Shown here piece by piece: positions 1 through 64,000 of a stretch of DNA of 64,000 nucleotides. The stretch is from Polyangia bacterium. GTDB lineage: Bacteria > Myxococcota_A > Polyangia > Fen-1088. The notes under the pieces were generated by a model, which searched no databases, had not been told where the DNA came from, and saw only the letters and a program-made list of their open reading frames with translations. A program made the translations under genes and the position numbers. The stretch is taken from assembly GCA_036267635.1 (NCBI GenBank), contig DATAVR010000012.1:6834-70833 (forward strand), given 5' to 3'. Positions within the stretch are counted from its first letter, which is position 1. Each line of letters begins with the position of its first letter.

Positions 1-148
1 TCATGAAAGCGCGTCCTTCGTCGAACAGAGCGCGTGCCGAGGCTTGGTCCTCGGCCTGCGCGCTGGCGTATGGTGAGAACAGGGAGAGAACCGCGGCGCC
101 GCTCAGTGCGGCGCTCAGACCTATGCGTCTCGGGTCACATTTCGTCAT
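1..148 (-). CDS. 5' part of a secreted-protein gene that runs off the window start (signal peptide region only)
   Basis: My own minus-strand translation from the ATG at 148-146 gives MTKCDPRRIGLSAALSGAAVLSLFSPYASAQAEDQASARALFDEGRAFM. This has a basic n-region, a hydrophobic core and an ASA-QA cleavage-like site. The start overlaps the last 14 nt of the kinase gene. It is too short to appear in the ORF track. Confidence 0.35.
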   Translation of the reverse strand, partial: MTKCDPRRIGLSAALSGAAVLSLFSPYASAQAEDQASARALFDEGRAFM

Positions 149-1787
149 AGGCCGATTTCTTGGGCTCATTGGTCGGTGGAGTCTTGGGTGTCACTGCGTG
201 CTCGGTCTCTTGTTTCATGGCTGCTGGGGGAGGCAGCTTGGATCGATGGACGGGTCGAGGCTTCGTATCGCGTCCGCCCGTCTTCTCGCCACCGGGCGTG
301 CGCGCCGCGGTCATCGTCACGTCGAGGATCTGATCGCGGTCGGCTTCGATCGCGATCTTTCGGTCGTCGTAGCCGGTGGCATGGAGGACGATGAGGTGAC
401 TGCGGTCGTCTCGTGCGAGCACCATCGGAGGTCCGTGGGTCAACTTGCCGTCCACCAGAATCTCCGCCCCTTCGGGGAGGCCGCGGACGTCGATGGTCAC
501 CTCGGTGCGGGGAGGTGGGACCGGGGTGGCAGCGACCGGCCGAACCTCACGTTCGCTTTCGCGGCTCGCGATCGGTGGCGGCTTCGGCCGCCAAAGGACG
601 AGCGCCGCCGCCAAGCCCCCGATCGCGAGGACGGCCATCGCCCCGATCCCCCATCCCATGCGACGCCGGGGCGCGAGGTCGTAGGTCGAGCGCTCGCCCA
701 CGGTCCCGCGCAAGGTCGTGGGGTTGGCGCTCGTCACGGCAGGTGTCAGCATTCGCGTCTCGCCGGCGGGTGCCAGCGGCGTCCGTGAGGACGCCGGATC
801 CCGCGGCTGCACCTCGGTGGGACGCGACGCTCGGACGGCCGCTGCAGACGCTGGCAGGACCATGTCGTCCTCGACCGGGGGGAGAAGCACCGGCCGGATC
901 GGCTCGATCTCCGCGATGGGGCGGCGCACGCCGAGCAGCTGGAGAGAGGTGGCGATCTCCGCCGACACGGCGATCATCGTTTGCGGCCGATCTTCGGGGT
1001 TTTTGGCGAGCATCCGCATCGCCAGGTCGGCGAGCGTGGGAGGCAACTCAGGGACCAGGGCGCGCGGATCGTCGGCCCGCTCCGAGACATGCGCGACGAT
1101 CAGATCGCCCGTTCCTTCGCGCACGAAGGGAGGTCGACCACAGATCGCCTCATAGAGGATGCATCCGAGCGAGTAGACGTCGGACCGACCATCGACGAGC
1201 TTGCTCCCGCCCCGGCACTGCTCGGGCGACATGTATGTTGGCGTTCCGATCAGCGCGCCTGTGGCGGTCTGGGTGGGCGTACCCTGTTGCGCGACCTTGG
1301 CGATGCCAAAGTCGAGCACCTTGGGCACCACCCGTCGACCTTGCGGGTTTGCGCAGAGGAAGACGTTATCAGGCTTGAGATCTCGGTGAACGATGCCGGC
1401 CGCATGCGCCGCGGCGACTGCGTCTGCGACCTGTCCGACCACGGCCAGCGCGAAGCCGGCGTCGCCGAGGAGTCCGCCCGTGCGGTCGAGGTAGCCGGCC
1501 AGCGACTCACCGGCCAGATACTCCATGACGATGTAGGCCTGCCCCTCGAGAACGTCGCAGTCCAGGACCTCCACGATTCCCGGGTGCTTGATCAACGACG
1601 TGGCCCGCGCTTCGGTGAAGAAGCGCTCGATCAGACCTTCGTTCGACGACAGCGCGGACAAGAGCACCTTGACCGCCACGCGGCGCGCAATCCTCGGATG
1701 CTGCGCCAAATAGACCTGGCCCATCCCCCCCTGACCGAGCAGGCGGATGACCGTATATCCGCCAACGCGGCTGCCGACTCCAATCAC
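135..1787 (-). CDS. Hanks-type Ser/Thr protein kinase with a TM helix and a C-terminal PEGA domain
   Basis: Kinase motifs: Gly loop LGQGGMGQVY, VAVKVL lysine, catalytic loop HRDLKPDNVF, DFGIAK, GTPTYMSPEQ. Downstream there is a hydrophobic helix GAMAVLAIGGLAAALVLW and IDVRGLPEGAEILVDGK (PEGA motif). Confidence 0.95.
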   Translation of the reverse strand: MIGVGSRVGGYTVIRLLGQGGMGQVYLAQHPRIARRVAVKVLLSALSSNEGLIERFFTEARATSLIKHPGIVEVLDCDVLEGQAYIVMEYLAGESLAGYLDRTGGLLGDAGFALAVVGQVADAVAAAHAAGIVHRDLKPDNVFLCANPQGRRVVPKVLDFGIAKVAQQGTPTQTATGALIGTPTYMSPEQCRGGSKLVDGRSDVYSLGCILYEAICGRPPFVREGTGDLIVAHVSERADDPRALVPELPPTLADLAMRMLAKNPEDRPQTMIAVSAEIATSLQLLGVRRPIAEIEPIRPVLLPPVEDDMVLPASAAAVRASRPTEVQPRDPASSRTPLAPAGETRMLTPAVTSANPTTLRGTVGERSTYDLAPRRRMGWGIGAMAVLAIGGLAAALVLWRPKPPPIASRESEREVRPVAATPVPPPRTEVTIDVRGLPEGAEILVDGKLTHGPPMVLARDDRSHLIVLHATGYDDRKIAIEADRDQILDVTMTAARTPGGEKTGGRDTKPRPVHRSKLPPPAAMKQETEHAVTPKTPPTNEPKKSAYDEM

Positions 1788-1806
1788 GACGGAAAAAATA
1801 ACACGA

Positions 1807-3234
1807 CTACGGACAGGTCGAGCCCAAGGAAGGTTCGAGCGACATCACGGCCGATGGATAAATGGACGGCACCGGGCTCGTCGTCACATTGGCGGCGATG
1901 ACGCCGTCGGCGATCCGCGCGTTTATCGTCGCGGCCGGCGAGTCTGACCAGGTGTCGTCCATGGATGAGGCGCCGAAGCTGGTATCCACGAAGATCGTCC
2001 GGCCGGTCAGCGAGTGGAGGTAGGCGTAGCTCGCCGTGTTGATGTTGTACGGGTTCGCGATCGTGCCGGCGCTGAAATAGCCGCTCGCATTTGCCACACC
2101 GCTCGTCCAGGCCATGTCGTAGTTCACGTTGGCCATCGCGCCCCAGAAGCTGTTGGTGGTGGCGTCGTCGTTCCAGGTCGAGTGGTTGATGGCGACGATC
2201 GCGTTCGGCATGTTGGCCTTGATCGCGCAGGTGATGTCGGCGGCCAGTTGGCCGAGCTCGGCGTAGGAGAGCGCGTCCGTGGCCCCGGCGGTGCCCGGAT
2301 TCGACGCGGTCGCATTCGGATAGTTGACCTGCGTGCTGTCGGTGTACTGGACGAAGTCCCCCTCTAGGAGCCAGAGCAGCGGTTTGGTCGGCCAAGCCGC
2401 GTATGTCTGCTTTGCGTAGTACGTGTAGGCGGCGATGATCTGCGAGCGGTACTTGCGAATGATGTAGGTGCCACCGGTGGTCAGGCTGGCAGCCCCGGCT
2501 GCGGTGTTTCCGTCGGGAAAGCCGTTGTACTGGCCGAGGTAACCGATGACGTAAGCGTAGTAGACAGGGATCAGGTTCGTGGAGGCCACCTTGCCGGTGA
2601 GCCAGCTGCAGCCGCTGCAGCTGGTGATGTTGCCGTTGGCCTGAATCTCCGAGCCGACCCAGTCCGACATGAACTGCAGGTAGCTGTACGAAGCGAGCGA
2701 TCCGCCTGGGTTGTTGGTTCCCCAAGCGAAGTTGCAGCCGAACGGGTTCTCGTTGCGCGTCGTGGAGCCGCAGCTCGCTGTAGCGCCGCCGGTCGCGGAC
2801 GTACCGCCGCTGCCGGTGCTACCGCCGGTCGCCGTCGCGCCGCCGGTGCCGGTCGTTCCGCCGGTCGCCCTCGTGCCACCGGTCCCCGTGGCACCGCCCG
2901 TTCCGCTGGTCCCTCCGGTCGCTTTGCTGCCACCAGCTCCGCTGGCGCCGGCGGTTCCCGTCGAGCCGCCGGTCGGGGAGGTGCCACCCGAGCCTCCGGT
3001 GCCGACCGTGCTCTTCGTGCCGCCAGCGCCCGTCGCGCCGCCGCTGGCGGTCGATCCCCCGGCTCCGGTCGACGATCCACCGCCGCTGCCGGTCTGCGAG
3101 CCTCCGCTTCCGGACGGGTCGGTTGACTCGCCGGCGCCGCAACCTTGTGCCGCCAGCGCCAGAGCCCCCGACAGGAGGCCAATCAAAGGGAAAAATCGCA
3201 GGGGGCCCTGCCTAGTTCCGCAGCGTAGGGGCAT
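1807..3234 (-). CDS. Secreted lipoprotein with a ~125-aa Gly/Thr/Ser linker and a C-terminal putative glycoside-hydrolase-like domain (family not recognised)
   Basis: Signal peptide with lipobox LALAAQGC. The linker reads [19 protein letters not shown]...TGGATAS. The ~310-aa domain ([35 protein letters not shown]) is rich in Trp/Tyr/Asn like carbohydrate-active enzymes. The CDS is secure. The function is a guess. Confidence 0.75.
2763..3138 (-). repeat. Coding low-complexity Gly/Thr/Ser linker (GGxTGxGG-type units)
   Basis: Reiterated GGCGGN/ACCGGN codons within CDS 1807..3234. The complementary strand reads as the Pro/Val-rich shadow ORF 2711..3244. Confidence 0.85.
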
Positions 3235-3332
3235 GGCTATGTAGTTGGTGTCGCGAGCCCCGGTTTTCGATCCAAAAATCGTATCGAAGCCGCCTCTTGC
3301 GTCTCAGCCTTTGGCGTCCTACACCTCCGCAC

Positions 3333-4322
3333 ATGAAGACACGCACGCTTGGCGGCAAGAGCAAGCTCGAGGTCTCGGCGCTCGGTCTCGGCTGCATGGG
3401 GATGAGCGACTTTTATGGTCCGGCGTCGGAGGACGAGGCGATCGCGACCATTCATCAAGCGCTCGAGCGCGGCGCCACCTTCCTCGACACCGCCGACATC
3501 TACGGTCCGTTCACCAACGAGGTCTTGGTCGGGCGCGCGCTGCGCGGGCGGCGGGACGGCGCTGTTCTGGCGACCAAGTTCGGGAACGTCCGCGCCGCGG
3601 ACGGGAAGTTTCTCGGGATCAACGGCCGGCCGGAGTATGTGCGTCAGGCATGCGACGCGTCTTTGAAGCGGCTCGGCGTCGATCACATCGACCTCTACTA
3701 CCAGCACCGCGTCGATCGGGAGACGCCGATCGAGGAGACCGTCGGCGCGATGGCTGAGCTGGTGCGGGCCGGGAAGGTGCGCCACCTCGGCCTCTCCGAG
3801 GCGTCGCCGGCCACCATTCGTCGCGCGCACGCGACGCATCCGATCACGGCGCTGCAGACCGAGTATTCGCTCTGGACGCGCGATCCCGAGGACGAGGTGC
3901 TGCGGACGGTGCGCGAGCTGGGGATCGGCTTCGTCGCCTACAGCCCCCTCGGGCGCGGCTTTTTGACCGGGCGCTTTCGCACCTCCGCCGACTTCGCTGC
4001 CGGCGACTACCGGACCTCGAACCCGCGCATGGCGGCGGAGAATCTGGCCAAGAACGTCGCCTTGGCCGATCGCGTGCGAGAGATCGCCGCCGAGAAGAAC
4101 GTGACCGCCGGGCAGCTGGCGCTGGCCTGGGTGCTGGCGCGTGGAGACGACATCGTGCCGATCCCGGGGACCACCAGGCGGACGCACCTCGACGAGAACC
4201 TGGCCGCCGTCGACGTTCGTCTGAGCGAGTCCGAGCTGGCGCGGCTGGATGCGGCGTTCCCCAGGAACGTCGCGGCCGGCGATCGGTACCCCGAAGGCGG
4301 CATGCGCAGCATCAACGGCTGA
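3333..4322 (+). CDS. Aldo/keto reductase family oxidoreductase
   Basis: Motifs: [78 protein letters not shown] trimmed the start to the ATG at 3333 (track ORF 3297..4322). Confidence 0.92.
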
Positions 4323-4332
4323 AGGAGAGACG

Positions 4333-5151
4333 ATGGCGATCGCGACCGAAACGATCCTGAAGCCCGACGGGTTCACCGGCTCCGTCGCGCGCCCGGAGCA
4401 TGCGAAGGGACCGCTGCCGGGCCTGCTGGTGATTCAAGAGGCCTGGGGCGTCGACGCTCACATCGAGGACGTCACGCGCCGCTTCGCCGCTGCCGGCTAC
4501 CTGGCGCTGGCGCCGGATCTGTTCGCCGTCGACGGCAATCGCCCGGCGCCGCTCGCGCGCGATCGGATGGCGGAGCTGATCGCGTTCGTCAACAGCGGGC
4601 CCCCCAACCTGATGGGCGACCCCGCCGCGCGGGCGGCGGCGCTGGCCACCCGACCCGAAGCGGAGCGCGGGCGGCTCGGCGAGTCGCTGGCCGCGTTGAC
4701 CTCGAGCTTCCAGCCGGATCGGCGCGAGGCGCAGCTGGCGATCGTCGAGGCCGCCGCGCTCTACCTGCGCGAGGAGCGGGAGGAGACGCGCGGCCAGAGC
4801 ATCGGCTCGGTCGGGTTTTGCCTGGGAGGGACGCTGTCTGCGCTTTTGGCTTGCCGCGATCCGGAGCTTGGCGCGGCGGTGATCTTCTACGGCACCCCGC
4901 CGGCCGTCGACGAGCTGGCGAAGATCCGCTGTCCGGTGCTCGGGTTCTACGGCGGCAAGGACCATCGGGTCACGAGCCAGGTTCCAGCGTTCGCCGAGGC
5001 GATGGCCGCCGCGGGCAAGCGGTTCGAGCACCTGGTCTACCCGGAGGCGGGGCACGCCTTCTTCAACGACAACCGGCCGAGCTACGACGTCGCCGCCGCG
5101 CGCGACGCGTTCGCGCGGGCGTTGACGTTCTTTCGCGACGCTCTGACCTGA
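4333..5151 (+). CDS. Dienelactone hydrolase family protein
   Basis: RBS GAAGGAGAG sits 3-11 nt upstream of the ATG at 4333. Motifs: GLLVIQEAWGVDAHIEDVTRRFAAAGYLALAPDLF, nucleophile context GSVGFCLGG, C-terminal GHAFFND. Confidence 0.9.
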   Translation: MAIATETILKPDGFTGSVARPEHAKGPLPGLLVIQEAWGVDAHIEDVTRRFAAAGYLALAPDLFAVDGNRPAPLARDRMAELIAFVNSGPPNLMGDPAARAAALATRPEAERGRLGESLAALTSSFQPDRREAQLAIVEAAALYLREEREETRGQSIGSVGFCLGGTLSALLACRDPELGAAVIFYGTPPAVDELAKIRCPVLGFYGGKDHRVTSQVPAFAEAMAAAGKRFEHLVYPEAGHAFFNDNRPSYDVAAARDAFARALTFFRDALT

Positions 5152-5165
5152 GCAGCGCGGGCCGG

Positions 5166-7226
<2,061 letters not shown>

Positions 7227-7532
7227 TCAGCCGAAGTGGTGCAGCAGGCGCTGCCGCCGAACCGCCGTGGCCAGCGCCCAGCCGAGCAGCGCCGACAACA
7301 CGTCCCCGAACGAGTTGGCCAGCGTGTCCTGCGACGGATAGGCGAACAGCGACGGCGCCAGGTTCTTGAGAATGTGCTCGACGATCTCCCAGGAGATGGC
7401 GATGCCCAGCGTCTGCCAGAAGCTGAGCCCGATCATCCCGGCGGCGATGCCGACGAGGCCGTGCAGCAACGAGTAGCGGTCGAACGGCGGGTAGTTGATC
7501 TCACCCGGCTGGGCCGTTCGCTGGACGAACAT
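7227..7532 (-). CDS. Small integral membrane protein (unknown function)
   Basis: From the internal Met: MFVQRTAQPGEINYPPFDRYSLLHGLVGIAAGMIGLSFWQTLGIAISWEIVEH...LSALLGWALATAV, with two or three hydrophobic helices. It lies between the PilZ gene and ligA on the same strand. The Arg/Gly-rich 42 codons upstream in the track ORF were discarded. Confidence 0.6.
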   Translation of the reverse strand: MFVQRTAQPGEINYPPFDRYSLLHGLVGIAAGMIGLSFWQTLGIAISWEIVEHILKNLAPSLFAYPSQDTLANSFGDVLSALLGWALATAVRRQRLLHHFG

Positions 7533-7564
7533 GCCTCTAATCTGGGGTCGATCCGCGGTCCAGC

Positions 7565-8545
7565 CTAGTGGCCGAAGTGGCGCAAGCCCAGGTGGACGAT
7601 GGCCGCCGCCAGTGCGACCGCGAGCGGCAGCGCCAGCCAGCGGGCGCGCGAGCCCCAAGCCGCCGCCTCCAGGGTGGCCAGCCGCTCGGTGGCGATGGCC
7701 GCGGCGGGCGGTCCAGGTGTCGCCAGCGCAACGGCCGGCGGCCAGCGCCAGGCGGCCAGATCCGGGCGGCGCGCGATCTCGGCCGTTCCGTGAACGCGCC
7801 GGCGCGGAGGCCGCGCCTCCACGGCCTGCGCGTCACGGGTCAACCCCGCCGCCACCACCACCGACGGCAACGGGTGCCCGCAGGGCGGCGGCAGCTTGCT
7901 CGGCGGGAGCCTGACCTCGGGCGCGGTCGGCGCAGCCGGGGGTGCCGACCCATATCGTTTCGTGCGCGCGCGGGGACCCTCGTCGAGGGCGACGTCGAGC
8001 GCCAGGCGGGGAATGCCGTCGCTGGTGGCCGGGTCGACCGCGATCTTGCGGATGGTTCCGGCGGCGGCGATCCCGCCCTCTGCGCCCAGCACCACGTCGA
8101 CGCCGCCGTCGAGCCGCAGGAACGGCAGCGTCGCCGTCAGGCGGACGATCTGCTCGTCGACGTGCGCCTCGCAGCGGAGCGGCTTGTCGACGCCGTCGAT
8201 GCGGAGCTTGGCGGGGAGGACCTGCTTCGAGCGGTCGGCGATCAGATTGTCGATCAGCGCCGCCGCGGCCGGCTTGAGCTCACCGAAGGCAACCGCCAGC
8301 TCGAAGCCACCCGGCGCGGCGGTCACGCGCACGATCTTGCCGGCGACGGGACGCGGCCCGTGCGGAAGCAGGAGGTTGCACTTGATCTCCGTCCCGATCG
8401 GGCACGCCTCGGTACAGACCAGCGACAGACCGCTCGCGCTGAGATCGACGCCGCGCCCGTAGAGGCGTCCGCCTCCATCGATCCGCACCAGGCAGATCGC
8501 CTCGTCGTACGGAATCCGAGGAGAGACTCTCCGAGCCTGCGTCAT
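7565..8545 (-). CDS. PilZ domain protein with a C-terminal TM anchor (putative c-di-GMP receptor)
   Basis: RBS AAGGGAAGGG precedes the ATG at 8545. PilZ signature RVSPR (RxxxR) and DLSASG (DxSxxG). C-terminal helix WLALPLAVALAAAIVHLGL. Confidence 0.8.
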   Translation of the reverse strand: MTQARRVSPRIPYDEAICLVRIDGGGRLYGRGVDLSASGLSLVCTEACPIGTEIKCNLLLPHGPRPVAGKIVRVTAAPGGFELAVAFGELKPAAAALIDNLIADRSKQVLPAKLRIDGVDKPLRCEAHVDEQIVRLTATLPFLRLDGGVDVVLGAEGGIAAAGTIRKIAVDPATSDGIPRLALDVALDEGPRARTKRYGSAPPAAPTAPEVRLPPSKLPPPCGHPLPSVVVAAGLTRDAQAVEARPPRRRVHGTAEIARRPDLAAWRWPPAVALATPGPPAAAIATERLATLEAAAWGSRARWLALPLAVALAAAIVHLGLRHFGH

Positions 8546-8642
8546 CTGCCCCCTTCCCTTCAAATTGTGGCACGCGGCGCGCGCGATGAAGGGCGTAAGC
8601 GCGACGGCGCCGCATTTTCGGCGGACTTCCCGCGACACCGAC

Positions 8643-8707
8643 GCAGAGGTCGGCCATCGGCGTAGAGGTCGGCCATCGGCCGCAGAGGTCGGCCATCGGC
8701 GTAGACG
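8643..8707. repeat. Intergenic triple direct repeat (19-20 bp unit, core AGAGGTCGGCCATCGGC)
   Basis: The core occurs at 8645-8661, 8664-8680 and 8684-8700, followed by a partial fourth unit GTAGACG. It lies between the rnhB stop (8726) and the PilZ start (8545). Confidence 0.85.
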
Positions 8708-8725
8708 TAAGGAAGAGTGATCCGC

Positions 8726-9589
8726 TCAGGGCTCGGCGTGCGGCGGAACCTCCGGCCAGGGCGGCAGCGGGGGCAGGCCCAGGGCCTCGCGCACGAGCGC
8801 GAACGAGCGGCGGTGAACCGGGCAGGCGCCGAGATCCTTGAGCGCGCGGGCGTGGGCCGAAACCGGATAGCCTTTGTGCTGGGCGAACCCGTAGCCGGGG
8901 AACTCGGCGTCGAGCGCGCGCATCCGCGCGTCGCGCGTGGTCTTGGCCAGGATCGAGGCCGCGGCGATCGACAGGCTCTTGGCATCGCCGCCCACGATCC
9001 GCTGCTGCGGCAGCGCCACGTCGCGCAGCTTGCGCCCGTCGATCAAGAGATGCTCCGCGGCCGGGGCGAGCGCTTCGATCGCCCGCCGCATGGCGGAGAG
9101 CCCCGCCCAGTAGATGTTGAGGCGATCGATCTCGTCTACCTCGGCGAAGGCCACCGCCCAGGCGACGGCGCGCTGTTTGATGATCGGGGCCAACCGCTCG
9201 CGCGTCTCGGCGTCGAGTCGCTTCGAATCGTCGACCTCCGGAATCCGCGTTCCAGGCGCCAGGATGACGGCGGCGGCGGCGACCGGCCCGGCCAGCGGGC
9301 TCATCCCGGCCTCGTCGACGCCCGCGATCCGCGTGACGCCGGTGGTCCACAGGGCGGTCTCGAACCGCAACATCGTCCGCAGGCGTTGTCCTTCGGCGCG
9401 GTTGTCGCGGCGCCGGCGGGCGACCGCCTGCAGAATCGCCTGCGCGCCGGCGCGCGGGTCGGCCGCCAGCGCCGCCTCGACCTCGGCCGGCAACGGGCGC
9501 CCGCCATCGACATAGCGCGCACGCAGCTCGAGCAAGGGCAACGGCCGCACGCGCACGCGCAGGCGCGCGCGCACGACGGGGGTGGTCAC
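8726..9589 (-). CDS. rnhB: Ribonuclease HII
   Basis: Motifs: [48 protein letters not shown]. There is an N-terminal extension of ~70 aa. The start overlaps the stop of the upstream gene by 4 nt. Confidence 0.92.
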
Positions 9590-10380
9590 GGCGGCAGGCT
9601 CGCCAGGGCCGCGCGCGCCTCTTCGGCGTGCGTCCCGATCGGCGCGAGCTGGAGATATTCGCGGAAGGCGGCGCGCGCCTCCGCAGGCCGCCCGCTGTCG
9701 CGCTGAACCTTCCCGATGATGATGTAGGCGTCGGAGGAGCGCGCATCGGTGACGATGGCCAGGCGCGCGAGGTCCATCGCCTCGCCCGCGCGCCCCTGCG
9801 CGAGCGCCGCCTCCGCCCGCTGGGTCAACACGGCCGCCGGCTCCGCCGCCTGTTGCGGCGCCTCGGCTGTCCGGTTGCGGGAGGCTTGACCGTGCAGCAC
9901 GGCGGCGACAACGAAGGCCAGCACGGCCGCGCCGCCAATCACGGCCACCGTGCGCCTCCGGCCGGCGACAGCGGCGGCCGGATCGTAATGGGGCGCCGTA
10001 GCTGGATCTTGCTCGAGCGGCTCGACCGCCTTCTCACCGTCGACCAGCCAGTGCAGCGTCGATTCGGAAAGGCCCATCTCCTGATTGGGCTCCGCGGCCG
10101 GCTCGTCGCCCTTGGGGCGGACTGGCTCCTCGGGCTTGGTCAGGAGCGGTTCGTCGGTCGCGGCGGGTGCAGCCGCCTCGACGCCGGCGGGCGCCTCGGC
10201 GCTGGCGGGCGCCTCGACGCTGGCGGGCGCCTCGACGCTGGCGGGCGCCTCGACGCTGGCGGGCGCCTCTTCGGGGCGCGCTTCGACCGGGGGCCAGGCC
10301 GGTTCGTCTGCCTTGGCGGGCGCCGGCGTCGGCTCGGCGGGCGCAGGCCGGGTTTCGTCCTCGGGCTCCGAGCTCGGCAT
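9586..10380 (-). CDS. Membrane-anchored protein with an acidic Pro/Ala/Glu repeat N-terminus and a C-terminal TPR-like domain
   Basis: From the ATG at 10380: [17 protein letters not shown]..., then five EAPASV units, a TM helix [18 protein letters not shown], and a TPR-like end [30 protein letters not shown]. The 366 codons upstream in track ORF 9586..11478 are antisense to the GGDEF gene. Confidence 0.75.
10175..10264 (-). repeat. In-frame 18-bp tandem repeat, 5 units (encodes EAPASV-type hexapeptides)
   Basis: Plus-strand units GCCTCGACGCTGGCGGGC at 10175, 10193, 10211, 10229 and 10247. The first two units carry single substitutions. Confidence 0.9.
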
Positions 10381-10476
10381 GGTCGTCGAAAGGAAGACTA
10401 GTGCATTTTGTCGCCGCCGCGTCCGGAAAATCGCGCGACGCGTCTGCTGGTTTCCATCTGATACGATGGCCGGCAG

Positions 10477-11367
10477 ATGACCGCCGACGACACCACCCTC
10501 GAACGCCGGCCGATCATCGAGCCGCCGGTGATGCCGCGCGGGCCGAGCGCCTACCTCTTGGTAATCGCGGGGCCGAGCTTCGGCGAGATGCACCGGCTGC
10601 AAGGGACCCGCTCGGTGATCGGCCGCGCCGACACCGCCGCCGTCCGCGTGCTCGACGACGGGATCTCCCGCGAGCACGCCGCGGTGGAGCGCGACGGCGG
10701 CAAGAACGTGCTGGTCGATCTCGGGTCGACCAACGGAACCTTCTGCAACGGCGAGCGGATCGACAAACGCCGAGATCTGGTCGACGGAGACAAGGTCTCC
10801 GTCGGAGCGTCGACCATCCTGAAGTTCACCTACCAGGACCAGGTCGACGAGCGCTACCAGAAGCGGCTGTTCGAGTCGGCGCTGCGCGACGGGCTGACCG
10901 CCACCTTCAACCGCCGCTACTTCGTCGATCGGTTGAACACCGAGATGCGGTTCGCCTCCCGACACGACAAGTCGCTGGCGCTGCTGTTCGTCGACATCGA
11001 CCACTTCAAGAAGATCAACGACGGGTTCGGGCACCAGACCGGCGACTACGTCCTGGCGGCGGTGGCGCGCGAGATGATCGCCAGCCTCCGCGCCGAGGAC
11101 GTGCTGGCCCGCTATGGCGGCGAAGAGTTCGCCATCATCTGTCGGGAGATCGAAAAAGAGGGCGCCCTGGCGCTGGGCGAGCGGCTGCGGGCGGGGGTGG
11201 CGCGCGCCCGGTTCGAGCACGAGGGGCGGGTCATTCCGGTCACGGTCAGCGTCGGTGCCGCCGTCGCGCGCAAGCCCCAGCAAGCCCAGCCGTTGATCGC
11301 CGCCGCCGACGCCGCGATGTATGAGGCCAAGCGAGCCGGCCGTAACCGCGTCTCCTTCCACGATTGA
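10477..11367 (+). CDS. FHA domain-containing diguanylate cyclase (FHA-GGDEF)
   Basis: FHA: SVIGRADTAAVRVLDDGISREHAAVERDG...LGSTNGTFCNGERI. GGDEF: VDIDHFKKINDGFGHQTGD and RYGGEEFAII. Confidence 0.95.
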   Translation: MTADDTTLERRPIIEPPVMPRGPSAYLLVIAGPSFGEMHRLQGTRSVIGRADTAAVRVLDDGISREHAAVERDGGKNVLVDLGSTNGTFCNGERIDKRRDLVDGDKVSVGASTILKFTYQDQVDERYQKRLFESALRDGLTATFNRRYFVDRLNTEMRFASRHDKSLALLFVDIDHFKKINDGFGHQTGDYVLAAVAREMIASLRAEDVLARYGGEEFAIICREIEKEGALALGERLRAGVARARFEHEGRVIPVTVSVGAAVARKPQQAQPLIAAADAAMYEAKRAGRNRVSFHD

Positions 11368-11371
11368 GTTC

Positions 11372-11453
11372 GGGAACCCTGCGAGGGTTCCCGCGCCCTC
11401 CCGCGAAGGGCGCGACGAGCCCGGGGCCCCCGCGGATGTCTTCGGCCGCGGGG
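11372..11453 (+). terminator. Three consecutive GC-rich hairpins downstream of the GGDEF gene (putative intrinsic terminator or RNA structure)
   Basis: Hairpin 1: GGGAACCC-tgcga-GGGTTCCC (11372-11392). Hairpin 2: GCGCCCT-cccgcga-AGGGCGC (11393-11413). Hairpin 3: CCCCGCGG-atgtcttcgg-CCGCGGGG (11428-11453), followed by TGGTTTG. There is no long U tract. Confidence 0.4.
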
Positions 11454-11535
11454 TGGTTTGAAGCTCGCCATCGCCCACGCGATCGATCTCTGTTCATTCT
11501 TGCGCCGAAGGGTGCCGTTGGTATGGTGGGTGCGG

Positions 11536-13614
11536 ATGAAGGGACGTCCTCGTCGCGGGCTCGCGATCGTGGGCCTGGTTGCGGCGCTCAGCTGCCGCGA
11601 GTCGGCCGGTCTACACGGCGAAGGTGCGCCTGCCAGCAACGCCGCGGGGCCGGCGGCGGCTGGCGTGACGGCCGGCGCCCCGCACGCGCCGCGCGGGCCG
11701 GTGTCGGAGGCCGAGGCGCTGAAGCCGCGGCCGGATCTCCCCCCCACCGCGCGGGCGCTGGTGGTGATCGGCGCCGGAGCGGCGCAGGCGGGCCAGCCGG
11801 CGCGCGCCGGTGAAGAGCGCTGGATCGACGCCGAGGCGGCCGAAGCGGCGGGTTACACGCTGGTCGATCTCTCCGACAGCTGGACGCCGTACATCTTCGC
11901 CGAGCAGACCGGCCCCGACGGCCAGCCGCTCCCCAACCGCTACCGTCGCATCTTCATCGGGCTGGCCAACGATCAGCTCGACGAAGACGGCGAGCCGCTG
12001 GAACCGGGGATGAGAAACTACCTCGAGCTCTACGGCATCTTCCCCTCGCTGTCGGTGCTGCGCGCGCGCTTCATCGACGACGAGCAGCACCCCTGCCAGG
12101 ATCAGGAGAGCGCCGACGCGCTCGACGCCGTCGAGACGGTCACCTACGTGGCGCCGGCCGACGTCAAGAAGGACGAGCGTCGTCTGTCGCGGATCCGCGC
12201 CGAGCTGGAAGAGGCGCGGCGCAAGGCGCACGCGGCGACGCTGGACGAGCTGGCGGAGAAGCAGCCGGCGTTCGCCGCCAAGGTGAAGATGCTGGAGAAG
12301 CGCGCCGCCGAGAAGCCGGCCATGACGGCGGTCGAAAAGCGCCTCACCTGCGAGGGGCTGCTCGGCACCAGCGCCCGCACGTCGCACCACCAGCCCGGCG
12401 TCTACGACGACGCCATGAAGGTCGCCGTCCGGCGCTTCCAGCAGAAGCACATGCTCTACGAGGCGAACTTCCTGCGGCGCAAGACGGTGGAGGCGCTGTC
12501 GCGGTCGCTGCTCGACAACGACTACGACGCGCTGGTGCGGGCGCTGCGCGAGCGGGTGGTCTCCGCGGCGGGGATCGTCGAGGACGGCTCGACCTCCAAG
12601 GTCCGCAACCTAGTCGACGAGTACACCAAGGTCGCGCTCGAGCAGCTCGGTCTGGGGGACAGCGCCTCGGCGCTGGCCTTCTTCAAACGGCACGGCAAGG
12701 ACGAGCTCAAGACGTTGCGTGTGGCGGTCAAGCTGCCGCCGCGCCCCGACTACTACGCGCCCGAGATGGACCTCTCGATCGTCGTCGATCGCGGCGACGT
12801 CTGGTACGAGGTCCCCTTCGACGCCCAGGGGCACTACAAGCCGCAGACGCGCAAGAAATACCCCTCGCTGACGCTCTACGCGCGGGTGAACGGCAAGCTG
12901 CTGGCGCTGGCCCGCTGGCGCACGACGATCGGCGGCTGGCGCGCCGATCAAGCCTCCAACGGCTACGAGTACTTCCGCTACAAGGGGTCGGACGTCGGCC
13001 CGCGCGTCATCCGCCACGTGGTCTCGGGGCCGGTCTGGATCGCACCGGCCTCGACGCCGATCCGCTCGCTGGTCAAAGGCAAGATCGTCAACGGCAAATG
13101 GATGAACGTCGTCAACTACGACGAGCTCGGCCCGGGATACCTCTCGGCCTACGGTCTCATCGCCGGCTACTTCGTGGTGCCGGGCCAGAACGGGCGCAAC
13201 GACTTCGACAACGGCGTGCGCGCGCACGGCTCCTCGGACTACCTGTCGATCTACAGCGCCAACGGCTACTCGCACGGCTGCCACCGGCTGCCCAACCACC
13301 TGGCCATCCGCCTCTACTCCTTCATCTTGAAGCACCGCCACATGAAGGTGTCGGGCGACCAGCCGATGGGCTTCACCCGGCAATTTCTCTGGAAGAACAC
13401 CGTCTACGAGATGAAGATCCCGTCGCGCGGCTACCTCTACGAGCTGGATCCGCCGGTGCCGGTCAACGTGCTCGAGGGGAACATCATGGGCGACCTCAAG
13501 AAGCCGGTCCTCGACTACGTCCCCGAGCCCTGGAACAAGTACCCGCCCGGCCCGCCGCCGCCCCCGCCATCCGGCGGCGACAAGGCCGGAGGAGGCAGCT
13601 GTTGCGGCGAGTAG
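11536..13614 (+). CDS. Large lipoprotein with a YkuD-like L,D-transpeptidase catalytic motif
   Basis: ATG at 11536 gives MKGRPRRGLAIVGLVAALSC (lipobox). A peptidoglycan-binding-like helix AMKVAVRRFQQKHML is present. The catalytic-type motif is HGSSDYLSIYSANGYSHGCHRLPNHLAIRLY (H...S-x-GC-x-R). The C-terminus is PPGPPPPPPSGGDKAGGGSCCGE. Confidence 0.78.
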   Translation: MKGRPRRGLAIVGLVAALSCRESAGLHGEGAPASNAAGPAAAGVTAGAPHAPRGPVSEAEALKPRPDLPPTARALVVIGAGAAQAGQPARAGEERWIDAEAAEAAGYTLVDLSDSWTPYIFAEQTGPDGQPLPNRYRRIFIGLANDQLDEDGEPLEPGMRNYLELYGIFPSLSVLRARFIDDEQHPCQDQESADALDAVETVTYVAPADVKKDERRLSRIRAELEEARRKAHAATLDELAEKQPAFAAKVKMLEKRAAEKPAMTAVEKRLTCEGLLGTSARTSHHQPGVYDDAMKVAVRRFQQKHMLYEANFLRRKTVEALSRSLLDNDYDALVRALRERVVSAAGIVEDGSTSKVRNLVDEYTKVALEQLGLGDSASALAFFKRHGKDELKTLRVAVKLPPRPDYYAPEMDLSIVVDRGDVWYEVPFDAQGHYKPQTRKKYPSLTLYARVNGKLLALARWRTTIGGWRADQASNGYEYFRYKGSDVGPRVIRHVVSGPVWIAPASTPIRSLVKGKIVNGKWMNVVNYDELGPGYLSAYGLIAGYFVVPGQNGRNDFDNGVRAHGSSDYLSIYSANGYSHGCHRLPNHLAIRLYSFILKHRHMKVSGDQPMGFTRQFLWKNTVYEMKIPSRGYLYELDPPVPVNVLEGNIMGDLKKPVLDYVPEPWNKYPPGPPPPPPSGGDKAGGGSCCGE

Positions 13615-14078
13615 CGGCTCGCTGGTCGGGCGCGGCGATCATCACCGGGCTGGTGGTCTTCGCGCTGCTGCCGTTCGCGCTCTACGCCGCATCCGACGGC
13701 GGTACCGCACCTCCAGTCGGCGTGGCGGCGCCGCAGGGGCCGGCTGCCCCGCCGTCGCCCAACGTCCGCATCGTCTTCACCATCGTCCCGATGACCAAGA
13801 AGGCGATGGTCTTCTGGGGCAAGAAACGCCTCGGCGTCATCGCGCCGCACGCGCCGCTCATCGTCACCCGCCCGCGCGACTCCGGCCCCATCGACGTGGT
13901 GGTGAAATCCGACGGCTACGTGACCGTCCAGACCCGCGCCTACACCTTCGCCGACAACAAGGTCTCCGTGAAGCTGACCAAGAACGAGGAGAAGAACACC
14001 ATCCTCGGCTACCGCGAAGAGCTCCCCCCCGACGGCGGCGCGCCACCCGGCGGCGGACCCGACGGCGGGATGCCGTAG
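13602..14078 (+). CDS. Membrane-anchored PEGA-like domain protein
   Basis: A probable TTG start at 13602 overlaps the upstream stop. TM helix AAIITGLVVFALLPFALYA. A beta-rich segment follows: VRIVFTIVPMTKKAMVFWGKKRLG...IDVVVKSDGYVTVQTRAYTFADNKVSVKL. The start codon is uncertain. The 5' 168 codons of track ORF 13098..14078 are out of frame with the upstream gene. Confidence 0.55.
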   Translation: MRRVAARWSGAAIITGLVVFALLPFALYAASDGGTAPPVGVAAPQGPAAPPSPNVRIVFTIVPMTKKAMVFWGKKRLGVIAPHAPLIVTRPRDSGPIDVVVKSDGYVTVQTRAYTFADNKVSVKLTKNEEKNTILGYREELPPDGGAPPGGGPDGGMP

Positions 14079-14126
14079 CCGCTGATCAATCCCCGGCGTC
14101 GCGGGAATTCACCAGTGAATCCATGG

Positions 14127-14149
14127 TGCTTTTCGGGTGGCGAAAAGCA
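14127..14149. terminator. Perfect 8-bp hairpin in a relatively AT-rich intergenic region
   Basis: TGCTTTTC-gggtggc-GAAAAGCA, located between the stop at 14078 and the start at 14198. It could act as a terminator for the upstream gene or as an operator-like dyad for the downstream one. Confidence 0.3.
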
Positions 14150-14197
14150 TGATAAGAGCGGATTTTCTTAACTGGGACATCGAAAGGACGACGTCAA

Positions 14198-15055
14198 ATG
14201 GCGAAGGCGATCTTGGCACCGGCGATCGGGATGGGTGTGGCCCTTGTGGCGAGCCTGGCGCTCGTGGGTTGCGGCGGTAGCTCGGGGCAGACGCGGCCCG
14301 GAACGGGCGGATCGACCGGCACCGGCGGCAGCACGAGCACCGGCGGATCGACCGGCACCGGCGGCACCACGACCACCGGAACGGGCGGATCGACCGGGAC
14401 GGGCGGCGCGGCTGGCGCGACGGCGCTCGCCTGCACCGCCAACCCAACGACCGCGCTCATAACAAACTTCGGCTCGGCGGCCGGCGACGGCGGCGTCACC
14501 GCGAGCGGTACGTGGGGGACGACCGGGCAGCTCACCGGCTCCGTCTTTGGCTACGGGGGAAAACTGACCAGCGATGCGGGCGTGATGTCGAAGGTGTCGG
14601 CCACGATCGACAAAACCGACATGGAGCTGAAGTTGAGCGGAAATGTGTTGGCCGCGGACTACTCGGGCGGGGGGATGGCGTTCGCCACTTGCGTCGACTC
14701 GTCGACCTGGACCGGAATCCAGTTCACGCTGGGCGGCACGGCAGACGGCTGCAGCATCACCTTCCAGCTGCAGACCGAGTCGCAGGAGCCACCGTCGAAC
14801 AAGGGGACCTGCACGGCCTCGAGCTGCTACGACTTCCCGCAGCTCGCGGTGACCATCCCGACCGACGGGTCGGCGACCGTTATCCCGTTCTCGTCCCTGA
14901 TGGGGACTGGGATGCCGTCCGCGGCGGCCGACTTCGAGAAGGAGATGTTCGGTCTCCAGTGGCAGTTCACCTCGGTTGCGCCGCCCGACGGCGGTGTGCA
15001 GGTCGGTTGCAGTCCCGCCATGACGATCTCCAACGTCATGTGGACGAGCAACTAG
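14198..15055 (+). CDS. Lipoprotein with a Gly/Thr linker and a putative carbohydrate-binding beta-sandwich domain
   Basis: Lipobox LALVGCGG. Linker GTGGSTGTGGSTSTGGSTGTGGTTTTGTGGSTGTGG. The ~200-aa domain contains GTWGTTGQLTGSVFGYGG, WTGIQFTLGG and MFGLQWQF (aromatic-rich, CBM-like). It sits next to a GH3 gene. Confidence 0.78.
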   Translation: MAKAILAPAIGMGVALVASLALVGCGGSSGQTRPGTGGSTGTGGSTSTGGSTGTGGTTTTGTGGSTGTGGAAGATALACTANPTTALITNFGSAAGDGGVTASGTWGTTGQLTGSVFGYGGKLTSDAGVMSKVSATIDKTDMELKLSGNVLAADYSGGGMAFATCVDSSTWTGIQFTLGGTADGCSITFQLQTESQEPPSNKGTCTASSCYDFPQLAVTIPTDGSATVIPFSSLMGTGMPSAAADFEKEMFGLQWQFTSVAPPDGGVQVGCSPAMTISNVMWTSN

Positions 15056-15065
15056 GTCAGCAAAC

Positions 15066-17240
15066 TCAGTAAGGAAGCGGGAGCGTGGAGCCGACCAGCT
15101 CCAACTCCCCGGCGAGCGGGCGCGTGCCGGTGAGGGCCGCGCTCCGCTCGTCGGGCTGACTGCCGCCGACGGAGAGCAAAAATTGGCCGGGCTCGAGCTG
15201 GCGGTGGCCGCGCTCGTCGATGAGCGACAGATCGCGTGCGGTGAGCTGGAGCTCCACGCGCCGTGATTCGCCGGCGCCGAGGTGCAGGCGGCGGAAGCCG
15301 CGCAGATCGCGCTGCGGGACCCGGCACGAGGCCTGGCGATCGGTGAGGTAGAGCTGAATCACCTCGTCGCCCTCGCGACCGCCGGTGTTCTCGACGGTCA
15401 CCGCGACGGTGAGGCGCAGGTCGGCGGACGCGGTCGCGCGGGTGGGGGAGAGCACGAGATCGCGGTAGGCGAACCGCGTGTACGAGAGGCCGTAGCCGAA
15501 CGGGTAGAGCGGCGGCGTCTCGAGATAGCGGTAGGTGCGCCCCTGCATCCGGTAGTCGGCGACGGGGGGCAGATCGCCGGCGCGACGGGGGAAGGTGATC
15601 GGGAGGCGACCGGCGGGTGAGACGGCGCCGAACAGAACGTCGGCGAGCGCGGCGCCCCCTTCGGCGCCAGGGTACCAGACCTGGACGATGGCGCCGAGAT
15701 GGTCGTGGGCCCAGGCGAGATCGAGCGGGCTGCCGGCGATCACCGCCAGCACCGTCGGCTTGCCGAGCGCGACGATCGTCTCGAGCAGCGTCTGTTGTAG
15801 GCCGGTGAGCCCGAGATCGGTCTTGTCGCCGGCGGCCTCCGAGTTGCCGGCGTCGCCCTGTTCGCCCTCGATGTCGGGCGCCAGGCCGAGGCAGAGCACG
15901 ACGACGTCGGCGCGGGAGGCGACGCTGACCGCCTCCGAGAGGTTGCCGGCGCGGCCGAGGCCGTCGGTCTTGGTGCCGAGCCGCTTGCACCCCTGCGCGT
16001 ACCAGACCTTGGTCGACGGCGAGACCGCGGCGCGGATCGCGGTCAGAGGCGTCACGAAGCGCGACGGCTCGCCGAAGTAGTTTCCCAGCAGCACCTCGCG
16101 ATCGTCGGCGTTGGGGCCGATGACCGCGACGCTGCGAACATCCGTGCGCAGCGGCAAGAGGTCGCCGGCGTTCTTGAGCAGCACCATCGCGGCGGCGGCC
16201 GTCGACCGCGAGAGCGCCCGGTGCGCGTCGCTGTCGTTCACCTCGTAGGGGATCGCGGCGTAAGCCACCCGCGCCGGTGGATCGAACATGCCGAGCCGCA
16301 GGCGGGCCCGAAAAAGCCGCCGCACGCAGCGGTCGACGTCGGCCTCGGCGAGCAGCCCCTCGGCGACCGCCGTCGGGATGTGCTGGTAGGTGCACCCGCA
16401 GTTGAGGTCGCAGCCAGCCTGCACCGCCAGCGCGGCCGATTCGGGCGGCGAGCCGGTCACGGCGTGGCCGAGGTGGAGGTCCTGGATCGCCCAGCAGTCG
16501 CTGACCACGTAGCCGTCGAAGCCCCACTCGTCGCGCAGGATCTTCTGGAGCAACGTCGGGCTGGCGCTGCAGGCCTCGCCGTTGACCCGGTTGTAGGCGG
16601 TCATCACGCTGCCGGCGCCGGCCTCGGTCAGGCAGGCGTGAAAAGCCGGCAGGTAGGTCTCGCGCAGATCTTTTTCGCCGACGACCGCGTCGAAGCTGTG
16701 GCGCAGCCCCTCGGGGCCGCTGTGGACGGCGTAGTGCTTGGGCGTGGCGACCAGCTTCAGGTGGCTGGGGTCGTCCCCCTGCAGCGCGCGGCAATAGGCG
16801 ACGCCGAGGCGCGCGGTCAGGAACGGGCACTCGCCGTAGGTCTCGTGGCCGCGCCCCCAGCGCGGATCGCGGAAGATGTTGATGTTGGGCGACCAGAAGG
16901 TGAGCCCCTTGTACATGCCGTGGTCGCCCTGGCGCAGGTACTCGTGATGCTTGGCGCGCGCCTCGTCGGCGATCGCCTCGGCGACCGCGCGCACGCGCTC
17001 GACGTCGAACGTCGCCGCGAGCGCGATCGCCTGCGGGAACACGGTGGCGATCCCGGCCCGCGCCACGCCGTGCAGACATTCGTTCCACCAGTTGTAGGCG
17101 GGGATGCCGAGCCGCGGGATCTCCGGCGCCTCGTGCAGCATCTGCGCCGCCTTTTCGGCCAGGGTCATCCGGGGCAAGAGGTCATCGAGGCGCGCCTCGA
17201 GCGAGAGATCGGGATCTCGAAAGGGGAAGGGGGCGGTCAC
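15066..17240 (-). CDS. Glycoside hydrolase family 3 (beta-glucosidase/beta-xylosidase type), apparently cytoplasmic
   Basis: 724 aa. Motifs: LTLAEKAAQM, WSPNINIFRDPRWGRGHETYGECP, GYVVSDCWA (nucleophile Asp context). A C-terminal fibronectin-like domain is present. I see no signal peptide. Confidence 0.95.
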   Translation of the reverse strand: MTAPFPFRDPDLSLEARLDDLLPRMTLAEKAAQMLHEAPEIPRLGIPAYNWWNECLHGVARAGIATVFPQAIALAATFDVERVRAVAEAIADEARAKHHEYLRQGDHGMYKGLTFWSPNINIFRDPRWGRGHETYGECPFLTARLGVAYCRALQGDDPSHLKLVATPKHYAVHSGPEGLRHSFDAVVGEKDLRETYLPAFHACLTEAGAGSVMTAYNRVNGEACSASPTLLQKILRDEWGFDGYVVSDCWAIQDLHLGHAVTGSPPESAALAVQAGCDLNCGCTYQHIPTAVAEGLLAEADVDRCVRRLFRARLRLGMFDPPARVAYAAIPYEVNDSDAHRALSRSTAAAAMVLLKNAGDLLPLRTDVRSVAVIGPNADDREVLLGNYFGEPSRFVTPLTAIRAAVSPSTKVWYAQGCKRLGTKTDGLGRAGNLSEAVSVASRADVVVLCLGLAPDIEGEQGDAGNSEAAGDKTDLGLTGLQQTLLETIVALGKPTVLAVIAGSPLDLAWAHDHLGAIVQVWYPGAEGGAALADVLFGAVSPAGRLPITFPRRAGDLPPVADYRMQGRTYRYLETPPLYPFGYGLSYTRFAYRDLVLSPTRATASADLRLTVAVTVENTGGREGDEVIQLYLTDRQASCRVPQRDLRGFRRLHLGAGESRRVELQLTARDLSLIDERGHRQLEPGQFLLSVGGSQPDERSAALTGTRPLAGELELVGSTLPLPY

Positions 17241-18637
17241 GGGATGAGCGTCACCGTTGCCATCGATTGCGGCGGCATGTCGAACGAGGCCATGCCGTCG
17301 AGCGATCCGACCTCGGCGTAGCGCTCGGTCATCCCGGAGCTGCGGAAGACGGTCGACGTCCCCCCGGTGAAGGTCCCCTGATCGATCGCGACCTGGTGAT
17401 CACTGCCGTCGGTGTTGATCACGACCAGCGTCAGCCGCGTGCCGTCGGGCGAGAGGAACGCCGAGACGGTGACCGGGCTCTCCGTCGAGGTCGCGCCGAC
17501 GCGGGTCCAGCCGACGCCGATCCCCTTCGCGAAGTGCTGGAGGGCGTAGTAGTCGTCGTTGATGGTGAACCCGGTCGTCGAGACGGTGACCAGCCCCGAG
17601 GGCGTCGACTGTGGCACCCAGTAGAGATCCCAGTAGAGGTAGGTCGAGACCCCTTCGATGGTGACCGAGTTCTGGATCAGCCAGCCGGTGTTGAAGAAGC
17701 TCTGACTGTTCGGGGCGTACTCGCTCTGCCAGATCGGCTTGCCGGCGGTGGCGGCGGCCGCGGCCACGCCGCTCAAGTTGTTGCTGTACGAGTTGGGGAT
17801 CTGATCCGTGCCGCTGCCGTAGAGGTGGTGCGCGATGGCGTCCAGATCGTCCAGGTAGCCCGCCTGGGTTATTCCGGTCACGTAGCGCTCGAGCTCGTTT
17901 TTGGACAGGCTGTCGTTCTCGGGGCCGATGAACTTGGGCATCGTCAGGCCGGACGTCGCGGCGATCGCCGTCTTCACCGCGTCGAGCGCCTGGCCGTAGC
18001 CGGCGTTGGTCGCGTCCTCGGTCGGATCGAAGAGGCAGGTCCCTTCGTTGGTGGTGGTGAAGTCGGGCTCGTTCTGGATGCTGATGTAGTCGGGGACGAT
18101 GCCGCCCGTGGCGGTGGAGAAGGCGGTCAGGCTCGCTGCCCACCAAGCGCCGAAGTCGGCGTAGTCGTAGCCGCCGGTCGACGTCTTAGGCAACGTTCCC
18201 CCGGACCGGAGCGAGGCGTTGCTCTTGAGCGTCAGCGGCGGGTTCCAGGAGGTCATGAGGATGACCGGCGCGTACCCCATCTGGCGGACCGCCTGCACGA
18301 ACGCGGCGGTCTGGTTGAAGGCCGCGTTGTCGTCGTTGTTGTTCTGGTACCAGTTCCCGACCCGCAGCACCTCCAGGCCGAGGTCGGCGAAGATCGTCTG
18401 AAAGACCTGCGCGCTCATGGGGTTCATCATGGCGGAGCCGTCGTAGTAGGCGACGGCGGCGCCGAACCCGACCATCGTTTGATGGGTCGTCGTCAGGTCG
18501 ACGGTCACGGTGACGTCGTGGGGGAGCGGGGTGGTTGCCGCCCCGTCAACCGCGGCCGAGCCACCACATCCGGGCGCTGCCGCTAAAGCCAAGGCGAGAA
18601 CTGGAGCTGCAGAGCGGCCGAAACGTATTGAAGCCAA
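17237..18637 (-). CDS. Glycoside hydrolase family 30-like lipoprotein
   Basis: Lipobox LAAAPGCGG. Motifs: HQTMVGFGAAVAYY, DYISIQNEPDF, AHHLYG, plus a C-terminal beta-sandwich. There is a 4-nt overlap with the downstream GH3 gene. Confidence 0.85.
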   Translation of the reverse strand: MASIRFGRSAAPVLALALAAAPGCGGSAAVDGAATTPLPHDVTVTVDLTTTHQTMVGFGAAVAYYDGSAMMNPMSAQVFQTIFADLGLEVLRVGNWYQNNNDDNAAFNQTAAFVQAVRQMGYAPVILMTSWNPPLTLKSNASLRSGGTLPKTSTGGYDYADFGAWWAASLTAFSTATGGIVPDYISIQNEPDFTTTNEGTCLFDPTEDATNAGYGQALDAVKTAIAATSGLTMPKFIGPENDSLSKNELERYVTGITQAGYLDDLDAIAHHLYGSGTDQIPNSYSNNLSGVAAAAATAGKPIWQSEYAPNSQSFFNTGWLIQNSVTIEGVSTYLYWDLYWVPQSTPSGLVTVSTTGFTINDDYYALQHFAKGIGVGWTRVGATSTESPVTVSAFLSPDGTRLTLVVINTDGSDHQVAIDQGTFTGGTSTVFRSSGMTERYAEVGSLDGMASFDMPPQSMATVTLIP

Positions 18638-18646
18638 GAAACCCTT

Positions 18647-20935
18647 TCAGCGGCCGGTGCAGACGAACAGGGTCGCCGACAGCGGCGGCAAGCGGTAGCC
18701 AAGTTGGTTGTCTTTGATTTCGGCGTCGGTCAGCGAGCGAATGTTGGACGAGGTGGCGTCGAAGGAGAAGACCTTCGCCCTGCCGTAGTTTCCCCCTTTG
18801 ATGGCGATCTTGCCATTGAAGGCGGTGTGCTGCTCCTTGTTGATCACCAGCACGGTGAGCGTCCCCGGGTGCTTCGAGTCGGTGGCGGCGAAGACGGAGG
18901 CCTTGCCGAGATCGGCCGGCGCGGCAGCGACCGCGGTGTCGCCGAACACGCCCCCCTTACCGTCGTAATTTCGGTAGATCTGGAACGCCGCCTTGATGTA
19001 GCCCGGCAGCTGGCTGTTGCCGGCGCCGTCGCCCCAGTAGTTCGCCAGGTAGAGCCCCTCGCGCCCGAACACGCCGAGGGCGTCGGCCTGCGCCAGCCCG
19101 CCCGAGATGTGGTCGCCCACGCCGAAGTTGTACTCGGTCATGGTCAGCTTGGTGCCGGGGTAGCGGGCGGCGATCTTCTCCTGCAGCCAGGGGATGAGGC
19201 GGATCGGTTTGCCGCCCAGCTCAGCGGCGATCCAGCTCTTCTCGACGTAGCTGGGGTCCCAGAGGCTGCGGGGCGCCTGCACGCGCGCCTCGACCGTCTT
19301 CGGCGTGACGTCCTTGTCGGTGATCCGCTTGGCGCCGCGCGCCTCCGGATACCAGTGGATGTCGAGCGCGTGCACCAGCCGCTGGTGGTGCTTCCCCTCC
19401 AGCTTCTTCATCGAGGCCAAGAAGAAGTCGAGGTAGGTGCCGTAGGTGGCGTTCTGGGCCGCGGCGTCGGGCGCGTCCTGCAGCGTCTTGTACTCGTTCC
19501 AGCCGTAAGCCACCGCGCCCAGCACGAACGCCGTCGGATCGACCTTGAGCAGGGCGGAGGCGGTCGCCTCGGTGCGGCTCACCATCTCGGCGTAGGTGGG
19601 CTTGTCGGGGTGGACGCGCGGGTGCGTGCTCGGCCAGAGCGCCGGCTCGTTGTCGAGCGAGTAGAACCGGATCCCGCCATTGGCCGCCTTGCCGAGCTTG
19701 CCGACCAGCGTGTTCACGAACTCGTCTTCGTACACGACGCCGTCGCCGAGATCGGGCGAGGCGGCGAAGGGGCCGGGCTTCTGGGCCACCGATTTGTTCC
19801 AGCGCTTGCTGGGGGCCTTGTCGGCCTCGGGGACCGCGCCGCGCTTGTCGGCCGCGACGTAGTCGACCAGCGGGACGGTGGCCAACGTCTCCATCCCGGC
19901 CTTGCGGTTCGCCAGCGCGAAGTCGATGAACTGCGCGCCCGGCACGGTGCAGTCGCTGTAGCCCATGACCGTGCAGGGCCAGTCGTCGCTCGACTGGTTG
20001 TAGTCGCTGCCGGCGTTGGAGGCGTTGATCTCCCAGTTGTAGGCGGTCTGCCGGTTGCCGCCCATCCGGCGCACCGTCGCGCCGACGCCGTCGGCCGGCT
20101 GCGAGTTGACGCCGTAGACGTAGGGGCTGATCGGGCGGATGACGTCAGCGGTGGTCACGGCGATCGGCAGGTCGCCGCCCTCGGTCGGGGGCAGGGTGGC
20201 CAGCGCGGCGGCGGCCGCCTTGGCGGCGGCGGCCGCTTCGTGCTCGCGCTTGCGGTCGGCGGCCTGCGTGCTCGGCAGGTTCGAGTAAGCGACCTCCTTG
20301 CCGAAGCTCTCCAGCTTGACGCCGCCGATCTCCAGCGCCTCCGGGTCGTAGCCGAGGCGGAAGATGGCGTGCGCCTCGCCGGCGGCGTAGGCGCGGGCGG
20401 CCTTGAAGCGGACCTCGATCTTCGACCAGCCGGGCCCGCCCTGCACCGGGTACTGGATCGACTTGGTGTACGGCGAGCCGTTGAGCTCGAACACGAACTC
20501 CGTCTCGCCCGGGCCCCCTTCCTGCGGCGCCTCCGTGCGCAGATAGAACGTCGCCAGGATCGCGTCGCCGTTGTCGACGGGCGCGGCGGTGTCGGCCACC
20601 AACTGGACCGCCCACTCGTGTCCCGAGCCCTCCTTGACCGTCGCCCGGACGGCGTCGGTGAACGGCTGGCCGGTCACCGCGATCGGCGCCAGCTCGACCT
20701 TCTGCGCTTCGCCCTGCACCTTGAAGGCGGCGACGCCGGCGCCGCCCAGGAGATCGACGCGCGGCAGGCTGGCGATGCGCTCCTCGGCCGCGACCGTGGC
20801 GGCCGACGGCGGGGGGGCGGCCGGCGCGGCGACGGTGCCGGCGGGGGAGGGCGCCGTCCGCATGATGCAGGCGCCGCCGAAAAGTCCGATCCACGCGCCG
20901 AAAATCGCGCTCCAGCCTGGGGGCCGTTTTGACAT
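18647..20935 (-). CDS. Glycoside hydrolase family 44 (endoglucanase/xyloglucanase type) with an N-terminal CBM-like domain
   Basis: The ATG at 20935 gives MSKRPPGWSAIFGAWIGLFGGAC (lipobox). Motifs: RRMGGNRQTAYNWEINASNAGSDY, YSLDNEPALW, LTMTEYNFG. The 355 extra N-terminal codons in track ORF 18647..22000 are antisense to the GH3 gene at 21014. Confidence 0.9.
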   Translation of the reverse strand: MSKRPPGWSAIFGAWIGLFGGACIMRTAPSPAGTVAAPAAPPPSAATVAAEERIASLPRVDLLGGAGVAAFKVQGEAQKVELAPIAVTGQPFTDAVRATVKEGSGHEWAVQLVADTAAPVDNGDAILATFYLRTEAPQEGGPGETEFVFELNGSPYTKSIQYPVQGGPGWSKIEVRFKAARAYAAGEAHAIFRLGYDPEALEIGGVKLESFGKEVAYSNLPSTQAADRKREHEAAAAAKAAAAALATLPPTEGGDLPIAVTTADVIRPISPYVYGVNSQPADGVGATVRRMGGNRQTAYNWEINASNAGSDYNQSSDDWPCTVMGYSDCTVPGAQFIDFALANRKAGMETLATVPLVDYVAADKRGAVPEADKAPSKRWNKSVAQKPGPFAASPDLGDGVVYEDEFVNTLVGKLGKAANGGIRFYSLDNEPALWPSTHPRVHPDKPTYAEMVSRTEATASALLKVDPTAFVLGAVAYGWNEYKTLQDAPDAAAQNATYGTYLDFFLASMKKLEGKHHQRLVHALDIHWYPEARGAKRITDKDVTPKTVEARVQAPRSLWDPSYVEKSWIAAELGGKPIRLIPWLQEKIAARYPGTKLTMTEYNFGVGDHISGGLAQADALGVFGREGLYLANYWGDGAGNSQLPGYIKAAFQIYRNYDGKGGVFGDTAVAAAPADLGKASVFAATDSKHPGTLTVLVINKEQHTAFNGKIAIKGGNYGRAKVFSFDATSSNIRSLTDAEIKDNQLGYRLPPLSATLFVCTGR

Positions 20936-21013
20936 GCGCGGCAGGTTAGCCAATTCACCGGCGGCGGGGAAGCCGCGCTTTTCTCCGCAACATCTGAGGT
21001 ATCTTCCGCGCTC

Positions 21014-23353
21014 ATGAGCCCCCGCCAGAAGGTGTTCGTGAGGCTGATCGTCGTCTCGGCGCTCGCTTGCGCGGGCGCGGTAGGGCGTGCAGCCGAGCCG
21101 CCGCCGCCCTACCGCGATCCGAAGCGCTCGGTCGCAGAACGCGTCGCCGATCTGCTGACCCGGATGACGCTGACCGAGAAGGTGGCGCAGCTCGGGAGCG
21201 TCAACTGGGACAAGAACGCCATCGACGATCCGAAGACGCATGAGCTGTCGCCAGCGCTGGCCGGCAAGCTGATGCCCGACGGCATCGGCGAGATCACGCG
21301 CCCCTCCGATCGGCACGACGCGCGCGGGGCGGTCGCCTTCGCCAACGCGATTCAGAAGTTCCTGGTTGAAAAAACCCGCCTCGGAATTCCGGCCCTCCTG
21401 CACGAGGAGGCGCTGCACGGCTTCGTGGCGCCGGGGGGGACCAGCTTCCCGCAGGCGCTCGGTCTGGCCGCTACCTTCGATCCGGCGCTGGCGGAGGAGA
21501 TCTTCACGGTGGCCGCGCGCCAGGCGCGCGCGCGCGGCGTGCAGCACGTGCTGGCCCCGGTCGTCGACGTGGCGCGCGATCCGCGCTGGGGGCGCATCGA
21601 GGAGACCTACGGCGAGGATCCCTATCTGGTGACCCGCATGGGCGTCGCCGCCATCCAGGGGTTCCAGGGGCGCCAGGGGGCCGACGCGTCGGTCGACGCG
21701 CACCACGTCCTCGCCACCGCCAAGCACTTCACCGCGCACGGGACGCCCGAGGGGGGGCGCAACACGGCGCCCGGAAATTGGTCGCCGCACGTCATCCGCG
21801 AGGTGTTTCTGCCGCCGTTCGAGGCGGCGGTGCGCGAGGCCAACGTGGCGACGGTGATGGCCAGCTACAACGAGCTCGACGGGATCCCGTCGCACGCCAA
21901 CCACTGGTTGCTGACCGATCTTTTGCGCGGGGAGTGGGGTTTCAAGGGGCTGGTCGTCTCCGACTACTTCGGCATCGCCGAGCTCGAGCGCAAGCACCAC
22001 GTGGTGGCGACGCTCCCCGAGGCGGGGCGCGCGGCGCTCGCCGCCGGGGTCGATCTGGAGGTGCCGCAGTTCGAAGGGTTCGCCTCGCTGGCCGCCGACG
22101 TGAAGGCGGGGCGCGTGCCGCAGGCATCAATCGATCACGCGGTGGCGCGCGTGCTGCGCGCCAAGTTCCTGCTCGGCCTCTTCGAGCACCCCTACGTCGA
22201 TGCGAACCTCGAAGCCGAGCGTCCGGCCGATCGCGCGCTCGCCCGCCGCGCCGCCGACGAGACCATCGTGCTGCTCAAGAACGACCGCAACACGCTGCCG
22301 CTCGATCCCAAGCGGCTCAAGTCGCTGGCGGTCATCGGCCCCAACGCGGCGGTCACCCGGCTCGGTGGCTACAGCGGCGTCCCCGATCATCCGGTCAGCG
22401 TCCTCGACGGCCTGCGGGCGCGGCTCGGTGACAAGGTCAAGGTGACCACCGCGCCCGGCTGCGGCCTGACCAAGGGGAACCGCGGTTGGGCCGACGACCT
22501 GGTCGAGCTGTCCGATCCCGCGGAGGACGCGCGCCTCACCGCCGAGGCGGCCAAGGTGGCGGCGGCGGCCGACGTGGTGCTGCTGGTCCTGGGACAGAAC
22601 GAGCAGCTCTCGCGCGAGGGGTGGGCCGACAACCACCAGGGCGATCGGACGTCGCTCGATCTCCCCGGCAAGCAGATGGAGCTGGCGCGCGCGGTGCTGG
22701 CCGCCGGCAAGCCGACGATCCTGCTCTTGATTCACGGGAGCCCGCTGACGATCCCCGAGCTGTCGCAAAATGTGCCGGCGATTCTCGACGGGTTCTATCT
22801 GGGCGAGGAGACCGGCACGGCGGTCGCCGACGTACTGTTCGGAGACGTCAGCCCGGCCGGGCGGCTGCCGGTCAGCGTACCGCGCTCGATCGGCACCATC
22901 CCCGCCTACTACGACTACAAGCCGTCGGCGCGCCGTCTGTATCTCTTCGAGCAGCCGGGCCCCGAGTGGCCGTTCGGCTATGGCCTGTCGTACACGACGT
23001 TCAAGTACGACAAGCTGGCGGTGAAGCCCGAGAAGATCGCGCCCGACGGCAAGACGACCGTCTCGGTGACGGTGACCAACAGCGGCAAGCGCGCCTCCGA
23101 CGAGGTGGTGCAGCTCTACATCCACGATCTCGTCAGCTCGGTCACCCGGCCGGTCCAGGAGCTGAAGGGGTTCCGGCGCATCCACCTCAAGGCGGGCGAG
23201 TCGAAGAAGGTCGAGTTCCCGCTCGGCTTCGACGAGCTCTCCTTCTACGACGTGAACATGAAGCGGATCGTCGAGCCGGGCCGTTTCGAGGTGATGGTTG
23301 GCGGCAGCTCCGACAAGGTCAGCAAGGTCAGCCTGGACGTCGCCGCCCGCTGA
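21014..23353 (+). CDS. Secreted glycoside hydrolase family 3 (beta-glucosidase type)
   Basis: Signal peptide VFVRLIVVSALACAGAVGRAA. Motifs: MTLTEKVAQL, APVVDVARDPRWGRIEETYGEDP, GLVVSDYFG, FGYGLSYTTF. Confidence 0.95.
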   Translation: MSPRQKVFVRLIVVSALACAGAVGRAAEPPPPYRDPKRSVAERVADLLTRMTLTEKVAQLGSVNWDKNAIDDPKTHELSPALAGKLMPDGIGEITRPSDRHDARGAVAFANAIQKFLVEKTRLGIPALLHEEALHGFVAPGGTSFPQALGLAATFDPALAEEIFTVAARQARARGVQHVLAPVVDVARDPRWGRIEETYGEDPYLVTRMGVAAIQGFQGRQGADASVDAHHVLATAKHFTAHGTPEGGRNTAPGNWSPHVIREVFLPPFEAAVREANVATVMASYNELDGIPSHANHWLLTDLLRGEWGFKGLVVSDYFGIAELERKHHVVATLPEAGRAALAAGVDLEVPQFEGFASLAADVKAGRVPQASIDHAVARVLRAKFLLGLFEHPYVDANLEAERPADRALARRAADETIVLLKNDRNTLPLDPKRLKSLAVIGPNAAVTRLGGYSGVPDHPVSVLDGLRARLGDKVKVTTAPGCGLTKGNRGWADDLVELSDPAEDARLTAEAAKVAAAADVVLLVLGQNEQLSREGWADNHQGDRTSLDLPGKQMELARAVLAAGKPTILLLIHGSPLTIPELSQNVPAILDGFYLGEETGTAVADVLFGDVSPAGRLPVSVPRSIGTIPAYYDYKPSARRLYLFEQPGPEWPFGYGLSYTTFKYDKLAVKPEKIAPDGKTTVSVTVTNSGKRASDEVVQLYIHDLVSSVTRPVQELKGFRRIHLKAGESKKVEFPLGFDELSFYDVNMKRIVEPGRFEVMVGGSSDKVSKVSLDVAAR

Positions 23354-23400
23354 CTTCGCCGCGCCGAAGGCCTCTGTTACGATGAAAGCCGGAGGGCCAC

Positions 23401-23934
23401 ATGAACGATGCCCGCGCGCTGATCGAGCAGCTCCAATCCGCCCACGCCTCGGCCAAGGTCGACGACGTCGGTTCGTACGAAAGCCTGGTCAACCCGATCG
23501 TGGCGCTCACCGAGGCGTTGCGCGAGGGCTACCAGGTCTCGATGCAGGAGCAGGTCCGGGCGCTCATCGACAAGATGCGAGCCGGAACGTTCCTCAGTCC
23601 GGCCGATCTGGCGACGATGGAGAGCTTCATCGTCGGTGACGCCGAGGCCTACACGCGCCTGGAGAACAACTTTCAGGACTGGCTGATTGAGCTCGGCCGC
23701 TTGGTCGGCGTGCTCGGCGGCATGAGCGAGGGCCTGCAGGGGAGCGGCTGGCTCGACGCGCTCGGCGAGATCGAGGACGCCCACCGCGTGCTCAACGACA
23801 TCTGCAACTACTTGCAGCAAAAAGAGCGCGTCACCCGCTTCCGCAAGACCGTCGCCGACGGTCTCACCCCCGAGCGCACGCAGATGTTGATCGAGATCCT
23901 GAAAGAGCTGCGCACGCCGATGGCCCGCATCTAG
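23401..23934 (+). CDS. Hypothetical all-helical cytoplasmic protein (177 aa)
   Basis: RBS GGAGGG precedes the ATG. The composition is protein-like (MNDARALIEQLQSAH...ICNYLQQKERVTRFRK). I recognise no family. Confidence 0.7.
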   Translation: MNDARALIEQLQSAHASAKVDDVGSYESLVNPIVALTEALREGYQVSMQEQVRALIDKMRAGTFLSPADLATMESFIVGDAEAYTRLENNFQDWLIELGRLVGVLGGMSEGLQGSGWLDALGEIEDAHRVLNDICNYLQQKERVTRFRKTVADGLTPERTQMLIEILKELRTPMARI

Positions 23935-23950
23935 CGGCTATTTGTGCCGG

Positions 23951-25306
23951 CTACGGCCCGCCGGAGACCGGCCAGCCGTTGGCGTCCCAGGCGATCTCGG
24001 AGATGCGCAGGGTGGCGGCGCCGCTCGAGCTCCCCTTGAGCGCGTGATACATGTTGTAGGTCTTGTTGTTGTAAACAATCACGGCGTTGTGGCCGGGGGC
24101 GGTCCAGCTGGCGTTCCCCTGCACCAGCAGCGTGCCGCCGCCCGACATGAGCGACGTGCCGGCCATGTCGGTGTACGGCCCGGTCACCGTCGTCGAACGC
24201 CCGACGCGGATGTTGTAGTCGTAGGCGCCGCTGCAGCAGGAGCCCCACGACGAGAACAGGTAGTAGTAGCCGCAGCGCTTGAACACCCACCCGCCCTCCA
24301 GGCTCCCCTTGGAGTTCGCCCCGTTGGCCAGCGAGTAAAGCGTCGTGTCGGCGCGGAGGCCGGTGGAGGCGTCCAGCTTGACCATCTTGAGGCCGCTCCA
24401 GAAGCTCCCGAACTCGAGCCAGGGCGTTCCGGCGTCGTCGATGACGACGTTCGGATCGATGGCGTTCCAGTTGTCGGTCTCTCCCATGTTCGAGCAGAGC
24501 ACCTGTCCCTGATCGGCCCAGCTGCCGCTGTCGAGCGCCGCCCGCGTCGCCTGCCCGATGCACGACTTGTTGCTGCCGAACGTCGAGGCCGCGTAATAGA
24601 GGTGATAGACGCCGCCGAAGTAAGAGATGTCCGGCGCCCACAGGTTGGTCGCCCCGGTGGCCGTCGCGGCCCACGACGGCAGCGCCAGCGGCGTCGCGGC
24701 GTTGTTCCAGGTCGTGAGGTTGGTCGACGTCTTGGCGATGAGGCCGGTCGCCGCCAGGTAGATCGTGCTGCCGAGGACGTACGCCGCCGGATCGTGCGCG
24801 CCGAGGCTCCCCGTCAGTGTCAGCGCCTGCGGTGGGTTGTTGGCGTCGTAGGTTTCGCCCGGGCAGGACGACATTCCGCCGACGCCTCCGGTTCCTGTGG
24901 TGCCGCCGGCGCCGGTCGCGCCCGACGACCCGCCTTGCCCCTTGCTCCCCGCGGCGCCGCCGGTTCCGGTCGCCCCGCCTTTGCCGCCGGCGCCCGCGGC
25001 GCCGCCAGAGCCAGTCGCGCCACCGGTCGCGGTCGCTCCGCCTGTGCCGGTCGCTCCCCCCGAGCCACCGCCAGAGCCGGTCGCGCCGCCGGTTCCGGTC
25101 GCGCCGCCAGAGCCGGTCGCGCCGCCGGCTCCTGTTGCGCCGCCCGAGCCGGTCGCACCGCCTGAGCCCGTTGTGCCGCCGGTTTCGGTCGCGCCGCCGG
25201 TACCTTCCCCGTTGCCGCCGGTGCCGGTCGTCGTCCCCGTCCCCGATTGCGAGCAGGCGAGCAGCGCGCAGAAACCCAACGATGCGATGGTGGTGCGAAT
25301 GTTCAT
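23951..25306 (-). CDS. Glycoside hydrolase family 43 (endo-arabinanase-like) lipoprotein with a Gly/Thr linker
   Basis: Lipobox ALLACSQ. The linker spans about aa 22-140. Motifs: GAHDPAAYVLGSTIYLAATG, LWAPDISYFGGVYHLYYAAS, NAIDPNVVIDDAGTPWLEFGSFWSGLKMVKLD, LEGGWVFKRCGYYYLFSSWG. Confidence 0.92.
   Translation of the reverse strand: MNIRTTIASLGFCALLACSQSGTGTTTGTGGNGEGTGGATETGGTTGSGGATGSGGATGAGGATGSGGATGTGGATGSGGGSGGATGTGGATATGGATGSGGAAGAGGKGGATGTGGAAGSKGQGGSSGATGAGGTTGTGGVGGMSSCPGETYDANNPPQALTLTGSLGAHDPAAYVLGSTIYLAATGLIAKTSTNLTTWNNAATPLALPSWAATATGATNLWAPDISYFGGVYHLYYAASTFGSNKSCIGQATRAALDSGSWADQGQVLCSNMGETDNWNAIDPNVVIDDAGTPWLEFGSFWSGLKMVKLDASTGLRADTTLYSLANGANSKGSLEGGWVFKRCGYYYLFSSWGSCCSGAYDYNIRVGRSTTVTGPYTDMAGTSLMSGGGTLLVQGNASWTAPGHNAVIVYNNKTYNMYHALKGSSSGAATLRISEIAWDANGWPVSGGP
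24886..25243 (-). repeat. Coding Gly/Thr linker repeat
   Basis: GTGGATGSGGATG-type units inside CDS 23951..25306. The complement gives the Pro-rich shadow ORF 24897..25328. Confidence 0.85.
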
Positions 25307-27291
25307 GAGCCCGTCCTTACGAAGGTGAAGTCATCGAGGGTGACCGACTGGTTGGCGGCGGCCGTGGTGGTGACGCCGATCTGGCACGTTCCGTTAGTGA
25401 CCGCGATGCCGGTAATCATCACTTGCGTGAAGCCCGTCATGGCCTTGGTGAGCGAGGCGTCCTTCTCGGCGCCACCGTAGCCTGTGGCGTAGAGGTTGGC
25501 GGTCGTCTGGCCGCCCGTGCTCTTGGCCCAGACCGAGAGCGTGTACGTTCCGTTGGGCAGGGCGGTCACCGCCTGGTTGAGCGTCGCCTGGTAGGCGCCC
25601 GTCGAGGTGAGCTGCCAGCTCCAGTTGCCGGTGTGGCCGCCCGAGACGTTGGTGTAGGGCGTCACGCCGCCGCCGCCGGTGGTGGTGGTCGTGGTCCAGC
25701 CGGCCGGCTGGGTCATCGCCACGCGGTCGGCCTCGAAGCTGGGATTGAGCGCGTAGTTGTTGTCGGGGCCGACGCTCCAGGTTCCGGCCGCGGCGCTCAA
25801 CGACCACTCGGACAGCGAGGCCATGGTCGGTGTCGTGCCGCTGAACGTGAGCGGGCACCACTCGTTGTAACCGAGCCCGTTGCCGGCGAAGTCGCTCCAG
25901 CGATCGCCCGCGAAGATGACCGTCGTTCCGGCCGTCCCTTTGACGGTGATGAAGAAGCCGGTTTGCGACACGTGGCTGAAGTCGTTGTCGGTGTTCCCGA
26001 TGACTCCCTCGGCGCCGTAGGGGCCTATGATGTTGCTGGCCGCGATGTAGTAGCTGTGCGAGGCATTCCAGCCGTGCAGATCCGACGAGCAGAAGTAGTA
26101 CATCCCATTGTACTTGAACATCGTGTTTCCCTCGCGCCCGGCGCCGCCGAAGATGCGGGTCGCCGCGTCGATGCTCAACGAATCGGAGGCGTGGACGGGC
26201 GCGACGTAAAGGTTGCTGCGCCCGCTGCTCGACGAGCAGATGAGGTACGACTTGCCGTCGTCGTCGGTGAAGATCGTCTGGTCGCCGGTCGTCGTGTTGG
26301 CGACGTTGGTGACCACCGCCTGCACGTGATCGAATGCGAACGTCCCGGTCGGCGTGTCGCTGGTGGCGAAGAGCTCGCCGGTCCCCGCCGGACCACCTTG
26401 GTACTGCGAGATGAGAACGTACTTCTTGGTGGTGGCGTTGTAGACGACGCCCATCCGGCCGATCCAGGTCCCCGAATCGACGTTGGCGCCGAGGCTGGCG
26501 GTGGTGAGGACATCGTTCTCGTGTTTCCAGGTGACGAGATCGGTCGACGAGTAGCAGGTGACGGCAACGAAGGTGGTGTCGCTGTTCTTCTTCGTGTTGG
26601 CGGCGTAGGTGACGGCGCCGTTGTACTTCACCCCGTACCAGTAGTAGGTGCCGTTGAAGCTGAAGACACCGCCGCCTTGCGAGTAGATCGGCGTTCCCGA
26701 GGTGTCCTTCCAGAAGAGGTCGTTGTGGATCAGCGCGCCAGTCGCACCCGCCGCACCGCCGGCGCCGGTTGCGCCACCCGTGCCGGTCGTGCCGCCGGTT
26801 CCGGTCGCGCCGCCGGTGCCGGTCGCGCCACCCGTGCCGGTCGTGCCGCCGGTTCCGGTCGCACCGCCGGTGCCGGTCGTGCCGCCGGTGCCGCTGCCGC
26901 CCTTACCGCCGGTTCCCGGCAGGCCGCCCGTCCCGGTGACGCCGCCGGTCCCGGTGCCGCCGCTCCCCGCTCCGGCGGCTCCGCCGGTTCCGGTCGCGCC
27001 GCCGTTCCCGGTCGCGCCGCCCGTGCTCGACGATCCGCCCTCGCCGGTGGCGGTTGCGCCGCCGGCTCCCGTCGCGCCGCCGGCTCCGGTCGCGCCGCCG
27101 TTCCCGGGCGAACCGCCTGCCGGCGATCCGCCGGTGTCGCCGCCGTCGCCCGATTGCCCGCCGCTGCCCGCGGTCGAGCTCGAGCCTGCCCCTCCGCATC
27201 CGACCGAGATCAGCGCCGCGCCGATCGCTACGCGCAGGATCTTCCTCGGCCAGGAAGAGGGAGGCGATCTGTGGTCGGTCCGTGGGGGCAT
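25303..27291 (-). CDS. Glycoside hydrolase family 43 with a long Gly/Thr linker and a C-terminal CBM (CBM4/9/22-like)
   Basis: The ATG at 27291 gives MPPRTDHRSPPSSWPRKILRVAIGAALISVGCGG. GH43-type blades: FWKDTSGTPIYSQGGGVFSFNGTYYWYGVKY and GREGNTMFKYNGMYYFCSSDLHGWN. The C-terminal region NPSFEADRV...GTYTLSVWAKS...VTLDDFTFV is CBM-like. An ATGA overlap links it to the downstream GH43 gene. Confidence 0.9.
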   Translation of the reverse strand: MPPRTDHRSPPSSWPRKILRVAIGAALISVGCGGAGSSSTAGSGGQSGDGGDTGGSPAGGSPGNGGATGAGGATGAGGATATGEGGSSSTGGATGNGGATGTGGAAGAGSGGTGTGGVTGTGGLPGTGGKGGSGTGGTTGTGGATGTGGTTGTGGATGTGGATGTGGTTGTGGATGAGGAAGATGALIHNDLFWKDTSGTPIYSQGGGVFSFNGTYYWYGVKYNGAVTYAANTKKNSDTTFVAVTCYSSTDLVTWKHENDVLTTASLGANVDSGTWIGRMGVVYNATTKKYVLISQYQGGPAGTGELFATSDTPTGTFAFDHVQAVVTNVANTTTGDQTIFTDDDGKSYLICSSSSGRSNLYVAPVHASDSLSIDAATRIFGGAGREGNTMFKYNGMYYFCSSDLHGWNASHSYYIAASNIIGPYGAEGVIGNTDNDFSHVSQTGFFITVKGTAGTTVIFAGDRWSDFAGNGLGYNEWCPLTFSGTTPTMASLSEWSLSAAAGTWSVGPDNNYALNPSFEADRVAMTQPAGWTTTTTTGGGGVTPYTNVSGGHTGNWSWQLTSTGAYQATLNQAVTALPNGTYTLSVWAKSTGGQTTANLYATGYGGAEKDASLTKAMTGFTQVMITGIAVTNGTCQIGVTTTAAANQSVTLDDFTFVRTGS
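26712..27195 (-). repeat. Coding Gly/Thr linker repeat (~160 aa)
   Basis: GTGGxTGTGG units inside CDS 25303..27291. The complement forms the Pro/Val-rich 5' part of track ORF 26702..27799. Confidence 0.85.
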
Positions 27292-27472
27292 GGATGGTCC
27301 TTTAGAAGGACAAAGGGGGCGCCGGCAGGGATCTGTTGCCGGCGGGTATCCAGATCGGTCACTTAGTTCTTGGATGAGGTGCCGCATCGCGACATGCGGG
27401 CGAATTCAAGCCCGCCCCCGATGGCCAACTCGACCTCGCGCACCGAGGTTTCGCAGTCAAAGGAGACCACCG

Positions 27473-27799
27473 ATGAAACGGACCTTGATGGCACTGATCC
27501 CCGCGGCACTGATGACCTTCGGCTCTGCGGCGTTCGCCGCCGATCCGGCCGCCAAGCCTGATTGCTCCGAGCAGCAGAAGGCGCTCGACGACGCCAGCGC
27601 GGCGGCGAAGACCGCCAGCGCCAAGCCCGACCTTTCGACCTGCAAGGAGATGAAGGGCAAGGACAAGAGCGACTGTGAGAAGCCGCTGAAGGATAAAGCG
27701 AAGTCCGACGCCAAGGCGGCCAAGGAGAACTCGAAGGCCACCAAGACGGCGCTCGAGTGTTGCAAGAACCCGAGGAAGAAGGGGGGCTGCAACCCGTAG
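27473..27799 (+). CDS. Small secreted Lys-rich, six-Cys protein (108 aa)
   Basis: RBS AAGGAGACC precedes the ATG at 27473. Signal peptide MKRTLMALIPAALMTFGSAAFA. The mature part is highly charged (PDCSEQQKALDD...STCKEMKGKDKSDCEKPLKDKAKSD...LECCKNPRKKGGCNP). It is the 3' end of track ORF 26702..27799. Confidence 0.7.
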   Translation: MKRTLMALIPAALMTFGSAAFAADPAAKPDCSEQQKALDDASAAAKTASAKPDLSTCKEMKGKDKSDCEKPLKDKAKSDAKAAKENSKATKTALECCKNPRKKGGCNP

Positions 27800-27911
27800 C
27801 CCGACACGCGTTTTCGAGGTGCGACGCCGCCGGATTCCTGGCCGGCGGCGTCTCGCCGCGCCGAGCGGCGCTTTTGTCGAGCCGCGGTGGTATTCTCGGA
27901 CGACCATCTTC

Positions 27912-28721
27912 ATGCGAAATGGCCGAATGAGCGCGGGGCGATTCGTTTTGATGGGCGTGCTCGGGGCGGGGGCGGCATTGTGGGCCGCCTCTTGTCAGGG
28001 GCCGGAGGAATTCTTCCGCGACAGCGGGGTCGTCAACACCACCGGGACCGGCGGTGCCGTCTCGAGCGGCGGCCGGGGTGGGGTGACTGGCCTGGGCGGG
28101 GGTAACGGTGGCTCGCCCGTAACGGGGACCGGCGGCACCGTCGGGACCGGCGGCGCGGTGGGGAGCGGCGGAAAAGGCGGCAGCGGAACGGGCGGCCTGA
28201 CGGGGACCGGCGGCGTGGTGGGGACGGGCGGATTGACTGGAACGGGCGGCCTGACCGGGACCGGCGGCAAAGGCGGCAGTGGAACAGGCGGTTTGACCGG
28301 GACGGGCGGCCTGACGGGGACGGGCGGCGTGGTGGGGACGGGCGGCGTGACGGGAACCGGTGGTCTGACCGGAACCGGCGGCGTAACCGGGACCGGCGGC
28401 TTGACGGGAACGGGCGGCGTCACCGGGACCGGCGGGGTCGGCACCGGCGGCGCGACGGGCGCGGCCGGATCGACGGGGACGGCGAAGAACTGCGTCGATG
28501 CGATCAAGCTCGCCGGCTATGCAGCGGGCGGTCAGATGTGCAGCGCCTGCAAAGACAACCAGACCAGCCTCGCCACGATTTGTGAGGCCGTCGTCGATTG
28601 CCTCGACACGATGTATCCGTGCAGCGGCAACTGTCAGCTCGGCTGCTTCAACAACAACGGCGCGAGCGGCGTCGTGATGACCTGCGTGAGCGCGCTTCTC
28701 TCGGCCGCCTCCTGCATGTAG
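27912..28721 (+). CDS. Lipoprotein made of ~14 GTGG(L/V)(T/V) hexapeptide repeats plus a C-terminal 10-Cys domain
   Basis: Met at 27912 (or 27927). Signal and lipobox LMGVLGAGAALWAASC. The repeat array is GTGGLTGTGGVVGTGGLT... The C-terminal ~80 aa read NCVDAIKLAGYAAGGQMCSACKDNQTSLATICEAVVDCLDTMYPCSGNCQLGCFNNNGASGVVMTCVSALLSAASCM. Confidence 0.7.
   Translation: MRNGRMSAGRFVLMGVLGAGAALWAASCQGPEEFFRDSGVVNTTGTGGAVSSGGRGGVTGLGGGNGGSPVTGTGGTVGTGGAVGSGGKGGSGTGGLTGTGGVVGTGGLTGTGGLTGTGGKGGSGTGGLTGTGGLTGTGGVVGTGGVTGTGGLTGTGGVTGTGGLTGTGGVTGTGGVGTGGATGAAGSTGTAKNCVDAIKLAGYAAGGQMCSACKDNQTSLATICEAVVDCLDTMYPCSGNCQLGCFNNNGASGVVMTCVSALLSAASCM
28035..28485 (+). repeat. 18-bp-period coding repeat (GTGGxT hexapeptides)
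   Basis: Seen directly in the sequence. Units differ mostly at synonymous positions (ACC/ACG/ACA, GGC/GGA/GGT). The complement gives the Pro/Val-rich shadow ORF 27995..28507. Confidence 0.9.
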
Positions 28722-28772
28722 CGGCGACCGCGTGCTTGCGCGGCCGCGGATGAGCCCGTAACTTTCGGGCCC

Positions 28773-29621
28773 ATGAAACGCCTCTCTGCTCTGTTGGGAT
28801 CCGCTGCATTCGTCTGTTGTCTGGCCGGCCTCGCGCGCGCCGATCTCGATCTGCCGCGGCCGAGCCCCTTCGCCAAGGTGGTGCAGACCGTCGGGCTGAC
28901 CGACATCACCGTCGACTACAGCAGCCCGGGCGTCAAAGGGCGCGCGATCTGGGGCGCGGTCGTCCCCTACGACAAGATGTGGCGCGCCGGCGCCAACCAG
29001 GCGACGAAGGTGACCTTCAGCCGCAACGTCAGCTTCGCCGGAAAGCCGGTGCCGGCGGGGACCTACGCCTTCTTCTTGATTCCCACCAAGGCGGCTTGGA
29101 CCGTCATCCTCAGCAAGAAGGCCGATCAGGCGGGCACCGGGCAGGACTACAAGAAGGGGGACGATCTGCTGCGCGTGCAGGTGACGCCCACCGCGGCGCC
29201 GTTCCGCGAGCGGTTGGCCTATCTCGTCACCGACTTCACCGACGACAAAGCCTCGCTGGATCTCGAATGGGAGAAGCTGCGCCTGTCGATCCCGATCGCG
29301 GTGCAGACGTCGGCCCAGGCGCTGGCCAACATCAACAACGCCGTCGACAACGGCTGGCGCACCTACGCCAACGCCGCCCGCTACATGCTGGAGAACAAGA
29401 AGGACTACGACACCGGCATGAAGTACGTCGACCAGTCGCTGGTACTCAAGGAAGACTGGTACAACGTCTGGATCAAGGCGGAGCTGCAGGCGGCCAAGGG
29501 GAACCTCAAGGACGCGCGCGCCACCGGCGAGCACGCCTACGACCTGGGGAAGAAGTCGCCCATGTTCTTCCTCGAGGGCGAGGTCAAAAAGACGCTCGAG
29601 GACTGGAAGAAGAAGAGCTAA
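28773..29621 (+). CDS. DUF2911 family secreted protein with a helical C-terminal extension
   Basis: Signal peptide LLGSAAFVCCLAGLARA. Motifs: DYSSPGVKGRAIWGAVVPYDKMWRAGANQATKVTF, GTYAFFLIPTKAAWTVILSK. Confidence 0.85.
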   Translation: MKRLSALLGSAAFVCCLAGLARADLDLPRPSPFAKVVQTVGLTDITVDYSSPGVKGRAIWGAVVPYDKMWRAGANQATKVTFSRNVSFAGKPVPAGTYAFFLIPTKAAWTVILSKKADQAGTGQDYKKGDDLLRVQVTPTAAPFRERLAYLVTDFTDDKASLDLEWEKLRLSIPIAVQTSAQALANINNAVDNGWRTYANAARYMLENKKDYDTGMKYVDQSLVLKEDWYNVWIKAELQAAKGNLKDARATGEHAYDLGKKSPMFFLEGEVKKTLEDWKKKS

Positions 29622-30796
29622 CGCCCGGGATTGCGGCCGAGCACGCGGCGGTAGACGGCGACGTAGCGGTCGACCGCCGGCTCGACGCGGTAGCGGGTCT
29701 CGGCGAGGCGCCGCGCGGCCGCCGAGAGGCGCGCATGAAGGGGGCCGTCGCCCAAGAGGCGACGGGCGGCGGCCGCCATCGCCTCGACGTCGCCGAGCGG
29801 ACAGAGAAAGCCGACCTCACCGTCGGGGATCACCTCCGGCAGGCCGCCGACGGCCGAGGCGATCACCGGCACGCCCGAGGCCATCGCCTCGAGGGCGGCC
29901 AGACCGAAGCTCTCGGTCTCGCTCGGGAGCAGAAAGAGATCGGCCTCGCGCAAGAGGACCGGCAGATCGATTCGCTCGCCGAGAAACTCGACGTCGGCGG
30001 CCAGGCCGAGCGCGGCGGCCATTGCGAGGGCGCGCGGGCGTTCGGGGCCGTCGCCGACCAGGCGCAGGCGGGCCGGGCGGGTGGCGCGGAGGCGCGCGAA
30101 CACCTCCACGACGTCGGGGACGCGCTTGACCGGGCGGAAGTTCGAGACGTGCACGACGACTGGCCGGTCGGGCAGCGGCCGCGGCGTCGCGCCGGCCGGA
30201 CGAAAGCGATCGGCGTCGACGAAGTTGGGGATGACGTCGATGGCCACCGTGCCAGGCACCCCCAGCGTCTCGTGGGTGGCGCGCGCCAGCCAGGCCGACG
30301 GCGTGGTGACGGCGTCGCTGGCGGCGATCGAGAACCGGGTGAGCGGCAGGAAGCTGGGATCGCTGCCGACCAGCGTGATGTCGGTGCCGTGCAGCGTGGT
30401 CACCAGCTTGGGCGCTGCTCCCGGACCTCCGGCGTCGGTGGCCAGCACCTCGCGCGCCAGGTGGGCGCTCACCGCGTGAGGGAGGGCGTAGTGCGCGTGC
30501 ACGACGTCGAGCCGCTCGCGCCGTGAGACCTCCACGATCTTCGAGGTGAGCGCCAGCGTGTAAGGCGAGTGTTTGAGCTGCGGGTAGTCGGGCGGCGCCA
30601 CCCGGTGGAAGGAGAGGTTGGGGCGCGTCGGATCGAGGCGCCCAGGGACGTCGTCGCTGAAGACGTGCACCGCGTGCCCCCGCTGCGCGAGCGAGGTGGC
30701 GATCTCCGCGGCGATGACGCCGCTGCCGCCGAAGGTCGAAAAGCAGACGATGCCGACCCGCAGCGGCGGGGCGATGTCGACGTGGCCGGCGCTCAT
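29618..30796 (-). CDS. bshA: GT4 glycosyltransferase, BshA-type (N-acetyl-alpha-D-glucosaminyl L-malate synthase)
   Basis: It aligns by eye along its whole length with Bacillus BshA as I remember it. Matching segments: RVGIVCFSTFGGSGVIAAEIATSLAQRGH, DVVHAHYALPHAVSAHLA, TTLHGTDITLVGSDPSF, VVHVSNFRPVKRVPDV, SETESFGLAALEAMASGVPVIAS. Confidence 0.88.
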   Translation of the reverse strand: MSAGHVDIAPPLRVGIVCFSTFGGSGVIAAEIATSLAQRGHAVHVFSDDVPGRLDPTRPNLSFHRVAPPDYPQLKHSPYTLALTSKIVEVSRRERLDVVHAHYALPHAVSAHLAREVLATDAGGPGAAPKLVTTLHGTDITLVGSDPSFLPLTRFSIAASDAVTTPSAWLARATHETLGVPGTVAIDVIPNFVDADRFRPAGATPRPLPDRPVVVHVSNFRPVKRVPDVVEVFARLRATRPARLRLVGDGPERPRALAMAAALGLAADVEFLGERIDLPVLLREADLFLLPSETESFGLAALEAMASGVPVIASAVGGLPEVIPDGEVGFLCPLGDVEAMAAAARRLLGDGPLHARLSAAARRLAETRYRVEPAVDRYVAVYRRVLGRNPGR

Positions 30797-32442
30797 GGCT
30801 CCAGATCCTGAAGCGCCGTCGTGAAGGGATCGGCCGCCAGCCGTTCGAACACCAGCGCCTTGAGCGCGGCGGGACCGTGCCGGCCGGCCAGCGACGGCCA
30901 GGCGTAGGCGCGCTCCTGCGGGACTCCCCCGGGGGCGAGCGCGTCGACGAGGCGTCCGAGCCGTCCGAGAGCGACGCCGTCGCGCTCGGCGAGCTTGCGG
31001 GCATAGCGCCCGGCGAGCCGGTCGAGCGCGCGGCTGACGTGGGCGCGCGTGCGCTCGGCGGCGCGCGCGAGGTTGCGATCGTGCGGATCGAGCGCGGCGA
31101 CCGTGCCGGCGAGCTGATCGATGACGGGCGCGACGTCGGTCGCGATGCGCGCGGCGAGCGCGGCGCCGCTCGGTCTCCCCGGCGCCGCGGTGCCCGGCAG
31201 GCGCGCGATCAGCTCGGCCTGCGGGCGCAGGAGATCATCGGCAGCCAGGCCGAGCTCGGCCAGACGCCGGCGCGTGTGCGCGTCGAGGCAACGGAAGCGG
31301 GCGCGCGGAACCACCAGCGGCATCGCCAAACGAAAATGCGCGTAGAGCGGCCCGAGCTGGGCGAAGTAGCTGATCTCCGCCGGGCCGCCCACGTAGGCCG
31401 CCGTCGGCAGCAGCGTGTCCTGCACGATCGGCCGCAGCAGCGCCGAGGTGGAGAAGCGGAGTGGATCGCGGGCCAGCGCCTCGGCGATCTCCGACGCCGG
31501 CCAGAGGTCGTCGCACCCGGCCAGCCGCCACGGTGCCGCGGCGCTCTCGGGGCGCGCGAGGCGGTAGCGCGGGCCGGTGGCGGCGTGGCGGTGGCCGAAG
31601 AGCAGTGCGCAGCCGGGGCGTATCGGGATCTGCTCGTCGAAACCTGCCGTCGCCAGCGCCGCGCGCCGCTCTGCGAGCCCGCGCTCGATCTCCGCCGAGC
31701 CGGCGAGCGCCTCACGGTAGACCGGGGCCGCCAGGGCGGCGACCCGCGGCTCGCGCGGATCGAAGATCAGCAGCCCCTCGTCGGCGAAGAGCGCGCCCAG
31801 CAGCCCGGCGAACGCCGACCCGAGCGGGCGTCCGGCGGTGTAGTGGGCGCGGAGCAACGCCAGCGTCTCCTGCGCCGCCGGGCCCGTGCCGAGAAGCTCG
31901 GCGAGCGCGTCGAGCAGCGCCGTCACCTGGGCGGGCAGGCGGCGGTGGGCGATCGAGACGCGCGCCTCGGCCATCGTCTCGGCGGGGAGCGCCAGCGTGA
32001 CCGGTCGGCCGCCCGAGCCGGCGACGGTCGCCGCGGCGATCTCGGCGAAGTCGTGGTCCTCGGTCTGCAGCCAGAACAGAGGGACGCAACGCAGGCCCGA
32101 TTCCGCCGAGAGCGCCCGCGCCACCGCGACCGCGGAGGCCGCCTTGTAAAATCCGTAGAGCGGCCCGAGAAAGAGCCCCACCTGCTGCCCGGTGGCGACC
32201 ACCGCCGTCCGACCGGCCGCGAGCGCGGCGAGGTTCTCGGCGCGCGCCCGGCTCTCCGGCAGCGCCGCTTGTTGCTCGCGCAGCACCGCGACGAGCTCGG
32301 CGGGGGCGCGGCGCTCGGCGGCGTTGCGCGCGCGCGCCATCCGGTCGGCCTCTGACCGGAAGTCGAGCGGAATGAAAGTTCGGGCGATCGCCTCGCCGGC
32401 GAGGTACGAGCTGGAGAATGCGCGAGCCACCGGGGGCATCAA
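30793..32442 (-). CDS. bshC: Bacillithiol biosynthesis cysteine-adding enzyme BshC-type
   Basis: 549 aa. The signature ATGQQVGLFLGPLYGFYKAASAVAVARAL...VPLFWLQTEDHDFAEI matches the BshC TGQQxGLxxGPLYxxxK...PvFW...DHD pattern. There is a 4-nt overlap with bshA. Confidence 0.85.
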   Translation of the reverse strand: MMPPVARAFSSSYLAGEAIARTFIPLDFRSEADRMARARNAAERRAPAELVAVLREQQAALPESRARAENLAALAAGRTAVVATGQQVGLFLGPLYGFYKAASAVAVARALSAESGLRCVPLFWLQTEDHDFAEIAAATVAGSGGRPVTLALPAETMAEARVSIAHRRLPAQVTALLDALAELLGTGPAAQETLALLRAHYTAGRPLGSAFAGLLGALFADEGLLIFDPREPRVAALAAPVYREALAGSAEIERGLAERRAALATAGFDEQIPIRPGCALLFGHRHAATGPRYRLARPESAAAPWRLAGCDDLWPASEIAEALARDPLRFSTSALLRPIVQDTLLPTAAYVGGPAEISYFAQLGPLYAHFRLAMPLVVPRARFRCLDAHTRRRLAELGLAADDLLRPQAELIARLPGTAAPGRPSGAALAARIATDVAPVIDQLAGTVAALDPHDRNLARAAERTRAHVSRALDRLAGRYARKLAERDGVALGRLGRLVDALAPGGVPQERAYAWPSLAGRHGPAALKALVFERLAADPFTTALQDLEP

Positions 32443-32486
32443 CTATACTCGCCCGCACCGTCGGCGCCCGCCACCCTCGATCGAAC

Positions 32487-35090
32487 ATGCGTCAGCGCAC
32501 TCTTCCCGTTATCTTTTCAATTCTCCTTTCAGTCTTCTTTTCAGTCCCGCTTTCGTTCATGTCTGGTCCCAACGCCCTCGCGGCCGGTCCCCCGCCGCAA
32601 CCAAACGCCGCGCAGATCGCGCTCGGGCTTCGCAAGCTGGGCGTGGCCGGCAGCGTCCTCTACGTCGCCGCGCACCCCGACGATGAGAGCACCGCGCTCT
32701 TGGCCTATCTGGCGAACGGCGCGCAGGTGCGCACGGCCTATCTCTCGGTCACCCGCGGTGACGGCGGGCAAAATCTGATCGGCTCGGAGCAGGGGCCGGC
32801 GCTGGGCCTCATTCGCACGCAGGAGCTGCTGGCGGCGCGCCGGATCGACGGTGCCGAGCAGTTCTTCACCCGCGCGCGCGACTTCGGTTTCTCCAAGAGC
32901 CCCGACGAAACGCTGCGCATCTGGGGCAAGGACGCCGTGCTGGCCGACGTGGTGGCGGTCATCCGCAAGTTTCGCCCCGACGTGATCGTCACCCGGTTTT
33001 CTCCCGAGCCGGCGGAGACCCACGGCCACCACACCGCCTCGGCGATCCTGGCGCTGGAGGCGTTCCACGCCGCCGCCGATCCCAAGTTCCACCCCGAGCA
33101 GCTGACCGGTGGGGTCGGGCCCTGGCAGGCGCGGCGGATCTTCTGGAACCGGTCGTCCTTCTTCATCAAGCCGACCGACGACGTGAGCGGCGACGTCAAG
33201 CTGGACGTCGACGGATACAACCCTCTTCTCGGCGAGTCGTACGGCGAGATGGCGGCCGACGGCCGCAGCATGCACAAGAGCCAGGGGTTCGGCGTGGCCC
33301 GCACGCGTACGCCCATCGTCGAGTACTTCAAGCTGCTGGCGTCGTCGGACCCGAAGGAGAAGGCGGCGGGCAAGCCGCTCAGCGGAATCCTGGACGGCGT
33401 CGACGTCACGCTGAGGCGCTTCAGCGGCGCGACGCGGCTGCGCGGCCTCGTCGACAAGGCGATCGCGAAGTTCGATCTCGCCGCGCCGGCCGCCTCGGTG
33501 CCGGCGCTGGTCGCCATCGACGGCGCCCTGGAGGAGATCCACGACGCCGGCTGGCGTGCGGAGAAGCAACGCGAGGTGACCGATCTGGTCGTCGCCTGCG
33601 CGGGGCTGTTCGTCGATGCGACGGCCGCCGACTACCGCGCGGCGCCCGGGACGGCCGTCGAGGTCACGGCGACCGCCGTCGATCGCTCGCCGGTGGCGGT
33701 GACGCTCGACGAGGTCCGGTTCCCGTTCGAGGCGAGCGGTCACGACGTCGCGCACAAGCTCGGAGTGCCGAAACAGGACGGCCAGAAGATCGCCGGCGCC
33801 GCGACCCCCTTCGAGCTCAAACAGAGCGTGAAGCTGCCGGCCGATCTCGCGCCGACGACGCCCTACTGGCTGGAGGCTCCGCCCGAGGCCGGTCTCTACC
33901 ACGCCGATTCGGCTTTCATTGGGCTGCCCGAACGCGCCTCGCCCGTCGAGGTCAGGTTCGTCTTCGGTATCGGCGGGCGCAAATTCACCGTCGCGCGTCC
34001 GGTCAGCTACAGGTGGACCGACCCGGTGATGGGCGAACGCTATCGCCCGCTGGAGGTGACGCCGGCGGTCTCCGTTCGCCCCGAGACGTCCGTGTTGATG
34101 TTCCCCCGCGGGATGGTCCAGACGCTGACAGTGCGTCTGGTGGCCGGCGTCCCGTCGGCGGCCGGCGTTCTGCGACCGGAGGCTCCCGCCGGCTGGACCG
34201 TCGAGCCGTCGTCCGCTCCGTTTGCCCTCGGGGCCATCGGGAGCGAGGCGGCGCTGACCTTCCGCGTGCGCAACAATGCCGGCGCCGGAAAGTCACCGGC
34301 TCCGGCGCTCCTGCAGGTGGTCGCCGAGACGGGTGGCGCTCGGCTCTCGCGAGGCGTGGTCCGGATCGAGCACCCGCACATTCCGATCCAGACCTACCTG
34401 GTCGACGCCGGCGTGCGGCTGGTTCCGCTCGACCTCGCCATCGCGGGGAAGCGGATCGGCTACATCCCGGGACCGGGCGACGAGGTTCCGGCCAGCCTGC
34501 GGCAGGTCGGTTACGACGTGACGCTCCTCGGTGATGAGGCGCTGGCGGGCGGCGCGCCGGCGCTGGCCCGCTTCGATGCGGTGGTCGTCGGCGTGCGCGC
34601 GTTCAACACCAATGAGCGGCTGCGGGCCGCGCACGCGGCGCTCATGGCCTACGTCGACGGCGGTGGGGCTCTGCTGCTGCAGTACAACACCAACAACCGG
34701 ATCGCCCCACTGACGGCCCCCCTCGGCCCCTGGCCGTTCGACATCGGCCAGAAGCGGGTCACCGACGAGACGGCGGCGGTGACGTTCACGATGCCCGGTC
34801 ATCCCGCGCTCACGACGCCGAACGTGATCGGCGCCGCCGACTTCGAGGGGTGGATTCAGGAACGCGGTCTCTACTTCGCCGACAAGTGGGACGGCCACTA
34901 CCAGACTCCGCTCGCGATGCACGATCCCGGCGAGCCGCCCCAGGCCGGCAGCTTGCTCTGGGCGCGCTACGGAAAGGGGACGTTCGTCTACACCGGGCTG
35001 GCGTTCTTCCGGCAGCTTCCGGCCGGCGTCCCGGGCGCCTATCGCCTGTTCGCCAACCTGCTGGCGGCGGGGCACGCGCCGGGCAAGTGA
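32487..35090 (+). CDS. Large PIG-L/LmbE family deacetylase with an N-terminal signal peptide and a long C-terminal extension (ThuA/GATase-like end)
   Basis: The ATG at 32487 gives MRQRTLPVIFSILLSVFFSVPLSFMSGPNALAAG. LmbE motif LYVAAHPDDESTALLAYL...TRGDGGQN...HGHH. The C-terminal FDAVVVGVRAFNTNERL...YVDGGGALLLQYN resembles ThuA-like/class-I amidotransferase folds. Confidence 0.85.
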   Translation: MRQRTLPVIFSILLSVFFSVPLSFMSGPNALAAGPPPQPNAAQIALGLRKLGVAGSVLYVAAHPDDESTALLAYLANGAQVRTAYLSVTRGDGGQNLIGSEQGPALGLIRTQELLAARRIDGAEQFFTRARDFGFSKSPDETLRIWGKDAVLADVVAVIRKFRPDVIVTRFSPEPAETHGHHTASAILALEAFHAAADPKFHPEQLTGGVGPWQARRIFWNRSSFFIKPTDDVSGDVKLDVDGYNPLLGESYGEMAADGRSMHKSQGFGVARTRTPIVEYFKLLASSDPKEKAAGKPLSGILDGVDVTLRRFSGATRLRGLVDKAIAKFDLAAPAASVPALVAIDGALEEIHDAGWRAEKQREVTDLVVACAGLFVDATAADYRAAPGTAVEVTATAVDRSPVAVTLDEVRFPFEASGHDVAHKLGVPKQDGQKIAGAATPFELKQSVKLPADLAPTTPYWLEAPPEAGLYHADSAFIGLPERASPVEVRFVFGIGGRKFTVARPVSYRWTDPVMGERYRPLEVTPAVSVRPETSVLMFPRGMVQTLTVRLVAGVPSAAGVLRPEAPAGWTVEPSSAPFALGAIGSEAALTFRVRNNAGAGKSPAPALLQVVAETGGARLSRGVVRIEHPHIPIQTYLVDAGVRLVPLDLAIAGKRIGYIPGPGDEVPASLRQVGYDVTLLGDEALAGGAPALARFDAVVVGVRAFNTNERLRAAHAALMAYVDGGGALLLQYNTNNRIAPLTAPLGPWPFDIGQKRVTDETAAVTFTMPGHPALTTPNVIGAADFEGWIQERGLYFADKWDGHYQTPLAMHDPGEPPQAGSLLWARYGKGTFVYTGLAFFRQLPAGVPGAYRLFANLLAAGHAPGK

Positions 35091-35116
35091 GCGACGAGAG
35101 TTAGGAAGAGAGCTAG

Positions 35117-35293
35117 ATGGACGCGATGGACGGCGGCGCCAGAGCGCCCGGAGACAGCGGTGACGGCGGCGACCGCGCCGAGATGCACGACGCCCCGCCG
35201 TTCCTGACCTGGCGCGCGATCTACCTGGTCGTCCTCGGCGCGCTGGCGCTCGAGATCGTGCTCGCCGCGGTTCTGACGCTGGTCGCGCGTTGA
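35117..35293 (+). CDS. Small single-TM protein (58 aa) translationally coupled to the symporter
   Basis: My own translation: MDAMDGGARAPGDSGDGGDRAEMHDAPPFLTWRAIYLVVLGALALEIVLAAVLTLVAR. Its TGA overlaps the TTG start of the symporter (TTGA). It is below the ORF-track length cutoff. Confidence 0.5.
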   Translation: MDAMDGGARAPGDSGDGGDRAEMHDAPPFLTWRAIYLVVLGALALEIVLAAVLTLVAR

Positions 35294-37005
35294 GCGCCGT
35301 CGACTGGGCGGTCCTGTTCGGGACGCTGGCGGCGATCGTCGGCTACGGGATCTGGAAGACGCGTGGCCCGTCGAACATGACGGACTACGTCCACGGCGGT
35401 TACCGCGACCGCTGGTTGACGATCGGTCTCGGCGTGATGGCGACGCAGGCCTCCGCCATCACCTTCCTCTCGATGCCGGGGCAGGCCTACGAAGACGGCA
35501 TGCGCTTCCTGCAGTTCTACTTCGGCCTGCCGGTAGCGATGGTGATCCTCTCCGTCGCCTTCATCCCGCGGTTCTACCGGATGCGGGTGCTGACGGCGTA
35601 CGAGTACCTCGAGGGGCGCTTCGACCTCAAGACGCGTCAGTTGGCGGCGCTCCTGTTCCTGCTTCAGCGCGGCCTCTCGGCCGGGATCACCATCTACGCG
35701 CCGGCGATCGTCCTCTCCAAGGTGCTCGGCTGGCCGTTGAACCTGACCTGCCTGGTGATCGGCGGCCTCGTCATCCTCTACACCGTCGCGGGCGGCACCC
35801 GCGCGGTGAGCCAGACGCAGAAGCACCAGATGGTGGTGATGCTCGGCGGGATGGTGGTGGCGTTCGTGGTCATCGTCCACCGGCTGCCGGCCGAGCTTTC
35901 GCTCCGCCACGCGGTCGCGGTCGCCGGGACGCTGGGCAAGATGAACGTGGTCGATTTCTCGCCCCAGCTCGGGAACCGCTACACCTTCTGGTCGGGCCTG
36001 ACCGGCGGCGGCTTCCTGGCCATGGCCTACTTCGGCACCGATCAGTCGCAGGTGCAGCGATATCTGTCGGCGCGCTCGGTCACGGAGAGCCGGATGGGCC
36101 TCTTGTTCAACGGCCTGCTCAAGGTCCCGATGCAGTTTCTGATCCTCTTCGTCGGCGTGATGGTCTTCGTCTTCTATCAATTCAATGCGCCGCCGCTGTT
36201 CTTCAACGAGTCGGAGCTGGCGCGCGTCGCCCGGACGCCCCACGCGGCGGAGATGCGCGCGCTCGAGGCCGAGCATCAGGTGACGTTCGCCAAGAAGCGC
36301 GTCGAGGTGTCGCGGCTGGCGGCGGCGCTCGACGCGGGCGACGCGGTTGCGGTCGCCGACGCCCGCGCCCGCGTGCGCGCGGCGGCGGTGGGCGACGAGG
36401 CGGTCCGGGAGAAGGCGCGGACGCTCATCGCCGCGGCGCTGCCGCAGCCGGAGACCCACGACGCCGACTACGTCTTCCTGTCGTTCGTGATGGCGAACCT
36501 GCCACGGGGCCTCATCGGACTTCTGCTGGCGGTGATCCTCTGCGCCGCCATGTCGTCGACGGCCAGCGAGCTGACCGCGCTCGGCGGCTGCACGGTGGTC
36601 GACTTCTACCGGCGCAGCTTTCGCCCCCACGCCACCGATGCGCACTACCTACGGGTCGCCAAGATCGCCACCGGCGTCTGGGGCCTGCTGGCGGTGGCGT
36701 TCGCCGGCTTCGCCTCGCTGGTCGACAACCTGATCCAGGCGGTCAACATCCTCGGCTCGCTGTTCTACGGGACGATCCTGGGGATCTTCCTGGCCGCGTT
36801 CTTCTTCCGCCGGCTGCGGGCGACGCCGGTCTTTGTGGCGGCGATCGGCTCGGAGGCGCTGGTCATCGCGCTTTGGCTCTGGACCGGGATCGGCTTCCTC
36901 TGGTTCAACGTGATCGGCTGCGTCGCCGTGCTGCTCTTGTCATCCGTCCTGAGCGGGTCAGACTTCGGCCGCCACTCCACCCCGACCACGGAGACAACCC
37001 CATGA
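35290..37005 (+). CDS. Sodium:solute symporter (SSS/SSF) family transporter
   Basis: 571 aa with about 13 hydrophobic helices. N-terminal SSF-like region: GGYRDRWLTIGLGVMATQASAITFLSMPGQAY. The substrate is unknown. Confidence 0.9.
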   Translation: MSAVDWAVLFGTLAAIVGYGIWKTRGPSNMTDYVHGGYRDRWLTIGLGVMATQASAITFLSMPGQAYEDGMRFLQFYFGLPVAMVILSVAFIPRFYRMRVLTAYEYLEGRFDLKTRQLAALLFLLQRGLSAGITIYAPAIVLSKVLGWPLNLTCLVIGGLVILYTVAGGTRAVSQTQKHQMVVMLGGMVVAFVVIVHRLPAELSLRHAVAVAGTLGKMNVVDFSPQLGNRYTFWSGLTGGGFLAMAYFGTDQSQVQRYLSARSVTESRMGLLFNGLLKVPMQFLILFVGVMVFVFYQFNAPPLFFNESELARVARTPHAAEMRALEAEHQVTFAKKRVEVSRLAAALDAGDAVAVADARARVRAAAVGDEAVREKARTLIAAALPQPETHDADYVFLSFVMANLPRGLIGLLLAVILCAAMSSTASELTALGGCTVVDFYRRSFRPHATDAHYLRVAKIATGVWGLLAVAFAGFASLVDNLIQAVNILGSLFYGTILGIFLAAFFFRRLRATPVFVAAIGSEALVIALWLWTGIGFLWFNVIGCVAVLLLSSVLSGSDFGRHSTPTTETTP

Positions 37006-37592
37006 AGACGCGCTCCCCCCTCCTCATTGCCGCGATGGTCATGCTCGGCCTGGCGGGCTTCGTCGCGCCCGCGCAGGCCAAAAAGGCCGCCGCGCCGGCC
37101 GCCGCCAGCAACGGGTTCCAGACCGACTTCCTCGCGCTGCTCGACGACGTGCAGAAGAAGATCCTCTCGCTGGAGGACGCCGTCCCGCAGGACAAGTTCA
37201 AGTGGCGGCCGGCCCCCGGCGTCCGCTCGATCTCCGAAGCCTTCCTGCACATCGCCTACGGAAACTACGGCTTCATCAAAGGCGCTACCGGCAAGGCGCC
37301 GCCGGCGGAGGTCGGCTGGGAGACGGACCGCGCCAAGTGGGACGCCAAGACCACGGACAAGGCAGAGATCAAGAAGACGCTCGAAGCGTCGTTCGAACAG
37401 GTACGCGCGGTCATGAAGGACGTCAAGGACGCGGACCTCGACAAGAAGGTCACCGTGTTCGGCCACGACATGACGGAGCGCGCGGTCTGGATGGCGCTCA
37501 TCGGCCACCTGAACGAGCACATGGGGCAGGAGGTCGCTTACGCCCGCGCCAACGGCGTCGTCCCGCCCTGGAGCATGCCCCAAGGTGGGTGA
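37002..37592 (+). CDS. DinB family protein with a signal peptide
   Basis: The ATG at 37002 overlaps the symporter stop (ATGA). Signal peptide LLIAAMVMLGLAGFVAPAQA. DinB-type His positions: FLHIAYGNY and IGHLNEHMGQ. Confidence 0.82.
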   Translation: MKTRSPLLIAAMVMLGLAGFVAPAQAKKAAAPAAASNGFQTDFLALLDDVQKKILSLEDAVPQDKFKWRPAPGVRSISEAFLHIAYGNYGFIKGATGKAPPAEVGWETDRAKWDAKTTDKAEIKKTLEASFEQVRAVMKDVKDADLDKKVTVFGHDMTERAVWMALIGHLNEHMGQEVAYARANGVVPPWSMPQGG

Positions 37593-37610
37593 CCGGGTGA
37601 CTGGGTGACC
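37587..37610. repeat. 8-bp tandem repeat GGGTGACY x3 spanning the DinB stop codon
   Basis: GGGTGACC GGGTGACT GGGTGACC at 37587-37610. It is followed by the dyad GACGGC-gtccaa-GCCGTC (37620-37637), which lies between convergent genes. Confidence 0.8.
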
Positions 37611-37639
37611 GCTGCCGCCGACGGCGTCCAAGCCGTCCG

Positions 37640-38470
37640 CTACCGCGCCGTCCAGCCGCCGTCGATGAGCAGCGTGGTGCCGGTGATCATCGCGGCCGCC
37701 GGCGAGCAGAGAAAGACGACGGCGGCCGCCACGTCCGGTGGCTCGCCGACGCGGCCGAGCGGGATGCGCGCCAGCAGATCGCGCCGGAAGTTTTCGTCGT
37801 CCAGCCATTTGACCGTGCCGGGGGTGCGGACGAAGGTCGGAGCGACGGCGTTGACGTTGATGCCGTGCGCGGCCCACTCGACCGCCAGGCACTTGGTCAG
37901 GTGGGCGATGGCCGCCTTGGTCATGCAGTAGATCGACTCGGTCGGCAGCGCGACGAAGCCGGCCTGCGAGCTGAGGTTGACGATCCGGCCGCCGCGGCCG
38001 GCCGCGATCATGGCCCGTCCCACCGCCTGGCTGACGAAGAAGGTCCCTTTGAGGTTCACCGCCAGCGTGGCGTCGAAGTCGGCCTCGGTCACCGTCAGGG
38101 CGGGGTTGGGGGGCCCGATGCCAGCGTTGTTGACCAGGATGTCGAGGGGGCCGAGCTGGCGGATTGCCTCGGCCACCGCCGGCGCGATCTCGGCGGGCCG
38201 CGCGACGTCCATCTGCAAGGGGAGGGCGCGCCGGCCAAGCGCACGGACGGCCTCGGCGACGTCACCCCCGGCCCGGACGTCGCGAAATCCGAGCGCGACG
38301 TCGGCGCCGGCGCGGGCCAGCGCGATCGCGGCGGCGCGGCCGATCCCGCGCGCGGCCCCGGTCACGAGCGCGATCTGGCCGGCGACGTCGAAGGCGGGGG
38401 TGGCGTCGCGTGTGTCATCGCGAGTGGCGTCGCGTGTGTCATCGGGAGCCAGCGGCGGGATTTCGTTCAT
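37640..38470 (-). CDS. Short-chain dehydrogenase/reductase (SDR) family oxidoreductase
   Basis: Motifs: VTGAARGIGRAAA (TGxxxGIG), NNAG, YCMTKAAIAHLTK (YxxxK). The N-terminus carries the duplicated octapeptide DDTRDATR/DDTRDATP. Confidence 0.95.
   Translation of the reverse strand: MNEIPPLAPDDTRDATRDDTRDATPAFDVAGQIALVTGAARGIGRAAAIALARAGADVALGFRDVRAGGDVAEAVRALGRRALPLQMDVARPAEIAPAVAEAIRQLGPLDILVNNAGIGPPNPALTVTEADFDATLAVNLKGTFFVSQAVGRAMIAAGRGGRIVNLSSQAGFVALPTESIYCMTKAAIAHLTKCLAVEWAAHGINVNAVAPTFVRTPGTVKWLDDENFRRDLLARIPLGRVGEPPDVAAAVVFLCSPAAAMITGTTLLIDGGWTAR
38401..38448 (-). repeat. In-frame 24-bp tandem duplication at the 5' end of the SDR gene
   Basis: TGGCGTCGCGTGTGTCATCGCGAG followed by TGGCGTCGCGTGTGTCATCGGGAG (1 mismatch). 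Confidence 0.9.
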
Positions 38471-38570
38471 CCCGTGACGTTATCGCGTAACCGGGCCTGG
38501 GGGCGCGCGTAGCACCTTCCGAACACGAACCGGGCCCCGGTGGCCCTCGAACCAAAACCAGGAGAGAGAC

Positions 38571-38813
38571 ATGAGCATCAAGGGAGCAATGATCGCCGCT
38601 TCGGTGGCCGGGCTGTTCACGATGGGCATCGCGGGCGTCGCCTCGGCGAAGAAGGGGGAGGTGATGTGCAGCGGCGTCAACGCCTGCAAGGGGCAGAGCG
38701 CCTGCAAGGGGGGCGACAACTCTTGCAAGGGGAAGAACGGCTGCAAGGGGCAGGGGAACATGAAGATGAGCAAGGACGACTGCACCGCCAAGGGCGGAAA
38801 GGCCGTCAAGTAA
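38571..38813 (+). CDS. bufA: Sec-signal six-cysteine RiPP precursor peptide (bufferin BufA2-like)
   Basis: RBS AGGAGAGAG is 5 nt upstream of the ATG. Signal peptide MSIKGAMIAASVAGLFTMGIAGVASA. The 54-aa core is KKGEVMCSGVNACKGQSACKGGDNSCKGKNGCKGQGNMKMSKDDCTAKGGKAVK, with exactly 6 Cys and four C-K-G repeats. It lies directly upstream of the DUF692 and DUF2063 genes. The gene symbol is by analogy only. Confidence 0.85.
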   Translation: MSIKGAMIAASVAGLFTMGIAGVASAKKGEVMCSGVNACKGQSACKGGDNSCKGKNGCKGQGNMKMSKDDCTAKGGKAVK

Positions 38814-38824
38814 CGCGGACCTGG

Positions 38825-38848
38825 CCGGCGGCGCCTGGGCGCTGCCGG
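38825..38848 (+). promoter_or_regulatory. Intercistronic hairpin between the precursor and the MNIO gene
   Basis: CCGGCGGCGC-ctgg-GCGCTGCCGG forms a 10-bp stem (one G-U pair) with a 4-nt loop. It starts 12 nt after the precursor stop. Confidence 0.4.
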
Positions 38849-38866
38849 TCGTCGATTTGCGCCGAG

Positions 38867-39730
38867 ATGCCGATGACGAAGTCGCTGTTTCCAAATTTGG
38901 GTCGCGGGCTCGGGTTGCGGCGCGAGCACTACCGGCAGGTGGTGGAGGATCGCCCCGCGGTCGGCTGGTTCGAGGTGATCTCGGAGAACTTCATGGTGGC
39001 CGGCGGCAACCCGCGGCGCGTGCTCGACGCTGTTCGCCGCGACTACCCGGTCGTCTTGCACGGCGTGTCGCTGTCGATCGGCTCGACCGATCCGCTCGAT
39101 GAGCGCTATCTCGCCGAGCTGGACGCGCTGGCGCGGGCGACGGAGCCGGCCTGGATCTCGGACCATCTCTGCTGGGGGACGGCGCACGGGATCAACGCGC
39201 ACGATCTGCTGCCGCTGCCGTACACCGAGGAGGCGCTGGCGCACGCCGTGCGCCGGGTGGAGAGGGTCCAGGAGCGGCTCGGACGGCGGATCTTGCTGGA
39301 GAACCCCTCGAGCTATCTGGTCCTCGACGGCGACATGGCGGAGCACGAGTTCCTCGCCGAGCTGGCCCGCCGCGCCGACTGCGGCATTCTGCTCGACGTC
39401 AACAACGTCTTCGTGAGCGCCCGCAACCACGGGTGGGATGCGCACGCCTACCTGGCGGCGCTGCCGGCCGAGCGCATCGGTCAGATTCATCTGGCGGGTC
39501 ACTCGGCCGACGGGGCGTTGCTGATCGACACGCACGACGGCACCGTCTGCGACGAGGTCTGGCAGCTCTACGCCGAGGCCATCGAGAGGTTCGGCCCGCG
39601 ATCGACGATGATCGAGTGGGACGCCGACGTTCCGGCGTTCGAGGTGCTGGAACGGGAGCTCGTCCGGGCGGCCCAGTTCGAGGCGGCGGCGCTCGGCAAG
39701 AAGCGCGAGGAGACGCGCGATGCGGCCTGA
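38867..39730 (+). CDS. bufB: DUF692 / MNIO (multinuclear non-heme iron-dependent oxidative) enzyme, MbnB/BufB-like
   Basis: Met at 38867 (or 38873). Motifs: LGLRREHY, GWFEVISENFM, VLHGVSLSIGS, WISDHLCW, LLENPSSY, ILLDVNNVFVSARNHG, QIHLAGH, typical of the UPF0276/DUF692 TIM barrel. The gene symbol is by analogy. Confidence 0.92.
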   Translation: MPMTKSLFPNLGRGLGLRREHYRQVVEDRPAVGWFEVISENFMVAGGNPRRVLDAVRRDYPVVLHGVSLSIGSTDPLDERYLAELDALARATEPAWISDHLCWGTAHGINAHDLLPLPYTEEALAHAVRRVERVQERLGRRILLENPSSYLVLDGDMAEHEFLAELARRADCGILLDVNNVFVSARNHGWDAHAYLAALPAERIGQIHLAGHSADGALLIDTHDGTVCDEVWQLYAEAIERFGPRSTMIEWDADVPAFEVLERELVRAAQFEAAALGKKREETRDAA

Positions 39731-40550
39731 GCGTCCGCTCTGTTCGCCGCGCCCACCGCTGGCGTCGGTGCAAGCGGCACTGCTGTCGTGGATCACCGGA
39801 CAGGGGCTGGGGGCGCCGGCGGTCGACCCGCCCTCGCTGATTCACTCCGACGCGCGGGCCGGCGCCGATGAGCGGTTGGCTGTCTACGCGCACATGTACC
39901 GGGCGCGGCTGGTCGAGGCGTTGGAGTCGCAATTCCCGCGGCTCGCCAGGCTGGTCGGCGCCGAGGCCTTCGCCGACCTCACGGCCGACTACGTGGCCGA
40001 CGCGCCCTCGCGGCATCCGTCGCTGCGCGAGCTCGGGCGCGCGTTGCCGCTCTGGCTGGCGGAGCGGCGCGCCGAGCGGCCGGCGCTGGCGTCGCTGGCG
40101 GCGCTCGAGTGGGCGCGCGTCGACCTCTACGATCAGGCCGACGAGGCGGCGATGACCTTGGAGACGCCCCGCGCCTGGCCGCCGGAACGGCTCGGCGAGC
40201 TTCCGCTCAGGTTGATCGCCGCGCATCGATTCGTGGAGGTCGCTGGCGGGACCGAGGCGCTCTGGGACGCGCTCTCGTCCGACGCGACCGAGGTGCCCTC
40301 CGCTCTGGTCGCTTCGAGCGCTCTCCGCCCGAGCGCGCCGCTGCTGGTCTGGCGCCAGGAGATCGCCGTCTACCACCGCGCGCTCGCGCCGGATGAATGC
40401 GCCGCGCTCGCTGCGCTGGCGGACGGCAGCTGCTTCGGCGTCATCTGTGAGCGCCTGGCGGCCGTTCACGGCGACGAGCTCGCCGCGGGGCGGGCGTTCG
40501 GCTGGCTCTCGACCTGGCTCACCGACGGCCTCCTCGTCCAACCCGCCTGA
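39720..40550 (+). CDS. bufC: DUF2063 domain protein (MNIO partner protein, BufC-like)
   Basis: The start overlaps the DUF692 stop by 11 nt. ERLAVYAHMYRARLVEALESQFPRLARLVGAEAFADLTADYVADAPSRHPSLRELGRALPLWL matches the DUF2063 N-terminal pattern (vYrn...L...fP...G...F...yi...PS...L...G..fp.fL). Confidence 0.85.
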   Translation: MRPERPLCSPRPPLASVQAALLSWITGQGLGAPAVDPPSLIHSDARAGADERLAVYAHMYRARLVEALESQFPRLARLVGAEAFADLTADYVADAPSRHPSLRELGRALPLWLAERRAERPALASLAALEWARVDLYDQADEAAMTLETPRAWPPERLGELPLRLIAAHRFVEVAGGTEALWDALSSDATEVPSALVASSALRPSAPLLVWRQEIAVYHRALAPDECAALAALADGSCFGVICERLAAVHGDELAAGRAFGWLSTWLTDGLLVQPA

Positions 40551-40659
40551 GGGTCGCCGCCTGCGCCGGTGGCCCGCCACCGGCCAAATGCCGTACAATC
40601 CGACCATCACGGCCTCTGTCGGCGACATTGGTTTGGGGGGGCGGAGCCGTCGTCGGATC

Positions 40660-43600
40660 ATGGCGCGACAGCTGGCTGCGTTGTTGACTCTTTGCCTGGC
40701 GCTGCGGACGTCGGGCGCGCGCGCTGAGGACCCTTTCAGCAGCAGCCCGCCAAAAGCGCGGCCGCCCTGGGAGACGCGGTTCATGTCCGCGCCCCCGACG
40801 GAGGTGCTGGCCGCCGCGGCCGCCGTGAAGACACCGGCCGACACGCCGGTGGTGATCCTGTTCGAAGAGATGGTGCACAGCTACGAGGACGCGCACCGCA
40901 GCCACCACCGCTACCGCCAGGTCTACAAGATCCTCAGCCAGCACGGGATCGAGGGGTGGGATCGGCTCAGCAGCGGTTGGGCCCCCTGGTACGAGGACAA
41001 GCCGGCGCTGCGCGCGCGGGTGGTGGTGCCGGGGGGACGGACGTTCGGTCTCGATCCAAAGACGATCGAGACGAGCGGCCTGTCGGGCGGCGACGAGGCG
41101 GTGTTCAGCGATCGGCAGATGGTGCGGGCGCCGATCCCCGGCGTGGCGGTGGGCGCTGTCGTCGAGGTGGAGATCGAATGGACCGAGCGCGTGCCCCTGT
41201 TCGAGGCGGGGACGACGCACCGGTTCTTCTTCGGCGGGTCGGCGCCGGTCGAAAAGGCGCGGCTCCAGATCGAGTACCCGACCGAGCTGCACGTCGAGCA
41301 CGTCATTCGGAAGGTCACGCCGCTCACCCAGTCCCTGACCATGACCGGCAACCGGACCACCGAGTCCTACGAGAGCGGCCCGTACGCGGCGCTCCCCGAG
41401 GAGGTCCCCGGGCAACCGGCCGAGACGACGCTCCCCGCGTACGTCGCCTACACCACCGGCAGATCTTGGGCGACAGTGGCGGCGGCCTACGCCGACGTCG
41501 TCGACCGTCAGATCGGCAAGCCGGATCTGGCGAGCTACGTGCGCGACGCCAAGAAGGGGCTCGATCTCAAGCGCGATCGCGAGGCGATCATCGGGCGCCT
41601 GGTGGCGCGGCTCGGCGCCGACGTGAAGTACACCGGCATCGAGTTCGGCGAGGCGTCGATCGTTCCGCGCACGCCGGCGGAGGTGTTCGAGCGGCGTTAC
41701 GGCGACTGCAAGGACAAGGCGCTCCTGCTGACGGCGCTGTTGCGCTCCGCCGGCATCGCCGCCGAGGTGGCGTTGCTCGACTCGGGCTTCGGCCCCGACG
41801 TCGACCCCGACCTCCCCGGGTTCGGCAGCTTCGACCACGCGATCGTCTATCTGCCGGGGCCGAAGCCGCTCTGGATCGACGCCACCGATCAGTTTTCAGC
41901 GATCGGCGAGCTGCCGCTCGGAGATCAGGGGCGGCTGGCGCTGGTGGCGGCCCGCGGGACCAAGGCGCTGCTCCGCACGCCCGAGGCTCCGTCGACGGTC
42001 AACCTGACCCGCGAGGATCGCACCATCAGCGTCGCCGAGGACGGCAAGGTGCGCGTGGTCGAGATCTCGGCTCTGACCGGCTCGGCGGGCCACGCCATCC
42101 GCGCCGACTACAGCCGCGCCGAGAAGAAGCAGATCGAGGAGCGTCTCGCCGGCTACCTGCGGTCGACCTACCACGCCAAGACGCTCGGGCGCTGGGAGAC
42201 CTCGGACTTCTACGACGTGAGCCGGCCGCTGCGGATCGACCTCGAGACCTCGGACGCCGGCATCGGATCGATCAGCGACGACGAGGTGACCGTGATGTTG
42301 CCGCTCGCCGAGCTGTTCGAGCGGCTGCCCGACTTCCTGCGCAACCCCGACGGCGGCGAGCACAAGCGCGCCGGCGGGGCGGCGACGCGCACGCTCGACT
42401 ACGTCTACGGCGACCCGCACGTGCACGAGCTGCGCTACAAGGTGGCGGCGCCGCACGGCTTCGCCCCCGACCCGCCCCCCGGCGAAGAGACGGTGACGCT
42501 GGGCCCGGCGCGCTACACGGCCGCCTATCGGATCGAGCGCGACGGCACCCTGAGCGCGACGTTTCGCTTCGATTCGGGCAAGCCGCGCTTCTCGCCCGCC
42601 GAGCTGGCGGCGTTCCTGGCGGCGATGAAGACGCTGGGCGATCGCCATCTCCCCTCGGTGACCTTTCATCAGACCGGCGAGGCCGAGCTGACGGCCGGGC
42701 GGGTCCGCGAGGCGCTGGCGGAGTTCCGGCGCCTCGACGCGCAGCACCCCCACGAAGCGCTGCACGCCTGTCAGATCGCACGCGCCTATCTCGACGCGGG
42801 GCTGGGCGCGGCCGCGCGCGAGCAGGCGCGGCGTGCGGTGGCGCTCGACCCCAAGTCGTCGCGCGCCGAGCGGACGCTGGGCTGGGTGCTGGAGCACGAC
42901 CTCGTCGGTCGGCGGCTCAAGCCGGGGGCCGATCCGAAGGGGGCCGAGGCGGCCTACCGCAAGGCGATGGCGCTCGACACCGACGACCAGGTGGCGCGCG
43001 CCTCGCTGGTGATCCTGCTCGAGCACGACGCCGAAGGGGAGCAGACCTTTCGGCCGGCGCCCGATCGCCTGAGCGAGGTGCTGCAACTTCACCGCGAGCT
43101 GCGCAAGGCCGAGCGCACCGGCCTCCTCGTCAATCAGCTGCTCGATCTGCTTTACGCCGAGCGGTTCAAGGAGATCCTGGCCGACAAGGAGGCGATCGCC
43201 GGCAATGCCACCGCGCAAGGGATCTACGTCGCGGCGGTCGGAGCGACGGCGGGACCGGCGGAGGCGGCCAAGAGCGCGCGGGCGCTCATCTCCGATCCCG
43301 ATCAGGCGCACGAGGCGATGCGGCTCGCGGGGGCGGAGCTGATGGCGCTGCGTCGCTACAAGCCGGCGTCGGCGCTGCTCGAAGAGGCGGCGCAGCGGCA
43401 TGCCAGCGCCGAGCCGATGCGGCAGCTCGCCGATCGCTTGCGCACGACGCGGCGGCGCGAGGAGGTGAAGCTCGACGATCGGACGCCCTCGGGCGCGGCG
43501 CGGCTCTTCTTCTCCACCTTTTTCAGCCTGGCGGCGAGCCCCGATGCAGCGGCCTTCGCGCGCCTGAAGGCGGTCATCACGCCCTCGTTCGCCGCCAGCA

Positions 43601-44826
43601 TCGACAGCGAGAACGCGCAGGCGCTCCGTCGAATGATCAAGGCGATGATCCGGAGCAACGCCGACCTCCGGGCCATTCCGGTGTCGGTGATCGCCGACGT
43701 GCTCGCTTCGGCGGAGGTGACCGTCGAGGGGGAGCCGGGCGGCGTGCAGCGGGTGTTCTGGCCTGGCGCCGCCGGGGCGGGGGATGCCGGCGCCGCGCTG
43801 GTGCTGGCCGAGGGGGGACACTTTCGGGTGCTCGGGTTGACCAACGATCTGTCGCCGCTCGGAGGCGAGGCGCTGCGGGCGGCCGGCCAGGGCGACCTCG
43901 AGCGCGCGCGCCGGCTGCTCGACCACGCGGCCAGCGACGCCAGCCTGGGGACAGCCGACGAGCCGCTCTCGGCGTCGCCGCTGGTGGCGCTCTGGACGAA
44001 GGGGGTGGGGGCGCCTGCCCGCGAGGTGCGGATCGCCGCCGCGGCGCTGGCGGCGACCGAGCCGAAGCCGACCGAGGCGATCGCGCCGCTCCTCGACTGC
44101 CGCGCGCACCCGGCCAACGACCGCGCGGCGGCCGCCTGCGCCGTGGCGCTGCTGACGGTCTACGACAAGCTCGACAAGCTCGACGAGGGGGCGGCGCTGG
44201 CCGCGGAGCTGGTCAAGTTGTTCCCTCGATCGAAGCGCGCCTTCCTGGAACAGATCTCGCTGATGGCGCGGGCGCATCGCCAGGCGGAGGTGCGCGCGTT
44301 GCTCGAGGCGCGCGTGGCCCGCGATCCGAGCGATCACCAGGTCGAGAGCGCGCTCGCCAACCAGCTGCTCGAGATGGGGGACTTCGCCCATGGCGAGAAG
44401 GCGCTCGACGATCTGGCCAAGGCCGGCGCGCTGCCGTCGATGGTCTACAACCTCCGGGCCTGGCTGCGCCTCCTGCGCGGGCAGCTCGACAATGAGACGC
44501 TGGCGGCCGCCCAGCGCGCGGTCGAATCGAACCAGCGCCATGACGCCGCCATCCTGCACACCCTGGCCTCCGCTGAGGCCGAGCTCGGCCGCCCCGAGGA
44601 GGCCTACCACACGCTGCTCGAGGAGATGGATCGGCGCGGCGACGACGGGAACATCAGCGGCCCCGAGTGGTTCGTCATCGGACGGATCGCCGAGTGTTAC
44701 GGCGCGCTCGACGCGGCCCGCGAGGCCTACGCCAAGGTGGCGCGTCCCAAGGAACACTCGCCGCTCGACACCTGGAACCTGGCCGATCGCCGCCTGCGCG
44801 TGCTCGGCGCGGCACCGGCGCACTGA
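40660..44826 (+). CDS. Giant secreted DUF3857-like + transglutaminase-core + TPR-repeat protein (1388 aa)
   Basis: The ATG at 40660 gives MARQLAALLTLCLALRTSGARA (signal peptide). Transglutaminase-like triad context: RYGDCKDKALLLTALLRSAGI, FDHAIVYL, WIDATD. The C-terminal ~700 aa are helical TPR-like repeats. The 89 codons upstream in track ORF 40393..44826 overlap the DUF2063 gene out of frame. Confidence 0.88.
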   Translation: MARQLAALLTLCLALRTSGARAEDPFSSSPPKARPPWETRFMSAPPTEVLAAAAAVKTPADTPVVILFEEMVHSYEDAHRSHHRYRQVYKILSQHGIEGWDRLSSGWAPWYEDKPALRARVVVPGGRTFGLDPKTIETSGLSGGDEAVFSDRQMVRAPIPGVAVGAVVEVEIEWTERVPLFEAGTTHRFFFGGSAPVEKARLQIEYPTELHVEHVIRKVTPLTQSLTMTGNRTTESYESGPYAALPEEVPGQPAETTLPAYVAYTTGRSWATVAAAYADVVDRQIGKPDLASYVRDAKKGLDLKRDREAIIGRLVARLGADVKYTGIEFGEASIVPRTPAEVFERRYGDCKDKALLLTALLRSAGIAAEVALLDSGFGPDVDPDLPGFGSFDHAIVYLPGPKPLWIDATDQFSAIGELPLGDQGRLALVAARGTKALLRTPEAPSTVNLTREDRTISVAEDGKVRVVEISALTGSAGHAIRADYSRAEKKQIEERLAGYLRSTYHAKTLGRWETSDFYDVSRPLRIDLETSDAGIGSISDDEVTVMLPLAELFERLPDFLRNPDGGEHKRAGGAATRTLDYVYGDPHVHELRYKVAAPHGFAPDPPPGEETVTLGPARYTAAYRIERDGTLSATFRFDSGKPRFSPAELAAFLAAMKTLGDRHLPSVTFHQTGEAELTAGRVREALAEFRRLDAQHPHEALHACQIARAYLDAGLGAAAREQARRAVALDPKSSRAERTLGWVLEHDLVGRRLKPGADPKGAEAAYRKAMALDTDDQVARASLVILLEHDAEGEQTFRPAPDRLSEVLQLHRELRKAERTGLLVNQLLDLLYAERFKEILADKEAIAGNATAQGIYVAAVGATAGPAEAAKSARALISDPDQAHEAMRLAGAELMALRRYKPASALLEEAAQRHASAEPMRQLADRLRTTRRREEVKLDDRTPSGAARLFFSTFFSLAASPDAAAFARLKAVITPSFAASIDSENAQALRRMIKAMIRSNADLRAIPVSVIADVLASAEVTVEGEPGGVQRVFWPGAAGAGDAGAALVLAEGGHFRVLGLTNDLSPLGGEALRAAGQGDLERARRLLDHAASDASLGTADEPLSASPLVALWTKGVGAPAREVRIAAAALAATEPKPTEAIAPLLDCRAHPANDRAAAACAVALLTVYDKLDKLDEGAALAAELVKLFPRSKRAFLEQISLMARAHRQAEVRALLEARVARDPSDHQVESALANQLLEMGDFAHGEKALDDLAKAGALPSMVYNLRAWLRLLRGQLDNETLAAAQRAVESNQRHDAAILHTLASAEAELGRPEEAYHTLLEEMDRRGDDGNISGPEWFVIGRIAECYGALDAAREAYAKVARPKEHSPLDTWNLADRRLRVLGAAPAH

Positions 44827-44861
44827 CCGGGTGGCGCGGCGGGTCGCCGATCGGCGGTCGG

Positions 44862-45193
44862 CTACAGGGCCAGCGCTGGCGCGGGCGGCTGCAGCGGCGT
44901 CCCGCCTCCACCGACGGTGTCGGCCGCGTTGTTGTCGACGACGGCCAGCGCGCCGAAGAGGCGATCCATGTCGCGTGCCCAGGGGGTCGCCTTCGACGAT
45001 GGGGCCATGGTGAACCCCCAGTCGCTCTGAAACTGCGCGGTGAAGTCGCCGTCCGGGCCGAGCTCGACGCAGAGGGCGTAGACCGCCCAGGCGATGTCGT
45101 CGACCACGTAGCCGCCGTAGTTCTGCAGCATGAAGGCGCTGCCACCGCCGCAGGAGCGCAGGTCATGAGGAGAGCGACTGCCACCGCGCGCAT
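44862..45193 (-). pseudogene. Possible frameshifted small secreted-protein gene
   Basis: The signal-peptide-like MRAVAVALLMTCAPAAVAAPS is encoded from 45193 in one frame. The protein-like body MLQNYGGYVVDDIAWAVYALCVELGPDGDF... (44862..45131) is in another frame and has no upstream in-frame start. The frame switch would fall near 45131-45140. Confidence 0.35.
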
Positions 45194-45196
45194 GAG

Positions 45197-45690
45197 CTAT
45201 CGCTGGATCTCCACCAGCAGCACCCAGGAGTTGAGGATGGCGGCGGCGAACGAGAGCAACGTCCCCGGCACCAGCCAGTAGAGGCCGCCGCCGGCGCCCG
45301 CCAGCATCGACAGGCCGGCTACCAGCAGCGGGAGCGTGGCGATTTGATGGGTGAGCGCGCGGGTCACGATCCAGGAGCGCCGCGTGTCGGGGGCGCCGGC
45401 GGCGCGGCGCTGAATCGCCAGCGGCCAGGCCCAGACGGCGACCCCCACCACGAAGATCTCCGCGCCGAACGCCACCCGCGGCTGCCCGGGGATGAGCCCC
45501 AGGGACGACACCACCAGCACGCCCACCAACATGATCAGCGATTACCGGCGCGGCCGGGGAGTTGGGGGAACGCCAGCACCTTGCTGAGGTTGATCGAGAC
45601 CGCCACGAACAGGAGGCCGGTCAGCGCCGCCGCCGCGCCCACCTCGGCGACGAAAAAGCTCTCCCAGCCCGCCGTCGGATACGCAGTCAT
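45197..45690 (-). pseudogene. Membrane protein gene split into two frames (52-aa + 111-aa pieces)
   Basis: My translation from the ATG at 45690 is MTAYPTAGWESFFVAEVGAAAALTGLLFVAVSINLSKVLAFPQLPGRAGNR-stop at 45535. Three nt later the ATG at 45532 opens MLVGVLVVSSLGLIPG... (three more TM helices) in a different frame. Together they would make one ~160-aa four-TM protein. Confidence 0.45.
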
Positions 45691-45731
45691 TCTGGCCAGC
45701 CTACCACCGGCATAAAGTGGGTGAGCACGAG

Positions 45732-46451
45732 ATGAAGCTGCACTTCAAGGACGACCTCTATGACGCTCAGCTGCTGCGCGCGGTCGGCCACGCGACCTAT
45801 CGCGGGGCGGAGATCGGCGAATGTCCGGCGACGGTCGATCGGGTGAAGGAGCTCGACGCCGATGGTTGGTACGACGCCTGGATGAAGACTGCCGACCGCA
45901 TTCGTGCGATCGCCGACGAGAGCCTCGCCGCCGCGCGCACGGTCTCGGCACGTCGCGAAGGTCGACGACCGAAGGCGTCCTCTCGTGATCCTCGTCGGTG
46001 GATACGACAGCACCATGGAGGAGTCGTACTTCTTCAACGTGGGGAGCCCGAACGGATTCAAGCGCGCCCTCCTGCGCAGGATCTTGAGGTCGGTGCTCGC
46101 CTATCCCAGCAAGGGGTGGGCGATGCGCCACGCGCTGCTGGTCCACGACGTTCCGACCGTCGAGGCCTATTTCGAGCTCATGCGGTCCTACACGCTAGAG
46201 GGCTTCATCGAACGCATTGCTTGCCCGACCCTCGTCTGCGACGCCGAGGACGACGACGTCGCCGCGTTCGCCAGGACCACGTTCGACCGGCTCGAAGGCC
46301 CAAGACCTATCTGCGGTTCCTGGGCAGCGATGGGGCTGGGGCCCACTGCGAGAGGGGTGGCCGCGCGCTCTTCCACGAAAAGGTCTTCGCCTGGCTGGCG
46401 GGCCTCGGCGGCGCCCTGGCTGGGGCGGCCGCCCCGATCTCCGCCGCCTAA
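45732..46451 (+). pseudogene. Decayed alpha/beta-hydrolase gene (two frame switches and internal deletions)
   Basis: Frame A: MKLHFKDDLYDAQLLRAVGHATYRGAEIGECPATVDRVKELDADGWYDAWMKTADRIRAIADESLAAARTVSAR. Sense then continues only in frame B (RPLVILVGGYDSTMEESYFF...ACPTLVCDAEDDDV, about 45960-46300). It returns to frame A for the C-terminus (KTYLRFLGSDGAGAHCERGGRALFHEKVFAWL). The nucleophile-elbow region expected between these blocks is absent. Confidence 0.6.
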
Positions 46452-46473
46452 ATCGCGCAGCCGAGCGTGCTCG

Positions 46474-48099
46474 TCAGAGCCGGCTGGCGTAGGCCGTCTG
46501 CATCGGCGGGTAGAGCGCCAGGTCGGGCAGAGCGTTGTAGTTGTTGCCCGAGCGCGACCAGAGCGCGTGCGTCGTCACCGTCGACGGATCGGACGTCTGC
46601 TTGGCGTTCCAGGTCCCCTGGGTGGTCGGCTCCCAGTCGAAGGTGCCGAGCCCCTGGTTGTTCGGCAGCCCGAACAGGACGTCGTTGATCTCGCGCTCCA
46701 TCGGGCCGTACTCGGCGGCAAAGAAGCGAATGTTCGGGTAGGCGGTCACGAGTTGCGAGAACGTCGACTGCCACATGCTCTTCGTGTTCGCCGTGCTGGA
46801 GGTGTCCCCCTGGTACGACTGGTAGCAGGACTCGCCGAAGGCGTCCGGCGTGGCGCCCTGCTTGATGGCGTTGTCGAGCCAGCTCTTGGTCGTCGAGTAG
46901 GCGTTCCCGCGATCGATGTGGAACGAGATGAGGATGCCCGTGTCGACCGCCTTGACGCCCGCGATGCCGGCCTTGAGCAGCATGCCCAGGTTCGGCCAGC
47001 CGGCCGTGCTGGCCGCGCCGGTGACCTTGGGGGTCATGCCGCTGATCGGTTGCCCGCCGGAGTCGCAGATGTGCAGGTCCATCCCGGGCGTCGTCTCGTT
47101 GCCGATCTGCACCATGTCGGGGCGGGCGCCGCCGGCGACGAGCGCGCTGATCGAGCTCTGCACGTAGCTCTGCAGCGCGCCGGCCAGATCGGTGATGTTG
47201 GTGTACCCCTGCCAGGCGACGGGCATGCACTGCTTGCCCGGGTCGGCCCAGTTGTCGCTCATGTGGAAGTCGACCAGCAGGCCCATTCCGGCGGCTTTCA
47301 CCAGCTTGCCGAAGGCAACGGTGTGCGTGATGTCGTCGTAGCCGTTCGTCCTGTCGTAGCCGTCGGAGGCCTTCGGGTCGACGAACGTCCGCAGGCGCAC
47401 GAAGTTCAGGCCGTTCGCCTTCATGGCCGTCAGCAAGTTGTTGATGGCGGTCGTCCCGGCCGTCTCTTGGTCGGTGACGTCGGCGCCGAAGAAGTAGCTG
47501 GGCAACGTGCTGCTGCTGCCGCCGGTTCCGGTGCCGCCGGTTCCGGTGCCGCCGGTTCCGGTCGTGCCACCCTTCGCGCCCCCGGTGCCCGTGGCACCGC
47601 CAGTCCCGGTCGTACCGCCCGTGGCGCCGCCAGTCCCGGTCGTACCGCCAGTCGCGCCGCCAGTCCCGGTCGTGCCGCCTTTGGCGCCGCCGGTTCCGGT
47701 CGTGCCGCCGGTTCCGGTGCCGCCGGTTCCGGTCGTGCCGCCTTTGGCGCCACCCGTTCCGGTCGCGCCACCGGTCCCGCTTGCTCCGCCGGTCGCCGTC
47801 GCGCCACCGGTTCCGGTCGCGCCCCCGGTTCCGGTCGCGCCACCGGTCCCGGTCGCGCCCCCGGTTGCCGTGGTTCCACCGGTTCCCGTGGCGCCGCCCG
47901 TTCCGGTCACCGCGCCGCCGGTTCCCGACCCGCCGCTTCCACTGCCGCCCGATCCCCCTTCACCGGTCGCGCCGCCGGTCGCTGTCGACCCGCCGGTCGC
48001 CGAGCTGCCACCTTCACCGTCGTCGGTGTTGCCGCTCTGACTGTTGGCGCAACCCAAGAGGGTGGCCGCAAACAAGAGGAGATAAGCGTGCTTGGACAT
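46474..48099 (-). CDS. Glycoside hydrolase family 53 (arabinogalactan endo-beta-1,4-galactanase) lipoprotein with a ~180-aa Gly/Thr linker
   Basis: Lipobox ATLLGCAN. Motifs: FFGADVTDQE, GLNFVRLRTFVDP, VDFHMSDNWADPGKQ, MVQIGNETTPG, RFFAAEYGP. Confidence 0.92.
   Translation of the reverse strand: MSKHAYLLLFAATLLGCANSQSGNTDDGEGGSSATGGSTATGGATGEGGSGGSGSGGSGTGGAVTGTGGATGTGGTTATGGATGTGGATGTGGATGTGGATATGGASGTGGATGTGGAKGGTTGTGGTGTGGTTGTGGAKGGTTGTGGATGGTTGTGGATGGTTGTGGATGTGGAKGGTTGTGGTGTGGTGTGGSSSTLPSYFFGADVTDQETAGTTAINNLLTAMKANGLNFVRLRTFVDPKASDGYDRTNGYDDITHTVAFGKLVKAAGMGLLVDFHMSDNWADPGKQCMPVAWQGYTNITDLAGALQSYVQSSISALVAGGARPDMVQIGNETTPGMDLHICDSGGQPISGMTPKVTGAASTAGWPNLGMLLKAGIAGVKAVDTGILISFHIDRGNAYSTTKSWLDNAIKQGATPDAFGESCYQSYQGDTSSTANTKSMWQSTFSQLVTAYPNIRFFAAEYGPMEREINDVLFGLPNNQGLGTFDWEPTTQGTWNAKQTSDPSTVTTHALWSRSGNNYNALPDLALYPPMQTAYASRL
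47499..48036 (-). repeat. Coding Gly/Thr linker repeat
   Basis: TGTGGATGTGG/GGTTGTGG units inside CDS 46474..48099. The complement is the Pro/Val-rich shadow ORF 47507..48040. Confidence 0.85.
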
Positions 48100-48237
48100 G
48101 GTTCTCCCGGGGGGGTAGGAGGTAGGCGGACAGTCGTCACCGGTACTTGTCGTCCGAGCCCCCGGAAACCAATCACGGACGAGCTGACTTTTTTTGTGCC
48201 GCGCCCCGGCGACCGCCCCGAAGCGGCGCCCCCGAAT

Positions 48238-49245
48238 CTAACGAATGGCGAACGTCTCGTAGACCTCGGCGTTCCCGGAGCGCGTCGACGACAGCATCAT
48301 GTAGCTGAGATCCGGGGAGAGACTGGAGTCGGAGTCGTAGGCGGTCGAGTCGACGTCGCCGAGCAGCACCGGCGTCTCGAACGCCTCGGAGATCGACTGC
48401 CGCGCCGACCAGTAGATGTCGCCCGCGCCCGACTTCATCGAGGTGAAGAAGATGACCAACCCGCCCTGAGCGATGAAGGGGTCGTATTCGTCGCTCGGGC
48501 TGTTGACGCCGGGGACCGGCTGCGGCGCCCCCCAGGCGCTGTCGACGTTCGGGCGCGAGGTCCAGTAGAGGTCATAGTTGGCGCCGCCAGCGCTGCCGGC
48601 CAGGTCGACGCGATCCGAGCTGAAGAACAGCATCGTCTCGGTGGCGTCGACAGCCGGGGCGAAGTCGGCGGCGCCGCTGGCCAGCTCCGGCACGGCCGCG
48701 GGCGCGCTCCAGGCCGCGGTGCGCGCGGCGCGGGTGGCCTGCCAGATTTGGGCGTACCCCTTGGCGCGGTCGGTGGCGAACCAGATCGTGAGGCCGTCGA
48801 GCGAGATGCCGGGGCACCACTCGTCGTTGCCCGAGTTGAGCTCGGCGACGGCGGTGGGCGTCCCCCACGGATCGTCCGACGAGGCCCGGCGCGAGGTCCA
48901 GATGTCCTTCGTTCCGGCGCGCGTCGACATGAAGTAAAGCTCGAGCAAGTCGCCGGTAAAGGTCGGATCTTCATCGATTGAGCTGGCGTCGGAGAGCGCC
49001 GCGACGAGGGTCGGCGTCTGGAAGTGCGGCGGTGTGGCCAGCGGGACGCCGCCCATGTCGGCGGCCGCGGCGCCGCCACCATCGAGGAGCGTCCCCAGGA
49101 GGTCGTCGCGCCGGCTACAGGCCGGGCAGAGCGCCGACAGCGCCAACGACGCGAGCAGCAGGTGGCGCGCCCAACGGCGTGCCAGACGCCGCGCAACGAC
49201 TGCACATTTGACCCGCGGCTTGACCTCCGCAACCAACTTCGACAT
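48238..49245 (-). CDS. TolB-like beta-propeller (PD40/WD40-like repeat) periplasmic protein
   Basis: From the ATG at 49245: a basic N-terminus, then LLLASLALSALCPAC. Reiterated blades carry D/E-x-x-P-x-(I/L)S-x-D-G/-L-x-F/Y motifs: DEDPTFTGDLLELYFMSTR, NDEWCPGISLDGLTIWFATDR, ADFAPAVDATETMLFFSSDR, DEYDPFIAQGGLVIFFTS, YDSDSSLSPDLSYMMLSSTR. The start choice is uncertain. Confidence 0.78.
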   Translation of the reverse strand: MSKLVAEVKPRVKCAVVARRLARRWARHLLLASLALSALCPACSRRDDLLGTLLDGGGAAAADMGGVPLATPPHFQTPTLVAALSDASSIDEDPTFTGDLLELYFMSTRAGTKDIWTSRRASSDDPWGTPTAVAELNSGNDEWCPGISLDGLTIWFATDRAKGYAQIWQATRAARTAAWSAPAAVPELASGAADFAPAVDATETMLFFSSDRVDLAGSAGGANYDLYWTSRPNVDSAWGAPQPVPGVNSPSDEYDPFIAQGGLVIFFTSMKSGAGDIYWSARQSISEAFETPVLLGDVDSTAYDSDSSLSPDLSYMMLSSTRSGNAEVYETFAIR

Positions 49246-49279
49246 CGTTGAAAGCGCAGTGTCGCGGTTCTCCAAGCAA

Positions 49280-49933
49280 ATGAACAGTGAGGAGGCGCAA
49301 GCGGCCGGCAGCGCCACGGCGTCCGGCGCCCTGGCGTCGTTGCACCCGCCGGACGATCTGCTGGGCGTGGCGCGCGCGGCAGGGCGCGGGGACTCCGACG
49401 CGGCGGCGACGCTGGTGTCGGAGCTGGGCGGCGGGATGCTGCGGGTGGTGCGCAAGGTGATGGGCCACCAGCACCCCGACGTCGACGACGTCACGCAGGA
49501 CGCGGTGCTGGCGCTGCTGGGATCGCTGGAGACTTTTCGGGGCGCCTGCAGCGTCGAGTACTTCGCGCGGCGGATCGCGCTGCTGACCGCGCTCGGCGCG
49601 CGCCGGCGCGCCAAGGTCCGTCAGCGCGAGGCCGAGGCCGAGGGGGGCGCGATCGACGAATTCCCCGGCGACGAGCTCTCGCCGCTGGCGACGACGGTCG
49701 CCAGCCGACGTCGCGTTCTCGTGCGGCGGCTCCTCGACGATCTCCCCGAGGTGATCGCCGAGGCGCTCGCGCTGCACTTCATCCTCGACCACACCGTCGA
49801 GGAGATCGCGGAGGCCGCCGCGGTTCCCGCCAACACCGTCTGGAGCCGGCTGCGGCTCGGCAAGCTGGCGTTGCGCCGCAAGCTCGAACAGGACGCGCCG
49901 CTTGCCGAGATGCTTCGGGGGACGAGCCGATGA
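49280..49933 (+). CDS. ECF-type RNA polymerase sigma-70 family factor
   Basis: Region 2-like DVDDVTQDAVLALLGSLETFRG. Region 4 HTH: HTVEEIAEAAAVPANTVWSRLRLGKLALRRKL. The ATG at 49280 is chosen and the start is uncertain. It is divergent from the TolB-like gene. Confidence 0.85.
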   Translation: MNSEEAQAAGSATASGALASLHPPDDLLGVARAAGRGDSDAAATLVSELGGGMLRVVRKVMGHQHPDVDDVTQDAVLALLGSLETFRGACSVEYFARRIALLTALGARRRAKVRQREAEAEGGAIDEFPGDELSPLATTVASRRRVLVRRLLDDLPEVIAEALALHFILDHTVEEIAEAAAVPANTVWSRLRLGKLALRRKLEQDAPLAEMLRGTSR

Positions 49934-50832
49934 CGGGCGACGACTGCCGGAGCGAGCTGCTGGTGACCGCGCGGCGCGGACGGCTTTCGGACGCCGGGCG
50001 CCTCGCGCTCGACGCGCACCTCGGCGCCTGTGCCTCCTGCCGGCTGTCGTACGACGTCAGCGCCGATTTCGACGCGGCCGACGTGGTCGATCTGCACGAC
50101 GGGGCGCGCATCCGGGCGCTGGCCGATCGGGCCCGCCGTCGCGGCGGCCGGAGCGGGCGGGCGCCTGTCTCGCTACGCGCGGTCGGTGCCGCCGCGGCGC
50201 TGGTCATCTTCTGCGGCTCGGCCAGCGCCGCCGTCTGGTGGTGGCACCGGCCTGCGCCGTCACCAACCGCCGCCGCGCGTCCCTCGAGCGCTCCGCAGCC
50301 GGAGAGCACGGTGAAGCGCCTTCGCGGCACGGCGGTAGCCGTCGTGACGTCCGTGGCACCGCAGACCGCGGCGTCTCGTTCGCCGGAGGCGCCTGCCCGC
50401 CCACGCACAGCCCGGGCGGCTTCGCGCGCGGCCGTCGAGACGGTCCCCGCCGGTCCAGCGGCTGCGGCTTCGATCCTGCGGCAGGCGACGGAGGCGCGGC
50501 AGCGCGGGGAGCGGGCGCGGGCGGCCGAGCTCTACCACCGGCTGCAGCGGGAATTTCCGGCCTCGGCCGAGGCGGCGCTGTCGGCCATCCCGCTCGGCGG
50601 GTTGCTGCTCGACGACGGGCTCCCGCGGGCGGCGCTGACCGAATTCGACGGCTATTTGACCAGGGCGCGCGGCGGGGCGCTGATCCCGGAGGCGCTGTAC
50701 GGGCGGGCGCGGGCGCTGGCGCGCCTCGGCGACCGCGCCGAAGAGCGCCGGACCTGGATGCGTCTCTGCGCCGATTTTCCCGACAGCGCCTACGCGCCGC
50801 TCGGACGTCACCGGCTCGCCGAGATCGAGTGA
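49930..50832 (+). CDS. Anti-sigma factor (zf-HC2-like N-terminus, TM helix, periplasmic TPR-like domain)
   Basis: ATGA overlap with the sigma gene. Motif HLGACASCRLSYD. TM helix AAAALVIFCGSASAAVWWW. The C-terminal EALYGRARALARLGDRAEERRTWMRLCADFPDSAYA is TPR/YbgF-like. Confidence 0.8.
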   Translation: MTGDDCRSELLVTARRGRLSDAGRLALDAHLGACASCRLSYDVSADFDAADVVDLHDGARIRALADRARRRGGRSGRAPVSLRAVGAAAALVIFCGSASAAVWWWHRPAPSPTAAARPSSAPQPESTVKRLRGTAVAVVTSVAPQTAASRSPEAPARPRTARAASRAAVETVPAGPAAAASILRQATEARQRGERARAAELYHRLQREFPASAEAALSAIPLGGLLLDDGLPRAALTEFDGYLTRARGGALIPEALYGRARALARLGDRAEERRTWMRLCADFPDSAYAPLGRHRLAEIE

Positions 50833-50858
50833 GCGGGCGGCAGCGGGGGGTTGGACGC

Positions 50859-51974
50859 GTGCGCGCGGCCGCGTGGGCCTTCTCCTTTGTCGTGGCGCTG
50901 GGGTCGCCGATCGTGGCCGTCGCACAACCGGCGCCGCCGTCTGCCGCCGCGGCGCCGTCGATCGAGATCTTCGTGGTGGCCGGGCCCGAGGTCTACGATC
51001 GGCTGCGGGCGTTGCTCGATCGCCGGCTCTCGGCGCTGGGGGCGACGAGCTGGTCGCGCGCGGAAGAGGTCGCGCCCGGCGACGTCCTCGCTACGTCGCC
51101 GAGTCACGCGCTGCGCTGCTGGATCGATCTCAGCGACAGGCGGCGCGCCCGTCTCACCTTCGCCGCCCGCTCGGGCGAGCGGTTCCTGGTGCGCGACTTC
51201 GAGCTGTCGGGCGATCTCGACGAGATCGATCGCGCGGCGCTGGCCGAGGTGATCGAGCTGTCGATCGGCGCGTTGCTCGAGGATGAGCGCGCCGGCCTCT
51301 CGCGCGGCGAGACGCAAGCCTTGCTGGCGCGCCGTGCGGCGCGCGCGCCGGCCGCGCCCGTCGCGGCCGGTCCGGCGCCGCCGCTGCCGACGGGCGGACA
51401 GTCGCCGCTGCTCGACGCCCCGGCGCCCGTCCTCCGCGAGCCACGCCTCGATTTCGGCGTCTTCTACGCCGCGCAGGCGGTCGCCGCCGGGCTGCCGATC
51501 GACAACGGGCCCGGTCTTTCGCTGGCGATCTCCCAGCAGGGCTCGAGCCTATTCGGTCGAGCGATCGTCTCGGCCGGCTGGCTGACCGTCCAGTACCTCT
51601 TGCCCGAGACGGTCAGCGGCACGGCGGCGCGCGTCGGGCTCGAGGGGGTCGCCGCGCGCTTGGGAGTCGAGATCGGTTCGCGCCGCTGGCGTCTCCGCGT
51701 CGGTGCCGGTTGGGACTTCGTCCACGTGTCGCCTGAAGCGGAGAGCGCCGCGCTGGCGCTGGTCGCTTCGCACTGGAGCACGACTCTGTCTTTGCAGGGC
51801 GCGGCTCGCGCCGCCGTCGCCCGGTTGGGAGGCGCGCGACTCTGGGTCAACGTCCTCGCCGACCTGCTGCCGACGGCGGTCGACTACGGCGTCGCGGCCG
51901 GCGGCAGCTTCCAGACGGTGTTCTCTCCCTGGCGCGTTCGCCCCGGGATCGCCCTGGAAGTGACGTTTCGCTAG
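50859..51974 (+). CDS. Secreted protein, possible outer-membrane beta-barrel, third gene of the ECF module
   Basis: The GTG at 50859 gives VRAAAWAFSFVVALGSPIVAVAQP (signal peptide). The C-terminal half has alternating-hydrophobic strands and ends ...RVRPGIALEVTFR, an aromatic terminal motif typical of OMPs. The function is inferred only. Confidence 0.55.
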   Translation: MRAAAWAFSFVVALGSPIVAVAQPAPPSAAAAPSIEIFVVAGPEVYDRLRALLDRRLSALGATSWSRAEEVAPGDVLATSPSHALRCWIDLSDRRRARLTFAARSGERFLVRDFELSGDLDEIDRAALAEVIELSIGALLEDERAGLSRGETQALLARRAARAPAAPVAAGPAPPLPTGGQSPLLDAPAPVLREPRLDFGVFYAAQAVAAGLPIDNGPGLSLAISQQGSSLFGRAIVSAGWLTVQYLLPETVSGTAARVGLEGVAARLGVEIGSRRWRLRVGAGWDFVHVSPEAESAALALVASHWSTTLSLQGAARAAVARLGGARLWVNVLADLLPTAVDYGVAAGGSFQTVFSPWRVRPGIALEVTFR

Positions 51975-52141
51975 CCCGAGCTGGAATCGCCAGCCGCGTC
52001 ATGAGGGAGGCACCCCGAACCGGGCTCGCCCGTAACTAATGGAATTCCCAAATAAATATTTTCCTTACCTGTGGTGATTCGTATTGATTGAACCTACCGC
52101 GCGCGTACTCTTTGGGCTGGCAGTCCGTCCGGGAGGTCGAT

Positions 52142-52993
52142 ATGCGCGGGACGTCGTTCATTGCGGTGGGGGTGGTGGTGGTCGTCTCGGCGGCTGCATC
52201 GCGCGCGTTCGCTCGCAAACCGATGTCGGAGGAGGCGCAACGCCGGGTGCTCCTCGAGCAGCTCGCGGCGGCGTCGGCGGAGATCGCGCCGCAGGAAAGG
52301 ACTGACGGCGATCTGATGTACGCGGCGATGCGCCAGTGGCGCGGTGAACCGCGCGGGAGCGCGGCGGTCGACAAGGCGCTCGCGCAGTCGAAGTCGGACA
52401 TCCGCCACGACCGCAAGCAGCTGGAGGAGCGGGTCCGCTCGATGTTCTGGCGCGACCCGTTCTCGAGCGAGGTGGTCCCGGTCCGGAAGCAGGACCGCGA
52501 TCTGTTGCAGGACCACGCGGCACGGATCGCGCGGGGCCATGGCGATGCGGGCGACGACGAGCTTTCCCGCGTGCGGGCCGATCTCACCGCGGCCCGGGCC
52601 GAGAACGCGCGTTTGCGGACCGAGCTGGCGCAGGTGCAAGGGGAGGGAAGCACGTCGGGCGGCGACGCCGACGCGCAGGCCGAGTGCGTCGCCCCGAGCC
52701 ACCACCTTCGCGTCGGCCGACCCGACGGCAGCGGGCACTCTCACCGCGGCGGCGGCTATCTGGAGGCCTTGAACTCGTCCTCGCCGGTGCACCACCGTCG
52801 GTCCGGAGCTCCGAAGCGCACGCGGCAGCCGAGCATCCCCAGCGCCCCCGCTGGGCCGCCGGCTGCGCCCGCGGAGGCGGTCACCGGTCCACCCGCCGGC
52901 TGGCACAGCAGCGACCCGCGCGGAATCATCATCGTCCCGATCGAAGCGCCGGTCCCGATCCACGCCGACAAGCCGTCCGCCCGCGCGCACTGA
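52142..52993 (+). CDS. Hypothetical membrane-anchored/coiled-coil protein (3' extent uncertain)
   Basis: RBS GGGAGG precedes the ATG at 52142. MRGTSFIAVGVVVVVSAAASRAFA is a signal peptide or anchor, followed by the coiled-coil-like DELSRVRADLTAARAENARLRTELAQVQ. The last ~100 codons are low-complexity and are overlapped by a protein-like antisense ORF. Confidence 0.45.
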   Translation: MRGTSFIAVGVVVVVSAAASRAFARKPMSEEAQRRVLLEQLAAASAEIAPQERTDGDLMYAAMRQWRGEPRGSAAVDKALAQSKSDIRHDRKQLEERVRSMFWRDPFSSEVVPVRKQDRDLLQDHAARIARGHGDAGDDELSRVRADLTAARAENARLRTELAQVQGEGSTSGGDADAQAECVAPSHHLRVGRPDGSGHSHRGGGYLEALNSSSPVHHRRSGAPKRTRQPSIPSAPAGPPAAPAEAVTGPPAGWHSSDPRGIIIVPIEAPVPIHADKPSARAH

Positions 52994-53029
52994 CGCGCGC
53001 GCGCATTGGCGCCGGGGCCCTCCGGCATT

Positions 53030-53752
53030 TCACCGGCCGGCGCCCGAGACGAGCTGCCGTACGAATTCGGTCGCCGGGTGTGCCGCCAGCTCGGAGAGAC
53101 GGCCGCGCTGTACGACGGCGCCGGCTTCCAGCACGACGACGTCACCGTCGAGGGCTTCGACGTCGGCGCGATCGTGCGTCACGACCACCGTCGGCAGCGC
53201 CCAGGCGCGCAGGCGCTCGCCGAGGAGGCGCCGCGTGTCGCGCCGGATGGAGACGTCGAGCGCGGCGAGCGGCTCGTCGAGCAGCAGCGCACGCGGCCGC
53301 GACGCGAGCGCGCGGGCCAGCGCCACCCGCTGGGTCTCGCCGCCCGAGAGCGCCTCGGGACGCCGCGCCGCCAGCGTCTCGGCGTCGAGCTGGCGCAACG
53401 CTTCGCGCGCCGCCTGCAGGCGCTCCGCCCGAGAGCGCGCCGCGATCCCGTAAGCGACGTTCGAGAGCACGTCGAGGTGGGGGAAGAGGGCATAGCGCTG
53501 GGGAAGGAAACCGATCCGTCGCCCTTCGACGGGGACGTCGATGCCGCGGCCGGCGTCGTAGAGCGCCGCGCCGTCGAGCATGACGTGTCCGCGCCGGGGT
53601 CGGCTGGCGCCCAGGATCATCATGAGCGTCCGGGTCTTCCCCGCGCCGTTTGGGCCGACGATCACCAGCGGCACCTCGGTCGCCCGGAAGGCGACGTCGA
53701 TCGCCAGCGCACCGGCAGTGCCGTGCAGGTCGACATCGAGCACGGTGGTCAT
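53030..53752 (-). CDS. modC: ABC transporter ATP-binding protein (molybdate-type, short form without a TOBE domain)
   Basis: Walker A GPNGAGKT, signature [15 protein letters not shown], Walker [12 protein letters not shown]. It is only 240 aa. There is a 4-nt overlap with the permease gene. Confidence 0.85.
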
Positions 53753-54576
53753 CGCCGGACTCCCGCGCGGATCGCCACCAAGAGCGCGAAGGCGACCACC
53801 ACCAGCAAGAGCGACAGGCTCTGCGCGGTGCGGAGGTCCGATTCCAGCGCGGCGTAGATCGCCAGCGGCAGCGTCTGGGTCCGCCCGCTCATGTTGCCGG
53901 CGAACATCAGGGTGGCGCCGAATTCGCCGAGCGCGCGCGCCCAGCTCATCGCCGCGCCGCCGGCCAGGCTGGGCCAGGAGATGGGGACGGCCACGGTGGC
54001 GAGGAGGCGCGGGCGGGAGGCGCCGAGCGTGCGCGCCACCAGGAGGAGGTCGGGATCGAGCCGCCGAAAGGCCGCCACCGCCGCCTGCACGTAGAAGGGC
54101 GCCGCCACGAAGATCTGCGCGAAGATCACCGCCGCGCGGCTGAACGGCAGGCCGATTCCGGCGGCCGCCAGGGCCGGGCCGAGCAGCCCCCGGCGACCGA
54201 ACGCCAGCAGCAGCGCCACGCCCGCCACCGCAGGGGGCAAGACCACCGGCAGCTCGACGATGGTCTCGAGGATGCGCCAGGGGCGGGTCGACCGCCGGGC
54301 GATCACCCAGGCGAGGGGCGTTCCGCAGACGAGGATCGCGAGCAGGCTGAGCGTCGTGGTGAGCAGGGTCAGGCGGAGCGCCGGGAAGACCAGCGGATCA
54401 CGGAGCCCGGCCAGCAGCTCGCGGGGCGTCGCCGCGAAGACCAGCGCGGCGAGCGGGAGCGCGACCAGCAGCAGCAGCAGACCCGACAGGAGGCCGATCG
54501 CAGCGGGCCAGAGGACCGTCCCCAGCGAGCGGCCGCCGGCCTCGGTGAACGGCGGGGCGTTCGCAGCGCCGTTCAC
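53749..54576 (-). CDS. modB: Molybdate ABC transporter permease
   Basis: 275 aa with about 5-6 TM helices. CysTW/ModB-type EAA region: [49 protein letters not shown]. Confidence 0.88.
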
Positions 54577-55358
54577 CGAACGGGACAGGGGACGAACCCC
54601 GCCTCGCGCAGCGCCGCGACGCCGGCGGGCGAGCGGACGAGATCGACGAAGGCATGCGCGAGGGAGGGGTGGGGGGCCGCCTTGAGCACGGCGATCGGAT
54701 AGGCGGCCGTCACGTTGAGCTCGGGGGGAATCTCCACCACCGCCAGCTTCCCCTTGGCGGCCCGCACGTCGCTGCGGTAGACGACGCCCGCGTCGGCCTC
54801 GCCGAGGACGATCTTGGCCAGCACCTGACGGACGTTCGCCTCGCGGGAGACGATCCGGGCCTGCACGCGCGCCGCGAAATCGGGGCCGTACTTGGCCGCG
54901 GCCTTCTGGAGCACCTGGGCGGTGTAGGCGCCGATCGGGACCTCGGGGGCGCCGACCACGATCCGCTCCGCGCGCGGGAGATCGGCGAACGTCTTCAGCG
55001 TGGCGGCCAGGCCGCTGCGGACGGCGACGACCGGTTCGTTGCAGGCGAACAGCGCCGGCTCCACGGCCAACCCGGCGCTCCGGAGCGCGTTCATGTGTCG
55101 CTCGTCGGCCGAGGCGAAGAGATCGGCGGGCGCGCCCTGTTCGATCTGCGCGCGCAGCTCTTGACTGCCGGCCGCGTTGGCAATCACGTGCGCGCCCGGG
55201 TGCTCTTTCTCGAACCGCGCGGAGATCGCGGTGAACGCCTCCTTGAGCGACGCGGCTTCGAACACCAGCAGATCGCCGGGCGGCGCCTTGGCCGAGACCG
55301 CGGCCGCGGCGCCGAGGGTGAGACAGAGCGCGATCGCGCGGGTCGTGGTCCGCAGCAT
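54573..55358 (-). CDS. modA: Molybdate ABC transporter substrate-binding protein
   Basis: Signal peptide [16 protein letters not shown]. Motifs: [52 protein letters not shown]. Confidence 0.88.
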
Positions 55359-55367
55359 TCCCCTGTT

Positions 55368-56615
55368 TTACCCCGAGGCGGCGGCGGGAGGGGCGTCGAG
55401 CTCGACGTCGATCGCCGTCCCGGCCCCGGGGGTGGAGGTCAGCTTGAATCGGCCGCCGCGGGCCCGGACTCGCTCGCGCATCCCGACGATCCCCAGGTGG
55501 CCGTGCGCCGCGGCTTCGTCGAGCATCGCGGGATCGAAGCCGCGGCCGTCGTCCCGGATCGACAGCGCGACGCGGCTGCCCGAATGGACGAAGCAGACCT
55601 CGACCCGGCGGGCGGAGGCGTGGCGGAGCGCGTTGGTGATCGACTCCTGCACCACGCGAAAGCAGGCGATCTCGGTGTCGGGCGGCAGCCGGACCGCCGC
55701 GCCATGATTCGGTTCGTCGGCTCGAAGCGCGATCTCCAGCCCAGAGACCGCCGCCTGCCCATCGAGGTAGACGCGCAGCGCGGAGACCAGGCCCACCTCG
55801 TCGAGCAGCGGGGGGCGCAGATCGACGGAGATCCTGCGAACTCGCGAGAGCAGCTCGTCGACCAGGGCGACCGGCTCCATGCGGGGGTCGTGGACCGCCT
55901 GCAGCTCAGACCCCTGCTGGCCGAGCTGCAGGCGCAGCTTGAGCGCGGTCAACGTCTGACCGAGCTCGTCGTGCAGCTCGCGCGAAAGGAACCGGCGCTC
56001 CTCTTCCTTGGTCGCCTCGAGCTGTCGGTGCAGCTGGCCAAGGCGCTCGTAGGCGATCCGGACCGCGCGCGCGTTGGCCTCGACGTGGCGAATGACGAAG
56101 TCGATCACCGTCATCAACAACAGGGAGAGCAATGAGGAGGTGGCCCCCATCCGGATCCAGTTGCGCAGGCGATAGGGATCGGTGTCGGCCACGGTCAGCG
56201 TCAAGAGATGGCGCGAGGCCAGAAAGCCGATGCCGAAGTAAGCGGTCGCGGTGATGGCGATGATCGCCAAGCCGATCCGGCGGCTGGCGCAGATGAGCCC
56301 GAGGACGGAGAACGTCGCCAGCGAGACGCTGAGCCCGGCGGTGAGACCGATCCGCCCCAGGAGGAGGATGCAGGTGCTGCAAGCGATGGCCAGCATCAGC
56401 AGAGAACGCGCCACGAGCGATCCGCGCAGGAAGCGACAGAGCGGGAGCAAGACGGCGACCGCGATCAGCACCAGGTCGTCGAACCAGGCGCGCGTCCCCG
56501 ATCGGAACACGAACGTCACCACGACCACCGGCGGAGCGATCAGCGCGGCCGTGGTCAGCATCCCCAGCCGAACGTTCTCCCTCCAGGCGTCGGGCGTCGG
56601 GCTGGTGGCGGCCAT
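55368..56615 (-). CDS. Membrane-embedded sensor histidine kinase (HisKA_3 / NarX-DesK type)
   Basis: The N-terminal ~190 aa form 5-6 TM helices. H-box [17 protein letters not shown]. ATPase motifs: [35 protein letters not shown]. The gene ends 9 nt upstream of the modA start. Confidence 0.9.
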
Positions 56616-56697
56616 CTCTACCCTGTCGACTCTACCTCTGAACCCCAGGCGACGAAGAACCCCCGGCGTTTGGGTGTATGCTGAAAGAGGCTTCGGG

Positions 56698-57360
56698 ATG
56701 CGGGTGCTACTGGCGGACGATCACGCGTTGGTGCGGGCAGGGATTCGCGCGCTCTTGGTGGCGCTCCCCGAGGTGGAGAGCGTCACCGAGGCGGGGGACG
56801 GCCAGCAGGCCTTGGCGCTGCTGCTGGAGACCCGGCCGGACGTGGCGCTGATCGACATCGGCATGCCGGGGTTGAACGGCCTCGAGCTGGCGACGCGCGT
56901 CTCCCGGGAGGCGCCGGGCACGCGGCTGGTGATCGTGTCGATGCACGGCACGCCGGGGCACGTGGCGCAGGCGCTGCGGGCCGGGGTGAGCGGTTACGTG
57001 CTCAAGGACGCGGCCGCGGACGAGCTGCCCGTGCTGCTGCGCGCGGTGATGCGGGGCGAGACCTATCTGTCGCCGGCGATCTCCAAGCAGGTCGTCGACG
57101 GCTACCTCGGCCGGACGCCGGCCGCCGGCCCCGGCGACGGCGAACGGGCGACGCTCGAGGTCCTCACCTCGCGCCAGCGTGAGATCCTGCAGCTGGTGGC
57201 GGAGGGGAAGTCGACCAAGGAGATAGCCCAGCTGCTCGACCTCAGCGTCAAGACGGTCGAGACCCATCGCGCGCAGATCATGGACCGGCTGGGGATCCGC
57301 GACCTGGCCGGGCTCGTCCGCTACGCGATCCGGACCGGGCTCGTCTCCTCCGAACGGTAG
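56698..57360 (+). CDS. NarL/FixJ-family response regulator (REC + LuxR HTH)
   Basis: The ATG at 56698 gives MRVLLADDHALVRAGIRALL. Motifs: DVALIDIGMPGLNG, LTSRQREILQLVAEGKSTKEIAQLLDLSVKTVETHR. It is divergent from the kinase gene. Confidence 0.95.
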   Translation: MRVLLADDHALVRAGIRALLVALPEVESVTEAGDGQQALALLLETRPDVALIDIGMPGLNGLELATRVSREAPGTRLVIVSMHGTPGHVAQALRAGVSGYVLKDAAADELPVLLRAVMRGETYLSPAISKQVVDGYLGRTPAAGPGDGERATLEVLTSRQREILQLVAEGKSTKEIAQLLDLSVKTVETHRAQIMDRLGIRDLAGLVRYAIRTGLVSSER

Positions 57361-57449
57361 CGTCGCCGGCCGCCCTCGGGGTTGATACCCCCGCTTCTAG
57401 GGGACCTCACCGATGTCCCTGGCCGGCGCCGCGGGAGACTCTGATCGCC

Positions 57450-57863
57450 GTGACCGTCAACGCCAGGCCGGACTTGAGGCGCGTCGTGCTCGTCGACGAC
57501 TCGGACGGATTTCGTTCGCTCCTGCAGTGGTTCTTGGGCTCGCTGCCGGAGGTCGAGATCGTGGGCGAGGCGCGGGACGGCGAGGGGGCCATCGCCGAGG
57601 TGGGGCGCACCAAGCCCGATCTCGTGTTGATGGACGTCTGCATGCCGAAGCTCGACGGACTGCAGACGACGCGGCGGCTCCGGACCGTCGGCGAGTCGGC
57701 GCGCATCGTGCTCCTCACCGCCTACGGGGACACGATCCCGCGCTGGTTGGCCGAGGAGGTCGGCGCCGACGACGTCCTCGACAAATCGAACCTCGGCGAG
57801 CGGCTCCGCGATGCGGTGGTGAGCGGGGGGCGGCGTCCGCCCCAAGACCAAGGAGCGAGATGA
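57450..57863 (+). CDS. Stand-alone response-regulator receiver (CheY-like)
   Basis: GTG start. Motifs: VVLVDDSDGFR, PDLVLMDVCMPKLDG, IVLLTAYGD. The stop overlaps the next start (ATGA). Confidence 0.85.
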   Translation: MTVNARPDLRRVVLVDDSDGFRSLLQWFLGSLPEVEIVGEARDGEGAIAEVGRTKPDLVLMDVCMPKLDGLQTTRRLRTVGESARIVLLTAYGDTIPRWLAEEVGADDVLDKSNLGERLRDAVVSGGRRPPQDQGAR

Positions 57864-60304
57864 CCCCGGGGGAACGGCGTGAGGCACTGTCGCGTGAGCT
57901 GACCCGCCTGGCGGGGATCCCGCCTTCGCTCGACGAGATCAGCGACGATCGGGTGGCGGCGATCGTGGCCACGGGCCTGCTGACGCTCCCCTCGGCCGGG
58001 ATCGACGAGGTGATCCGGCACGCGCTGGCGGCGGTCGGTCTTCAGCGCGGCGTCGACCGCGCGTACTACTACCGGCTCGACGAGGGCGCCCGCTCGATCG
58101 ACCTGACGCACGAGTGGCACGCCTCCCATCTGCCGGCGCTCGGCGCCGTCCCGAAGTACGCGCACATGTCACTGGATCTGCTTCCCGCGTCGTTCCTGGC
58201 CAACTTGAAGCGGGGCGGGATGTTGCGGTTGCCGAGCACCCGGCAGTTTCTGGGCGGACCGATCGAACAGCTGGTCGCGCCCGACGGCGATCGCGCGCTG
58301 GCGCTGGTCCCCGTCCTGGTGGAGGGCGTGCTGGTCGGCGTCGCCGGCTTCGCCGCTGGCCCCGGCACGCTCTGCCAGGAGAAGGATCTGGTCCTCTTGC
58401 AGGTGGTGGCGCAGGGGGTGGCCCGCGCCGTCGAGCGCGGCCGGATCGACCGGGCGCTGGCGGTCAGCGAGGAGCGCTTCCGCGCCACCTGCGAGGCGTC
58501 GCCGTTCGGGATCTTCCTGGCCGGCCCGCGCGGCGAGTGCCTCTACGTCAACGCCGCCTGCCAGCGGATCATGGGCCTCTCCGCGGCGGACGCCCAGGGG
58601 CGCGGTTGGATGAGCGCGCTCCACCCGGACGATCGCGAGCACGTCGTCTCCCGGTGGGGCTCGACGGTCGAGGCGAGCGCGGGCTATGCGACGCCGGTTC
58701 ACCGGTTCGTTCATCCGAACGGCGATTTCGTCTTCGTCGAGGTGCGGGCCGTGCCGCTGGTCGGACCGCTCGGCGACCGGAACTTCCTGGGCATTCTCGA
58801 GGACGTCACCGGGCGGGTCGCCGCCGAGGCCGAGCGGCAGGAGCTGCTGGCCCGGGCGGAGGCGGCGCGCAGTGAAGCGGAGACGGCGCGCAAGGAGGCG
58901 GAGAACGCGCGCGCCGAGGTGGCCAGCATTCTCTCGCGCATCTCGGACGCCTTCGTCGCGCTCGACCTCGAGGGGCGCTACACCTACGCCAACGATCGCG
59001 CCGTCGTCATGACGGGGTGCTCGCGCGACGAGCTTCTGGGGCGAGACGCCTGGTCGCTCTTCCCGCACATTCAGGGGACCGGGTTTCAACAGGCGTTCGA
59101 GCTGGCGGTGCGGGAGCAGCGCCCGGTCGCCGTCGAGGGGCGCACGCCTGACGCCCGCTGGTTCGACGTCCGCCTCTACCCGTCGGCCACCGGCGTCTCG
59201 GTCTTCTTCGAGGACGTCTCGGATCGCAAGCGCCATGAAGAAGAGCTGACCGCCGATCGCGACTACCTGCGCCAGGAGCTGGGGGGCCGCGACTTCGAGG
59301 CCGAGGTGGTGGGCCTCGATCCAGGGCTGCGACGGGTGATGGAGAGCGTGGCGCGCGTGGCCGGCACCAACACCAACGTCCTCGTCACCGGCGAAACCGG
59401 AACCGGGAAGGAGCTGGTGGCGCGGGCGATTCACGCGGCCAGCCGGCGCCACGAGCGCCTGCTGGTCAAGGTGAACTGCGCGGCGATCTCGGCCGGCCTG
59501 GTGGAGAGCGAGCTGTTCGGACACGAGAAGGGGGCCTTCACCGGCGCCGTGCAGCGGCGCAAGGGGCGGTTCGAGCTGGCGCACGGCGGGACGCTGTTCC
59601 TCGACGAGGTGGGCGAGCTGCCGCCCGAGACGCAGGTGAAGCTCCTGCGCGTGCTGCAAGAGCGTGAGTTCGAGCGGGTGGGCGGCAGCGAAACGGTGCG
59701 CGTCGACGTGCGTGTCATCGCCGCCACCAACAGGAATTTGCGCGAGATGGTCGCCCGCGGCAGGTTCCGCGAGGATCTCTACTACCGGCTGGCGGTCTTT
59801 CCGGTGGCGCTGCCGCCGTTGCGCGAGCGCATGGCCGACATTCCGCTCCTGGCCCGCTCGTTCTTGCTGCGCTTCGCGCGTCAGGCCGGCCGGCCCATCC
59901 GCGATCTGACGCCCGAGGCGATGGACGCCCTGGTGAGCTATCGCTGGCCGGGCAACGTGCGCGAGCTGCAGAACGTGATCGAGCGATCCGTCATCCTGGC
60001 GCGTGGGCACCTGCTGGATCTCGACGCGCTCCCCGATCTCTCGGACGGTGCGCTGCTGGCCTATTCCGACGACTCCCCGAGCGCCCAGACGCCGGCGCCG
60101 GTTTATGCGATCCGTCCCGCGCCGAGGACCATCGACGAGGTCGAACGGGGCTACGTGACCGAGGTGCTGGCGGAGACGAGCTGGGTCATCGAAGGGGAGC
60201 GCGGCGCCGCACGCCGTCTCGGGCTGCACCCGAACACGCTTCGCTCCCGCCTCAAGCGATGGGGGCTCACCCGGCCGGTCGATCTTCTCGGCCGCTCGGC
60301 CTGA
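57860..60304 (+). CDS. Sigma-54-dependent transcriptional activator, GAF-PAS-PAS-AAA+-HTH, with no receiver domain
   Basis: PAS motifs: [15 protein letters not shown] and [16 protein letters not shown]+ motifs: [18 protein letters not shown] loop in [30 protein letters not shown]-terminal Fis-type HTH: [21 protein letters not shown]. Confidence 0.93.
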
Positions 60305-60311
60305 CGCCGGG

Positions 60312-60357
60312 CCACGATCGTTCGTGGTGGGTTCGTGGTGCCCACGGTGGGTCGTGG
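60312..60357 (+). promoter_or_regulatory. Phased CCACG/CGTGG half-site array (candidate enhancer/UAS)
   Basis: CCACG at 60312 and 60342. CGTGG at 60323, 60334 and 60353. The spacings are 11, 11, 8 and 11 bp. The array includes the perfect dyad CCACGA-tcgt-TCGTGG (60312-60327). It sits 65-110 bp upstream of the -24/-12 candidate. The direct repeat GTTTCCGGC x2 at 60381-60400 lies between them. Confidence 0.4.
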
Positions 60358-60420
60358 CGCGAGGTCGTTCGAGGGAGAACGTTTCCGGCGGGTTTCCGGC
60401 TCATTTGGCGATTCGACGAT

Positions 60421-60436
60421 TGGTATGGCCGTTGCT
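60421..60436 (+). promoter_or_regulatory. Candidate sigma-54 (-24/-12) promoter
   Basis: TGGTATGGCCGTTGCT compared with the consensus TGGCACG-N4-TTGCW. GG and GC are at the exact canonical spacing, and TTGC is intact. It lies 26-44 nt upstream of the kinase start candidates (60462/60480). Confidence 0.5.
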
Positions 60437-60479
60437 GTGCCTCCTGCGGTCGGGACGTTGGATGACGAAGGAGGATGAG

Positions 60480-61292
60480 ATGCAGTCAGCAGTCTCCGTG
60501 GCGAACGAAGAGGAGAACACCACCGTGGTCACGCACGAAGCCCTGGTGACCTTGCCGATCGAGGCGATCGCACATCTCGATCGCCTGGCGACGGCGAGCC
60601 TGCTGGCCACCGGGCTGGCGCACGAGATCGCCAACCCGCTCTCCTGCCTGCTGGCGGCGCTCGACGCGCTCGAAGCTCGACTGGGGCGACTGCGCTTGCG
60701 CGAGGAGGGCGAGGCGACCAACAGGGATCTGGACGAGCTGGCCTCGGACGTCGGGCTCGCGTCGGTGAGCGGAAACGAGATCTTCGCCCAGGTCCGCGAC
60801 TTTCAGCAGTTCCTGCGGCCGCGCGAGCTGGAGACGTCGACCCCCATCGATCTCAAGCCTCCCATCCTGCGCGCGGTCCGCATGGCGCGCGCGCGGCTCG
60901 GCGCCAAGAGCCCCGTGTCGGTGGTGTTGGAAGAGGCGCCGGCGGTTCGGATCCCCGCGAGCCGGGTGACGCAGATGGTCCTCAACCTGCTGCTCAACGC
61001 CGCCGACGCCATCGGCGACCGGCCCTGGAGCGCGAACCTGGTCGAGGTGCGGCTGTCGCGGGTGCAGCACTGGGCGGTCATCGAGGTGAAGGACAACGGC
61101 CCCGGGATCGACGCCGCCACGCGCCAGCACCTGTTCGAGCCCGGCGTGACCGGCAAGGCGGGCGGCCGCTCGCTCGGCCTCGGGCTGGCGATCTGTCGGG
61201 AGCTGGCCCGCGCGGCGGGTGGCGAGATCTCCGTGTCGTCGCCGCTTTCCGGCTCGACGCTGTTCCGGATCGCGCTGCCGCCGGGGGTTTAG
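60480..61292 (+). CDS. Cytoplasmic histidine kinase (HisKA + HATPase_c only)
   Basis: RBS GAAGGAGGA precedes the ATG at 60480 (alternative ATG at 60462). H-box LATGLAHEIANPLS, N-box LLLNAADA, VKDNGPGI, GLGLAICRE. I see no TM or sensor domain. Confidence 0.85.
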   Translation: MQSAVSVANEEENTTVVTHEALVTLPIEAIAHLDRLATASLLATGLAHEIANPLSCLLAALDALEARLGRLRLREEGEATNRDLDELASDVGLASVSGNEIFAQVRDFQQFLRPRELETSTPIDLKPPILRAVRMARARLGAKSPVSVVLEEAPAVRIPASRVTQMVLNLLLNAADAIGDRPWSANLVEVRLSRVQHWAVIEVKDNGPGIDAATRQHLFEPGVTGKAGGRSLGLGLAICRELARAAGGEISVSSPLSGSTLFRIALPPGV

Positions 61293-61307
61293 CCAGCCAG
61301 AGGGCCG

Positions 61308-63476
61308 TCAGCGGCCGGGGAAGATCGTCGTCGAGCGGGCCGGCTCTGGAAGGAGGCGATCGAGCTTCCCTCCGTACCAGGTGTACGCGCCGTAGAGCAG
61401 CAGCCCGACGAACAGGAGCGACTTCCAAGGGAAGGACTTCTCGGCGTATCTGTCGCTGGTGTCGCGCCGCGAGCCGCGCGGCAGCTTGGCGACGCTGCTC
61501 AACGTCGCACCGAACGGGACGTTGATCTTGGCGCGCGTGTTCACCGCCCAGCCGTTGGCGTCGAGGATCGGCCCCAGGTTGCGCTTGCGCAGCTTGATGT
61601 ACGCCAGCACCACCGAGGGGAGCGAGATGAGCAACATGATCCCCACGAACGCGCCGACGATGGCCAGCGGCCCCATCTTGAAGAGCCCGGTGGCGTAGCC
61701 GATGAGAGCGGTGGCGAACGTCCCGATGGCGCCGACGGCGACGCCCAGCGCGGCGACCGTGCCGACGTCGATCTTCTTGGCCTCGGGCGGCTTGACGTTG
61801 CCGACGTTGGCGGTCCCGGTGGCCGCCGTGGTCAGGACGCCGTGCGACTCGGCGTCGGCGGCGGCGGCGCGTTTCGCCACCTGCTCCTCCAGCAGCCGCA
61901 CGAACTTCTTGTAGGGCGCCCAGAACGCCTGGCGAAGGCTGATCGGGTTGTCGACGATCTTGGTGATGGTCGCGTCCCAGTCGCGCCCTTGCCGGTCGTA
62001 GAAGACGCCGTTGCGCCCGATCATCAGGTTGTCGCTGTCGCCGGCGGTGAAGGCGGCGACGATCTGCACCTTCTCGCTGGTGGCAGGACGGGTGCAGTCC
62101 AGGTAGGCGAGAAAGGCGCCCGCCAACCCCACCATGGTGGCGTGCTTGGCGGCGTCGGCCACCGGCAGGCAGAGGTGGCAGGCGCGCTGATCGAGGTACA
62201 GGGTGCCGTACTGAAAAATCGCCGGGCGTCCGTCGTAGAAGTCCTCGAAGCTGACGAAGTTGGTGCAGAGCCGGACCAGATCGCGGTGGTAGCGCACCAG
62301 GCGCTCCACCTCACCGATGCTGGCCGCCTCGGCCTCGAGCGCCTTGTCGCGCGCCAGCAGGCCAGCCACCACCTCGGCGCCGCCCGAGGCGAGGATCTCG
62401 CGAACGCGGGCGACGCCCAGCTTCTCGACCCGCTGGCCCTCCTTCACGGCGAGCCAGGCCTCGTACGGCGCGAGCTTGGCGCCGAGGGCCAGCCAGTCGC
62501 TCTCGGTGAGCTGGGCGCGCGCTCCCAAGAGCGGTCCGACGGCGTCGTCGCGCAGCGTCCGGAGCGCCGCCGCATGAGCCGGGTTCACCGGTCCGGCCAG
62601 CGGCAGCGGCCGCTCCGCCGCCGCCAGCGCCAGCGGGAAGCCGGCGATCTCCTCGACGGAGATCGTCAGCGTCTGCGCCGCGATCGGCAGATACTCCTCG
62701 GCGTTCCGGTTGATCGAGGAGAGCGCGCGCGGGTCGAAGGCCGCCAGCCGGCAGCGCCCGAAGTAGTCGTCGACCCTGGGCTTGACGATCGCGACCGCGG
62801 CGGCGGCGGCGGCGGTCGGCTCGGGGCCGAGGGGGAAGACGTTCGCCGGGCTCTCCTCGCCCCGCGCGTGCCAGGCGCTGAACGCGCGCGCCTCGGCGAA
62901 GAACGCGTCGGTGTTCGGGCCGTCGATGCCAGGCTTGCCGGAGCGGTCGGCGACAGAGCCGATGGTCTCGCCGATCTCCAGGATCAGGGCGCGCGTGGCG
63001 TCGTCTTCGGCGGCGGTCTCGGTGATGACGCCGTCGCCGTTGAACACCGTGTCGGCGAAGATGCGCGCCGGATCGCCGACGTCCTCCAGCGAGATCTCGG
63101 CGCTCTCGGGCTTGCCGATGTCGGCCAGGATCCGCCGGGCCGAGGCCAGCAGGGTCCTCCCGGCGGGGAGCGCGTCGTTGATCGACGCCAGCGGTAAGGC
63201 CGCCGCCCCCTTGAAGAGATCGTTCGGGTCCCTGAGATTGGCGCAAGCGAACGTCACCGCGGCGACCAGCTCGGGGGCGCGCACCCGACCGTCCTTGTCG
63301 GTGTCGATCAGCGCCAGCGTCCGCGCGTCGATCTCGAGCCCGATCGTCGGGCAGGCGAGGGCGACCCAGAGCTTCTGATCGAGCGCCCCGAGGTTCGCCA
63401 GGTCGGCGCCCGAGGCCAGCTTGACCTGATCGAAGCCGCCCGCACGAAAGAACGTCCAGCGATGCCCGTCGCTCAT
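61308..63476 (-). CDS. Large conserved-hypothetical protein with a canonical EF-hand loop and a C-terminal multi-TM anchor
   Basis: From the Met at 63476: MSDGHRWTFFRAGGFDQVKL. EF-hand loop DTDKDGRVRAPE (D-x-D-x-DG-x-V-x-x-x-E). The middle is a long helical region. The C-terminal hydrophobic helices are VGTVAALGVAVGAIGTFATALIGYA, GPLAIVGAFVGIMLLISLPSVVLAYI and LLFVGLLLYGAYTWY. Confidence 0.85.
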   Translation of the reverse strand: MSDGHRWTFFRAGGFDQVKLASGADLANLGALDQKLWVALACPTIGLEIDARTLALIDTDKDGRVRAPELVAAVTFACANLRDPNDLFKGAAALPLASINDALPAGRTLLASARRILADIGKPESAEISLEDVGDPARIFADTVFNGDGVITETAAEDDATRALILEIGETIGSVADRSGKPGIDGPNTDAFFAEARAFSAWHARGEESPANVFPLGPEPTAAAAAAVAIVKPRVDDYFGRCRLAAFDPRALSSINRNAEEYLPIAAQTLTISVEEIAGFPLALAAAERPLPLAGPVNPAHAAALRTLRDDAVGPLLGARAQLTESDWLALGAKLAPYEAWLAVKEGQRVEKLGVARVREILASGGAEVVAGLLARDKALEAEAASIGEVERLVRYHRDLVRLCTNFVSFEDFYDGRPAIFQYGTLYLDQRACHLCLPVADAAKHATMVGLAGAFLAYLDCTRPATSEKVQIVAAFTAGDSDNLMIGRNGVFYDRQGRDWDATITKIVDNPISLRQAFWAPYKKFVRLLEEQVAKRAAAADAESHGVLTTAATGTANVGNVKPPEAKKIDVGTVAALGVAVGAIGTFATALIGYATGLFKMGPLAIVGAFVGIMLLISLPSVVLAYIKLRKRNLGPILDANGWAVNTRAKINVPFGATLSSVAKLPRGSRRDTSDRYAEKSFPWKSLLFVGLLLYGAYTWYGGKLDRLLPEPARSTTIFPGR

Positions 63477-63556
63477 CGGGCGTTTTGTAACACGCCGGCG
63501 CTCCACATTCCCGGCTCGTTGACCGCGGGGCGCCCGATGCTACATTCCCGCCCCCC

Positions 63557-64000
63557 ATGAAATCACGCCCCCTCATCTTCTGCTCCGCTGCCTCGTTGTT
63601 TCTCGCCGCGACGGCCATCGCGCAGACCGCCCCGACCTTCACCTATGCCAAGCCCGACGCGGTGAAGCCCGCGGAGCCGTCAACACCGCCCCCGCCGCCG
63701 CCCCCGCCGCCCGTCGAGTGGAAGGCGCAGGTCAAGGGGGGCTTCCTCATGACCTCCGGAAACGCGGAGACGACGGGGACCTCCGTCGCCGGGAACGTTT
63801 CGCGCAAGGAGGGGAACAACAGGCTGACCATCGACGCGGGCGCGGCGTACGGGCGGTCGAACGTGGTGACGCCGGTGCCCGACATGACGGTGCCGAACCA
63901 GATCGACGGCATCACCCGGACGAACATCGAGACCAACAACAACTGGTTCGGGAAGGGGCGCTACGACCGCTTCTTCACGCTCAACAACTCCGGCTACGTC
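63557..64000 (+). CDS. DUF481-like outer-membrane protein, 5' part (runs off the window end)
   Basis: My own translation from the ATG at 63557: MKSRPLIFCSAASLFLAATAIAQT (signal peptide), a PPPPPPPPP tract, then WKAQVKGGFLMTSGNAETTG...NNNWFGKGRYDRFF, typical of the DUF481/YdiY family. It is open to the end of the window. Confidence 0.75.
   Translation, partial: MKSRPLIFCSAASLFLAATAIAQTAPTFTYAKPDAVKPAEPSTPPPPPPPPPVEWKAQVKGGFLMTSGNAETTGTSVAGNVSRKEGNNRLTIDAGAAYGRSNVVTPVPDMTVPNQIDGITRTNIETNNNWFGKGRYDRFFTLNNSGYV

Follow-up and report, generated by a model that had tools for sequence, protein, structure and literature searches.

A probable Buf2-type bufferin operon in an uncultured soil bacterium of the Polyangia (Myxococcota)

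Bufferins are exported, cysteine-modified peptides, which in Caulobacter have been shown to soak up excess copper. In bufferin 2 of Caulobacter vibrioides (Buf_6/12Cys; bufA2B2C2), the first and the last cysteine are unmodified and likely disulfide-bonded, while the central ones each carry a mass shift of -4.03 Da; this modification requires BufB and BufC, but not DoxX, and the operon is induced by copper through SigF (PMC11626156). This founding buf2 operon (CCNA_02999-03001) is itself devoid of bufD/DoxX, which is dispensable even for Buf1 (PMC11626156). The sigma-F site, GTAACC-N16-CGAA in C. crescentus (PMC3511200), drives both buf1 and buf2 in Caulobacter. Sigma and anti-sigma genes have been reported in Buf1 clusters, but not in Buf2 clusters (PMC12452194). 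As for the chemistry, 5-thiooxazole is the present assignment across the products of pairs of a multinuclear non-heme iron oxidase (MNIO, formerly DUF692) and a DUF2063-type partner (PME1), and precursors with multiple Cys-Lys motifs form a published group, with NACKG among its common 5-mers (PMC13097082).

Here, we describe such a locus from an uncultured soil bacterium of the Polyangia (Myxococcota), a phylum already listed among those carrying these MNIOs (PMC11626156). It lies in a stretch of 64,000 nucleotides with a GC content of 70%, to which we refer as the window. An initial annotation, made from the letters alone, had proposed a bufferin-type system comprising an 80-codon open reading frame, an MNIO gene starting 53 nt past its stop, and a DUF2063 gene overlapping the end of the MNIO gene by 11 nt. 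We find precisely this layout on the plus strand, with bufA2 at 38571-38813, bufB at 38867-39730 and bufC at 39720-40550, and the family assignments hold, as the precursor and the enzyme score above the cut-offs of NF050166 and NF050167 and the partner above that of PF09836. The locus is thus very probably a complete bufA2-bufB2-bufC2 operon, i.e. a Buf2-type bufferin cluster (‘Cys-Lys’ captophorins), with the copper-sequestering mechanism that we propose below. The guess of a myxobacterial lineage was correct as well: the MNIO matches HEX3901629.1 and the DUF2063 protein HEX3901630.1 with full identity (NCBI; from a Polyangia bacterium MAG), and six independent metagenome assemblies yielded identical proteins. 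In public records, the proteins of the cluster are labelled ‘DUF692 domain-containing’ and ‘DNA-binding domain-containing’. All three reading frames are intact, with a GC3 of 0.90-0.93 in the annotated frames, and we read two long antisense reading frames (38480-39796 and 39399-40844, minus strand) as GC-rich shadow ORFs.

The resemblance to C. vibrioides bufferin 2 (CCNA_03001-02999) is close. Both loci have the gene order A-B-C without DoxX and without adjacent sigma/anti-sigma genes, encode a Sec-signal precursor with six conserved cysteines along with an MNIO and a DUF2063/PME1 partner, and feature a sigma-F-like motif upstream. By contrast, the locus described here stems from the Myxococcota (Polyangia) rather than the Alphaproteobacteria, its core peptide has 54 instead of 61 residues, all four central cysteines stand in a C-K-G context, the promoter reads GTAACC-N15-CGTA instead of GTAACC-N16-CGAA, and the position of BufB2 Asp251 is occupied by alanine, with an aspartate one residue later.

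The precursor gene encodes 80 residues, read from the sequence as a signal peptide, MSIKGAMIAASVAGLFTMGIAGVASA, followed by a core, KKGEVMCSGVNACKGQSACKGGDNSCKGKNGCKGQGNMKMSKDDCTAKGGKAVK. The strong ribosome-binding site noted initially is AGGAG at 38560-38564 (plus strand), 6 nt before the ATG, and the aligned relatives retain its GGAG core. Likewise, the predicted Sec-type signal peptide (26 residues; 38571-38648, plus strand) stands up to inspection: it has a basic n-region with K4, hydrophobic residues at 6-23, and an A-x-A c-region, ASA at 24-26, followed by KK, with cleavage predicted after ASA and no lipobox cysteine. Among homologs, this part is nearly invariant, and the BufA2 model covers residues 6-78. 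The core (54 residues; 38649-38813 with the stop codon, plus strand) has exactly the six cysteines claimed, C33, C39, C45, C52, C58 and C71, with K-G directly after each of the four central ones. The six are invariant in an alignment of 24 homologs and are all kept in 185 of 195 relatives, of which 31 share the fully regular core with four CKG motifs. Given that precursors with multiple Cys-Lys motifs have been published as a group of their own, we do not consider this register special.

The precursor matches NF050166 (Cu_RiPP_BufA2, ‘BufA2 family periplasmic bufferin-type metallophore’), an equivalog model, at 72.3 bits (cut-off 60), over profile positions 2-78 of 79. We found no match to the DUF2282 family (PF10048) at E <= 1, and DUF7640 was rejected as the precursor family, its Pfam match being below the cut-off (19.1 vs 28.1 bits). 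With 495 homologs at E <= 1e-3, the reading frame is more than a chance ORF; its exact 80-residue sequence is absent from the protein collection searched. By analogy to C. vibrioides Buf2 (PMC11626156), we predict a disulfide between C33 and C71 and thiooxazole sites at C39, C45, C52 and C58. In an AlphaFold2 model of low confidence (pLDDT 57), C33 falls in the first β-strand and C71 in a short helix, which agrees with the description of bufferins (PMC11626156). A profile search of the PDB returned nothing beyond chance level, its matches (E ~0.1) lying in the structural-zinc lobe of carbonyl reductases. For the unmodified, reduced core we compute 5410.50 Da (monoisotopic); with all four modifications and the disulfide in place, ~5392.4 Da (~-18.1 Da) would be expected by the same analogy.

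The enzyme BufB (287 residues) belongs to the MNIO family (PF05114, 6.7e-110, 367 bits), as claimed initially, and more specifically to the bufferin maturases (NF050167, MNIO_BufB, ‘MNIO family bufferin maturase’; 382.6 bits vs a cut-off of 310). Its nine metal-ligand positions, H65, H100, E145, D177, N180, H208, D221, H223 and E250, are invariant in 81 sequences, except for one sequence that is gapped at E250. We take them to be the counterparts of the MbnB ligands H54, H90, E133, D163, N166, H192, D208, H210 and E239, to which they align. D252, which corresponds to the catalytic base FonB-D249 (PMC13097082), is also invariant in all 81. The position equivalent to BufB2-Asp251, which contacts the substrate lysine in a model of BufA2B2C2 and corresponds to FonB-Phe250 (PMC13097082), is Ala253 here, followed by Asp254 (motif EWDADVP). 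Among the 81 relatives, this position is Asp or Glu in 63, Ala in 13 and never Phe, which has been described at this site in the Lys-Cys group (PMC13097082); an acidic residue at this site is a trend among Buf2 bufferins, not a strict definition. We saw no correlation between Ala253 in BufB and the count of C-K motifs in the precursor.

The assignment of the third gene to DUF2063 was likewise confirmed (PF09836, 1e-20; 74.2 bits vs a cut-off of 27.2). Its product BufC (276 residues) has no match in the PDB by sequence, and its AlphaFold2 model (pLDDT 91.6) finds its best Foldseek matches in NGO1945 (3DEE; 5e-5, TM 0.72 on the target) and in TglI of the TglHI complex (8hci_A; 9e-5), while MbnC chains match only at E ~2. 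The C-terminal part yields weak matches to RRE proteins or domains of ThcOx and TbiB1. Judging by this model, the fold of BufC is predicted to resemble those of NGO1945 and TglI, and its C-terminal domain to be RRE-like.

The arrangement of the three genes is conserved in 80 related loci: a six-Cys precursor lies directly upstream of the enzyme in 65, and a BufC homolog directly downstream of BufB in 77. No gene consistently follows bufC in these loci. The initial annotation had also pointed to the lack of a DoxX-type gene. Indeed, an HMM built from the DoxX genes of related loci (6 of 30 candidate ORFs in a Pfam scan) finds none when run over all frames of the 64-kb window. However, DoxX occurs within 6 kb in only 21 of the 80 related loci by the same HMM; since it is optional, its absence here is no anomaly. 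The locus adjoins genes for bacillithiol biosynthesis and a DinB/MST-like gene. The neighboring bacillithiol, DinB, SDR, symporter and DUF3857 genes were considered as parts of the system and rejected; their synteny extends no further than the two closest relatives (L007 and L012), and because of this narrow conservation the thiol-gene neighborhood probably reflects no functional link.

Upstream of bufA2, we identified a putative ECF-type promoter, GTAACC (-35)-N15-CGTA (-10), at 38487-38511 (plus strand), which ends 59 nt before the ATG and has no second exact match in the window, with 0.02 expected. Its two elements are invariant blocks within the otherwise diverged upstream regions of eight Polyangia/Myxococcota loci, and the motif precedes the precursor in 12 of the 80 related loci, compared to 0.019 expected per 700 nt. 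It is very similar to the Caulobacter sigma-F site, from which it departs in spacer length (N15 vs N16) and in the -10 element (CGTA vs CGAA). A search of 38300-40900 for sigma-70-like promoters came back empty. As a second promoter, GTAACC-N14-CGAA at 25867-25890 was discarded and treated as a chance match because it sits inside a long minus-strand ORF (25303-27387). Most likely, transcription of bufA2 starts from an ECF sigma-F-like promoter, with the sigma factor encoded outside the window; the similarity to the Caulobacter site suggests regulation in trans, and the conservation of such a promoter hints at how clusters lacking a regulator next to them are controlled. The initial annotation was right that no metal regulator is adjacent, but this is no oddity, as Buf2 clusters reportedly lack adjacent sigma/anti-sigma genes. 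The window contains no SigF/NrsF pair. Only one ECF sigma factor was found in it (49034-49933). This factor, which has a zf-HC2/TPR anti-sigma factor rather than NrsF/DUF1109 as its partner and no GTAACC motif upstream, was rejected as the regulator.

The spacer between bufA2 and bufB holds a GC-rich RNA hairpin (38814-38861, plus strand) with a 14-bp inner stem and a folding energy of -31.5 kcal/mol. Compared to shuffled sequences, it is not significant on its own (z = -1.2 to -1.4), but hairpins of the same kind and of different sequence occur in 58 of 62 A-B spacers of related loci (median z -2.6), and it is only this recurrence across the family that makes it credible. Possibly, it acts as a partial terminator or an mRNA-stabilizing element favoring the precursor over the enzyme. 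An Rfam scan of 38200-40900 returned nothing relevant.

We propose a mechanism for which the chemistry, the modified sites, the disulfide, export, copper binding and the regulator are taken over from the Caulobacter model. BufC would bind the precursor via its RRE-like domain and present it to the iron enzyme BufB, which would use O2 to convert C39, C45, C52 and C58 in their C-K-G context to 5-thiooxazole heterocycles, with a loss of ~4.03 Da per conversion. The modified precursor would then be exported through Sec and cut by signal peptidase after ASA26, C33 and C71 would form the disulfide, and the resulting Lys-rich periplasmic mini-protein of 54 residues would sequester excess copper. The hairpin after bufA2 would probably raise the precursor-to-enzyme ratio. 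Copper binding, induction by copper stress and protection by this operon are expected by analogy, with the sigma-F-like motif as indirect support.

The other described systems are more distant. Bufferin 1 (BufA1, DUF2282/PF10048; bufA1B1C1D1 with sigF-nrsF nearby) would share the enzyme pair, the chemistry, export, copper buffering and sigma-F control, but its precursor has four cysteines rather than six, and our locus lacks a PF10048 match, DoxX (bufD) and a sigma/anti-sigma pair. Oxazolin, fontiphorin and gonophorin (HvfABC-type) also combine an MNIO with a DUF2063 protein, and presumably share with our locus the formation of 5-thiooxazoles on a Cys-rich, copper-linked peptide. These EGKCG ‘Lys-Cys’ captophorins differ in the order of residues, K-C-G instead of the C-K-G found here, where EGKCG repeats are absent, and the scores remain below the respective cut-offs (HvfB 256.6 vs 360, HvfC 46.3 vs 142). 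FonBC does not process a NACKG substrate (PMC13097082). The methanobactin system (MbnABC), finally, has a homologous MNIO fold and, by analogy, the same metal ligands, oxidative rearrangement of cysteine and a copper-binding product. Our locus, however, scores 74.8 with the MbnB model (cut-off 325), has a DUF2063-type partner instead of MbnC and a Sec signal peptide instead of the MbnA leader, and would yield a periplasmic mini-protein rather than a secreted small chalkophore.

Other readings of the locus have to be weighed against copper buffering by thiooxazoles. The same chemistry might serve another role, directed at a thiophilic metal (Cd, Hg, Ag, Zn) or at oxidative or sulphur stress. 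In its favor, chromate, dichromate and cadmium also elicit a response of the Caulobacter sigma-F regulon, to which both buf operons belong (PMC3511200), MerC-Buf2 fusions are found in mercury-detoxification clusters (PMC12452194), and the locus has bacillithiol biosynthesis genes and a DinB/MST-like gene as neighbors. Furthermore, a related conserved MNIO/DUF2063 cluster of Microbulbifer (mmr) is unexpressed under copper stress and not copper-induced (PMC12538549), so copper induction is not universal. Yet the functional data for Buf2 consist of copper induction and copper protection only (PMC11626156), and the thiol-gene neighborhood is kept only in L007 and L012, which leads us to regard a non-copper role as improbable.

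More improbable still is that the modified cysteines are oxazolone-thioamide pairs as in methanobactin. These are isomeric with 5-thiooxazoles and hard to distinguish from them, MbnB is homologous to BufB, and oxazolin was initially assigned an oxazolone/thioamide structure (PMC11252979). This structure was, however, revised to 5-thiooxazole, an assignment that its authors extend to MNIO-PME1 products generally (PMC13097082) and that further preprints of 2025-2026 appear to back for bufferins; moreover, BufB scores far below the MbnB cut-off (74.8 vs 325). We give hardly any credence to the view that the cluster is a relic or silent, with the peptide exported unmodified, exported with disulfides only, or never made. 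Although Ala253 is atypical for the specificity site, the three intact ORFs with their GC3 of 0.90-0.93, the invariant catalytic positions of BufB, the identical proteins in six independent metagenome assemblies, and the conservation of promoter, ribosome-binding site and hairpin in relatives all argue against decay.

Within its family, this cluster is ordinary. The features for which the initial annotation had singled it out, i.e. the missing DoxX, the missing adjacent regulator and the CKG register, are all normal for Buf2, and its claim to special interest is not supported. The practical gain is a correct annotation: the operon is one more uncharacterized example, from an uncultured soil Polyangia bacterium, of a family counted in thousands. 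Two modest points are new, namely the sigma-F-like promoter before Myxococcota Buf2 precursors and the recurrent hairpin between precursor and enzyme, and these leave the understanding of bufferins unchanged. Tentatively, and with somewhat less than even confidence, we suggest that the Buf2 operons of Polyangia are part of a metal-stress regulon of the sigma-F/ECF16-like type, conserved from Alphaproteobacteria to Myxococcota, in which a SigF-like factor, possibly with an NrsF-like anti-sigma factor, is encoded elsewhere and recognizes GTAACC-N15-CGTA. As a weaker addition, precursors with four CKG motifs and the Ala253/Asp254 variant of the enzyme may mark a sub-clade whose selectivity for sites or metals is altered. 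If the operons do belong to such a regulon, the motif would provide a sequence handle for predicting the control of thousands of ‘orphan’ Buf2 clusters.

The three genes that the initial annotation proposed as a bufferin-type operon are laid out as it described them. The first, bufA2 (38571-38813, + strand), has an AGGAG ribosome-binding site 6 nt upstream of its ATG and encodes an 80-residue precursor, whose first 26 residues form a signal peptide that ends in ASA and whose remaining 54 form a core rich in Lys and Gly. This core contains six cysteines (positions 33, 39, 45, 52, 58 and 71), the central four of which are each directly followed by Lys-Gly. After a gap of 53 nt follows bufB (38867-39730), which in turn overlaps bufC (39720-40550) by 11 nt. 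In a window with 70% GC, the frames of the three genes have a GC3 of 0.90-0.93, and we read the long antisense ORFs across the locus as shadow ORFs.

Given its Pfam and NCBIfam assignments, this locus is a Buf2-type bufferin cluster. Scoring 72.3 bits at a cut-off of 60, the precursor passes NF050166, the equivalog model named ‘BufA2 family periplasmic bufferin-type metallophore’, which bears out its proposed BufA2 class. Likewise, the second and third gene products do belong to DUF692 (PF05114, MbnB_TglH_ChrH; E = 6.7e-110) and DUF2063 (PF09836; E = 1e-20), and BufB passes NF050167 (‘MNIO family bufferin maturase’) with 382.6 bits at a cut-off of 310. We rejected a Buf1 identity, as DUF2282, the Buf1 model, did not match the precursor at E <= 1 in the Pfam search, and also an oxazolin or methanobactin identity, as BufB scores below the cut-offs of the HvfB and MbnB models, and equally below those of ApyH and ChrH. 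The assignment as a textbook Buf2 cluster is therefore supported.

In 185,579 species genomes, we found at least 598 loci encoding a relative of the enzyme, and used the best 80 for synteny counts. The small ORF is conserved upstream of homologous enzymes: a Buf2-like ORF lies directly 5' of the enzyme gene in 71 of these best 80 loci, with all six cysteines in 65 of the 71, and BufC lies directly 3' in 77. The suspected myxobacterial lineage was confirmed, the closest relatives being Polyangia and Myxococcota MAGs; a Polyangia bacterium MAG at NCBI encodes identical BufB and BufC proteins, annotated just as ‘DUF692 domain-containing’ and ‘DNA-binding domain-containing’. Myxococcota have already been listed among the phyla carrying bufferin-type MNIOs (PMC11626156). 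No consistent fourth gene follows bufC across the 80 loci. The lack of DoxX (bufD), pointed out initially as a peculiarity, extends to the entire 64-kb window, but it is not unusual: DoxX is found within 6 kb in 21 of the 80 loci, a bufD1-like gene is also absent from the founding C. vibrioides buf2 operon (CCNA_02999-03001), and even Buf1 needs DoxX neither to function nor to be modified (PMC11626156). Its association varies even inside this Polyangia clade, since it lies convergently right after bufC in the relatives L008 (7759-8358, - strand) and L009 (7678-8178, - strand), whereas the window has no DoxX gene and neither do L007 and L012, the relatives closest to it.

The precursor has 495 homologs at E <= 1e-3. 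The six cysteines, C39-K-G, C58-K-G and a large part of the signal peptide are identical throughout an alignment of 24 sequences, and 185 of 195 relatives keep all six cysteines. Across these 195, the second and fifth cysteines are followed by Lys-Gly almost without exception, whereas the contexts of the third (K/H/A, then G/T/S) and the fourth (A/K, then G) vary. The fully regular core with four C-K-G motifs occurs in 31 of the 195, which makes it a trait of a sub-clade rather than of this locus alone. Moreover, of the three captophorin precursor groups in the literature, one is defined by having several Cys-Lys motifs, and the same study tested NACKG, present verbatim in the window's BufA2, as one of the common 5-mers (PMC13097082). 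The features for which the locus had been singled out are therefore the norm of the Buf2 family.

The C. vibrioides Buf2 peptide keeps its first and last cysteines unmodified, likely as a disulfide, while each central one loses 4.03 Da (PMC11626156). Transferred to the window's BufA2, C39, C45, C52 and C58 would become 5-thiooxazoles and C33 and C71 would form a disulfide, converting the unmodified reduced core (monoisotopic mass 5410.50 Da) into a mature form of about 5392.4 Da. We name 5-thiooxazole because the 2026 revision of the MNIO product structure, which also covers oxazolin, puts it in place of oxazolone-thioamide (PMC13097082). A low-confidence model of the precursor (pLDDT 57) places C33 in the first β-strand and C71 in a short helix, in line with how the bufferin fold has been described (PMC11626156).

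The partner protein BufC has no sequence-level match in the PDB. Its AlphaFold2 model (pLDDT 91.6) matches TglI of the TglHI complex and NGO1945 (3DEE), the founding DUF2063 structure; the C-terminal part yields weaker matches to the RRE domains of TbiB1 and ThcOx. For BufB, we mapped the iron ligands by alignment to M. trichosporium MbnB (PDB 7TCR), whose ligands are H54, H90, E133, D163, N166, H192, D208, H210 and E239. The first eight correspond to H65, H100, E145, D177, N180, H208, D221 and H223, and E239 to E250 once the HMMER alignment is corrected for a two-residue slip near its end. No variation is seen at these nine positions across 81 BufB sequences, barring one gapped sequence at E250, nor at D252, which corresponds to Asp249, the proposed catalytic base of the Lys-Cys-group enzyme FonB (PMC13097082). 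At the adjoining site, Lys-Cys enzymes have Phe and Cys-Lys enzymes have Asp; BufB2 is one of the latter, and its Asp251 was modeled as contacting the substrate Lys (PMC13097082). The window's BufB departs from the norm at this site: residues 253-254 (39623-39628) are Ala-Asp in the motif EWDADVP, shared with L007 and L012, in place of the usual Asp-x (ERDDN). Among the 81 relatives, the site is Asp/Glu in 63 and Ala in 13, which does not correlate with how many C-K motifs the cognate precursor has.

Upstream of the operon lie a divergent SDR gene (37640-38470), a DinB/MST-like gene, a sodium:solute symporter, a PIG-L-domain protein, BshC and BshA. The 5' end of the SDR gene contains a tandem duplication of ~24 nt (~38395-38442; GTGGCGTCGCGTGTGTCATCGCGA / ...GGGA), which repeats the peptide DTRDAT in the N-terminal extension of the protein. 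BshA, with 455 bits at a cut-off of 274, and BshC, with 383 bits at a cut-off of 266, are bacillithiol biosynthesis genes in a Polyangia genome; together with the 843-residue PIG-L deacetylase-domain protein that follows, a weak match to BshB, MshB and Mca models, and the subsequent DinB/MST-like protein, they make up a low-molecular-weight-thiol neighborhood (29618-32442, - strand; 32559-35090 and 36999-37592, + strand). Downstream, 37-110 nt past bufC, starts a large secreted protein of ~1400 residues with DUF3857, a transglutaminase core and TPRs (40588/40660-44826, + strand), also found in L007 and not detected in L012 or any other related locus. As the flanking arrangement is common to the window and its two closest relatives alone, we do not count the thiol, SDR, symporter and DUF3857 genes as parts of the system. 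Elsewhere, a small ORF (27473-27799, + strand) with a signal-peptide-like N-terminus (MKRTLMALIPAALMTFGSAAFA) and a Lys-rich tail, which contains seven cysteines and ends in CCKNPRKKGGCNP, is unrelated to the buf locus and has no MNIO nearby. Several secreted-looking ORFs (23951-27387, - strand; 27819-28721, + strand) have very long Gly/Thr/Ala-rich linkers made of TGTGGATG-type repeats, and we read the proline-rich ORFs antisense to them as shadow ORFs. A GH53 galactanase-like gene occupies 46474-48099 (- strand).

We found no sigma-70-like promoter within 38300-40900. When the 160 nt that precede the precursor start were aligned for the window and seven Polyangia/Myxococcota loci, two blocks, GTAACC-N15-CGTA, proved invariant amid otherwise diverged sequence. 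Only at 38487-38511 does the window match this putative promoter exactly (0.02 matches expected), and a slightly relaxed form precedes the precursor in 12 of 80 loci (background 0.019 per 700 nt), two of them alphaproteobacterial and one of these with the exact Caulobacter spacing and CGAA. In C. crescentus, the experimentally supported sigma-F site GTAACC-N16-CGAA drives both buf operons (PMC3511200); it shares GTAACC with the window motif and differs in spacing and in CGAA versus CGTA. By its promoter sequence, the bufA2 operon is most likely under the control of a SigF-like ECF sigma factor acting in trans, which would account for the lack of an adjoining regulator. Such a lack is usual for the family, as sigma and anti-sigma genes have been reported for Buf1 but not for Buf2 clusters (PMC12452194). 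The only ECF factor found in the window (49034-49933; Sigma70_r2/r4_2) is followed by an anti-sigma-like protein (together 49034-50832, + strand); we rejected it as the SigF-type regulator, as this partner carries zf-HC2 and TPR domains instead of being an NrsF (DUF1109) protein and the motif is missing upstream. A promoter-pattern match at 25867-25890 lies inside one of the ORFs with Gly/Thr/Ala-rich linkers and was taken as chance.

The bufA2-bufB spacer harbors a GC hairpin with a 14-bp stem (38814-38861, -31.5 kcal/mol). Taken alone, it is not significant against the GC-rich background (z = -1.2), but the same kind of hairpin, in unrelated sequences, occurs in 58 of 62 corresponding spacers of related loci (median z = -2.6), in some cases followed by U-tracts. 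It may act as a partial terminator or stabilizer that raises the precursor-to-enzyme ratio, as such elements commonly do in RiPP operons. Within an otherwise typical cluster, the sigma-F-like promoter conserved in Myxococcota and this family-wide intra-operon hairpin are the only, and modestly, new points.
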